DNA of 64,000 nucleotides from Eledone cirrhosa. Lineage: Eukaryota. Shown one piece after another: positions 1-64,000 of the stretch. How positions within the stretch are numbered: the stretch's first letter is position 1; every line of letters starts with the position of its first letter. A program made the position numbers and the translations under genes. The stretch is taken from contig OZ024743.1 in assembly GCA_964016885.1 (NCBI GenBank), positions 307,396,001 through 307,460,000 of the forward strand, written 5' to 3'. Below the pieces are notes generated by a model. The model did no database searches. It had not been told where the DNA came from and worked only from the letters and a program-made list of their open reading frames with translations.

Positions 1-2225
1 TCCAGCGTCCGACAACGCTATCGGAAGGCATCGGTTTGCCTCTCCACGATCCAAGTTGCAAACCGATGGACTTGTCCCGGTTCAGCTTCGCTCCTGTGAA
101 ACTTTCGTATTCCTTCAGTAAGGTGCTGACTTCCTCGATTTGCGAGGCGCTCGACACCACTATTGTAACGTTGTCGGCGTAGGCCAACGCCGCTTTCCGC
201 AGTCCCGGTTCCAGAGGGATGCCCTGCAATAGCTCCAACTTCCGCAGTAGTGGCTCGAGAGTCAGTACGTACAGAAGGGAGGAGAGAGGGCATCCCTGTC
301 AAATGGATCGCGTAATATGGAACGGCTCCGAGAAGTAGCCGTTCACCTTGACCCTTGACCAGATGTTGCTGTTGTGCATTGCAGCAATCCAACCCTTGAA
401 CACGGGTCCGAAGCCTGCCGCCTCGAGCACCGCATCCAGGTAACGATGGTCAACCCTATCGAAAGCCTTAGACTGATCCAAGTTGATCAGGACCTCAAAG
501 CCGGGTTTAGACCCTACCCTCTCTATGATGTATCGCATGAGGTGGAGGTTGTCGTGTATGGACCTGGTCGGGATTGCGCATATCTGCGCTTCTCCCACCA
601 GGTTCTCGATGACAAGCGCCAGCCTCTTTGCCAACACCTTGGCCAAAATCTGTAACTCTGTGTTTAGCAGAGTTATGGGCCGGAAGTTGCCTATGTCATC
701 CCCCTTATTCTCGCCCTTCCTGACTAGTGTGACTACGCCCCCGGTTACAGAACTGGGAATTCTCCCGTTCTGTTGCCAGTTGCAATAGACCGCTTCCAGG
801 AGACCGGAGAATAAGTCCGGCATTGCTACATAATATTCGCAGGGTAGACCGTCGAGACCTGGAGATTTGCGTTTGCCGCATTGGCCCAACGCGTTTCCTA
901 TCTCAGCGGCCGAAATCGGCTTTTCGCAGAACTTTGCCTCGTTGTCCGAGAATCACGCTAGGCCGTCGAGGTATGGACCGAAATCCATAGCCCCTCCCGG
1001 CGCGCCGCCCCGCCTGAACAGCCGAGCAAAGTCCCGCTGAAAGGTCGCACACATCTGCTTCGGCTCACGTATCATGCATCCGTTTTGGTCCTTCAAAGAC
1101 CGAATCGTGGACTTGTTGCCACTTTTTGCCTCCGTCACTCGGGCCCAGCTAACAGCTTTGGCTCCCTCGCTTCCCAGAGCATGTATTTTGCTTCTGACAA
1201 TGCAGCCCTTGTGCTTTGCATCGAAGAACTGGTACAAGGTCTTTCTCGTTGCTGGCACGCTGGCTACGTTGCCACTTCTAATTGCCTCTTCTATTTTATC
1301 TACCAGTTCCTTCTCGGTTCTATTTCTATCTAACGCTAATTCTTTACTAAAAACTAACAAGTCTAATCTAACTGCCCTCTTGAGAGAGTACCACCATCTG
1401 TTGTTGACAATGGCCCCTGTCAAGTGCTGTTTAACTAAAGTGCTAATCCGTCTACTGTAGGCTTTGCTTGTCAGTAGCGACAAGTTCAGCTTCCAGTAGC
1501 CAGGTCCTTGTCTATGGGTTCTATCAAGGTTGGCCATGCAGGTCACTAGTTTGTGATCTGAATAGGCAACCATGAACATTTGTGGACAGCTTAACATGTC
1601 CCTATCCTTATTTCTAACTAGGTACGATCTAGATGTTCCGCTACGATTAGTCCATGTCCACAGTGGCACAGTCAGAAAATCTAGTCGATATCTATCGGCC
1701 AGGTCAAATCAGTCGATTAACTGTTTGAGGCTGTTACACCCCCCCCCCTTTATCGGGACATGCTCCCACATAGTCCCAACGTGCATCTAGGATTCCATTC
1801 CGGTCCCCCACTAAAAGCAAGGAGCGGGACGTTCCCAGAAAAGTCTCTAGACGTTTGAAGAAGTCTGGCCGCGGTGTCCCGGATGGGGTATATGCAGCCA
1901 CCAGCCTGAAGGCTCCACCTTCACTACCGTCAACGTCTAGGACCACCAGTCGACCCTCCGGGTCCAGATGTACCATCTGTGTTACGAGGCCCAGGTGTTT
2001 CCGCAGCAAAACGGCAACTCCGCCCCCACCCCCTGGTTGACAGAGAGATGCGTAGATCTCAAAATCATCGAAGATGGGGGCCAGCTGTCGCTCGCTGTGG
2101 ATCCTGGACTCGTAAATCGCTACCACATCCATACTGTGCGACCTGAGGTCGTTTAAGAGTTTGCCGTTTCCAGGGCATCACCAGGCCACGTACGTTCACA
2201 CATCCAACTCTTATATTGGCCATGT
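1..2225 (-). pseudogene. Tx1 ORF2 (APE endonuclease + reverse transcriptase), disrupted
   Basis: Fragments 1734-2132, 953-1669, 299-889 match the 649-aa ORF of copy 2; catalytic motif reads YADN at about 170-181. Confidence 0.9.
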
Positions 2226-2256
2226 TGGTGCTGAAAAGTTAAAAGAGGAAAAGAGA

Positions 2257-4073
2257 TCACTCACCCTTCGTCTCCTGGGGACCAGGCTGCACGATTTCCA
2301 TGGGGGTGTTGGAGGGGTTGTCTGGGTGGGTGGTGGTTTCCGGTGGGGTGGGGACGGTGATGTTTGGTGGGATGGGGTCTGGTGGGATGGGGGTGTCTGG
2401 GGTGGGGAGACATTTGAGAAGGACACGGTTAAGTGGTTTCACGCAGGAATTACCCACATCCTTTTCAAATGTTTCTTTTAGGGACCTATAAGTTTGTATA
2501 GGGACCCTAATCAGTTTTCGGTTCAGTTTTTTGTTATTTTTAATAGAGTGGGCGAAAGTTTTCCCTTCGGTTTTCACCGAAGGGTCGTTCGTGATGGTCT
2601 CCATTAGTGTTTTGTTTTCAGTGTTTATGTAAGTGTAAGTGTAATTTTCTTGTGTTGTGTTTGTTTTTGTCTGTAGTTCTTGTGTGCTTTCGTTTTGTTG
2701 TAGGTATTTTGTTTTCAGGAGGTGGGGGTTTTGTTTGTGATATTTTTGTTGTTTGTGTTGGTGGTTGTATGTTTGTGGTAGTGTTTGCTGGTTTTTTGCT
2801 TTTGTGATGTCTTTTCTTTCTTTTCGAGCGATGGGGTTCTCCCTCGTCTTCACTGGGTGATGGCGAGATAGCCTCATCTGTTGTATCGTCTGTGTAATTG
2901 GGGAGGGGTATGTCTTGGGGAGCTGTTGTGTCTGTATGTGATTTTGCAGTGGTTTTAGGTGGAGTGGGGTTGAGTGGGACTGTGTTTGTTGTGGTTATTT
3001 TTATGTGTTGGTGGTGGTGTTGTTGTGGTGGTGTTGGTGGTTGTGTTGTTTTGATGGGTGTCGGCAGAAGAGTCTTTTTTTGATTCATTAATTTAGGACA
3101 GGAAGCCCTCAGGTGACCCCTGCTAAAGCAATGGTAACATGAAGGTCGCCTACCCTCAACCGAAAAGTTTATGTAGGTGAGTCCGTCCAGGAGTACACGC
3201 TGTGGGATCATAGCTATTCGCTCTGGGCTCATTTGCACCAGAACTTCAATGCTAGTCCCATTGAATACATCTCTGGGGGACTTTCCTACTGACAGTATTC
3301 TGTCTTCATCAAAATTGATGAAGCCACACAGTATCCACCATATGTTCACCTTTGGTGTGACACTCGTGATTTTAATCTTCTGTGTCCTTTTCCCCATGTA
3401 TGTAGGGAAAAAGGTATACAGGTTGGATACAATTGGCGACACAGAGTAATTTTGGGCCGTCAATTGATCCTTCATGAGTACCGAAATACTCCCAAAATGT
3501 TTGCTTCTTTGAATGAATGCAATATCATTCATTGAATTTTTGAAAACCAGTTCAATTTCTTTCTGTGACAATTGGACTGGTTTTCGGGTAGAATTGGAAA
3601 CTGTCCTAAAAACTATCGTTTTGAGAGCAGTTTCCTTGCGAATTTCTATCGGAGAATTGATGCTGAAAGCACCATTTTTTTCGAAAGTGACATATCTCCT
3701 AGCATCCTTTAAAAGTTGTTCGGCATTTGTTATGTCGAGATATGTCAGTTCCTCCTTTTTTTTTAACTGTCTGTGCAAAGGAGATTTTTGGTTTCTTTGT
3801 GGAATTATCCGTGTTGGTGGTGGTGTTGTTGTTATTCTTGTTGTCACTGATGTTGATATTATTCGTATTTTCCTTGGTGTTCGTGTTCTTGTTGTCTTTG
3901 ATGCTGGTGTTATTGGTGTTGTCTTTATTTTTTTCTTTGTTGTTGTTGTCATTGTTGTTTTTATCATCATTATTGGTGTTGTTATTTTTGTTGTCATTGA
4001 ACTGTTTGGTGTCATTTGTGTTGTTTGGATATGAATTTGTTTTAACATTTTCATTTCGTCTTTCCATCTCCAT
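2257..4073 (-). pseudogene. Tx1 ORF1 (gag-like zinc knuckle, Asn- and Thr/Pro-rich), frameshifted
   Basis: Split over ORFs 3699-4073, 2618-4054 and 2257-2877; CX2CX4HX4C motif. Confidence 0.85.
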
Positions 4074-4616
4074 AGTATCTAGGGAAGAAGACGATGTTGA
4101 CTGCGAGCTCTGTAGTCTTACCGACTCTCCACCACCATTATATTATTATATTTTTTCAAAAATTCTATGGAGAAAAATTTTTCAAACGAATATTTCGCCC
4201 CTGTAAGGGCGAAAATGAGTTAACCCACCACCTAAAGGTCCAGACAGGGGGGGGGGGGGGGGTCAAGTTACACAATAGTATAAAATTTAACTGAAAAATC
4301 ACGTTTTTTTCTTACATAAAATAACGAAAACTTCTCCGCGAAGTTAAACACGTCTGATAGAGAGAGAGATAGATATATTTCTTTATTAGCCACAGGGGCA
4401 CAAAAGAAGGGGACAAATACAAAGGGGGAAGTTTACATACAATAAAAACGTGTAAAATGTTATCACAGATGGAATTTAAAAAGTTAGTCGATTTTCCCCA
4501 ATAGAGGGAGACAGTTTATATGGGTAACACATACCCCCGAAAAAAAATGTGCAACCCTCATCTCCAGGAGTACAAAGAGTTTGTACTCCCTTCCTCTCCT
4601 CCTCCTATTCCTCAAC

Positions 4617-7600
4617 CTACAGGCTGATATAGAGAGAAGGCCCATTCACTCGGGCCATTCTCGCCACTTTCACCCACCTTTCATAAAACTTGCTGGGGTA
4701 CAGCACCTCTCTCTCCATCCTGATTCTTCTTCCAAAGTGGTATTTGAAAAAAAGAATCAGTTGTTGGCCGGAGAGAAAGGTGTCTGACCTCAGCCCTTTC
4801 AACCTTGTCCACCATACAACCTCTTTCGCCATAGCTATCACACAAAGGAAAACCGCCTCTCCTTCGTTTTTGAAGGAGGGTGGCGGTTTGATCATGACAA
4901 TGGACTCGGTGGTCAACTGGACTGGTCCCACCCGCGACAGTAGTCGTTCTACATAGCCCCACAGGTCAGTGACGCCCGGGCAATGTATGAATGCGTGCAC
5001 GACGGTTTCTTCGTCTCGCACGCACCTCGGACAGATCTTTTTTGCAAGGTCCCTACCCGGGCGCCCATGTCTGTAGAGCTTGTCTCGAACTGGTAGAGCT
5101 CCTCGGTAGCACTGCCAGGCCAGGGACTTTTGGAAGTTGTCCATCAGTCCCGGGCGGAAGGTCCTACCGAACAGACTGGCCAGTTCATCTTCCTCTACGC
5201 CTAGAGTTTCACCGAGCGCGTCGTCGCACTTGCTGCGGACTAACCCTCTATAGAATGACGAAGTGGAGTCTCCACTGATCGCCGGGTCCGCCTGCCAGAG
5301 AGCTGTGAGCACATTGGATGTGCCAGTCGCCCATTTTCCTCAGTCTTTGCTTGACCCAGGACTGCAGCTCGGTTAGCGAGACGAGTCGTGGGAAGGCTCG
5401 CCTCACGAACGGGGCCCACACCGGTTGTCCGGTGAGGAATACGTAGAGATGCCGCAGCCTGAACGCGTGTTTGCGCATCGTCAACCACGGCATCCCCAGC
5501 CCTCCGTTAGAAGGGTGTTGGCAGCAGATGGATCTTCTCACCAAAGGAGCTCGCCTCTTCCAAAGGAATCGGAAGAGCGCGTGCTCCATTTTGGCTGGAC
5601 AAGGCACGACGGTCAAGCGGTAGTAGATGACGGACGCTATAAAAGTGTTCGCCACCTCCGCTCGACCTTTCAAGGATAGTTTGCACTCAGCCCAATTCTG
5701 GGTGAGTGCAAACACCTTGGCCGTCACTTCGTTCCAGTTCTTCTCCACCTGGAGGTCCGGACCAAACCAGACCCCGAGCAGCTTTACCGGTCCTTCCGTC
5801 CAGCGTCCGACGACGCCATCGGAAGGCATCGGTCTGCCTCTCCACGATCCGAGTTGCAAACCGATGGACTTGTCCCGGTTCAGCTTCGCTCCTGTGAGAC
5901 TTTCGTATTCCTTTAGTAAGGTGCCAACTTCCTCGATTTGCGAGGCGCTCGACACCATTATTGTTACGCCGCTTTCCGCAGTCCCGGTTCCAGAGGGATG
6001 CCCTGCAATAGCTCCAGCTTCCGCAGTAGTGGCTCGAGAGTCAGTACGTACAGAAGGGAGGAGAGAGGGCATCCCTGTCGAATGGATCGCGTAATATGGA
6101 ACGGCTCCGAGAGGTAGCCGTTCACCTTGACCCTTGAGCAGATGTTGCTGTTGTGCATTGCAGCGATCCAATCCCTGAACACGGGTCCGAAGCCTGCCGC
6201 CTCGAGCACCGCATCCAGGTAACGATGGTCAACCCTATCGAAAGCCTTAGACTGATCCAAGTTGATCAGGGCCCCACCGAAGCCGGGTTTACACCCAACC
6301 CTCTCTATGATGTATCGCATGAGGTGGAGGTTGTCGTGTATGGACCTGGTCGGGATTGCGCATGTCTGCGCTTCTCCCACCAGGTTCTCGACGACAAGCG
6401 CCAGCCTCTTTGCCAACACCTTGGCCAAAATCTGTAACTCTGTGTTTAGCAGAGTTATGGGCCGCAAGTTGCCTATGTCATCCCCCTTATTCTCGTCCTT
6501 CCTGATTAGTGTGACTACGCCCCCGGTTACAGAACTGGGAATTCTCCCGTTCTGTTGCCAGTTGCAGTAGACCGCTTCCAGGAGACCGGAGAATAAATCC
6601 GGCATTGCTACGTAAAATTCGTAGGGTAGACCGTCGACACCTGGAGATTTGCGTTTGCCGCATTGGCTCAGCGCGTCCCCTATCTCAGTGGCTGAAATCG
6701 GCTTTTCGCAGAACTTTGCCTCGCTGTCCGAGAGTCGCGGTAGACCGTCGAGGTATGGACCGAAATCCATAGCCTTTCCCGGCGCGCCGCTCCCCCCGAA
6801 CAGCCGAGCAAAGTGCCGCTGAAAAGCCGCACACATCTGCTTCGGCTCACGTATCACGCGTCCGTTTTGGTCCTTCAAAGACCGAATCGTGGACTTGTTG
6901 CCACTTTTTGCCTCCGTCACTCGGGCCCAGCTAACAGCTTTGGCTCCCTCGTTTCCCAGAGCACGTATTTTGCTTCTGACAACGCAGCCCTCGTGCTTTG
7001 CGTCGAAGAACTGGTCCAAGGCCGTTCTCGTTGCTGGCACGCTGCCACTTCTAATTGCCTCTTCTACTTTATCTACCAGTTCCTTCTCGGTTCTATTTCT
7101 ATCTAACGCTAATTCTTTACTAAAAACTATCGAGTTTAATCTAACTGCCCTCTTGAGAGAGTACCACCATCTGTTGTTGACAATGGCCCCTGTCAAGTGC
7201 TGTTTAACTAAAGTGCTAATCCGTCTACTGTAGGCTTTGCTTGTCGGTAATGACAAGTTCAGCTTCCAGTAGCCGGGTCCTTGTCTATGGGTTCTATCAA
7301 GGTTGGCCATGCAGGTCACTAGTTTGTGATCTGAATAGGCAACCATGAACATTTGAGGACAGCTTAACATGTCCCTATCCTTATTTCTAACTAGAACCCT
7401 ATCTAGGTACGATCTAGATGTTCCGCTACGATTACTCCACGTCCACAGTGGCGCAGTCGGAAAATCTAGTCGATATCTATCGGCCAGGTCAAATCGGTCT
7501 ATTAACTGTTTGAGGCTGTTACACCCCCCTTTATCGGGACATGCTCCCACATAGTCCCAACGTGCATCTAGGATTCCATTCCAGTCCCCCACTAAAAGCA

Positions 7601-8005
7601 AGGAGCGGGACGTTCCCAGAAAAGTCTCTAGACGTTTGAAGAAGTCTGGCCGCGGTGTCCCGGATGCGGCATATGCGGCCACCAGCCTGAAGGCTCCACC
7701 TTCACTACCGCCAACGTCTAGGACCACCAGTCGACCCTCCGGGTCCAGATGTACCGTCTGTGTTACGAGGCCCAGGTGTTTCCGCAGCAAAACGGCAACT
7801 CCGCCCCCACCCCCCGGTTGACAGAGAGATGCGTAGATCTCAAAATCATCGAAGATGGGGGCCAGCTGTCGCTCGCCGTGGATCCTGGACTCGCAAATGG
7901 CTACCACATCCATACTGTGCGACCTGAGGTCGTTTAAGAGTTTGCCCTGTTACCAGGGAATCCCCAGGCCGCGTACGTTCACACATCCAACTCTTATATT
8001 GGCCA
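4617..8005 (-). pseudogene. Tx1 ORF2: APE-RT-C-terminal zinc finger (CPRC...HAFIHC), frameshifted
   Basis: ORFs 5964-7913, 5248-6171 and 4617-5312; 19-bp deletion removes the YADD motif. Confidence 0.93.
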
Positions 8006-8057
8006 TGTTGGTGCTGAAAAGTTAAAAGAGGAAAAGAGATCACTCACCCTTCGCCTC

Positions 8058-9907
8058 CTAGGGACCAGGCCGCACGATTTCCATGGGGGTGTTGGAGGGG
8101 TTGTCTGGATGGGTGGTGGTTTCCGGCGGGGTGGGGTCTGGTGGGATGGGGGTGTCTGGGGTGGGGAGACATTTGAGAAGGACGCGGTTGAGTGGTTTCA
8201 CGCAGGAATTACCCACATCCTTCTCAAATGTTTCTTTTAGGGACCTATAAGTTTGTATAGGGACCCTAATCAGTTTTAGGTTCAGTTTTTTGCTATTCTT
8301 TATAGAGTGGGCGAAAGCTTTCCCTTCGGTGAAAACCGAAGGGTCGTTCGTGATGGTCTCCATTAGTGTTTTGTTTTCAGTGTTTATGTAAGTGTAAGTG
8401 TAATTTTCTTGTGTTGTGTTTGTTTTTGTCTGTAGTTCTTGTGTGTGCTTTCGTTTTGTTGTAGGTATTTTGTTTTCAGGAGGTGGGGGTTTTGTTTGTG
8501 ATATTTTTGTTGTTTGTGTTGGTGGTTGTATGTTTGTGGTAGTGTTTGCTGGTTTTTTGCTTTTGTGATGTCTTTTCTTTCTTTTCGAGCGATGGGGTTC
8601 TCCCTCGTCTTCACTGGGTGATGGCGAGATAGCCTCATCTGTTGTATCGTCTGTGTGATTGGGGAGGGGTATGTCTTGGGGAGCTGTTGTGTCTGTATGT
8701 GATTTTGCAGTGGTTTTAGGTGGAGTGGGGTTGGGTGGGACTGTGTTTGTTGTGGTTATTTTTGTGTGTTGGTGTTGTTGTTGTTGTGGTGGTGTTGGTG
8801 CTTGTGTTGTTTTGATGGGTGTCGGCAGAAGAGCCTTTTTTTGGTTCATTAGTTTAGGACAGGAAGCCCTCAGGTGACCCCTGCTAAAGCAATGGTAACA
8901 TGAAGGCCACCTACCCTCAACCGAAAAGTTTATGTAGGTGAGTCCGTCCAGGAGTACACGCTGTGGGATCATAGCTATTCGCTCTGGGCTCATTTGCACC
9001 AGAACTTCAATGCTAGTCCCATTGAATACATCTCTGGGGGACTTTCCTACTGACAGTATTCTGTCTTCATCAAAATTGATGAAGCCACACAGTATCCACC
9101 ATATGTTCACCTTTGGTGTGACACTTGTGATTCTGATCTTTTGTGTCCTTTTTCCCATGTATGTAGGGAAAAAGGTGTACAGGTTGGATACAATTGGCGA
9201 CACAGAGTAATTTTGGGCCGTCAATTGATCCTTCATGAGTACCGAAATACTCCCAAAAAGTTTGGGAGTATATCATTCATTGAATTTTTGAAAACCAGTT
9301 CAATTTCTTTCTGTGACAATTGGACTGGTTTTCGGGTAGAATTGGAAACTGTCCTAAAAACTATCGTTTTGAGAGCAGTTTCCTTGCAAATTTCTACCGG
9401 AGAATTGATGCTGAAAGCACCATTTTTATCGAAAGTGACATATCTCTTAGCGTCCTTTAAAAGTTGTTCAGCATTTGTTATGTCGAGATATGTCAATTGT
9501 TCTTTCTTTTGAACTTTCTCTGCAAAGGAGATTTTTGGTTTCTTTGTGGGATCCGTATTGGTGGTGTTGTTATTATTGTTGTTATTCTTGTTGTCACCGA
9601 TGTTGGTATCATCCGTATTTTCCTTGGTGTTGTTGTTGTCTTTGATGCTGGTGTTATTGGCGTTGTCTTTATTTTTTTCTTTGTTGTTGTTATCATTGTT
9701 GCTTTTATCATCATTATTGGTTTTGCTGTTATTTTTGTTGTCATTGAACTGTTTGGTGTCATTTGTGTTGTTTGGATATGAATTCGTTTTTTTATTTTCA
9801 TTTTGTCTTTCCATCTCTATAGTATCTAGTGAAGAAGACGTTGTTGACTGCGAGCTTTGTAGTCTTACCGCCTCTCCACCACCATTATCGTTGGACGCAG
9901 CGTTCAT
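8058..9907 (-). pseudogene. Tx1 ORF1 zinc-knuckle protein, one frameshift
   Basis: ORFs 9233-9907 and 8058-9236; short deletion near 9260 relative to copy 1. Confidence 0.88.
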
Positions 9908-10128
9908 AACGTAATCAAAATTTTACAATATTTTTTTCCAAGATACGATGGAGAAAAATTTTTTAAATGGATATTCCGCCCCTGTAGGGGGCGAAAATGA
10001 GTTGACCCACCACCTGAAGGTCCAGACGGGTGGTCAAGTTACACAATGATATAAAATTTAACTAAAAACTCACGTTTTTTTCTTACATAAATTAACGGAA
10101 ACTTCTCCGCGAAGTGACACGCGTCTGA

Positions 10129-10137
10129 TAGAGAGAG

Positions 10138-10186
<49 letters not shown>

Positions 10187-10260
10187 TATATACACATATA
10201 TTCATATATATAAATATATATACACATATACATACATATAAATACATACATTATATATAA
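10129..10260. repeat. (GA)n-(GATA)n-(TA)n microsatellite
   Basis: Direct reading. Confidence 0.95.
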
Positions 10261-10261
10261 T

Positions 10262-10390
10262 AATAATTGTTTCTACTTTAGGCACAAGGCCAGCAATTAC
10301 CCAGTGCATTACTGGGTAATTGCTGTACTTTATTTTATCGACCCCATAAGGATGAAAGGTAAAGTTTACCTCGGCGGGATTTGAACTCAT
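10262..10390 (-). mobile_element. SINE family B, 5'-truncated
   Basis: Matches the 3' two-thirds of 16268-16455. Confidence 0.85.
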
Positions 10391-10419
10391 ACTATTTATA
10401 GTATGTATATACTATACTA

Positions 10420-10518
10420 TATATAACTATAAACAGGAAAGTTCAGTAATTTATTACTACCTTATTACCAGTAAGAGAAATAGCTCAATGTAAGAACATC
10501 AGGTGTTTTACAGAGCTT
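10420..10518 (-). mobile_element. Naiad/Penelope 3'-terminal fragment
   Basis: Reverse complement matches 30715-30810 and 34515-34610. Confidence 0.75.
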
Positions 10519-11575
10519 CCTTGTACGACAACTACAAGAGAAGTACTTAGCTAAAAGTAAACCCCTCTACTTAGCTTTTGTAGACCTGGAGAAAGCTTTT
10601 GACAGAGTCCCCCGCTCCATTATCTGGTGGGCTCTCAGAAAACTAGGTGTAGATGAATAGCTTGTGAGAGCTATACAAGCTATGTATAATGAAACAGTCA
10701 GTAAGGTTAGAATTAACAATGAATATTGTGAAGAATTTAGTGTAAAAGTTGGGGTTCATCAAGGCTCTGTCCTTAGCCCCCTCTTATTTATTATTGCCCT
10801 TCAGGCTATAACAGAGGAGTTCAAGACCGGCTGCTCATGGGAACTCCTATACGCAGATGATCTAACGCTCATAGCTCAAAAGGCCTTAAAGTTAACTTGT
10901 CTAAGACTAAAGTTCTAGTTTGTAGAAAGGAAAATAGGGCACATTACGTGCAGAGGACCTGCGTAGACTGGAAAGGAACGAAGCATGCATGCTCCGTTGG
11001 ATGTGTAATAGTAATATACATGAACGGCAAAGCATAAATGAACTAAGTGAGAACTTAGGAATAAGAGGATCAGATGCTGTTTACTTGAGAGAAGACTACG
11101 TTGGTATGGTCACGTGATGCGCATGAAAGATGACAGCTGCATAAAAAAGTGTAGGGCGATCAAAATTGATGGAAGTTACGAAGTAGGTAGACTCAGAAAA
11201 ACCTGGGATGATCTGATAAATTTCAACCTCACACACTTACACCTCACCAAGACAATGTCTCTGGACCGAGATCTTTGGCGCTACGCAGTAATACAGAAGA
11301 TCCACCTTGCCTATGTACAAAGCGAAACCTAGTCAGTAGGCTCCTCTTGACCAAATATACACCCCAATCCACTACCGCTACCCTATCCTCCCACTCCCAC
11401 CAACAGCACAAGAAAATGAGATCGAGATCGTGTAGGTGTCACGACAAAAAAACACACAGTCCATGCTGTAATGTGGCCGTGTAGGTAACACGGTAAAAAG
11501 TTCCCAGTTCCACACTGTAAATGTGGTTGGTGTTAGGAACGGCATCCAGCCATAGAAAACCTGTCAGATAGTCCT
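10519..11575 (+). mobile_element. RTE/BovB-type LINE fragment (RT C-terminal half + 3'UTR), internally deleted
   Basis: [37 protein letters not shown]; 3'UTR similar to 61321-61600. Confidence 0.9.
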
Positions 11576-11579
11576 ATAT

Positions 11580-12400
11580 AATACAAGAGAATAGTCTAAT
11601 AATTAAAGAGGCATTGAGAAAGAAGTAAATATTCAAGCGTGTAGAGATTGCACATGCGTTAGTCGTATATATGAGAAGGAAACAAGCAAAGGTATTAGGT
11701 ATATATGAATACTGTATGGCAAGGTATTACATAAAATACAAGCACTTTAAGCGAATATGTTAGTGTATTACAGAGGATGTAATGCGATGATAGTTTCTGT
11801 AGAGTTCAAATTTGTATGTGTGGAGAATATGAAAGTTACTGATTTCCCATCCATTACATATGTTAAGTTATATTTTAGTTAATGTTTGTATTGAATGTTT
11901 TTAGTTAGTTATAGTAATGGATTGTAACTTGGTCTTATTGTATTCATATTCATGGATTAGAGTTGTTCTACAATGAGATTTTCCAACGGTTTAATATCAG
12001 GAAGTGGATATGAGATAAAAAATTAAGGGGGGCTAATGCGTAAGGGGGGGTTACTAGCTCATTAAACTATTAAAATTCTTTGCTCTAATAGACATTATAT
12101 AGTGTCACAATTGAATCCCTTTTACATAATGTTTATATTTAATTTTAAATACAGTCTACTCTCCCCTAATATATTAATTTTAATTTTAATTTTTAATTTG
12201 AATTATTGTACAATTCACATCAATATATATGTATCTATATGATTGTTCAGTTGAATAGGAGGTTAATTATATGTACACACATTGATAATGCTACGATGAC
12301 TCCAAACTAAAGCTTGGAAGAAACAATTGTCAGTGATTAAATGATTTGAACATAAATTTGATACTTGTGTAATTTATACATTATATATACATTATATATA
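11580..12400 (+). mobile_element. Penelope/Naiad 3' non-coding remnant with decayed hammerhead
   Basis: 12250-12380 resembles 30575-30706. Confidence 0.6.
12289..12335 (+). ncRNA. Decayed type I hammerhead ribozyme
   Basis: tgct-ACGATGA-ctccaaactaaagcttggaa-GAAAC-aatt-GTC-agtg; core positions 3-4 non-canonical. Confidence 0.55.
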
Positions 12401-12559
12401 TATACATATATATACATACATATAAATACATACATTATATATATATATACATACATATAAATACATACATTATATATATATATACATACATATAAATAAA
12501 TACATACATTATATATATATACATACATATAAATAAATAAATAAATGCATACATTATAT

Positions 12560-12963
12560 ACACACACTCATGCACGCAAACGCTCAAACGCATGCACGCA
12601 CGTACACAAGTTAATAGATTTAACTCTTACTGGAACGCTGCATGAACACACACACACACATGTTAATTAGTTATAGCTTTCCTTCCCCTCTTCCACTGTC
12701 ATGTATCAAACACAGCGTCTGTCGCTCTCTCTCCCGCTATCCCCCACTTTTAGTCTGTCTGTTTCTTTCACTCTCACTCTTTTTCATTTTTATACATATA
12801 GAGATTTTTACTGTACAAAGTCGTACCTATAGTCAGTTTTATCGATTTTTTACCTGGACAAAGGGGGAGTCGATCATTCGCAATGTTGTGCCGACCTGCC
12901 CTGTGGTTGATTACAAAAAAATTTTGAAAATCAGCCTTGCGGATCAAAAGTTGCTGCAGAACA

Positions 12964-13037
<74 letters not shown>

Positions 13038-13063
13038 GACATTTTCATTTTTATAGATATAGA
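12560..13063 (-). mobile_element. Non-autonomous Helitron-like 5' fragment with (CA)n
   Basis: Minus strand starts A|TCTATATCTATAAAAATGAAAATGTCTGTCTG(TG)n, like the 5' end of 19446-20327. Confidence 0.55.
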
Positions 13064-15515
13064 TTAGTTTTCTATTAGTAAGAATATAAAGAATTTCAGT
13101 GGTACATAGGATACAACTCTTAGAAATGGAAGAATTTTTATAAGGTAAAGCATTAGAAGGTTTATACCAAGAAAGAGAATATTCTATATTATTCTTTTTA
13201 AGCGACCAAATTAATTCAGATGGAGGCACATGGCTTAGTTGTTAGAGTATTGGCCTTGCAATCGAAAGGTTGTGAGTTCAATTCTCAGACCGGGTGATGT
13301 GTTGTTTCCTTGAGCAAGACACTTTATTTCACATTGCTCCAGTTTACTCAGCTGTAGAAATGAGATGATAGGGACTGATGTCCCTATCATTCCACTGCAA
13401 AGTGGTTGTGGAGGTGCCATGGCAAAAAAGCACCCAGCCCACACTGTAAAGTGGACGTGTAGGCACCACGGAAAAAAAACACCCAGTACTCACTGTAAAT
13501 GAGGTTGGTGTTAGAAAGGGCATCCAGCTGTAGAAATCAAGCCAGAATCAGTTCCTGTCCCACCTTTGCAAGCAGGGAAAAGTGGACGTAAAATGATGAT
13601 GATGATGATGATGAAGCAGTACTAAATCTCTTATCCTTTCTCTTAAATGTGTGGCAGTGATTATACCGACTTTCTTTAAATTTAGAGGAAGTGGCACCAA
13701 TATAATTATAAGACTTATTTTTTGTTTTAACAATGCATTTATAAACTAAATTACGGTCAAGACAGTTATTACTTAATGGGCAAGAATAATTATTTTTACA
13801 ATTGCAATTACCTACGCTGTTATTTAATGATGCCACTCTGTTTTCATAGTTTGTAAGGTTTTCATCATTTATGTTATTGGTATAATTGTTGTTAACCAAG
13901 ACGTTATTTATTCTATTAGTGATTCTCTGATTATCATTAAGTGTTAATTCCCTATGAATAGTTCCAGGATTTCTATTATTAATTTTAGCTATACTTTGGA
14001 CAATATTCATAGTGGTTGAGTATGAGAGTTTAATTGTATGTCTATCAAAAATTCTACTATATTTATGCGTTTTGGGGAAGCATTTATCAAGAGCATTGCA
14101 GAAAAGGTGAGCTAAGTTTTTCTTGATTCCTACTGATAGTGGTGGAGAATACCGTAAAATAGAACGAGAACCAATTCTTTTATAAGGTTTTGTTGGATTT
14201 ATAGGAGTTATATCGATTATATGACTGATTTGGCCTAGTTCTGTGGCTCATGTTATGGATATTAGCATTATTACAATTGTTGTGAGATGTATGTGCATTA
14301 GTATTAAATGAATGTTGATTTATATAGGGGGGGGGGGGTAAAATTTTTATCTATGTATTTGATTTTATCAGGATAACCTGATCTATTTAATGCATTGTTA
14401 TAGTATTTAGCCTTATTGTCAAAAAATTCCTTATTGGCTGAGACTCTACAGATTCTTTGCTGAACACTATTAACTATAGCCCTTTTGACATTTCTAGGGT
14501 GGTTTGAATGGAAGCTAACATAATTAAGGTTTTCATTTAATTTATGGAACAGGCAGTAAAGGCCAGAATTAAGGTTTGTTATATCTAAGAAATTAACTAT
14601 TCTATTATTATTTTCAATTTCGAGTTTAAGGCCACAATTGTTAAAAAAAGTTAGTTATAATTTTCTTCTTTCTATTAAGGGCACTATTATTATGGTTAAT
14701 TACTATAAAAAGAACATCATCACGATATAAACCTCCGTCAAGCTCAGATAATCTTCTGTAAATTAAGTTAAGGATGAAAATTCTAATGAAGTCAGTGACC
14801 TGAGCCGAGTCTGTAGATTCCATAGTAATGTCAAAATTTCGAGGTCTATCAGCTCTAGTCCACAGATCACTATTGAAATCAATAATAGTCTTTCTAGCAG
14901 TAACGATAATATTAATTTCATCACTCGAAAGATCTGTAAATTTTGTTGCGTATAATAAGACTTTGTTAAGTAATGCCGGAGAAATAGAAAATAGTAATTG
15001 GTTATATCCACTTGAATAAATTTGGTCTTGCTTTTACTTTTAAGTTCAGTGAACCAGTCAATAACCTCATTTGTACCAATCCATAATTTTAGTTGAGATT
15101 GAAACTTTAGAACTGGTATGATTCTGTTGAAGATGTTTTTACTAATAATACCTAAGTCAGATTTAGATGGAGCTATAAGTCTAACAGGTAGTTCAGATTC
15201 AAAATTTTCCTTATGATCTTTCATATTTAACTTCTAGGTATGAAAGGTTCAGTTCTGCGTTCAATCCCAAGTTTAGAAACACTTTCGAAAGCTTCCTTAT
15301 TAATAGTTTCAAGGTTCGCACAAGTAGTTTTTCGGTAGTTTTCCCTCTGTTCCCTTATTATTAATTTGTTATAATCATCCTTATGAAGACCATAAAGGAT
15401 ATTGGTTTTATCAGATTTAACCAGAATTTTTTTGGTTTTACCGAGTTCATCAATTTTGATCCTAAGGTTTTTGAGATATTCTTGGCCTCTATATGTTTTT
15501 TCTTAAATTTAAGAA
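13064..15515 (-). mobile_element. Penelope-like (Naiad) element remnant: RT + GIY-YIG, interrupted by a SINE
   Basis: KDHK..PVRLIAPSKSDLG, GGLYRDD, CNCKNNYSCPL, LVYKC..YIGATS, CILC. Confidence 0.88.
13222..13613 (+). mobile_element. SINE family A (tRNA head, CORE-like domain, RTE-derived tail)
   Basis: A box TGGCTTAGTTGTT, B box GAGTTCAATTC, CORE-like CCTTGAGCAAGACACTT...CAGTTTACTCAGCTGTAGAAATG, (ATG)n tail. Confidence 0.9.
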
Positions 15516-15529
15516 TATATATATAATTT

Positions 15530-15593
<64 letters not shown>

Positions 15594-15633
15594 CAATATT
15601 AATAAATGGAAAATATCTTTATAATACCATATT

Positions 15634-15693
15634 TATTTTATTATACGTATTTCAAGGACACTAAATTTTAGTGTGCTTTCATCAGATAAAATA
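15634..15693 (-). ncRNA. Type I hammerhead ribozyme
   Basis: tattttat-CTGATGA-aagcacactaaa(a)tttagtgtcctt-GAAAT-acgt-ATA-ataaaata; 8-bp stem I, palindromic stem III. Confidence 0.8.
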
Positions 15694-15904
15694 TAATATT
15701 TGGTGTTAAGACATTGACATACCTTAGCGTAAACTTAATAGTATAAGCCCGCTAACGGCAGTGAGGTGAAAATTCAAAATCACAAGGGATATAAGTTAAC
15801 AAGGATACATTAAAACAGAAAAGGACCGTTATTATAGATGCTAGATCAATTTTGAAAAATAGCGTGTGACAGTCGTTAGAGGGGGAAATATTAGTGTAGA
15901 ATTA

Positions 15905-15938
<34 letters not shown>

Positions 15939-16267
15939 CACAGACATATACATGAGCATAGAAAAATCTTGTAACTATACATATATATTTTAAGAATGTG
16001 AATCTAATTATATTGGTTATATAAAAAAATGTATTGTATTGTAGTATATTATAAGCTACTAATGTATATGATTAATTATAATAATTTAATAATTATGTGA
16101 GTAAATATATAACGTATTTGTCAATTTTATCTATGTAAACAACTATGAGTGAATAACTCTAAATTATATAAGGTTTCAAGTATTGAATTCAAGGTATGTT
16201 TTCAATAAACGTTGAATAAGATATGCTTCCATCTAATAGGTCCCATAATTATTATTATTATTTATAT

Positions 16268-16455
16268 TGGTGGCGGATTAGCAGTATCGGTAGAGGGACA
16301 ACATGCTTTGCAGCACAGAGTTATGTCCTTTTACGGACTGAGTTCAAATCCCGCCGAGGTTAACTTTGCCTTTCATCCTTACGGGGTCGATAAAATAAAG
16401 TACCAGTAATGTACTGGGTAATTGCTGGCCTTGTGCCAAAAATAGAAACAATTAT
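16268..16455 (+). mobile_element. SINE family B (tRNA-like head, GCCTTTCATCCTTACGGGGTCGATAAAATAAAGTACC central domain)
   Basis: B box GAGTTCAAATC; four copies in the window; central domain resembles conserved Meta-type SINE cores (from memory). Confidence 0.85.
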
Positions 16456-16469
16456 TTATATTGTAAATA

Positions 16470-17424
16470 AACAACTTAGATAAGATTTCAAAGCACCATA
16501 TAAATGGTTAAATGGTTAACGATCATTTATAAAGATTATGAAAAGTCTTGGGAAATCTATGCAAGCAAGAATTAAATATCTCTTTCTTTTTGTTAATAAT
16601 ATTACCAGGATTGGTAATTATATAAAAGATTTCTTCTGTACAAAGATGACAAATTTTGAAAATTGAACAATTTTGGTATACAGGAGCGTACCTGATTTTA
16701 TTCCAAGAGATTGAATAATCAGTGTTATTGTCTTTTAAAGACCAAATTAGTTGTGACAGTGAAGTTGAGAATTTCTTATCAGAGTGTTTAAAAGTATGTT
16801 TGTGATTATACCAGCGCTCCTTAAATTTTGATGAAGTGGTCCCTATATAATTATACAGTTTATCTTTAGTTTTAATGATGCATTCATATACTAAATTTCT
16901 ATCTAAGCAATTATTTTCTAGCGGGCAAGAGATATTATTCCTGCAATTACATTTTCTTATATTGTTACTTGAAGATGTAGTACTATTATTCAGGTATACG
17001 TTATTATTATTATTGTTAGTGCTATTAATTATATTATTATTGCTATTTGGGTTTATTTCAGTTTTGTTTTATTTTAGATTTCTATTATTAATTTTTGCTA
17101 TATTCTGGGCTAGATTCATAGTCATTGAGTAAGAGAGCTTGACTGTATGTCTGTTAAAAATGCAATGGTATTTGTGGGATTTAGGAAAACATTTATCTAG
17201 AGCTCTAAAGAATTGGTGTGCTAAAGATGTCTTAATTCCTAAGGATAGTGGAGGTCAATACCAAATTATAGATCGGGTTCTGGCTTTCCTATGTGATTTA
17301 TTTTTTTGGTCAAGTGGTTTATTTTCATTATTTTTATAATATACTTTTGGAGGTGGGTTTTTTTAATTCCTATCTATGTAATTAATTTTACTAGAATGCT
17401 AGCGAGGAAGATGGATTTTAAACA

Positions 17425-17460
<36 letters not shown>

Positions 17461-18720
17461 TATCGAGCTCTGTGTAAGGCGTCATTATAGTATTCAGCTT
17501 TGTTATCAAATATATTTTTATTAACTGAGAGTTTTGAAATTCTTCGTTAGACACTATTGACTATAGCTTTCTTAACGTTTCTAGGGTGGTTTCAGTAGAA
17601 GCTAACATAGTTTAGGTTTTCATTAATCTTATGGATTGGGTAGTATAGCCTGAATTAAGGTTTAAGGTAACATCTAAGAAATTAACTATTTTATTATTGT
17701 TTTCTATTTTTAATTTAAGGTCATAATTATTAAAGAAGTCTATAATAATTTTCTTTTTTTTTTTGTTAAGGTCACTATTGTTATGATTATCTACTATGAA
17801 TAATGCATCGTCATGATACAAAACTCCGGCAATTTCCTATGTAACGAGTTTAGAATGAAGATGCCAACGAGGTCTGCAACATGAGCTGAGTTCGAAGAAT
17901 TCTTCGGTCTATCAGCTCTTGTCCAGAAATCGCCATTAAACTCTATAAGGGTTTTTCTTGCTATTAATATGATGTTTATTTCATCACTTGATAAATCGGT
18001 ATGTTTGGATGCATATATTAATGCTTTGTCAAGTAAATTAGGAGTTATGGAAGAATAATAATTAGCTATATCCATTTGTATGAATTTTATATTATTTTCA
18101 GATTTAATGTTTACAAACAAGTCTATTACTTCATTTGTACCGTTCCAGAGCTTGAGATGTGAGTTTCGTTTAAGTATTGGTATAATTTTGTCCAGTATAT
18201 TTTTACTAATAATTCCTAGATCGGATTTAGAGGGTGCTATAAGCCTGACTGGTAGGTTTGCTTCAAAATTTATTTTATGATCTTTCATGTTTATTTTCAG
18301 TTGCCTTGGTATAAAGGGTTCAGTGCTATGTTCAATTCCTAATTTAGTGATAATTTTAAGAGTTTCGTTTTTTTATAATTATTTTTCTAAGTTCCTTCAG
18401 TATTAAAATGTTGTACTCTTCTTTTTCAATTCGTTATTATAAGTTGTTTGTTTTGTTGGATTTAACAAGGATCTTAGTTGTTTTCCTCATTTGAGGCCTT
18501 TAAGATATTCCTGGCCTCTGTAGGTTTTTTTTTATTTTATACGCTGTATTATATTTATTAATTCATTTTCAAACTCTGCTAAGTTTATTAAATGGTGGAT
18601 TTTTCCTGGATTTGAAAATAAGATATTGTTAATATTAATAATACTCCAGATAAATTCTGTAGAGTGCTTCAAATCTGTTATAAAATTAACTCTGTTGAAT
18701 AATAATCAACAAACCATATA
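16470..18720 (-). mobile_element. Penelope-like (Naiad) element remnant
   Basis: KDHK..LPVRLIAPSKSDLG, QMDIANYY, YHDD, FLDVTL; CNCRNN..CPL and YIGTTS GIY-YIG at about 16560-16955. Confidence 0.87.
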
Positions 18721-18754
18721 TATATAATATATATATATAATATATAGAAGTGGT

Positions 18755-19293
18755 TGATAGCTTCCGGTACCTCGGTGATCAGATTAGCATGGGAGGAGGT
18801 GTTCCAAGGCCATAGTATCTAGAATAAGGACAGGTTGGAAGAAGTTTAGGGAGCTGCTTCATCTGTTGAGAAAGAAGGGTTTCTCTCTGCATACGAAAGG
18901 CCGGTTATATGATGCCTGTGCGAGATGCGCGATGCTGCATGGTAGTAAGACATGGGCAGCAACTAGAGAATATGAGACGGCTGGAGAGAAATGATGCAAG
19001 CATGCTCTGTTGGATGTGCGAGAACGACCAAGTATAGATGAGTTCAGAGAGAAACTGGGTATAGATATGTGATGCGCATGGAGGATGACCACTGGGTAAA
19101 GAAGTCCCAAGAAATCCCAGTAGAGGAAGACCATGAAAAACATTGGTGGAGGTGTTGAGAGCAGACCTCAGATTGCTGAAGCTCACGGAGGAGATGACGA
19201 AGGATTGTGACAAGAGGAGAGATGCTCTGCTGAATAGGACCCGTCCCACCCTTGCAAGCAGGGAAAAGCGGACGTAAAATGATGATGATGATG
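18755..19293 (+). mobile_element. RTE LINE 3' fragment
   Basis: YLGDQIS, GRLYDAC..MLHGS remnants; CCTTGCAAGCAGGGAAAAGCGGACGTAAAA(TGA)n tail. Confidence 0.85.
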
Positions 19294-19445
19294 AATATAT
19301 ACATATATATATATACTTTATTTCACGTTGCTCCTTCTACCTGGAGTTGCGGCCGATAGATAGTACTAGCAACTGGAAAGACCGATGAAAACGTTGTTTC
19401 CTCGGTTCGATTTGACGAAAGTCGATCGATCCATTTATATCTATA

Positions 19446-20327
19446 CTAGCAGTGGTACCCGGCGTTGCATGAGATAAGGTATTTTGAAACGCGAGCCGCC
19501 AACAGACCTAATCGTGGAAAAACTGCATGCCTGGACAATATGTAAAGAAAATAAACCGAATACTCTGAAGGCTGGATAATCTTTAAGATTTTCCTCGGTG
19601 AAGCAGGAAAAATGCAGGTTTTCACCTAGGGGATCAAGAAAATATTTTTTTTTATGTGCATAATATGCCTTGAAATTTCGGGAAAATCAGTTAGACGTAA
19701 CACCTCCAAAAAGCCGTAAAAAGCTGAAAAATGAAGTTTTTCACCTAATGCGAGCCCTAGGCCATAAAAAGTTGGATTTTCTTTGCTCACGGCATGTAGA
19801 AGAGACTGACTAATACATAGTTACAATTTCAAGGAAATCGGTCTGACATAACGGCTCAAAAAAATCCTAAAAAGCTTAAAAAACGCTGTTTTTCACCTAA
19901 TGCGGGCGCTAGGAGATTAAAAAGTTGAATTTTTTATGTGCATAACACTCATGTAAAGTTTGAAAATCGGTTGGGTACTTCTCGAGTTTTAGGGATTCAA
20001 ACTCACACACACACACACACACACACATCCTCAGGAAGTGACGTAATGCAGACAGCCAGAGATACAGACAGATATTATAAGGGCGCGACGTTATATGTAC
20101 ATATCTATCTAAAAAGAAAAAGACTAAGAATTATAGAGAGAGATCGTTAAATCACCTAATGCGGTCCCTAGGGCATTGAAAATTTGAATTTGTTTTTGCT
20201 CAGAACACTCCCTGAAACATAAGTATTACATGTGTAAAGTTTGAAAACAGTCGGTTGGGTGCTTCTCTAGTTTTAGGGATTCAAACTCACACACACAGAC
20301 AGACATCCTCAGTTTTATATATATAGA
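19446..20327 (-). mobile_element. Non-autonomous Helitron with internal sub-repeats
   Basis: Minus strand 5' A|TC...CTAG|T 3' termini; subterminal GCAACGCCGGG; repeated TCACCTAATGCG blocks. Confidence 0.7.
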
Positions 20328-20329
20328 TA

Positions 20330-20372
<43 letters not shown>

Positions 20373-20374
<2 letters not shown>

Positions 20375-20716
20375 CATTTCATCATCATTTCATTTTACGT
20401 CCGCTTTTTCCCTGCTTGCAAGGGTGGGACGGCAACTGATTCTGGCTTGATTTCTACAGCTGGATGCCCTTCCTAACACCAACCTCATTTACAGTGAGTG
20501 CTGGGTGCTTTTTTGCCGTGGCAGCTCCACGACCACTTTGCAGTGGAATGATAGGGACCCCAGTCTCTAACATCTCATTTCTAAAGCTGAGTAAACTGGA
20601 GCAATGTGAAATAAAGTGTCTTGCTCAAGGAAACAACACATCATCCGGTCTGAGAATTGAACTCACAACCTTTCGGTTAAAAGGCCAATGCTCTAACCAC
20701 TAAGCCATGTGCCTCC
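20373..20716 (-). mobile_element. SINE family A
   Basis: Reverse complement of the family sequence. Confidence 0.9.
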
Positions 20717-20746
20717 ATACATATAATATATATATATAATATATAT

Positions 20747-21084
20747 GGAGGCACGTGGCATAGTGGTTAGAGCATTGGCCTTGCAATCGAAAGGTCGTGA
20801 GTTCAATTCTCAGACCGGGTGATGTGTTGTTTCCTTGAGCAAGACACTTTATTTCACATTGCTCCAGTTTACTCAGCTGTAGAAATGAGATGATAGGGAC
20901 TGATGTCCCTATCATTCCATTGCAAAGTGGTCGTGTAGGTGCCACGGCAAAAAAACACCCAGCACTCACTGTAAATGAGGTTGGTGTTAGGACGGGCATC
21001 CAGCTGTAGAAATCAAGCCAGAATCAGTTCCCGTCCCACCCTTGCAAGCAGGGAAAAGTGGACGTAAAATGAAATGTTGATGAT
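20747..21084 (+). mobile_element. SINE family A
   Basis: Full tRNA head through ATG-type tail. Confidence 0.9.
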
Positions 21085-21162
21085 ATATATATATATATAA
21101 TATATATATATATATAATATATGCAAAAGAAACCAAAGAACGCTTACATACTCAAACAGTCT

Positions 21163-21220
21163 TTATTCACTTACAATGTTTCATCCTCACCTTTTGGCAG
21201 GAATCATCAGAGCCTAATAA
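21163..21220 (-). ncRNA. Type I hammerhead ribozyme
   Basis: ttattaggct-CTGATGA-ttcctgccaaaaggtgaggat-GAAAC-att-GTA-agtgaataa. Confidence 0.7.
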
Positions 21221-21399
21221 ATACAGTGTTGAGTATAAGCTCCACAAAACCTAGTCACACGAACAATCAGAAAAAAGATAGGCAGATTGGAGATGGCTAA
21301 CAAAGAGGTTCATGCTGGGGTTATTAAGCATCATTGCAAAATATCAAGGCACAATTGGATTCAACAAGATAAGGATACAGTAGATGGCACTCAAAAATA

Positions 21400-22035
21400 T
21401 AGAATGTAAAAGCAAAAAGTGTAAAAGCATAAAAAAGTACATACAAAATACATAAAAAATACATAAAGAATACATAAAAAATACATTAAAAAATACAGGC
21501 AAATGCTTAAATATAATAAAAATTATAATAAAGTAATAAAAAAAATATAAAAAATAAAGATAATAAAATAAAATGAAATAAAATAAAATAAAATAAAGTA
21601 AAATAATTAAAAACAATTAATAAAATATAATGAAAAAATAAAATAGAAAATAAAAAATAAAAAATAAAAAAATAAAATAAAAAAATAAAATAAAATAAAA
21701 TAAAATAATATAAAAATATATTAAAATAATAATTGTTTCTACTTTTGGCACAAGGCCAGCAAATTACACAGTGCATTACTGGTACTTTATTTTATCGACC
21801 CCGTAAGGATGAAAGGCAAAGTTAACCTTGGCAGGATTTGAATTCAGAATGGCAAGGACCGTAACTCTATGCGTCAAATCATGGCGTCCAACCCTCTACC
21901 GATGCTGCCAATCCACCGCCATTAAAATAATAATAATAATAGATAATAAGATAATAAAATAATATAATAATAAAATAAAATTAAAAATTAAAAAGAATTA
22001 AAAATTAAAAAGAATTAAAAATTGAGAAAAAGTTA
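21400..22035. repeat. (AAAAT)n-like low-complexity tract
   Basis: Direct reading; interrupted by a SINE. Confidence 0.85.
21730..21922 (-). mobile_element. SINE family B
   Basis: Reverse complement of 16268-16455 and 54922-55115. Confidence 0.85.
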
Positions 22036-22944
22036 TTTGTTAGTAACACGAGTGAGTAGGATCTCAGTAGCCTATATACAGGCGTAAAGAGTTCTTTTTG
22101 GTACATCCCAAAAGACCACAGTAATCCGAATCACTACCATAATATACATGCACAAGGTATATTGGTAGGTACCCGAACCAGGTAGCCAATGGGTGCTCAC
22201 AAGTATATAGGAAGGTATCACAAAAGCACAAGTAAATATGGTTCTTATATGGTATGGCTCAGTAAAACAAGTAAAAAGACAGTCACGGCAAAAAACAAGC
22301 TATGTGCAAGCAGATCTGGGTTAGTGTACGATAGAGTTGAAGCAGTCTTATTATATTAGTTGATATAATAGTTGTTATAAAGTAACCGGCAAAGTTATTA
22401 TTCATGCATATTAGCAACATAGGCTAGACCAATTGGTTACATATTTCCCAAGAATCAGTTCCAACCAAATCTCCACACACCATCTGGTCACGAACATATG
22501 AATAGAATTTCTGGCCACAGCAACGGCGATCAGCATGGCTAACCAGTCTAAACAAAACAGAAAAGAAATCAACACTAGTGCCCAGGTCGTTAAATCCGCC
22601 AAATACCTTAGCATGTTTGCTACATAGGGTCAAATTCAAATATATATTCAGAGATTAAAGAGAATAGATACAAAAATAAAAATAAAAATACAAATACAGT
22701 CTACATACCACTAAAATTAAATTAATTCTGGCTCAAAACATTTTACTTTATTTAGCGCCACTAAGCTCAGTGCACATCACTTGATGACGTTTTAGTTGTC
22801 AAAAAATTGATGACATGGCATAAATGTTGTAAACGAAAGGGGTATAACACTAATTAGTCAAACAGGTTATTAATTCAGACTACGACCAAAACAAAGAGAA
22901 AAAAATAGAAAAAAAAATAAAAAAAATATATATATAAGTTCAGT

Positions 22945-24062
22945 TACCTCAACCCATCTCACCCCCTAAACCCTACCTCACCAAACCACATCGCACCACA
23001 CTACCCCACCCCACACCACACTATACCTCTACATCTAACCACACAACACCACCCCAAACTAGACTACATTACACCCCGCTACACTAAACTATGGGACACC
23101 ACCCCCACACCAACTCAACACCACACCAACTCCACCACATCGCACCACACCATACCTCATTGGATAACCAAACCGCACGACACCACACCACGCCAAACCA
23201 CTCTACCATACACCCAACCACTAAATACCACGCCACACTACCCCACTTATTCAACTACACCACATGACATTACACCACACCACGTTATACCCTACCACTC
23301 CTCGAAGCATCATACCACAGTATACCCCAACACACTTCACTACCCCATAAACAGTACACCACACCCCATCGCGCCATACCCCACACTTCTACATCAGACT
23401 AAACTACACCACAGTACACCACACAATACCACACCAAACTACAGTACACCACACTACAACATATAAAAACACACCCCACCCCTCCACCTGAAACCTCACT
23501 ATATTACAAACACTACATAATACCACACCACACCTCATTCCCTCTCACCACCCATCACTACATCACACCACAACACACTACAATACACCACACCGCACCA
23601 CATTACTACACGCTAAACCACACCACACCACACCATGCCTCATCACCACACACAACACTAAACTACAACACACCACAAACATCTCACACCACTCCATACT
23701 ACTCAATATCTCACCACAGCAGACTACACCATTCCACACCTCAATCCGGTGAGTGTAGCAGCTGAAACTGCATAGGTGGGAACACACCTCACCAGACTAC
23801 ACCACAGCATACCATCTTCACCACACCAGACAACACCCCACGCCCCCCCCCCATACCACACCACACCAAACTACATCACAACCCACACATCACACCCCAC
23901 TGCACAACAACACCCGACACCCTACTTCAATACAACACATTATAGCACACTACATCATACTCCACACCACTAAACTACTGGACACCTTTCCATACTACTC
24001 AACACCAAGCTATACTATACTACATCACACCATACTGCACACATTACATTCAACCACACCAT
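22945..24062. repeat. Degenerate (CACAC/CACCA)n pentamer satellite
   Basis: Strong C/A skew with 5-bp periodicity. Confidence 0.85.
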
Positions 24063-24064
24063 GC

Positions 24065-24690
24065 GGCACATACAGGGAAGCCTGCTTCAAACATGGTCTG
24101 CTGGAAAATGGTGCACAGTGGGATGACACATTATTCGAGGCTGCTATTTCGCAATCACCTCAACATCTACGGGCTCTGTTTGCCGTATTACTTCAAACAT
24201 GCGAAATGGGTAATCCAAACTCTTTGTGGCTTAAGTATAGAGATGACCTTTCGGAAGACTACAGACATCAGGTACTATTGTAGTACCCCGATATTGGAGG
24301 CACCAGTAAAGAGGTTTACAATCGAGCACTAATTGACCTAGAGGACAGGATTGTTTCATTTAGTGGGAATGATTTGCCCACATACGGTCTTCCCAAAACC
24401 CTCCGGTCAGGATTAGACACACTTCCTACAACTGTTCTATGGAAAAAGTCTTACGACATAGCTGCTCTTGCCCAATATGTCAATGAAATGGAACCACAAC
24501 TGCTTCCAGACAAACGCAATGCTTACAACAGTATTGTTGACAACGTGCGTCGTCGATCTGGTGGCATGTTCTTCTTGGATGCACCTGCTGGTACTGGGAA
24601 AACATTTGTAACCAAAGTCCTCCTCGCGAAAGTTAGACAACACGGACACATCGCGTTAGCTGTAGCCTCATCTGGGATTGCTGCTACTTT
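24065..24690 (+). mobile_element. Helitron RepHel fragment (start of PIF1-like helicase)
   Basis: YREAC..HGLLEN, LRALFAVLL, FFLDAPAGTGKTF, ALAVASSGIAAT; cut by a SINE. Confidence 0.88.
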
Positions 24691-24973
24691 GTGGTTAGAG
24701 CATTGGCCTTGCAATCGAAAGGTTGTCAGTTCAATTCTCAGACCAGGTGATGTGTTGTTTCCTTGAGCAAGACACTTTATTTCACATTGCTCCAGTTTAC
24801 TCAGCTGTAGAAATAACCTGGTCGTGGAGGTGCCACGGCAAAAAAGCACCTAGCACTCACTGTAAATGAGGTTGGTGTTAGGAAGGGCATCCAGCTGTAG
24901 AAATCAAGCCAGAATCAGTTCTCGTCCCAACCTTGCAAGCAGGGAAAAGCGGACGTAAAGTGATGATGATGAT
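24691..24973 (+). mobile_element. SINE family A, 5'-truncated and internally deleted
   Basis: Family match. Confidence 0.88.
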
Positions 24974-25064
24974 ATATAATATATAAGTTTATCCCGGGTT
25001 CAATCGGGGGTAACCACAGTAAGGTACTCAATACAAAGCAGAGTATAAATATTTAATATAGAAA

Positions 25065-25115
25065 AGCTTCTACAGGACTAGAACTGTTTCATTCATGAGA
25101 AATCATCAGGAAGCT
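25065..25115 (-). ncRNA. Type I hammerhead ribozyme
   Basis: agcttc-CTGATGA-tttctcatgaat-GAAAC-agttctagtcct-GTA-gaagct; 6-bp stem I, ACAG/CTGT stem III. Confidence 0.82.
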
Positions 25116-25611
25116 GACTGTAACCAGTAAATATGGTGGTATTTATATCTTTGCTGGTGGTAGGAGAGGGTGGGGATTGGGATGGGTGGAGGTCATTGGT
25201 ACTAACACCAATAATAATGTGTGCAACGGGGGTAAGTGATTATGTCCCAGGAAGTATTGCAAATCAATATTAAAGCAACTGGGGTAAGTGGGAATGTTAG
25301 CCAAAAAATTAGTGAATGACACTTACTGATTGAAAAATAAGCCGACCATCGGAAAGGTATTCTCAAGTGTAATTGTTAACTTGGGCTGGCTTGCTTCGCT
25401 TATATTATATACTAAAACAACAGATTAAAGTTTAAGCAAAGAATCGTTGCTTTCACCCTTAACGAGATCTTCTGAAACATCGATCTGTGAATGCAGAAGT
25501 AAATATTTCGAAAAACGTTGCAACCGAATGAAAACAGGAAGAGGATACTTTGGTTCATGAAGACGTTACCTGGCAATGAACGGAACAGCAATAAGAACAA
25601 TGTTTGTCATA

Positions 25612-25846
25612 ATGTCGTAATGTAGACAGCCAGACGGATATTATAAGGGCGCGACAGAGATCGATAACCGGCACCTAACACCCCTTTAACAACAGAAAAT
25701 TGAAAAATAAAAGCTGCAGTTAATATCTCTAGACCGCAAGGAATATATAAATGCAAGTTTGAAGTCAATCAGAGTAAAAATGTGGATTTGTATAGACTTT
25801 GCAAAAATTAGGGGACACACACACACAGACAGACAATTTCAGTTTT

Positions 25847-25855
<9 letters not shown>
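25612..25855 (-). mobile_element. Non-autonomous Helitron-like fragment
   Basis: Shares CGTAATG.AGACAGCCAGA...GATATTATAAGGGCGCGAC with 20042-20089 and has the (CA)n-AGACAGAC end. Confidence 0.5.
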
Positions 25856-25916
<61 letters not shown>

Positions 25917-25967
25917 GTATATATATATATGTATATGTATATATATGTATATATATATATGTATATG

Positions 25968-26048
<81 letters not shown>

Positions 26049-26054
26049 GTATAT

Positions 26055-26110
<56 letters not shown>

Positions 26111-26130
26111 TATATATATATATATATATC
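25845..26130. repeat. (TA)n/(TATG)n microsatellite
   Basis: Direct reading. Confidence 0.95.
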
Positions 26131-26409
26131 ATAAATCATGTCCTTAGAATTATTAGATAAAATATATACTATTTCCTCTTCTAATTAGCATAATTAACCA
26201 TATAAAAAATCAATTAGACCAAGCTATAAGAAGAAAGGCTCTTATGAAGAAATCTCCGACAAATAACTGATAGTGGCCTCTTCGCGGTGGCCCCAATAGA
26301 TTATTTATCCAACATTTCGACAGCATGTAGAAACTGACTAAATATAACATCAACCATACACAATTAGGTGTAAAATTGAACTTAGAAGAAATGTGTACAT
26401 ACCCTAATT

Positions 26410-26485
26410 ATATCTCTACGATGGTTTCATCCGTATTTTTAGACATCCAAATAATAGGAATGTCTTGAGTTAGGATTCATCAGGA

Positions 26486-26490
<5 letters not shown>
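26410..26490 (-). ncRNA. Type I hammerhead ribozyme with extended stem II
   Basis: atgtctc-CTGATGA-atcc...agacattcc/ggatgtct...ggat-GAAAC-catc-GTA-gagatat. Confidence 0.8.
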
Positions 26491-26542
<52 letters not shown>

Positions 26543-26575
26543 TACATGAATCAAAGTTCTGTTTAAATCATTTAT

Positions 26576-26624
26576 TTGCTTACAATTGTTTCTTCCAAAC
26601 CGAAGTTTGGAGTCTTCGGAGCAA
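26576..26624 (-). ncRNA. Type I hammerhead (CCGAAGA core) in the inverted terminal segment
   Basis: ttgct-CCGAAGA-ctccaaac-ttcg-gtttggaa-GAAAC-aatt-GTA-agcaa. Confidence 0.78.
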
Positions 26625-26711
26625 TTATTCAGTGATTTTTTACATACTTGACCTCCTTTTCAACACAAGAGACATATAGAAACATATGTATATATCAAAG
26701 ACCAACTCTCT

Positions 26712-29123
26712 ATGTCAACCAAGAACATACCAATGCCATCCAAAAATACATATGAAAAATTATTGATCGACAGTGTAAATTCCTTTATCAATAGAGTGAG
26801 ATGGAGGACATTCCATTATGATAAAAACAAATCTAACAAGGTTAATAATACTAACAAATTTGACTCCTTCGGCTTTAAAACCTTTAGAAGCCCCCCTCAT
26901 AACACACTACTAAACTCCTTTGAAAATGACCTAATAAAACTAGTTAAGAATATTAAATACAAAAAGCACCGTAATAAAAACAACACCTTCTTAAACAAAC
27001 TTAGCACCTCTATTAATGATTTCAAAACTAGTAATAAAATTATTGTACATGCGGACAAAACTAATAACATATGCAGCCTAGATTATAATACCTATAGAAA
27101 GTTTATATATAATGAACTACATAAAAGCTAGAAGAAAACCACTATGAAAAACTTAGAAGATATTAATATGGAAGGCTATAATATAGTGTCCAAACTAGGA
27201 CTCCAGAGACATACACAACCATATACCCCAAACCCCCCTAGATTCTCTCTGAAGGACCAGAAGGGGGACTTCATTAGCAACCCCTCGATTAGACTTATCT
27301 GCCCTTCCAAGTCTGACATTGGCATTATCAGTAAGAAAATTTTAGATAAAATCATCCCACAGATTAAACACAAGATATACCTTAAACAATGGGGAAATAT
27401 GGGTGGAGTTATTGAATGGTTCAAAGATATCAAGGATAACAAGGATAAAAAATGTATTCAATTTGATATCAATTCATACTACACCTCTATTTCCCCTATC
27501 CTATTAAATAAGGCACTTATCATGGCCATGGACAATAGTGACCTGACTAGACCCCAGATTGATGTCATACTTGCGGCCCGTAAAACAGTAATCACCTTTG
27601 AAGACCAATTATGGACCCGCAAAGATACGCAAAACAACTTCAACATAACCATGGGATCTAGTGACTCGGCGCAGGTCACTAATTTAGTCAGCCTATATTT
27701 ACTTAACGAAATCCATAGGGACCTTCCATACCTCAACGGTGGTTTGTACCACGATGGTGCACTTCTACTTATAGATTATAAAAAATTCAATATAGAAAGA
27801 ACTAGAAAACTACTGCACAAGACATTCAAAAACTATAACCTTAGTATTACCATGGACAAAAACACTAAAAACGTTAACTTCCTGGACGCCACCCTCTACC
27901 TAGACTCAAAGATATATGCACCTTTCCACAAACCTAATGAAAAACTCATTTACGTAGATACCAAGTCTAACCACCCTAGATCTATATTAAACTCTATCTC
28001 TAAGGGAGTATCTAATAGAATCTCTAATCTATCCTATGACGTAAACATATTTAGCAAAAACTCGCAATATTATAATCAGGCATTAGCTAGATCAGGCCAT
28101 AATATAGAGATCGAGTTCCTACCTACAAAAACACATAGCTACAACATTATTTTGCACAACATGTCCATGAGGAAATTTAGTAATAGGAATAACAACCACA
28201 CACTAATACGGAGGATACCAACAAAAGTAACCCACACCACAGAACCATAAAAGGAAACAACTCACCAGAGATAAAAAACAAAAATAGAAGAAATAATACA
28301 TTTTTCAACCCTCATTTCAATCTAAACGTCTCTACCAACCTACCTAGGGATTTCTTCTCACTACTAGATAAAAACTTCCCATCCGGCCACAAGTACCATA
28401 GCCTTTTAAACAAAAACACTATTAAAATCTCCTACTCTACTACGCCTAACATAGCATACCACATAGCTAGTAGCAATAAAAGAAAAATTAATTTTTACTT
28501 CCAGCAAACTAAATCACAACAGACGATAAACCTTCAAAATTATAGCAACTAACCCTAATATCAATAGAAATAATAGTAATAGCACTAGTGTAAACAATAA
28601 CGCTGGGAACGACAACCCACATAACCATAACCCTATAGCTACCATCCAGACTTCTACACAACATAATAACCGGCAGACTAACACCCAGAATAATTGTAAC
28701 TGTAGATCAAATAGAACCTGCCCTTTAGATAAAAAATGCTTAATCAAGGATATCATATACTCATGCACAGTCACAACTAGCAACTCTTCTGAAACCTATA
28801 TAGGCTCTACTTCAAACTGCTTCAAAACCAGATACAATTCGCACCTCCACTCTTTCAAAAAACACAGTCTGGCCAACTCCACTTCACTATCTAGCTACAT
28901 ACACTATCTAAAAACTAAAAATAAACAATATACACTTAAATGGGAAGTGATAGGTAACGCGACATCGTACAAACCACCTAATAAATTTTGTAACCTCTGT
29001 CTACTAGAGACCCATACTATCATCTTCTCAAACCATAACCTCCTTAATAAAAAATCAGAAGTGTTCGCGTCTTGCCAACACCGCTTCCGACACTCCTTCC
29101 AAAACTTTAAACCCAATATATAA
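26712..29123 (+). pseudogene. Naiad RT + GIY-YIG endonuclease, disrupted
   Basis: KNIP..RVRWR, ADKT, QFDINSYY, TMGS, GGLYHDG, FLD, CNC..CPL, IIY..YIGSTS, CNLC, CQH; in-frame TAG at 27129 and later frameshifts. Confidence 0.92.
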
Positions 29124-30619
29124 CAATGTCAGACTTGAACCCATCACCACCTCTAGCAACAAACATTAGGGGCACACCTTACACCTCATCTCCACACCCA
29201 TTAATCCACTTTAACGCAAATAGTGACATCCTCCTAGTACCTTTTACCCTAGAGATACCCCCATGTACTTCTACTTTTGGTATATTGGCCTTCAATTACT
29301 TAGACTACATTACACCAATATATAATTAATGTAAACTTTAAGCACGGAATTGGTTGTGCTAACATTGTCCTGGGTATGGAGTGCCATCATTGGATAAATG
29401 GAAGATTAATTAATTTATTAACATAAAAGAGCTATATAATCTATATGCTGAGTGCAATGAATTATGTACAGGTGATGTATGAGTTATAAATACATGTATG
29501 ACTTGATGGTCAGATTAGTGTCTTTGTAAGTGAGAATTGATCTCTGGACTACACTAGTGATATTTAACTTTGCCATGCAATCAGACATGCAATGACCCAG
29601 AGCTTACCAGGAGTCATATATAGAAGTGATTCTCATAAGACCCTGCCAGGTTCTGCGGGTGGACTACACTTACAAAGATCATTGATTTGGAGATCTGACT
29701 CTTCATGTAGAATATTCGGTTGTGGCACTCTATGATAGAAGGTAATCATCCTAATATGAACACCTTTAGTACTTCTTGATAGACTACACTGTAATTTATA
29801 GATAAGATACTTAAATTTAGAAATTGTTTATAACCTTATATGATAGGGACTCATTTGAGACACCATTAATGTACTTTAGGATAATAAATTTAGCTATAGA
29901 AATCAGCTAGTTACCTCCCCTTACGCATTAACTCCCCTTAATCACACACACACTTCCGGAATATAATACGATGTCAACTCTCACAACAAAAACAACCTGC
30001 TCTATAGAATCAAATTAGAGAATGACAAGCTGTGATGTTCTAACATGGTTCACCAGGCACCCAATGTTGAATCATCGTGGATTGTGTGATGGACATGTAG
30101 TCTATAAATTGCGTTTCCTGGATTGTGAGAGTGGTGGTGTGTGCGAGGACAGTGGTGCTGTTTTGCTTCTCATTTGTAATATTTTTGATATTTTTGGTGT
30201 TTCTCTACACACGGGCTTCTATATCGTACAGGTGTGTGTGAAAAATTCTTTACCAGTACAGCCCCCATGATGCTCTTGATTGCCTGCTTTGACTGCTTGT
30301 TTTACATGTAACAATCTGCCGCACTGTAATCTTGTATAAATAGGACACGCATGCATGCCTCACGTGTGACTGTTGCATACACTGGCTACTCCAAACTTTC
30401 CTCTTGCTTTATCTTCGTAAACTGCCAATGTTTTATTTTTATTTTTATTTAATTTTAACTTTAATTTTGTCCTTTAATATGACTGTAATCTTTGTATGTA
30501 AATTGCCATGCTATATTATTATAATGGATGTCAACCAACTGTGGGTCAATATATACATATGTTTCTATATGTCTCTTGTGTTGAAAAGGAGGTCAAGTAT
30601 GTAAAAAATCACTGAATAA

Positions 30620-30668
30620 TTGCTCCGAAGACTCCAAACCTCGGTTTGGGAGAAACAATTGTAAGCAA
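30620..30668 (+). ncRNA. Type I hammerhead (CCGAAGA core, palindromic stem III)
   Basis: ttgct-CCGAAGA-ctccaaac-ctcg-gtttggga-GAAAC-aatt-GTA-agcaa. Confidence 0.8.
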
Positions 30669-30870
30669 ATAAATGATTTAAACAGAACTTTGATTCATGT
30701 AATTTCTATATAACTGTCCTGTAAAACAACTGATGTTGTTACATTGAGCTATTTATCTTACTGGTAATAAGATAGTAATAAATTACTGTCTTTCACTATT
30801 TAGGGTTTAAAATATATATAACTATAAAAGGTTTTAGCACATACATAACCATAAATAGTATCCTTAATAC

Positions 30871-30918
30871 TATATATATATATATGTATATATATGTATA
30901 TATATGTATATATATATA

Positions 30919-30998
<80 letters not shown>

Positions 30999-31050
30999 TC
31001 TGTATATATACATATATATATATATCTGTATATATATATATATATATATA

Positions 31051-31085
<35 letters not shown>

Positions 31086-31136
31086 GTATATATATATATA
31101 TATATATATATCTGTATATATATATATATATATATA

Positions 31137-31186
<50 letters not shown>
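30871..31186. repeat. (TA)n microsatellite with TCTG interruptions
   Basis: Direct reading. Confidence 0.95.
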
Positions 31187-31189
<3 letters not shown>

Positions 31190-31660
31190 TCATCATCATT
31201 TTACGTCCACTTTTCCCTGCTTGCAGGGTTGGGACGGGTCTTATTCAGCACATCATCTTTACACTCGTCACGGTCCTTCGTCATCCCCACCGTGAGCTTC
31301 AATGATCTGAGGTCTGTTCTCACCACCTCCGCCCATGTTTTTCGTGGTCTACCTCTACCAAGTCTTCCTTCAACTGGCATTTCCTGGCACTTCTTCACCC
31401 ATCGGTCATCCTCCATGCGCATCACATGTCCATACCACCTCAGTCTCCTCTCCTGTACCCTACATTCTATCCCTCTCAGACACAGTTTCTCTCTCAACAC
31501 ACTTATGTTGAGTCGTTCACGCACATTTACACTGCACATCCAATGGAGCATGCTTGCCTCATTTCTCTCCCGCCGTCGCATATCCTCTGCAGTTGCTGCC
31601 CATGTCTCACTACCATGCAGCATCGTGCTCTTCACACAGGCATCATACAACCGGCCTTTC
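31187..31660 (-). mobile_element. RTE LINE 3' fragment
   Basis: ORF 31201-31650: [26 protein letters not shown]; (ATG)n tail. Confidence 0.9.
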
Positions 31661-31875
31661 GGTTATATATACATATACATATATGTATATATATATATAT
31701 GTATATGTATATATATATATATGTATATGTATATATATATATGTATATATATGTATATATATATATGTATATGTATATATATATGTATATATATATATGT
31801 ATATGTATATATATATGTATATGTATATGTATATATGTATATGTATATATATATATGTATATGTATATATATGAA

Positions 31876-34676
31876 ATATATGAAATATTTAGCAAAAACT
31901 CACAATATTACAATCAAGCATTAGCTAGCTCCGGCCATAATATAGAAATTGAGTTCCTACCTAAGAAAACACATAGCTACAACATCATCTCGCACAACAT
32001 GTCCATGAGGAAACCTAATAATAGGAATAGCAACCACAAGTACACCAAAGCGGAGGGTGCCACCGGAAGTAACCATTACCATGGAAACTACTGTGGGGCC
32101 TTAGGAAGAAGCAACACACCAAACACTAAAAGCAAAAATAGAAGAAATAATACATTTTTCAACCCTCCTTTCAACCTAAATGTCTCCACCAACATACCTA
32201 GGGCTTTCTTCTCACTACTAGATAAAAACTTCCCTCTAGGACACAAGTACCACAACCTCTTAAACAAAAACACCATTAAAATCTCATACTCTACGACGCC
32301 TAACTTAGCATACAACATAGCTAGCAGCAATAATAGTAAAATTAGTTCTTACTTCCAACAAACAAAATCACAACGGGATGCAAACCCTCTAAATACCACT
32401 GTAGCAAGCAACCATAGCAACGGCAGTAACAATAGAAATAACACTAGTATAAGTAATAACACCAGGGTTGTCAACCCGAACGCCCAAAATCCTATAGCTA
32501 CCGCACAGACTTCCACACTGCATTATAACCAGCGGACTAACGCACAGGGTAATTGTAACTGTAGAGCTAATAGAACCTGCCCTTTAGATAAAAAATGCCT
32601 AACCAAGGATATCATATACTCATGCACCGTCACGACTAACAACTCTTCAGAAACCTATGTAGGCTCCACTTCTAACTGCTTCAAAATCAGATATAATTCG
32701 CACATCCACTCGTTCAAAAAGCACAGCCTAGCAAACTCCACCTCACTTTCTAGCTACATACACTATCTAAAAACTAAAAATAAACCATACACACTCAAAT
32801 GGGAAGTGATAGGCAGCGCGACCTCGTACAAACCACCTAATAAATTTTGTAACCTCTGTATACTAGAGACACATAATATTATCTTCTCCAACCGTAACCT
32901 ACTTAACAAAAAATCTGAGGTGTTTGCAACTTGCCAGCACCGCTTCAGACATTCCTTCCAAAACTTTAAGCCCAATATATAGCAATGTCGGACTGGAACC
33001 TAACACCACATCTAGCATCAAACACCAGAGACAGACCTTATACTACATACCCAACACTAACTGATCTATTATAACACAAACAACGACATCCCTCTGGAAC
33101 CCTTCGCAGGGAGAATACCCATTTATACCTCTACGTCAGGTGTGACAACATCCACCCACTTGAACGGCACTACACCGCTCTAAGGGTAATTTGAGCATGA
33201 ATTGATCGGTTGGATAGTGTTGTGCAGAGGAAACACCTTCCTTAGACAGATGAAAAATGATTTAATCTAGTAACGCTGTTGAGCAGTAGGATCAGGCTGC
33301 TGAGCGCAGTGAGTGAATGCATTGCAACTGCCGTGCGGGTTGTACATATATGGATGATCTGACGGTCAGAGAGGGGTCGCGAGGACTGCGGATGATTATC
33401 TTTCGACTTCCAATGTAGCAAGCGATGACCCAGAACTTACCAGAGATCATTGGGTCCTGAAGCAATCCTGCAATCACCGCGCCTGGTCCTATGAGTAGAC
33501 TACAACCACAGAGATCATTAATTTAGAATCCTCGCTCATCATCTATAATTTCCATTTGTGGCACCTTACGATGGGTTAATCCACCATAATAATATGATCA
33601 CCTTCAGCATAACTTAATTAAACTACTCTATAGTTAATACACTTTATGCTTTAAAAATTTTCTTGGAGGATGTGCATCACCATAGAAATTAGGGTCTATA
33701 TTGTGACACATTTTAATAGCTAGGTATAGAAACCCCGGAGTTACCTCCCCGCATGCATTAACTCCCCTTAGCCACACACACACTTCCGGGTGGTATTCAA
33801 TGGCGTTTCTCGAAACGTAACAGCCTCCTGTATTGAACTAAAGAACACCAGACTACGATCTCTAACTGGATTGTCAAACGCTCAATATCGGATTGTCGTG
33901 GATTATGTGAGGGGTATATAATCGAAAAATACACTCCCCTGACCATGAAAATGCCGAAGTACATGAAATACTTGACATCCCTTCGCTGTGCATCTCCAAT
34001 ACTTTTAACACTTTTAATGCTTGCACTATTTTTAATGCTTATAACATTTCTCCACACACAGACTATATCAATCATATAGAGAATTTGCCACCAGATCTAC
34101 CAACCTAACACTCTTGTTTACCTACCTAAGTGCCTCTACCACACATATCTCTCTGCCACACTATATAAATAAGACGCACATGCGTGCCACACATATAACA
34201 TTTGCACTATATAACCGCTTATCTTCATGTTGTATTTTAACCTGTATTTTTGATTTTTGATTGTACCTCTTAATATATATGTAATCTAGAAGTGTGTACT
34301 GCCACTCTAAATTCTGTAATGAATGTTGACCCACAATGTTTGAATATGTATCAATGTTTGAATATGTATCGGTATGTCTCTCGACTGAAAAGGAGGTCAT
34401 ATAACTGTCCATGTATTAATAAATTGCTCCGAAGAATCCAAACCTCGGTTTGGAGGAAACAGCTGTAAGCACAATAATGTTTTGAACAGTTCTTTGATTC
34501 TTATATTTCATATAACTGCTCTGTAAAGCATCTGATGTTTTTACATTGAGCTACTTAACTTACTGGTAATAAGGTAGTAATACATTACTGCCTACCACTA
34601 TTTAGGGTGTGTGTAAAATACTTATAACTGCATAAGGTTTTGTATTTACATAACCATAAATAGTATAACTAATACT
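31876..34676 (+). mobile_element. 5'-truncated Naiad element (GIY-YIG domain + 3' region)
   Basis: Open frame about 31880-32982 with FNPPF, KISYS, CNC..CPL, IIY..YVGSTS; 3' region parallels 29123-30870. Confidence 0.9.
34425..34471 (+). ncRNA. Type I hammerhead (CCGAAGA core, palindromic stem III)
   Basis: tgct-CCGAAGA-atccaaac-ctcg-gtttggag-GAAAC-agct-GTA-agca. Confidence 0.78.
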
Positions 34677-34712
34677 ATGTATATATATATGTATATATAT
34701 ATATGTATATGC

Positions 34713-34770
<58 letters not shown>

Positions 34771-34874
34771 GTATATGTATATATATGTATATATATTTAT
34801 GTATATATATGTATATATATGTATATATATATATGTATATATATGTATGTATATATATGTATATATGTATATGT

Positions 34875-34905
<31 letters not shown>

Positions 34906-34980
34906 TATATATGTATATATATGTATATGTATATGTATATAAATATATATATATATGTATATATATGTATATATATATGT

Positions 34981-35011
<31 letters not shown>

Positions 35012-35187
35012 TATATATGTATATATATGTATATATATATGTATATGTATATGTATATATATATGTATATATATATGTATATATATATGTATATATATAT
35101 GTATATATATATATATGTATATGTATATATATATGTATATATATATATGTATATATATATATGTATATGTATATATATATGTATATG

Positions 35188-35219
<32 letters not shown>

Positions 35220-35253
35220 TGTATATGTATATATATGTATATGTATATATATG

Positions 35254-35286
<33 letters not shown>

Positions 35287-35315
35287 GTATATATGTATAT
35301 ATATGTATATATATG

Positions 35316-35346
<31 letters not shown>

Positions 35347-35382
35347 GTATATGTATATATATGTATATATATATATATATAT
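34677..35382. repeat. (TA)n/(TATG)n microsatellite
   Basis: Direct reading. Confidence 0.95.
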
Positions 35383-35978
35383 ACGTGAACGACAAAGCAT
35401 AAATGAATTGAGAGAGAGACTGAGCATAAGAGGAATCAAATGCTGCGTGCAGGAGAGGCGGTTACGCTGGTATGGACATGTGATGCGTATGAAGGATGAC
35501 AGCTGCATAAAAAGGTGCAGAGCACTAGAAGTTGATGGAAACCGCGGAGTGGGGAGACCCAAGATGACTTGGGATGAGGTGATAAAAGCCGACCTTACCC
35601 AACTACACCTCTCAAAGTCAATGACACACGACCGTGACTTCTGGCGTCACGCAGTAATACAGGGTACCCGACCTCCCATGGGTACATGCTGAAGCATATA
35701 AACAATATGCCCCCCCCCCCACCGCAAGGTGGTCGTGGAGGCGCCACGGCAAAAAAGCACCCAGCCCACACTGTAAAGTGGACGTGTAGGCGCCACGAAA
35801 AAGCACCCAGCACTCACTGTAAATGAGGTTGGTGTTAGGAAGGGCATCCAGCTGTAGAAATCAAGCCAGATCATTTCCTGTATGAGCAAGGCATGGTCAG
35901 CCGACCAGACACTGCCCACAACAGGACAACCCGTCTAACCCATGCTAGCGTGGAAGAACGGACGTAAAACGGTGATGA

Positions 35979-35982
<4 letters not shown>
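35380..35982 (+). mobile_element. RTE LINE 3' fragment with 3'UTR
   Basis: Near-identical to 41781-42394. Confidence 0.9.
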
Positions 35983-36020
<38 letters not shown>

Positions 36021-36117
36021 ATATATAGATAATATATAATATATATAATATATACATAATATATAATATATAATATATAATATATATATATAATATATAA
36101 TATATAGATAATATATA

Positions 36118-36156
<39 letters not shown>

Positions 36157-36164
36157 TAAAATAT

Positions 36165-36899
36165 ATGGTTATAGCTCTGATTTATCCAAATTATTGAGCC
36201 CTCTGCCGCACATATCGGATATTGTTTATCGTTAATTCGTAAGCTGTTTTTCCGATTCTCGATTATTCTACTATATTTAGCTCTAGACCTTAGCTATTGA
36301 CCAGTTAATTTTATTGATTATTTTTTTGTCGATCTTATTGACTGATGAATAGCTCCTGTTTATTTTAACACGTCTGTTGAGCACTCTGATTCGATATGTG
36401 ATATTTTGTATTCTTACATGATTTGCACATCACCAAAATGTTTCGCTAATGTAGAGGTTATCTCCTTTGCTGGGTACCATGTGCGTTTCTGGCTAAGGGT
36501 CTTCTCTTCATTATCGGACGAAATTCCCGTTGAGAAAGCTCTTCCGCGTCCCCCTTTCTCTAGAAGTCTCATATATTTTTTATGTGGGCTGATAGTGATT
36601 GGATTAAGGAATTGCAGAAACCCAAGAAGATAGATTTACCATCCTTCTAGCGGGTCCGGGTGAGTTTTATACATTCATTTCATTTATTGATTTATTGATA
36701 TTTTATTTGAGTGACCCGAATCTTCCTGGTCGTTCTTTTTCGGCTGTACGGGTGATTTTAGGCATGATCTCTATGTGTTGGTAATTTAACGATGGTTATA
36801 GCTCTGATTTATCCAAATTATTGAGCCCTCTGCCACACATATCGGATATTGTTTATCGTTAATTCGTAAGCTGTTTTTCCGATGCTCGATTATTCTACG
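36165..36899 (+). repeat. Diverged relative of the 615-bp satellite unit (about 1.2 units, period about 627 bp)
   Basis: ATGGTTATAGCTCTGATTTATCC occurs at 36165 and 36792; collinear with the array unit. Confidence 0.9.
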
Positions 36900-38160
36900 A
36901 TAATATATAATATATAGATAATATATAATATATATATATATAATATATAGATAATATATAATATATAGATATATAATATATATATATATAATATATAGAT
37001 AATATATAATATATAGATATATAATATATATATATATAATATATAATATATATATAATATATATATATAATATATAATATATAGATAATATATAATATAT
37101 AGATAATATATAATATATATATATATAATATATTATATATAATATATAATATATATATAATATATATATATATATAGATAATATATAATATATATATATA
37201 TAATATATTATATATAATATATATATAATATATATATATATATAGATAATATATAATATATAGATAATATATAATATATATATATATATAATATATATAT
37301 ATATATAGATAATATATAATATATAGATAATATATAATATATGGCTTAGTGGTTAGAGCATTGGCCTTGCAATCGAAAGGTTGTGAGTTCAATTCTCAGA
37401 CCGGGTGATGTGTTGTTTCCTTGAGCAAGACACTTTATTTCACATTGCTCCAGTTTACTCAGCTGTAGAAATGAGATGATAGGGACTGGGGTCCCTATCA
37501 TTCCACTGCAAAGTGGTCGTGGAGGTGCCACGGCAAAAAAGCACCCAGCACTCACTGTAAATGAGGTTGGTGTTAGGAAGGGCATCCAGCTGTAGAAATC
37601 AAGCCAGAATCAGTTCCCGTCCCACCCTTGCAAGCATATATATATATATATATATATACTATATATATATATATATTATATATATATATATATTATATAT
37701 ATATAATATATTATATATAATATATATATATATAATATATATATATATATAGTATATATACTATATATAGTATATATATATATATATAATATATATAATA
37801 TATATATATATATAGTATATATACTATATATAGTATATATATATATATATAATATATATATATATAATATATATATATATATAGTATATATACTATATAT
37901 ATATAATATATTATATATAATATATTATATATATATAATATATATATATATATAATATATATATATATATATAGTATATATATATATATATATAATATAT
38001 ATATATATAGTATATATACTATATATAGTATATATATATATATATAATATATATATATATATAGTATATATACTATATATATATAGTATATATACTATAT
38101 ATATATAAATATAATATATATATATATATAAATATAATATATATATATATATATATATAA

Positions 38161-38248
<88 letters not shown>

Positions 38249-38278
38249 TATAATATATATATATATATAATATATATA
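36900..38278. repeat. (TA)n-type microsatellite tracts
   Basis: Direct reading; contains a SINE. Confidence 0.95.
37341..37636 (+). mobile_element. SINE family A, tail lost
   Basis: Family match. Confidence 0.88.
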
Positions 38279-38508
38279 CAGTATTTACGTATCGAGAGAG
38301 AGAAAAAAAAAAGGGGGGGGGGGGGTGATAGGTGATACATATAGTTATTTGCCAAGTAGCGTATGCCAAAGGTGCTCGATACTAGTGCCGGCAGTATTAA
38401 ATATTCGAAGTGTTAATATTTAGTAGGCTAGAGAGTTAGCAGAGCATAAGCACGTGGGAAAGTAAAAAATCGGAGAATAGACCGTTAAAAAAATGTTTAT
38501 TTAAAACA

Positions 38509-38548
38509 GCACCTACGTATGTTTTGCCCAGTTGGGCTTCTCAAGGGC
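38509..38548 (-). ncRNA. Minimal hammerhead variant (UUGAGAA core, G12 replaced by A)
   Basis: gccc-TTGAGAA-gccc-aact-gggc-AAAAC-atac-GTA-ggtgc. Confidence 0.5.
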
Positions 38549-38974
38549 ATAAATAATCAAAAGTGTTCCTTACATTGCTCGGAAAGAGTTTTTTGGGTTA
38601 AATCCACGTCAAGGTTCATTGCACACAAAAATAGCTTGTTTTGATTTTGCAGCAGGTCAAGGGAGGTAACTCTGGCCGGTGTTAAGGCAGTCTTTCATGG
38701 ACAAATTGCCGCATCTGTTTGTCTGAGTCGTTTGAGGCTGGGTCTGGTCTGGTTTCTTGGGTGTTATTTTGCAGCGCCTGCCCGCCGGGGTGTTAAGACT
38801 TGTTGCAGGGAGATCCGGTGCACGGTTTCACTCCTCATCCTTAACCCATCTGAAGAAGGATATTTTTAAGCGATGTGTACAACTTATCACTGTTTCAGCT
38901 CTGCTGTTGATGAGCTCGTGGGGTGCAGTTATGATGTGGTTAGAGCTCCATGAGGCAAAGATCGCATTTCCTCT

Positions 38975-40750
38975 TGAACTTTAGTCTTAGCCAGGTTAAT
39001 TTTAAGGCCTTTTGATTCTAGGCCGTGCTTCCATGTTTGGAATTTCTTCTCTAGCTCGGCCATTGATTCAGCTATGAGCGTTAGATCATCTGCGTATAGG
39101 AGTTCCCATGGGCAGCCGGTCTTGAACTCCACTGTTATAGCCTGGAGGGCAATAATAAATAGTAGGGGGCTAAGAACAGATCCCTGATGAACACCAACTT
39201 TTACACTAAACTCTTCACTATATTCGTTGTTAATTCTAACCTTGCTGACTGTTTCTTTATACATGGCTTGTATAGTTCTCACAAGCCATTCATCAACACC
39301 TAGTTTTCTAAGAGCCCACCAGATAATGGAACGGGGGACTCTGTCGAAGGCCTTCTCCAAGTCGACGAAAGCTAAGTATAGGGGTTTACTTTTAGCTAGG
39401 TACTTCTCCTGTAGTTGTCGTACAATGAAAAGAGCGTCTGTGGTACTTTTTCCTGACACAAACCCGAACTGCATTTCAACTAGATCAATTCGCTCTCTGA
39501 TTAGTTGCGCTATTACTTTTTCTGTGACCTTCATGACCTGGTCGATTAATTTAATGCCTCTATAGTTACTCCTATCTAGGGCATCTCCTTTACCCTTATA
39601 ACAGTTAACGATGATGCTGCTACGCCAGTCCTTCGGAACAACCCCATTCTGTATGACTTGGTTGACTATCCGGGTGACCATGGTGTGTCTCACCGTACCA
39701 GATGCCTTCAGCATCTCGGCAACTATTTCCGAAGGCCCAGCTGCCTTGCCTGTCTTCATATCTTTGATTGCCTTACTTATTATACTACCCTCGACTAACA
39801 CTGCTGGTCCCTCTATTGGGTCGATGTGGGGGAGACTGTCTTTCTCCCATTTATTCTCCTCATTTAGTAGCCTTGCATAGTGACACTTCCAAGCTACCTT
39901 CTTATCGGCGTCGGTGATAGCAAGTACGCCGTCATCGTTAAGTACACACTTCTCCCCGACAATATCACTGTTTTCCTTGACACATTGCCTAGCAATCCTG
40001 AACACCTCACGTTTTTGGTCCTCACGTTGTAGAACATGCTTGAACTTTCTTTCCTCTGCTTCCCTTCTTGCGAAGTACACTTGTCTCCTAGCTTCCCTCC
40101 TGGCCACTTGATAGTCTTCTCTGCTTCCCCCATCCCGCCATACTTTCCAACCCTGCTTTTTGGCCTTAATTGACCCCTCCACCTTACTGTTCCACCACCA
40201 TGTTACTCTCCTCCTGCCTACAAGCCTGCTCCAGCCACAGACTTCGTCTGTCGCCGTCAGCAGGTTTGCTTTCAGGAATTCCCACTGTTCCTCTACCTTG
40301 TACGATTGCTCTTCCTTACTGTCGAAAGCATCAAGTAATATGCTTTGGAATTTATTTTTGTCTGTGGGGTCCTTTAGCTTCCATATTTTTCTCCTGAGGG
40401 TAGTCCTCTTCTGTTGTCTAGTACGTCTCGTCCTGACTATTAGGTCGCTAATTATCAGTCTATGTTGGGAGGTGCATTCTTCATCGGGGAGGGATTTAGT
40501 GTTTACAACAGTCACTTTGTCACGTCTTCAGGTAAGGATATAATCTACCTGGCTGGTATGTTCCCCTGATCTGTAGGTGATCAAGTGATTGTCTCGTTTT
40601 TTGAAGTTAGTGTTGCAGATAGTTAGGTTATTTGCGTCACAGAATTCCAGGATTCTGGAGCCTTCCTCATTTCTAGTACCAAACCCATAGCCTCCATGGA
40701 TTTCGTCGTAGCCGTCACAATGTTGTCCAACGTGACCGTTTAGGTCGCCT
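38975..40750 (-). mobile_element. RTE LINE internal fragment (end of APE + RT)
   Basis: GDLNGHVG, KAAGPS, YKGKGD, NYRGIKL, QFGF, DLEKAFD, QGSVLSP, YADD. Confidence 0.93.
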
Positions 40751-40782
40751 ATATATATATATTATATATATATATTATATAT

Positions 40783-40859
<77 letters not shown>

Positions 40860-40860
40860 T

Positions 40861-42394
40861 ATGTCGACCTTGAGAAAGCCTTTGACAGAGTTCCACGTGC
40901 AGTAATCTGGTGGGCTCTTAGAAAACTAGGAGTAGATGAATGGCTTGTGAAAGCGGTACAAGCCATGTATAGGGGAGCAGTCAGCAAAGTTAGGATTGGC
41001 AATGAGTATAGCGAGGAATTTAGCGTACAGGTTGGGGTCCACCAGGGCTCTGTTCTTAGCCCTCTCCTGTTCATCATAGTCCTGCAGGCAATAACGGAGG
41101 AGTTTAAGACCGGATGCCCATGGGAACTCCTGTATGCTGATGACCTCGCACTCATAGCTGAATCTATGGTAGAACTAGAGAATAAATTCCAAACCTGGAA
41201 GCAGGGACTAGAGAGAAAGGGCCTCAAAGTCAACATGACAAAGACTAAGGTCCTTATAAGTAGACGAGAAAACAGAACCCAGATCCCCTCAGGGAAATGG
41301 CCTTGCTCAGTATGTAGGAAAGGTGTAGGTAGGAACTCCATTCTTTGCCCCAAATGCAAACAATGGGTACACAAGAGATGTAGCGGGATCTCAGGAAGCT
41401 TAATTAAGAATGTAGGATTCACATGCAGCAGCTGTGCTGAAACAGCAAGCAAACAGCCACGGAAACAAGTACCACCAATCTCTGGGAGGGCCCTGTAGAA
41501 ACAGTAGACAGCTTCTGCTACCTAGGTGACCGAATTAGCAACGGAGGTGGGTGCTCAGAAAGTACAATAACTAGGGTAAGAACGGGATGGAAGAAGTTTA
41601 GGGAACTACTACCACTGCTAGCTGCAAAAGGCTTCTCCCTCAGAATGAAAGGCAGACTGTATGATGCGTGTATCCGAACAGCGATGTTGCATGGTAGTGA
41701 GACCTGGGCGCTGAAGGTGGAAGACTTACGTAGATTAGAGAGAAACGAAGCCTGCATGCTCCGATGGATGTGTAACAGTAATATACGTGAACGACAAAGC
41801 ATAAATGAATTGAGAGAGAGACTGAGCATAAGAGGAATCAAATGCTGCGTGCAGGAGAGGCGGTTACGCTGGTATGGACATGTGATGCGTATGAAGGATG
41901 ACAGCTGCATAAAAAGGTGCAGAGCACTAGAAGTTGATGGAAACCGCGGAGTGGGGAGACCCAAGATGACTTGGGATGAGGTGATAAAAGCCGACCTTAC
42001 CCAACTACACCTCTCAAAGTCAATGACACACGACCGTGACTTCTGGCGTCACGCAGTAATACAGGGTACCCGACCTCCCATGGGTACATGCTGAAGCATA
42101 TAAACAATATGCCCCCCCCCCCCCCCACCGCAAGGTGGTCGTGGAGGTGCCACGGCAAAAAAGCACCCAGCCCACACTGTAAAGTGGACGTGTAGGCGCC
42201 ACGAAAAAGCACCCAGCACTCACTGTAAATGAGGTTGGTGTTAGGAAGGGCATCCAGCTGTAGAAATCAAGCCAGATCAGTTCCTGTATGAGCAAGGCAT
42301 GGTCAGCCGACCAGACACTGCCCACAACAGGACAACCCGTCTAACCCATGCTAGCGTGGAAGAACGGACGTAAAATGGTGATGATGATGATGAT
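40861..42394 (+). mobile_element. 5'-truncated RTE LINE (RT, Cys/His finger, 3'UTR, (ATG)n tail)
   Basis: ORFs 40947-41498 and 41645-42094; one frameshift. Confidence 0.93.
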
Positions 42395-43148
<754 letters not shown>

Positions 43149-46100
43149 ATTTACAGAAACCCATGAAGCTAGATTTAACACCTTTCTAGTGGGTCCGGGT
43201 ATGATTTTACATTCATTTAAATTATTGACGTATTGTTTTATTGATATTTTTTATCTGTTTGGCCCGAATCTTCCTTTATCGATTTTAAATCGTATGGTTG
43301 ATTGTAGACTTGTTCTATATGTGACGGTATTTTAACGATAGTTATAGCTCTGATTCATCTGAATTATTGAGCCCTCTGCCGCTCATATCGAATTTCGTTT
43401 TTCGTGAACTCGTGCGCCGATTTTTCGATACTCGATCTTTCTAATATATTTAGCTCTGGACATAGCTATCCACCAGTTAATTTTATTGCTCATTTTTTGT
43501 CGATTCTATTGAGTGATGAATAGCTTTTGTTTTATTTTAACATGTCTATTGAGCACTCTAATTCGATATGTGTATTTCCACATTCACTCGAATTGTTTTC
43601 GCGGATATAGGGGTCATCTCCCTTGTCTAATGCCATGTGCGTTTTTCACCGCTAGTTGACTCCTTTGCCGCCAGGATAAAACTCGTTGACAACGTAAACT
43701 CCGTTCCACTTATTCTAGGAGGCTTTTATATTTATATGTGAGCTGATAGAGTACTGTCTAAGGATTTACAGAAACCCATGAAGCTAGATTTAACACCTTT
43801 CTAGTGGGTCCGGGTATGATTTTACATTCATTTAAATTATTGACGTATTGTTTTATTGATATTTTTTATCTGTTTGGCCCGAATCTTCCTTTATCGATTT
43901 TAAATCGTATGGTTGATTGTAGACTTGTTCTATATGTGACGGTATTTTAACGATAGTTATAGCTCTGATTCATCTGAATTATTGAGCCCTCTGCCGCTCA
44001 TATCGAATTTCGTTTTTCGTGAACTCGTGCGCCGATTTTTCGATACTCGATCTTTCTAATATATTTAGCTCTGGACATAGCTATCCACCAGTTAATTTTA
44101 TTGCTCATTTTTTGTCGATTCTATTGAGTGATGAATAGCTTTTGTTTTATTTTAACATGTCTATTGAGCACTCTAATTCGATATGTGTATTTCCACATTC
44201 ACTCGAATTGTTTTCGCGGATATAGGGGTCATCTCCCTTGTCTAATGCCATGTGCGTTTTTCACCGCTAGTTGACTCCTTTGCCGCCAGGATAAAACTCG
44301 TTGACAACGTAAACTCCGTTCCACTTATTCTAGTAGGCTTTTATATTTATATGTGAGCTGATAGAGTACTGTCTAAGGATTTACAGAAACCCATGAAGCT
44401 AGATTTAACACCTTTCTAGTGGGTCCGGGTATGATTTTACATTCATTTAAATTATTGACGTATTGTTTTATTGATATTTTTTATCTGTTTGGCCCGAATC
44501 TTCCTTTATCGATTTTAAATCGTATGGTTGATTGTAGACTTGTTCTATATGTGACGGTATTTTAACGATAGTTATAGCTCTGATTCATCTGAATTATTGA
44601 GCCCTCTGCCGCTCATATCGAATTTCGTTTTTCGTGAACTCGTGCGCCGATTTTTCGATACTCGATCTTTCTAATATATTTAGCTCTGGACATAGCTATC
44701 CACCAGTTAATTTTATTGCTCATTTTTTGTCGATTCTATTGAGTGATGAATAGCTTTTGTTTTATTTTAACATGTCTATTGAGCACTCTAATTCGATATG
44801 TGTATTTCCACATTCACTCGAATTGTTTTCGCGGATATAGGGGTCATCTCCCTTGTCTAATGCCATGTGCGTTTTTCACCGCTAGTTGACTCCTTTGCCG
44901 CCAGGATAAAACTCGTTGACAACGTAAACTCCGTTCCACTTATTCTAGTAGGCTTTTATATTTATATGTGAGCTGATAGAGTACTGTCTAAGGATTTACA
45001 GAAACCCATGAAGCTAGATTTAACACCTTTCTAGTGGGTCCGGGTATGATTTTACATTCATTTAAATTATTGACGTATTGTTTTATTGATATTTTTTATC
45101 TGTTTGGCCCGAATCTTCCTTTATCGATTTTAAATCGTATGGTTGATTGTAGACTTGTTCTATATGTGACGGTATTTTAACGATAGTTATAGCTCTGATT
45201 CATCTGAATTATTGAGCCCTCTGCCGCTCATATCGAATTTCGTTTTTCGTGAACTCGTGCGCCGATTTTTCGATACTCGATCTTTCTAATATATTTAGCT
45301 CTGGACATAGCTATCCACCAGTTAATTTTATTGCTCATTTTTTGTCGATTCTATTGAGTGATGAATAGCTTTTGTTTTATTTTAACATGTCTATTGAGCA
45401 CTCTAATTCGATATGTGTATTTCCACATTCACTCGAATTGTTTTCGCGGATATAGGGGTCATCTCCCTTGTCTAATGCCATGTGCGTTTTTCACCGCTAG
45501 TTGACTCCTTTGCCGCCAGGATAAAACTCGTTGACAACGTAAACTCCGTTCCACTTATTCTAGTAGGCTTTTATATTTATATGTGAGCTGATAGAGTACT
45601 GTCTAAGGATTTACAGAAACCCATGAAGCTAGATTTAACACCTTTCTAGTGGGTCCGGGTATGATTTTACATTCATTTAAATTATTGACGTATTGTTTTA
45701 TTGATATTTTTTATCTGTTTGGCCCGAATCTTCCTTTATCGATTTTAAATCGTATGGTTGATTGTAGACTTGTTCTATATGTGACGGTATTTTAACGATA
45801 GTTATAGCTCTGATTCATCTGAATTATTGAGCCCTCTGCCGCTCATATCGAATTTCGTTTTTCGTGAACTCGTGCGCCGATTTTTCGATACTCGATCTTT
45901 CTAATATATTTAGCTCTGGACATAGCTATCCACCAGTTAATTTTATTGCTCATTTTTTGTCGATTCTATTGAGTGATGAATAGCTTTTGTTTTATTTTAA
46001 CATGTCTATTGAGCACTCTAATTCGATATGTGTATTTCCACATTCACTCGAATTGTTTTCGCGGATATAGGGGTCATCTCCCTTGTCTAATGCCATGTGC

Positions 46101-49100
46101 GTTTTTCACCGCTAGTTGACTCCTTTGCCGCCAGGATAAAACTCGTTGACAACGTAAACTCCGTTCCACTTATTCTAGTAGGCTTTTATATTTATATGTG
46201 AGCTGATAGAGTACTGTCTAAGGATTTACAGAAACCCATGAAGCTAGATTTAACACCTTTCTAGTGGGTCCGGGTATGATTTTACATTCATTTAAATTAT
46301 TGACGTATTGTTTTATTGATATTTTTTATCTGTTTGGCCCGAATCTTCCTTTATCGATTTTAAATCGTATGGTTGATTGTAGACTTGTTCTATATGTGAC
46401 GGTATTTTAACGATAGTTATAGCTCTGATTCATCTGAATTATTGAGCCCTCTGCCGCTCATATCGAATTTCGTTTTTCGTGAACTCGTGCGCCGATTTTT
46501 CGATACTCGATCTTTCTAATATATTTAGCTCTGGACATAGCTATCCACCAGTTAATTTTATTGCTCATTTTTTGTCGATTCTATTGAGTGATGAATAGCT
46601 TTTGTTTTATTTTAACATGTCTATTGAGCACTCTAATTCGATATGTGTATTTCCACATTCACTCGAATTGTTTTCGCGGATATAGGGGTCATCTCCCTTG
46701 TCTAATGCCATGTGCGTTTTTCACCGCTAGTTGACTCCTTTGCCGCCAGGATAAAACTCGTTGACAACGTAAACTCCGTTCCACTTATTCTAGTAGGCTT
46801 TTATATTTATATGTGAGCTGATAGAGTACTGTCTAAGGATTTACAGAAACCCATGAAGCTAGATTTAACACCTTTCTAGTGGGTCCGGGTATGATTTTAC
46901 ATTCATTTAAATTATTGACGTATTGTTTTATTGATATTTTTTATCTGTTTGGCCCGAATCTTCCTTTATCGATTTTAAATCGTATGGTTGATTGTAGACT
47001 TGTTCTATATGTGACGGTATTTTAACGATAGTTATAGCTCTGATTCATCTGAATTATTGAGCCCTCTGCCGCTCATATCGAATTTCGTTTTTCGTGAACT
47101 CGTGCGCCGATTTTTCGATACTCGATCTTTCTAATATATTTAGCTCTGGACATAGCTATCCACCAGTTAATTTTATTGCTCATTTTTTGTCGATTCTATT
47201 GAGTGATGAATAGCTTTTGTTTTATTTTAACATGTCTATTGAGCACTCTAATTCGATATGTGTATTTCCACATTCACTCGAATTGTTTTCGCGGATATAG
47301 GGGTCATCTCCCTTGTCTAATGCCATGTGCGTTTTTCACCGCTAGTTGACTCCTTTGCCGCCAGGATAAAACTCGTTGACAACGTAAACTCCGTTCCACT
47401 TATTCTAGTAGGCTTTTATATTTATATGTGAGCTGATAGAGTACTGTCTAAGGATTTACAGAAACCCATGAAGCTAGATTTAACACCTTTCTAGTGGGTC
47501 CGGGTATGATTTTACATTCATTTAAATTATTGACGTATTGTTTTATTGATATTTTTTATCTGTTTGGCCCGAATCTTCCTTTATCGATTTTAAATCGTAT
47601 GGTTGATTGTAGACTTGTTCTATATGTGACGGTATTTTAACGATAGTTATAGCTCTGATTCATCTGAATTATTGAGCCCTCTGCCGCTCATATCGAATTT
47701 CGTTTTTCGTGAACTCGTGCGCCGATTTTTCGATACTCGATCTTTCTAATATATTTAGCTCTGGACATAGCTATCCACCAGTTAATTTTATTGCTCATTT
47801 TTTGTCGATTCTATTGAGTGATGAATAGCTTTTGTTTTATTTTAACATGTCTATTGAGCACTCTAATTCGATATGTGTATTTCCACATTCACTCGAATTG
47901 TTTTCGCGGATATAGGGGTCATCTCCCTTGTCTAATGCCATGTGCGTTTTTCACCGCTAGTTGACTCCTTTGCCGCCAGGATAAAACTCGTTGACAACGT
48001 AAACTCCGTTCCACTTATTCTAGTAGGCTTTTATATTTATATGTGAGCTGATAGAGTACTGTCTAAGGATTTACAGAAACCCATGAAGCTAGATTTAACA
48101 CCTTTCTAGTGGGTCCGGGTATGATTTTACATTCATTTAAATTATTGACGTATTGTTTTATTGATATTTTTTATCTGTTTGGCCCGAATCTTCCTTTATC
48201 GATTTTAAATCGTATGGTTGATTGTAGACTTGTTCTATATGTGACGGTATTTTAACGATAGTTATAGCTCTGATTCATCTGAATTATTGAGCCCTCTGCC
48301 GCTCATATCGAATTTCGTTTTTCGTGAACTCGTGCGCCGATTTTTCGATACTCGATCTTTCTAATATATTTAGCTCTGGACATAGCTATCCACCAGTTAA
48401 TTTTATTGCTCATTTTTTGTCGATTCTATTGAGTGATGAATAGCTTTTGTTTTATTTTAACATGTCTATTGAGCACTCTAATTCGATATGTGTATTTCCA
48501 CATTCACTCGAATTGTTTTCGCGGATATAGGGGTCATCTCCCTTGTCTAATGCCATGTGCGTTTTTCACCGCTAGTTGACTCCTTTGCCGCCAGGATAAA
48601 ACTCGTTGACAACGTAAACTCCGTTCCACTTATTCTAGTAGGCTTTTATATTTATATGTGAGCTGATAGAGTACTGTCTAAGGATTTACAGAAACCCATG
48701 AAGCTAGATTTAACACCTTTCTAGTGGGTCCGGGTATGATTTTACATTCATTTAAATTATTGACGTATTGTTTTATTGATATTTTTTATCTGTTTGGCCC
48801 GAATCTTCCTTTATCGATTTTAAATCGTATGGTTGATTGTAGACTTGTTCTATATGTGACGGTATTTTAACGATAGTTATAGCTCTGATTCATCTGAATT
48901 ATTGAGCCCTCTGCCGCTCATATCGAATTTCGTTTTTCGTGAACTCGTGCGCCGATTTTTCGATACTCGATCTTTCTAATATATTTAGCTCTGGACATAG
49001 CTATCCACCAGTTAATTTTATTGCTCATTTTTTGTCGATTCTATTGAGTGATGAATAGCTTTTGTTTTATTTTAACATGTCTATTGAGCACTCTAATTCG

Positions 49101-52100
49101 ATATGTGTATTTCCACATTCACTCGAATTGTTTTCGCGGATATAGGGGTCATCTCCCTTGTCTAATGCCATGTGCGTTTTTCACCGCTAGTTGACTCCTT
49201 TGCCGCCAGGATAAAACTCGTTGACAACGTAAACTCCGTTCCACTTATTCTAGTAGGCTTTTATATTTATATGTGAGCTGATAGAGTACTGTCTAAGGAT
49301 TTACAGAAACCCATGAAGCTAGATTTAACACCTTTCTAGTGGGTCCGGGTATGATTTTACATTCATTTAAATTATTGACGTATTGTTTTATTGATATTTT
49401 TTATCTGTTTGGCCCGAATCTTCCTTTATCGATTTTAAATCGTATGGTTGATTGTAGACTTGTTCTATATGTGACGGTATTTTAACGATAGTTATAGCTC
49501 TGATTCATCTGAATTATTGAGCCCTCTGCCGCTCATATCGAATTTCGTTTTTCGTGAACTCGTGCGCCGATTTTTCGATACTCGATCTTTCTAATATATT
49601 TAGCTCTGGACATAGCTATCCACCAGTTAATTTTATTGCTCATTTTTTGTCGATTCTATTGAGTGATGAATAGCTTTTGTTTTATTTTAACATGTCTATT
49701 GAGCACTCTAATTCGATATGTGTATTTCCACATTCACTCGAATTGTTTTCGCGGATATAGGGGTCATCTCCCTTGTCTAATGCCATGTGCGTTTTTCACC
49801 GCTAGTTGACTCCTTTGCCGCCAGGATAAAACTCGTTGACAACGTAAACTCCGTTCCACTTATTCTAGTAGGCTTTTATATTTATATGTGAGCTGATAGA
49901 GTACTGTCTAAGGATTTACAGAAACCCATGAAGCTAGATTTAACACCTTTCTAGTGGGTCCGGGTATGATTTTACATTCATTTAAATTATTGACGTATTG
50001 TTTTATTGATATTTTTTATCTGTTTGGCCCGAATCTTCCTTTATCGATTTTAAATCGTATGGTTGATTGTAGACTTGTTCTATATGTGACGGTATTTTAA
50101 CGATAGTTATAGCTCTGATTCATCTGAATTATTGAGCCCTCTGCCGCTCATATCGAATTTCGTTTTTCGTGAACTCGTGCGCCGATTTTTCGATACTCGA
50201 TCTTTCTAATATATTTAGCTCTGGACATAGCTATCCACCAGTTAATTTTATTGCTCATTTTTTGTCGATTCTATTGAGTGATGAATAGCTTTTGTTTTAT
50301 TTTAACATGTCTATTGAGCACTCTAATTCGATATGTGTATTTCCACATTCACTCGAATTGTTTTCGCGGATATAGGGGTCATCTCCCTTGTCTAATGCCA
50401 TGTGCGTTTTTCACCGCTAGTTGACTCCTTTGCCGCCAGGATAAAACTCGTTGACAACGTAAACTCCGTTCCACTTATTCTAGTAGGCTTTTATATTTAT
50501 ATGTGAGCTGATAGAGTACTGTCTAAGGATTTACAGAAACCCATGAAGCTAGATTTAACACCTTTCTAGTGGGTCCGGGTATGATTTTACATTCATTTAA
50601 ATTATTGACGTATTGTTTTATTGATATTTTTTATCTGTTTGGCCCGAATCTTCCTTTATCGATTTTAAATCGTATGGTTGATTGTAGACTTGTTCTATAT
50701 GTGACGGTATTTTAACGATAGTTATAGCTCTGATTCATCTGAATTATTGAGCCCTCTGCCGCTCATATCGAATTTCGTTTTTCGTGAACTCGTGCGCCGA
50801 TTTTTCGATACTCGATCTTTCTAATATATTTAGCTCTGGACATAGCTATCCACCAGTTAATTTTATTGCTCATTTTTTGTCGATTCTATTGAGTGATGAA
50901 TAGCTTTTGTTTTATTTTAACATGTCTATTGAGCACTCTAATTCGATATGTGTATTTCCACATTCACTCGAATTGTTTTCGCGGATATAGGGGTCATCTC
51001 CCTTGTCTAATGCCATGTGCGTTTTTCACCGCTAGTTGACTCCTTTGCCGCCAGGATAAAACTCGTTGACAACGTAAACTCCGTTCCACTTATTCTAGTA
51101 GGCTTTTATATTTATATGTGAGCTGATAGAGTACTGTCTAAGGATTTACAGAAACCCATGAAGCTAGATTTAACACCTTTCTAGTGGGTCCGGGTATGAT
51201 TTTACATTCATTTAAATTATTGACGTATTGTTTTATTGATATTTTTTATCTGTTTGGCCCGAATCTTCCTTTATCGATTTTAAATCGTATGGTTGATTGT
51301 AGACTTGTTCTATATGTGACGGTATTTTAACGATAGTTATAGCTCTGATTCATCTGAATTATTGAGCCCTCTGCCGCTCATATCGAATTTCGTTTTTCGT
51401 GAACTCGTGCGCCGATTTTTCGATACTCGATCTTTCTAATATATTTAGCTCTGGACATAGCTATCCACCAGTTAATTTTATTGCTCATTTTTTGTCGATT
51501 CTATTGAGTGATGAATAGCTTTTGTTTTATTTTAACATGTCTATTGAGCACTCTAATTCGATATGTGTATTTCCACATTCACTCGAATTGTTTTCGCGGA
51601 TATTAGGGGTCATCTCCCTTGTCTAATGCCATGTGCGTTTTTCACCGCTAGTTGACTCCTTTGCCGCCAGGATAAAACTCGTTGACAACGTAAACTCCGT
51701 TCACTTATTCTAGTAGGCTTTTATATTTATATGTGAGCTGATAGAGTACTGTCTAAGGATTTACAGAAACCCATGAAGCTAGATTTAACACCTTTCTAGT
51801 GGGTCCGGGTATGATTTTACATTCATTTAAATTATTGACGTATTGTTTTATTGATATTTTTTATCTGTTTGGCCCGAATCTTCCTTTATCGATTTTAAAT
51901 CGTATGGTTGATTGTAGACTTGTTCTATATGTGACGGTATTTTAACGATAGTTATAGCTCTGATTCATCTGAATTATTGAGCCCTCTGCCGCTCATATCG
52001 AATTTCGTTTTTCGTGAACTCGTGCGCCGATTTTTCGATACTCGATCTTTCTAATATATTTAGCTCTGGACATAGCTATCCACCAGTTAATTTTATTGCT

Positions 52101-52672
52101 CATTTTTTGTCGATTCTATTGAGTGATGAATAGCTTTTGTTTTATTTTAACATGTCTATTGAGCACTCTAATTCGATATGTGTATTTCCACATTCACTCG
52201 AATTGTTTTCGCGGATATAGGGGTCATCTCCCTTGTCTAATGCCATGTGCGTTTTTCACCGCTAGTTGACTCCTTTGCCGCCAGGATAAAACTCGTTGAC
52301 AACGTAAACTCCGTTCCACTTATTCTAGTAGGCTTTTATATTTATATGTGAGCTGATAGAGTACTGTCTAAGGATTTACAGAAACCCATGAAGCTAGATT
52401 TAACACCTTTCTAGTGGGTCCGGGTATGATTTTACATTCATTTAAATTATTGACGTATTGTTTTATTGATATTTTTTATCTGTTTGGCCCGAATCTTCCT
52501 TTATCGATTTTAAATCGTATGGTTGATTGTAGACTTGTTCTATATGTGACGGTATTTTAACGATAGTTATAGCTCTGATTCATCTGAATTATTGAGCCCT
52601 CTGCCGCTCATATCGAATTTCGTTTTTCGTGAACTCGTGCGCCGATTTTTCGATACTCGATCTTTCTAATAT
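43149..52672 (+). repeat. Tandem array of 615-bp non-coding units, about 15.5 copies
   Basis: TTACAGAAACCCATG recurs at 43151, 43766, 44381 and onward every 615 bp; units almost identical. Confidence 0.99.
43736..43827 (+). ncRNA. Candidate atypical hammerhead-like motif (one per 615-bp unit)
   Basis: atgtgag-CTGATAG-agta...taca-GAAA-ccca...ctaga/tctag-tggg-TC-...tttacat; good stem III, weak stems I and II, non-canonical core. Confidence 0.4.
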
Positions 52673-53644
<972 letters not shown>

Positions 53645-53646
<2 letters not shown>

Positions 53647-54705
53647 TGTAACGTCAAAGTTGTTGGGTGTGTTTTTACGCGTCCAAAGTGTATCTTCGAA
53701 TTTGATGATAGGCCTACGGGCGGCTAGTATAACATCAATCTGGGGTCGCGTAAGACTAGACATTCGCATGGCCATAATTAGGGCCTTATTAAGGAAGATA
53801 GATGAAATTGACGTGTAATAGGCGTCAATATCAAACTGGATAAACCTATTAGACTCAAGCTTATTAATACCAGAGAACCAATCAATAACATCCTTAGTAT
53901 TCCCCCATAGATTAAAATGAACCTTTTCCCTAGCGGTAGGTATAATCAGGTCAAGAATTTTGTTACTAATTATAGCTATATCAGACTTAAAAGGACTGAT
54001 AAGTCTAACAGAAGAATTACTTATGAAGTCTACCTTATGATCCTTAAGTGTGAATCTCGGTTTCCTAGGGTAATATGGTTGGGTATACTTATCAAGACCC
54101 AGATCCGAAACTATCTTGAGGCCCTCATTATTGATTTGATCCAAATTATCCTGCGTAGTCTTTTTGTAATTTTTATGCAGCTCCTTATAAATAAAATTAC
54201 GGTAAGCAATATAATCCATAGAGTAAAGATTCTTAGTCTTGTCAGCCGGGACAAGAATAGACTTATTCCCTTTAAAACCCTTAACAATATTCTTAAGTTT
54301 AGACTGGAACCTGTCAAATTTATTATAGTTCCCATATTTATTATGCGGCTTATATTTTATATTTTTGACAAGGGAAAGTAAATCGTTCTCAAAATTATCT
54401 AATAGAACATTATGCGGTGGACTTTTATAAGTCTTGAAGCCAAAGTTATTGAATGGAGTCTTATCCCGGGGGTTAATCCTATTCCTATTATTATCAAAGT
54501 GGAAAGCACGCCATCTAATCCTTTTTACGAAGGAGTTGACGCTAGCAATCAAGAGTTTTTCATAAGTATTTCTAGAGGGGATGGGAATATTCTTCAGAGA
54601 TAAAGGCAAGTAGTTCTTTGTTAGCATACTGTCAGATATATATAAAGGCCAAAACATTGTTGGCTAATAAAGACTTTTGATGTATTGAAGGCCTCTTTGT
54701 TTATT
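53645..54705 (-). mobile_element. Naiad element 5' fragment (N-terminus + start of RT)
   Basis: ORF 53641-54657: SLKNIPIP, RIRWRAF, ADKT, LKDHK, QFDIDAYY. Confidence 0.9.
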
Positions 54706-54723
54706 TTTTATAATATATATATA

Positions 54724-54761
<38 letters not shown>

Positions 54762-54921
54762 TATATATGGTCGAATTTGCAGGAGTATATTATAAATCAT
54801 ACTTAAACTCTGATTAGTGTTATATGTTCGTTTAATTATGGTCGAATTTGCAGGAGTATATTATAAAAATAACCTTCTAGTTAACTTCCCCATATCCCCC
54901 GCCCCTCGCCACCATTATTAT

Positions 54922-55115
54922 TTGGTGGATTGGCAGTATCGGTAGAGGGTCGGACGCCATGCTTTGCAGCAAAGAGTTACGGCCCTTTACGGTCTGAGTT
55001 CAAATCCCACCGAGGTTAACTTTGCCTTTCATCCTTACGGGGTCGATAAAATAAAGTACAAGTAATACACTGAAATAATTGCTGGCCTTGTGCCAAAAGT
55101 AGAAACAATTATTAT
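54922..55115 (+). mobile_element. SINE family B
   Basis: Family match. Confidence 0.85.
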
Positions 55116-55349
55116 TTGGCCCAATCATAATTCAGCGGCTTATAATATGTTTCTCTTACCAATCTCTTTCACAAAACTGCCACCTCGGCTATCACTCCTT
55201 AAGTTTAGACCTAGTTGGTTTTGATATGCTAGATGGACTATAGAATTCTGGAGAGTCTGAAGAATCTGGACACTCAAATGACAATGCCAAAGATAAAGAT
55301 AAATTCACCTCATGTTGCCGGATTAGAATGCAAGGACTCCTCTTTATTT

Positions 55350-56202
55350 CGGCCGCAGATGGCTAACATAACCCCATCTCCTTCACCCCTCCCTGCACCT
55401 CCAACCCCTCCTTCTCACCCACCAAACGCAATCCAAAACTTCAGAGTTGGTCCCATGAATGTAGGCACTTTAAAAGGTCGCTCTAACGAGGTTGTAGAGA
55501 TGCTTGAATGTAAGGAAGCTGATGTTTGTTGCGTTCAAGAGACTAGGTGGAGGAGTGGGTCTGCTAGATTCATTGTGGGTAAAAAAACGATGCTATAAAC
55601 TTTTCTGGGTGGGAAATGACAATGGGCTGGGTGGAGTAGGAATTATGTTAACAGAAAAATGAGTAGATAAGGTGATAGATGTAAATAGAGTGAACGACAG
55701 AATAATTAAAATAAGACTTGTCCTAAATAGAACTACTGTGACAATAATATCCGCTTATGCACCCCAATCTGGACTGCCTGGCGTTATAAAAGACAGATTC
55801 TATGAGTCGCTAATGCTCACTACCTCCCAACTAACCAACAGTGACTACATAATTATTGCTGGCGACCTAAATGGTCATGTTGGACAACATTGTGACGGCT
55901 ATGACGGAATCCATGGAGGCTATGGGTTTGATACTAGAAAGGAGGAAGGTTTCAGAATCCTGGAATTCTGTTACGCTAATAACCTAACCATCTGTAACAC
56001 AAACTTCAAAAAATGAGACAATCACTTGATCACCTATAGATCAGGGTAACACGCCAGTCAGATAGATTATATCCTTACCAGAAGAGGTGACAGAATGTCT
56101 GTTGTAAACACTAAATCCCTCACCATGAAGAATGCACCTCTCAACATAGCCTCATAGTTAGCGACCTCATAGTCAGGACGAGACGTACTCGACAACAGAG
56201 GA
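55350..56202 (+). mobile_element. RTE LINE 5' part (APE endonuclease), disrupted
   Basis: NVGTLKG, CVQETRW, SAYAPQ, GDLNGHVG, QIDYIL. Confidence 0.9.
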
Positions 56203-59200
56203 ATGTGATTGACGTTAGATTCTGTACAACTTATAAAATTCAGGGAGTGTTACCACTTAATGGGTGGCCTCCTGCCACTTTCACAGGAGCCTCACAAATT
56301 TGTGCAGGTTTACTTCATGGGTAGAAATGAAACACAGGCACAACAAAGATGTACCAATGTCCATGGTGGATTGCAGTTCTACATAGTCATAAAGTTACAA
56401 GAAATGCTTCACCAACATCACATGTACGTCAGTGTATTTAAATATGCACTGGAGCATATGAACAACACCAGAGATCGTAAAATCATCATTAGGGCAGTCA
56501 AACGCCCAGCTTCAGAACATGAATGCAGATTCAATGCACCTGTCACTGATGAAGTTGCAATCATAATGGTTGATGAACAGCATGAACGACGTGACATTGT
56601 TTTGCAAAAACGAAGTGGACATTTGGAGCGAATTTGTGAAACTCAGAGCCTATGATTCACTCCAATATCCGCTCATCAAGATGGATATCATTTTCAGCTA
56701 CAGCAGATCAGCCCAGGAACGGGACAAGAAACTGGCCGATCAATCAGCTGCAAAGAATTCTATGCCTCGTTTCGTGGTACATGATCACTTCAACCAAGTT
56801 CTGCGATTCAATGAAGTAACCAGCCAGTTCATGGTGGACATGTATGCCAAAATTGAAACAGAAAGATTGGGTTTTCTGCAAAGGAATCAAACTAAGTTGA
56901 GGGCAGATAACTACATCCACCTTAGAGATGCCATCAATTCTGATGTTGACCCAAGAAATATAGGCCAGCCAGTCATACTACCATCAAGCTTCACGGGAGG
57001 AATGCATGAACGTACGCAAGATGCAATGGCCTATGACAGAAAATTTGGTCGGTCAGATCTCTTCATTACATTTACATGCAATTCAAACTGGTCAGAAATA
57101 TCAAATGAATTATTTCAAAATCAAAAACCAAAGGATCGACATGACCTCATTGCTTGGGTTTTTCATGAAAAGCAAAAGAAAAAAACTCATCTGGCTCCTA
57201 AAAGAAGGAAGAATCTTTGGTGAGCTTAGTGCTTGGATGACCACTATTGAGTGGCAGAAGAGAGGTCTTCCTCACTCTCACACACTAATCTGGTGCAAGG
57301 AGTAGATAAGACCAGATGATGTTGATAAGATCATTTCAGCAGAGTTGCCTGGTAAAGGTGGTGATCCAGAGCTCTTTGAAACCATCAAGTCCAAACTCAT
57401 TCATGGTCCATGTGGAGTCATCAATCCAGCCTCTCCCTGCATGAAAGATCAAAAATGCAGCAAACATTATCCTAGAGCTTTTATTCGGGAAACTCGGACT
57501 GACAATAATGGAACCCCCTTTATCGTAGGCGTAGACCAGAACATGGAGGCAATACTACAAGCCTAACAGTTCAAGGAGAGGAGCTGACCATAAACAATCG
57601 TCCCACACAACAAATTGATCACAAAAAGATCATATCAATGTTGAGTATTGCAGCTCCATCAAGGCAATCATATATGTCACAAAATATACCAACAAGGGCA
57701 GTGACATGGCTACCTTTATTACTGACAAAGAACTCAATGATGGTGGGCTGGATGAGGTCAAACAGGTTGATACATCTCCAGCAATGAAGCTATCTGGCGA
57801 ATCTTTGGATTTGATATCCACCAACGCCACCCAACAGTGGTTAACCTCGCAGTCCATCTGGAAAATGGACAGAGAGTGTACTTCACTGAGATCACTGCTC
57901 ATCAGTTGGCATAAGCATCACATGACACTACACTAACTGCTTTCTTTAAACTCTGCCAGAATGATGAATTTGCTCAATCCCTCCTATATGCTGAAGTCCC
58001 AACATACTACACCTGGACCAATTGCAAAACCTGGAATCGAAGAAAGCAGGGTTATTTAGTGGAAGGTCATGAAGTCAAGTCAAGTGATGCTATTGGGCGT
58101 GTTTACAATGTCCATCCCAACAACAGAGAATGTTTTTATTTACAGCTACTTCTGCATACTGTTCAAGGACCAACGACATTTGAGGATCTTAGGTGCTTCC
58201 GAGGAAGGGAGTGCGCAACATACCAAGAAGCGTGTAAACAGCATGGACTCCTGCATAACAATGGACACTGGAAGAAGTACCTAGAAGATGCAGCAATCAC
58301 TCAAGTAGCCAGTCAAATAAGACAATTATTTGCTATTATGCTCACAGCATGTGGAATTGAGGAAGCTCATCTACTCTGGCAGGAGTACAAAGACAATATG
58401 TCGGATGACTATCTACACCTAGCCTGAAGACATCATGGCAATATGTATATGGAATATACCCCCAGGATTTACAATCAAGCTCTCTGTGTCCCATCGAGTT
58501 CAGGCAATGAATAGCACATTAGCTAACTGCGGCATGCCAGAGCCAGATGAAGAAATGGAGGTAGCACAAGACATTTTTCAGGAGACAAACTACGACATTC
58601 AAGCATTGCATAAGTTTGTGGATGAAAATGAACCTTGATTGATGGATGACCAGAAATACGCCTACCACAACATCATCGAAAACATTCAAAATGACAGGGG
58701 AGGACTTTTCTTCATCGATGCTCCTGCTGGCACAGGCAAGACATTCCTCTTAAACCTCCTGCTTGCAAAAGTTCGCCAAAAGCAACATATTGCCCTTGCT
58801 GTGGCTTCAAGTGGCATTGCAGCAACACCTCTGGATGGAGGAAGAACTGCACACTCCATGTTTAAGCTGCCCATAGATCTCACACGGCATGAACAATCTT
58901 TTTGCAACATCAAGAAGAACTCACCCAAGGGCAAGCTTCTGCAAACATGCAAGATGATAATTTGGGATGAAGCTACTATGAACCATAAAGGAGAAATTGA
59001 AGCTTCAGACTGGATGATAAGGGATCTGAGAGAAAATAGTTGCATAATGGGAGGAGTGACAATGGTTCTTGTTGGTGATTTCAGACAAACTCTGCCTGTA
59101 ATTCTTCGAGGGACTCGAGCTGATCAAGTCAATGCCTGTCTGAAAACATCTCATCTCTGGCCCCACTTTCAGCTGCTGAGTCTTACAACCAACATGCAAG

Positions 59201-59211
59201 TGCACTTAACT
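56203..59211 (+). mobile_element. Helitron RepHel internal fragment, disrupted
   Basis: ILPSSFTG, LFITFTCN, HUH motif EWQKRGLPHSH, HGPCG, Y..KY..KG, GTGKT, IIWDEA, GDFRQTLPV. Confidence 0.93.
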
Positions 59212-61690
59212 GGTAGTATAATAAGTAAGGCAATCAAAGATATGAAGACGGGCAAGGCGGCTGGGCCTTCGGATATAGTTGCTGAAATGCTGAAAGCATC
59301 TGGAACGGTGGGACACACTATGGTCACCCGGATAGTAGTAAACCAAGTTATACAGAATGGGGTCGTACCAAAGGACTGGTGTAGCAGCATCATCATTAAC
59401 TGCTACAAGGGTAAAGGAGACGCCCTCGATAGGGGAAACTATAGAGGCATTAAATTAATTGACCAGGTCATGAAGGTCACATAAAAAGTAATAGCGCAAC
59501 TAATCAGAGAGCGAATTAATCTAGATGAAATGCAGTTCGGGTTTGTGTCAGGTAAAAGTACCACAGACGCTCTTTTCATTGTACGACAACTACAGAAGTA
59601 CCTAGCTAAAAGTAAACACTCTACTTAGCTTTTGTAGACCTGGAGAAAGTCTTTGACAGAGTCCCCCGCTCCATTATCTGGTGGGCTCTTAGAAAACTAG
59701 GTGTAGATGAATGGCTTGTCAGAGCTATACAAGCCATGTATAAAGGAACAGTCAGCAAGGTTAGAATTAACAACGAATATAGTGAAGAGTTTAGCGTAAA
59801 AGTTGGTATTCATCAGGGCTCCATCCTTAGCCCCCTTCTATTTATTATCGCCCTCCAAGCTATAACGGAGGAGTTCAAGACCGGCTGCCCATGGGAACTT
59901 CTATACGCAGATGATCTAACGCTCATAGCCGAATCAATGGCTGAACTAGAGAAGAAATTCCAAACATGGAAGCATGGCTTAGAATCAAAAGGCCTTAAAG
60001 TTAACTTGTCTAAGACTAAAGTCCTAATATGTAGGAAGGAGAATAGGGCACTGGTCCCATCTGGAAAATGGCCATGTTCAGTGTGTAGGAAAGGAGTAGG
60101 CAGAAACTCCATTTTATGTCCCAAATGCAAAGTATGGGTGCATAAAAGATGTAGTGGGATCACAGGTAAGCTAACTAAGAATATAGATTTTATATGTGGC
60201 CGGTGCTCTGGTGCAATAAGTAGCAGCAAATGCCCACAGAATACTAGCTCATTCCATTGCCCAGATGGCTCTATAGAAATAGTGGACACCTTCTGTTACC
60301 TGGGTGATAAAATCAGCAGTGGTGGAGGGTGCTCTGAAAGTACTGTAGCTAGAGTCTGAACGGGATGGAAAAAGTTCAGAGAGCTTATACCACTATTGGC
60401 CGCTGAAGGTTTCTCTCTAAAAATAAAAGGCAGGCTGTATGATGCCTGCATACGAACAGCGATGTTACATGGCAGTGAGACATGGGCCTTGTGTGCAGAG
60501 GATCTACGCAGACTGGAGAGGAACGAAGCTTGCATGCTCCGTTGGATGTGTAATAGTAATATACGCGAACGGCAAAGCATAAATGAACTAAGTGAGAAAT
60601 TAGAATAAGAGGGATCAGATGCTGTTTACATGAGAGACGACTACGTTGGTATGGTCACGTGATGCGCATGAAAGATGACAGCTGTATAAAAAAGTGCAGC
60701 ACGATCAAAATAGATGGTAGCCACGGAGTAGGCAGACCCAGAAAAACCTGGGATGACTTGATAAATTCCGACATCACACTTACACCTCTCCAAGACAATG
60801 TCACTGGACCGAGATCTTTGGCACTACACAGTAATACAGAAGACCCGCCTTGCCTAAATCATCATCATCATCATCAACGTTTAACGTCCGTGTTCCACGC
60901 TTGCATGGGTTTGGACGGGGGTAGTCCCACTTGAGGCAAGAGTGATTGTCTTGCTCGCATAGGACTGTCTGGCAGGTTTTCTACAGTTGGATGCCCTTCC
61001 TAACACCAACCACATTTACAGTGTGGGTCTGGGAGGTTTTTACCGTGTTGCCTACACGGCCACATTACAGCGTGGACTGTGTGTTTTTTTGTCGTGACAC
61101 CTACACGATCTCATTTGTTTCGGCCTGGATGGCGCGGCACCAACATAACTTTACATAGAACGGGGTGGTGTGGATGGGGTGGGGGTGGTGGCGGGACGGA
61201 GTGTATTTTGTTAGAGATGCCTACTGGCAAGGCGGGTCTTCTCTGTTACTGAGTACCGCCAAAGGTCTCGGTCCAGTGACATTGTCTTGGAGAGGTGTAA
61301 GTGTGTGAGGTCGGAGTTTATACAAAGCGAAACCTAGTCAGTAGGCACCTCTTAACCAAAATACACCCCCGTCCCAACCCTACCGCCATCTACACTACCC
61401 CTTTCGATGTAAAGCTATGTTGGTACCACAACATCCAGTCCTAAATAAATGAGGTCGTGTAGGTGTCACGACAAAAAGCACACAGTCCACGGTGTAATGT
61501 GGCCGTGTAGGTAACACGGTAAAAACCTCCCAGTCCACACTGTAAACGTGGTTGGTGTTAGGAAGGGCATCCAGCCGTAGAAAACCCGCCAGACAGTCCT
61601 GAGCAAGACAACCAATCTTGCCTCAAGTGGGACAATTCCCGTCCAGACCCATGCTAACGTGGAAAATGGATGTTAAACGATGATGATGAT
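59212..61690 (+). mobile_element. RTE LINE 3' part (RT, Cys/His finger, 3'UTR), interrupted at 60858
   Basis: [32 protein letters not shown]; (ATG)n tail near 61680. Confidence 0.92.
60858..61321 (-). mobile_element. 5'-truncated RTE 3' end inserted antisense into a same-family RTE
   Basis: (CAT)n at left; reverse complement matches 60760-60853 and 61337-61690. Confidence 0.85.
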
Positions 61691-61693
61691 AAT

Positions 61694-61747
<54 letters not shown>

Positions 61748-61748
61748 G

Positions 61749-62085
61749 TCATCATCATTTAACGTCTATCTTCCACGCCAGCATGAGTTTAGACGGGAAA
61801 TACCTTGTCTTGCTCATATGGGAACTGATTCTAGCTTGATTTCTACAGCTGGATGCCCTTCCTAACACCAACCTCATTTACAGTGAGTGCTGGGCGCTTT
61901 TTTTCCGTGGCGCCTACACGTCAACTTTGCAGTGGAATGATAGGGACCCCAGTCCTATCATCTCATTTCTACAGCTGAGTAAACTGGAGCAATGTGAAAT
62001 AAAGTGTCTTCCTCGAGGAAACAACGCATCACCCGGTCCTTTCGATTGCAAGCCCAGTGCTCTAACCACTAAGCCATGCACCTTC
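61749..62085 (-). mobile_element. SINE family A variant (alternative RTE tail, head deletion)
   Basis: Family match. Confidence 0.85.
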
Positions 62086-62339
62086 ACAACCAGCATGAAT
62101 CGATTCAGCCATCTCGGAATTCAGTCAGAGCCACCCGGGTTTTAATGTACTAGCTTCACACCACTCTACTGTTATTAGCTGTCAACCGATCATTAAATCA
62201 ACATCATGAATATATATATATATATAATATATATGCAAGCGTTGAAGATGGACGTTAAATGATGATGATGATGATATATATATATATATATTATATATAT
62301 ATAAACATATATATATTATATATATATATTATATATATG

Positions 62340-62915
62340 GTGATTAAGGTCTGGTAGACTGATTGTTTTATCTTAATGGAAGTGATGCGGCTATAGAGAA
62401 ATGCTGGGACATTCATGATGTTGATTTAATGATCGGTTGGTCGGTTGACAGCTAATAACAGTGGAGTGGTGTGAAGCTAGTACATTAAAACCCGGGTGGC
62501 TCTGACTGAATTCCGAGATTGCTGGATCGATTCATGCCAGTTGTGGTTTAAAGTTAGAGTACTTGGTAGCTGCTTTGTGCCTACAGAAAATTGTTCGTTC
62601 TATCTTGTTGTTAAGCAGCATTTTATCATACTTTAAAATATGGAGCAGTTCTATATTGCAAAGTCTGCAGTGGGACATACCATTTTTGTAGGCCCTTACA
62701 CCCGATAACTTCGACCAGCTAATCTCATAATCCTAGTTGATGTCCTTAAGCTGCCAGATCTTATTGGCCAGCGTCGTCGAGTTCTCTAGTCTACGGTTTT
62801 TTATAGAATGCCAATGCACATACCATCTTTTTTTGAAATCCCACAGCTGTAGAACCTATGTAGTGCCATGCTAGGTTGCCTGATTTGATAGTACACAGGT
62901 ACACTATACTTGATT
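62340..62915 (-). mobile_element. Penelope/Naiad GIY-YIG fragment plus start of 3' region
   Basis: Minus-strand translation IVYLCT..HYIGSTA, STTLANKIWQLK, HCRLC, LLNNK, FCRH. Confidence 0.8.
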
Positions 62916-62924
62916 CTAGGCATT

Positions 62925-64000
62925 GTACAAGAAACCCAAACTGGAGAAGGAAGCTAACCCCTTTACAGGAGAAGAAAACCTGGGCATAGTGGATTCACTT
63001 CAATAAAAAAAATGAGAAATGGGCAAGAATTCATCATTGACAATCAATGAGTTGTACCCTACTGTCCTCTTCTTACAAAAACTTTCAAAGCCAGCCCATA
63101 TCAATGTTGAATTCTGTAACTCTGTTAAGTCTATTAAGTATGTTTGCAAATATATAAACAAAGATTTAGATGCTGCAACATACACTCTTATGCAGATTGT
63201 CAGTCAGCAGATAAATAAAAATGACAAAGTTGTACAGTATGAGAGAGGAAGATACATCAGTACCAATGAGGCTTTTTCACGCATCTTCAATTTTCCCATT
63301 CATGAGAGACACCCAGCCATCATTCATCTGAGTGTCCATCTAGAGAATGGCCAAAACAAACAAACAGCCTTGCAACAAACACTTTCTCCAAAAGAAACTA
63401 CCCTTACTGCATTTTTTAAATTGTGTCAAGAAGATGAAGATGCAAGAAAATGCCTTTACTTAGAATTACCCAAGTATTATACCAGGAGAAACAATAATTG
63501 GCACAAGAGAGAATGTGGGGCTGACGCTCTTGCAAAAGTTTAGTGTCCACCCAAGCCAAGCAGAATTCTACTACTTACGGCTCCTTTTGCTTGAAGTACG
63601 TGGTCCCAAATCATTCCAAGATTTGAGGAGAGTAAGTGGTCATGTGTGTGAAACTTATAGGGAAGTATGCTATCAACAAGGTTTTTTAGAAAATGATGAG
63701 CATTGGGACCTTGCATAGACTGAAACAGCAATGTCAGATTCTCCAAGGAAGCTCCATAACCTTTTTGCAATTATGCTGAACATGTGTCAACTTGGCAGTC
63801 ACCTACAGCTTTGGATGAAACGCCATGAGGACATGGCTGAGGAATTAAAGTATGCAGTTCATCAGGCAAACTTAGATATCAATACTCAGTTCTCTGAAAA
63901 AAATTTTAACCAAGCACTGATTGAAATTGAGGATCAAGTTTTGGCCATGGGAGGCAAAAATTTGCAAGAATCTGTCTCTGGACTGCCAAAAACAAACCAT
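62925..64000 (+). mobile_element. Helitron RepHel fragment (runs off window)
   Basis: HINVEFCNSVKSIKYVCKYINK, RYISTNEA, LSVHLENGQ, YYLRLLL..VRGPKSF. Confidence 0.9.

What the first reader, a model, noticed from the sequence alone, without database searches (positions are those of the whole stretch)
36165..36899. Diverged permuted copy ends at the same point as the large array
Seen: this 1.2-unit relative starts at a different phase (ATGGTTATAGCTC) from the array (ATTTACAGAAAC). Both stop at the same unit position, CTCGAT(T/C)(A/T)TTCTA, where the unit continues with TATAT, and both run into (TA)n. Inference: a fixed 3' end with variable 5' truncation and more than one unit length fits target-primed reverse transcription of a circular or multimeric RNA primed by TA microhomology. 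This argues for a mobile family rather than a static satellite.
Basis: partly seen in the sequence, partly recalled or inferred. Interest (0 to 1): 0.75.

Follow-up and report, generated by a model that had tools for sequence, protein, structure and literature searches.

The report
Hidden-hammerhead retrozyme with fixed insertion end
This stretch is one of more than a thousand scattered copies of a 615-627-base non-coding repeat that almost all stop at the same point in TA microsatellites; it carries an unusual predicted self-cutting RNA and is likely pasted in by the enzyme of a Penelope-like jumping gene, likely from an RNA circle, which makes it a new variant of a known kind of animal element.

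Summary
Observation confirmed and general. The 1.17-unit copy (627-nt unit) and the 15.5-unit array (615-nt unit) are 74% alike and belong to two subfamilies of one dispersed family (at least 421 and 750 exact right ends). Samples chosen blind to the right end stop at one position (28/28, 13/14, 29/29); left ends scatter. The fixed end is not the RNA end: it lies ~245 nt past the predicted cut, and left ends pile up just after the cut (24/131, 11/25). A hairpin ~70-90 nt before the end recurs in a TA-targeting Hydra-clade Penelope element with intact ORFs. Arrays up to 26.6 units carry one haplotype each. Best reading: a retrozyme primed internally by a Penelope RT, probably on a circle. Not shown: cleavage, circles, expression, helper identity; a predicted sign of repeated copying failed to replicate (3/27, then 0/15). 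The scan noted similar retrozymes elsewhere in this genome.

The parts
36165..36898 (+). The finding: 5'-truncated 1.17-unit insertion of the 627-nt subfamily (partial unit 36165-36270, full unit 36271-36897)
36526..36660 (+). Predicted type I hammerhead variant: stem I 36526-36529 with 36657-36660, core UUGAGAA 36530-36536, long stem II arm 36537-36616, GAAA 36617-36620, extended stem III, GUC with predicted cut after 36656
36801..36826 (+). GCUC-stem-2-nt-bulge-GAGC hairpin before the fixed right end; candidate recognition signal for the helper RT (second copy in the partial unit at 36174-36199)
35981..36166 (.). Left TA-rich target tract
36899..37342 (.). Right TA/GATA-rich target tract
43151..52668 (+). 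15.5-unit array of the young 615-nt subfamily; one haplotype, 3 single-unit differences; hammerhead variant in all 15 complete positions (first predicted cut after 43810)
42395..43150 (.). Left TA tract of the array
52669..53646 (.). Right TA tract of the array
26538..30870 (+). Broken copy of the Hydra-clade Penelope-like element proposed as helper family (RT and C-terminal GIY-YIG-type pieces, inverted 5' arm, hammerhead with CCGAAGA core, ends in TA)
31875..34675 (+). Second, 5'-truncated Hydra-clade copy; carries the shared hairpin at 34518-34551, 124 nt before its fixed end

Best explanation
The element is a non-coding mobile repeat with a predicted hammerhead ribozyme in every unit (a retrozyme), likely inserted into TA microsatellites by the reverse transcriptase and endonuclease of a Hydra-clade Penelope-like element, likely from a one-unit RNA circle. 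Shown in sequence: one fixed right end, scattered left ends, TA targets, single-haplotype arrays of up to 26.6 units, a conserved covarying hammerhead fold, left ends piled up just 3' of the predicted cut, and a hairpin shared with the Penelope element. Inferred steps: (1) arrays are transcribed on the + strand; (2) the ribozyme cuts at GUC, giving unit-length RNA that can be ligated; (3) the helper nicks (TA)n and primes cDNA at an internal UA-rich site about 245 nt 3' of the cut, chosen by the hairpin (UAUAU pairing helps but does not choose the site); (4) on a cut monomer the RT runs off after about 0.4 unit, on a circle it goes round until it falls off or meets a cut, again near the ribozyme site; (5) the left junction is closed through TA-like microhomology; (6) old arrays tend to shrink to 1.x units, of which this copy may be one. 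Odds by step: retrozyme with a working hammerhead 0.85-0.9, Penelope-type helper 0.85 (this Hydra family 0.7), circle as the main template of long arrays 0.6.
For: Fixed end: 28/28 small-type loci, 13/14 array-type loci found by an internal junction, 29/29 loci of other subfamilies within the last 10 profile positions, 27 of them running into a TA tract; 750 and 421 exact ends, controls 0; TA loose ends at the same place in contigs of three short-read runs of one sample. Ribozyme: one block combination found in 12 of 14 units by a scan that finds 4 of 4 control hammerheads; matched in 21 of 22 loci tried; 97% of cells paired, 4 of 8 stem II pairs with changes on both sides, stem I varying only between G-C and G-U on the + strand; it is the unconstrained minimum-energy fold of the 143-nt segment in both subfamilies. 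U3-A8, helix II of 7-8 bp, helix I of 4-5 bp and an unpaired base at the start of helix II are reported for Penelope-element hammerheads (PMC4209133). Left ends: the richest 28-nt window of the unit starts at the first base after the predicted cut: 24/131, next window 0, expected 9.2 with A/T weighting, 0 of 5000 simulations as high in any window; small subfamily 11/25, neighbours 2 and 0. Helper: hairpin in 16/18 units on +, 0/18 on -, and in 8/10 Penelope 3' ends, background 0.05-0.2%, 100% paired with compensatory changes; a rare second end just before the hairpin (12 exact matches, 4 of 6 fetched are two-armed) matches where inverted arms of the Penelope element end; two intact ORFs of 829 and 830 aa. 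Monomer bottleneck: 37 loci of 2 or more units give 28 haplotypes, within-array divergence 0-0.8%, 15 loci with private variants fixed in all units; small subfamily 1.9% within vs 4.1% between loci. Born long: 5 or more units in 15/48 youngest vs 2/42 older loci.
Against: No cleavage, circle or transcript was observed. The core departs from consensus: U3-A8 in most, but C3 with A8 (an unpaired 3-8 position) in one subfamily and U3-G8 in some copies, and A-A or C-A at 10.1-11.1; stem III never varies, so it gives no covariation; this copy's stem II has two mismatches and its folding z-score is only -1.0. Rfam finds no ribozyme. No sequence homology to the proposed helper's 3' region beyond the hairpin, and the hairpin was noticed by eye before it was counted. 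I had seen the left-end cluster before finding the ribozyme. The predicted mark of repeated copying (interspersed variants at one site, near the left end) was seen in 3/27 arrays but in 0/15 new arrays (chance of 0 about 0.22), and could not be checked in reads. Variants shared by adjacent units in four arrays show some DNA-level turnover. Length vs age over all unbiased loci is weak (rho -0.14, p 0.2). Homogeneous young arrays could serve as linear templates just as well.
Confidence: 0.6

Rival explanations
1. Same element and helper, but long arrays are copied from long linear read-through transcripts of a parent array that the slow ribozyme has cut only here and there; no circle is needed.
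For: Young arrays are homogeneous, so their transcripts would give homogeneous daughters; left ends at the cut site fit any cut linear RNA; Penelope-type hammerheads cleave weakly in vitro (PMC4209133).
Against: Private variants fixed in all units of 15/37 arrays need a one-unit bottleneck; arrays of 16-17 kb need parents at least as long, and lengths would shrink each generation; three arrays show several states at one site in no block order, though this did not replicate.
Confidence: 0.22
2. The template is a cut linear monomer that the RT copies again and again by jumping from its 5' end back to its 3' end, as telomerase does on its short template.
For: Explains the monomer bottleneck and stops at the cut site without ligation; Penelope RTs are relatives of telomerase RT (PMC8557442); a short jump-back duplication lies next to the cut site in one locus (L334).
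Against: Internal junctions at the cut site show no added or lost bases: no variable site at unit positions 366-370 in any array except one substitution in one partial unit.
Confidence: 0.08
3. Insertions start as pieces of at most about 1.4 units and grow afterwards into arrays by DNA-level duplication (a mobile seed plus satellite turnover).
For: Gives one haplotype per array; four arrays have variants shared by neighbouring units.
Against: The longest arrays are the youngest, often identical to arrays on other chromosomes, and older loci are enriched for 1-2 units (19/42 vs 8/48); in a two-armed locus both arms exceed one unit (L313).
Confidence: 0.06
4. DNA rolling-circle (Helitron-like) or static satellite.
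For: One fixed end and tandem copies are also seen in rolling-circle DNA elements (own knowledge).
Against: Strand-specific G-U covariation and a ribozyme fold; left ends tied to an RNA cut site; the right end is not a conserved CTRR across subfamilies; loci are dispersed on both strands.
Confidence: 0.02

Closest known systems
Animal non-LTR retrozymes (PMC7229834; bioRxiv 10.64898/2026.07.22.740005)
   Same: Non-coding tandem units of low GC (36-37%), a type I hammerhead in each unit, dispersed monomers to multimers, proposed circle copied by a Penelope RT; unit length within the 51-972 bp range of the preprint.
   Different: Core UUGAnRA instead of CUGAnGA, stem II arm of about 80 nt and extended stem III (about 135 nt in all), missed by Rfam and by a standard motif scan; unit about twice the typical 300 nt; ends mapped here (fixed internal priming site, left ends at the cut), which the parts of these papers that I read do not report; circles and cleavage are shown there, not here.
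Hammerheads in pLTRs of Penelope-like elements (PMC4209133)
   Same: U3-A8 variant (Schistosoma Cercyon), helix II 7-8 bp, helix I 4-5 bp, unpaired base at the start of helix II.
   Different: Those have minimal helix III and act as dimers; this one has a full stem III and a large loop II, and sits in an element with no ORF.
Hydra-clade Penelope-like elements and non-autonomous Chlamys/MRC1 (PMC8557442)
   Same: (TA)n targets, 5' truncation, partial or multicopy head-to-tail insertions, occasional inverted 5' arm; shared 3' hairpin and second end with the Hydra family of this genome.
   Different: No ORF; no alignable sequence with the helper outside the hairpin; inverted arms are rare (2/122 and 0/42 loci).

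Membership tests
Animal non-LTR retrozymes | Head-to-tail tandem units, dispersed in many loci | tested here: met
   0.07-26.6 units at 100 loci of one chromosome; 1,417 exact internal junctions
Animal non-LTR retrozymes | Type I hammerhead fold in each unit | tested here: met
   Predicted: C-G-S order, three stems, 16 matches in the window, 21/22 loci; a variant core (UUGAnRA) with precedent in Penelope elements, not the consensus CUGAnGA
Animal non-LTR retrozymes | No protein coding | tested here: met
   Longest stop-free frame 94 aa over three joined units, both strands
Animal non-LTR retrozymes | Self-cleavage of transcripts | not testable with these tools
   Only indirect: left ends pile up after the predicted cut
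Animal non-LTR retrozymes | Expression as unit-length linear and circular RNA | tested here: inconclusive
   No holder on record as RNA; contigs only
Non-autonomous elements moved by Penelope-like elements | Fixed 3' side, variable 5' truncation, partial tandems, (TA)n targets | tested here: met
   (67/95 left flanks TA-like)
Non-autonomous elements moved by Penelope-like elements | Inverted 5' arm next to the main copy | tested here: met
   Present but rare: 2/122 array-type, 0/42 small-type loci; 4/6 second-site loci two-armed
Non-autonomous elements moved by Penelope-like elements | Similarity to the 3' end of an autonomous partner | tested here: inconclusive
   No alignable sequence with the one Hydra family examined; shared hairpin and second end; other Penelope families of the genome were not surveyed
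Hydra-clade Penelope-like elements (for the proposed helper only) | C-terminal EN, RWK-like and DKT motifs, CxCX5C linker, CxxC and CxH, hammerhead, TA insertion | tested here: met
   Read from the ORF of L221 and L222 (RWR, DKT, CNCRSSRTC, CNLC, CQH) against PMC8557442 section 11; atlas neighbours carry HTH_animal, GIY-YIG, RVT_1; no tree built; Pfam and PDB gave nothing
Non-circularly permuted hammerheads (PMC10085705) | Block order SGC, CSG or GCS | tested here: not met
   The only conserved combination has the classic C-G-S order
Helitron-type rolling-circle DNA elements | Conserved 3' CTRR and a defined 5' end (recalled) | tested here: not met
   Right ends read CTAC, CTAA or TTTG by subfamily; no fixed left end

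The most novel reading that the evidence does not exclude
A class of large, descriptor-invisible hammerhead retrozymes whose genomic copies record the whole cycle: a Penelope RT docks on a small bulged hairpin shared with its own RNA, primes inside the unit, copies one RNA circle up to 26 times or more, stops where the circle cuts itself, and in a few arrays writes down the repeated misreading of one damaged base of that single RNA molecule.
Probability: 0.33. Interest if true: 0.75.

Novelty: new variant of a known kind. Interest (0 to 1): 0.52.

Why it matters
Rolling-circle reverse transcription of retrozymes by Penelope enzymes has been proposed since 2014 (PMC4209133, PMC7229834) and was not shown in the passages I read. 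This very young family names the parts needed to test it: an RNA, a predicted cut site, a priming site, a candidate recognition hairpin and an intact candidate enzyme. It also shows that standard hammerhead descriptors miss whole retrozyme families, so some repeats filed as satellites or as ribozyme-free may be retrozymes. The kind of element is known, and this scan has already noted several such families in the same genome, which limits the surprise.

Tried and rejected
Rfam at E up to 10 on 35900-44500 and on two array units: no ribozyme. My first hammerhead scans found nothing: one search allowed only 60 nt before GAAA, one search lacked the U3-A8 core, one search had a matching fault and found 2 of 4 controls; until I read the family as ribozyme-free. 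CUGAUGA near unit position 70 is not the core (broken in the youngest subfamily, no matching stems). Hairpin, HDV-like and twister readings of the conserved block were tried by eye and do not fit (hairpin needs G+1, PMC8216279 passages). A G|GTRAG donor-like word follows the GUC; it is explained by stem I and was not pursued. Profile and BLAST search for the unit in the helper's 3' region: nothing. The most distant subfamily is not attached to an ORF in 6/6 loci. RNA evidence: no RNA holder listed; the run guessed to be RNA gave 8 short pieces; neither for nor against. Check of an interspersed variant in independent runs: no listed contig bridged it, inconclusive. Prediction of interspersed variants in a new set: 0/15. 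A second right end at the TTATA before the hairpin: 0 matches; the true second end lies about 5 nt earlier. Local duplication of the two window loci: rejected. Rows dropped: L291 (anchored on the wrong copy); 4 loci whose left end could not be read; duplicate rows of one locus. 4 of the 40 planned test loci were never fetched. Literature searches found no paper on this family or on cephalopod retrozymes; supplements of PMC8557442 (Hydra families, hammerhead lists) were not read and those of the bioRxiv preprint are closed; either may bear on novelty.

Full report
OBSERVATION. The finding is unit positions 522-627 followed by one full 627-nt unit. The array at 43151-52668 holds 15.5 units of 615 nt with three single-unit differences. 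The two are 74% alike, start at different phases and stop after the same TTCTA, between TA-rich tracts. The window lies in a 3.0-Gb animal genome; I did not identify the organism (earlier AI notes call it an octopod, unchecked).

A MOBILE FAMILY WITH ONE RIGHT END. Exact patterns give 750 array-type ends (375 per strand), 421 small-type ends, 1,417 array-type internal junctions and 120 core motifs of other subfamilies, all with control 0. Subfamilies are 53-94% alike. Samples blind to the right end: a mid-unit query gave 28 independent small-type loci, all ending at position 627; the first 100 internal junctions fall in 14 loci, 13 ending at 615 and one broken off mid-unit; 29 loci of other subfamilies all end in the last 10 profile positions, 27 running into a TA tract. 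Contigs of three short-read runs of one sample show TA loose ends at the same place. Left ends take 96 positions in 131 loci and favour A/T-rich words; 67 of 95 left flanks are TA-like. Both window loci follow the same RTE-type 3' end (98.8%), but that piece has many 98-100% copies, so no shared duplication is needed.

A HIDDEN HAMMERHEAD. Rfam and my first scans found no ribozyme. Earlier notes of this scan led me to scan the three hammerhead blocks in any order (PMC10085705, parts 1 and 3 of 8 read). With a matching fault fixed, the scan found 4 of 4 control hammerheads and one combination in 12 of 14 units, in the classic type I order: stem I, UUGAnRA, an A-A or C-A mismatch, an 8-bp stem II closing a loop of about 58 nt, GAAA, stem III with a long extension, GUC, stem I. 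It matched 21 of 22 loci tried and occurs 16 times in the window. On 18 sequences 97% of cells pair; 4 of 8 stem II pairs change on both sides; stem I alternates only between G-C and G-U, which fixes the + strand as the RNA; stem III never varies. The fold is the unconstrained minimum for both subfamilies, with a modest z-score of -1.0 for this copy, whose stem II has two mismatches; in the folded whole circle of the small type stems I and III are not formed. One subfamily has C3 with A8 and some copies U3 with G8. U3-A8, a long helix II, a short helix I and an unpaired base opening helix II are described for Penelope-element hammerheads (PMC4209133, passages); a mismatch at 10.1-11.1 has a natural precedent (PMC3088659, passages). 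Cleavage is untested.

WHAT THE ENDS SAY. The predicted cut lies after unit position 367 (array type) or 386 (small type), about 245 nt before the fixed right end. So the fixed end is an internal priming site, and a cut monomer can give only 0.4 unit. The richest 28-nt window for left ends starts at the first base after the cut: 24 of 131, against 0 in the next window, 8 in the one before and 9.2 expected with A/T weighting; none of 5000 simulations reached 24 in any window. It holds 16 of 49 copies under one unit and 8 of 82 longer ones. In the small subfamily 11 of 25 loci of one unit or more end in the same window, 2 before and 0 after. I had seen the cluster before I found the ribozyme, but the window's start comes from the structure. 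This is indirect evidence that the RNA is cut in vivo and is the template. By hand count, 106 of 135 loci run through the cut site at least once.

THE LIKELY HELPER. The window and genome are rich in a Penelope-like element (63,444 first-look candidates) with the features of the Hydra clade (PMC8557442, abstract, passages, sections 11 and 15), inserted in (TA)n; two copies have open frames of 829 and 830 aa (atlas neighbours; Pfam and PDB blank). It shares no alignable sequence with the unit. It does share a hairpin, GCUC, a stem, a 2-nt bulge, GAGC: 16 of 18 units on + and 0 on -, 8 of 10 Penelope 3' ends, 0.05-0.2% in shuffles; all 105 cells pair, with compensatory changes. A rare second right end just before this hairpin has 12 exact matches; 4 of 6 fetched are two-armed, and inverted arms of the Penelope element end at the equivalent place. 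Abutting inverted arms are rare overall: 2 of 122 and 0 of 42. Other Penelope families were not surveyed, so the helper is likely, not shown.

CIRCLE OR NOT. For: 100 loci of one chromosome run from 0.07 to 26.6 units; 37 with two or more units give 28 haplotypes, 0-0.8% divergence inside arrays and private variants fixed in all units of 15 loci; small-type loci differ 1.9% within and 4.1% between; arrays of five or more units are 15 of 48 youngest against 2 of 42 older loci (p 0.002), and 1-2 units 8 of 48 against 19 of 42 (p 0.005), so arrays are born long and this 1.17-unit copy may be a collapsed one. Three of 27 arrays have one site that varies from unit to unit in no block order; two lie within 3 nt of the left end and one has four states. 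That looks like repeated misreading of one damaged base. Against: I wrote this down as a prediction and found 0 such sites in 15 new arrays (Fisher p 0.54, chance of zero about 0.22); reads did not settle it; four arrays share variants between adjacent units; the overall length-age correlation in the unbiased set is not significant; no RNA run was available. Linear multimer transcripts remain a serious rival.

COMPARISON AND VERDICT. It works like, and by the features testable here is, an animal non-LTR retrozyme (PMC7229834, passages and Discussion; bioRxiv 10.64898/2026.07.22.740005, parts 1-2 of 5). Cleavage and circular RNA, which those papers show for other families, are untested here. 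It differs in its large variant hammerhead and long unit. Searches showed no paper on this family; supplements were not read. The scan had no look-alike of this sequence but has noted other retrozyme families in this genome, including one with a U3-A8 core, two-site ends and a Hydra hairpin; those are unchecked AI notes and not independent support. Verdict: new variant of a known kind; interest 0.52.

Noticed in passing
window 26538-30870, 31875-34675, 13537-18372, 53641-54663: Broken Hydra-clade Penelope-like copies; one family has a hammerhead with a CCGAAGA/CCGAUGA core and a mismatch opening stem II, others have canonical CUGAUGA hammerheads (26483 and 15685 on the - strand).
   Followed up: partly
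L221 and L222 (C2:230.08 Mb, C17:4.67 Mb): Penelope-like copies with open frames of 829-830 aa; a second, smaller copy of the GCUC hairpin follows 8 nt after the pLTR end.
   Followed up: partly
window 35381-35985 and 41783-42388: Young RTE-type 3' end with a (GAT)n tail running into (TA)n; both retrozyme loci of the window landed in such tails.
   Followed up: yes
L315, L027, L015, L180: Copies of different subfamilies sit next to each other; in L315 a young array begins right at the end of an older-type copy, so TA tails are reused as targets.
   Followed up: no
L318, leftmost partial unit: Four substitutions in 417 nt while the other seven units are identical: an error burst at the end of synthesis, a template switch or an assembly edge.
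   Followed up: no
27 arrays: T>C on the + strand is the commonest single-unit substitution (13 of 39); earlier notes report editing-like marks in other families; not tested.
   Followed up: no
L174, L015, L176, L181 flanks: Another short TA-inserted non-coding element with long inverted repeats and a constant end recurs beside this family.
   Followed up: no
window 37342-37640, 20413-21050: tRNA-headed SINE-like repeat, 97% alike between copies.
   Followed up: no
window 299-9922; 38929-42094, 58639-60359; 23759-24766, 56567-59484, 63016-63543: Tandem Tx1/L1-like retrotransposon copies with endonuclease and RT frames; RTE-type RT frames; Helitron Rep/helicase fragments (names from my reading of the translations).
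   Followed up: no
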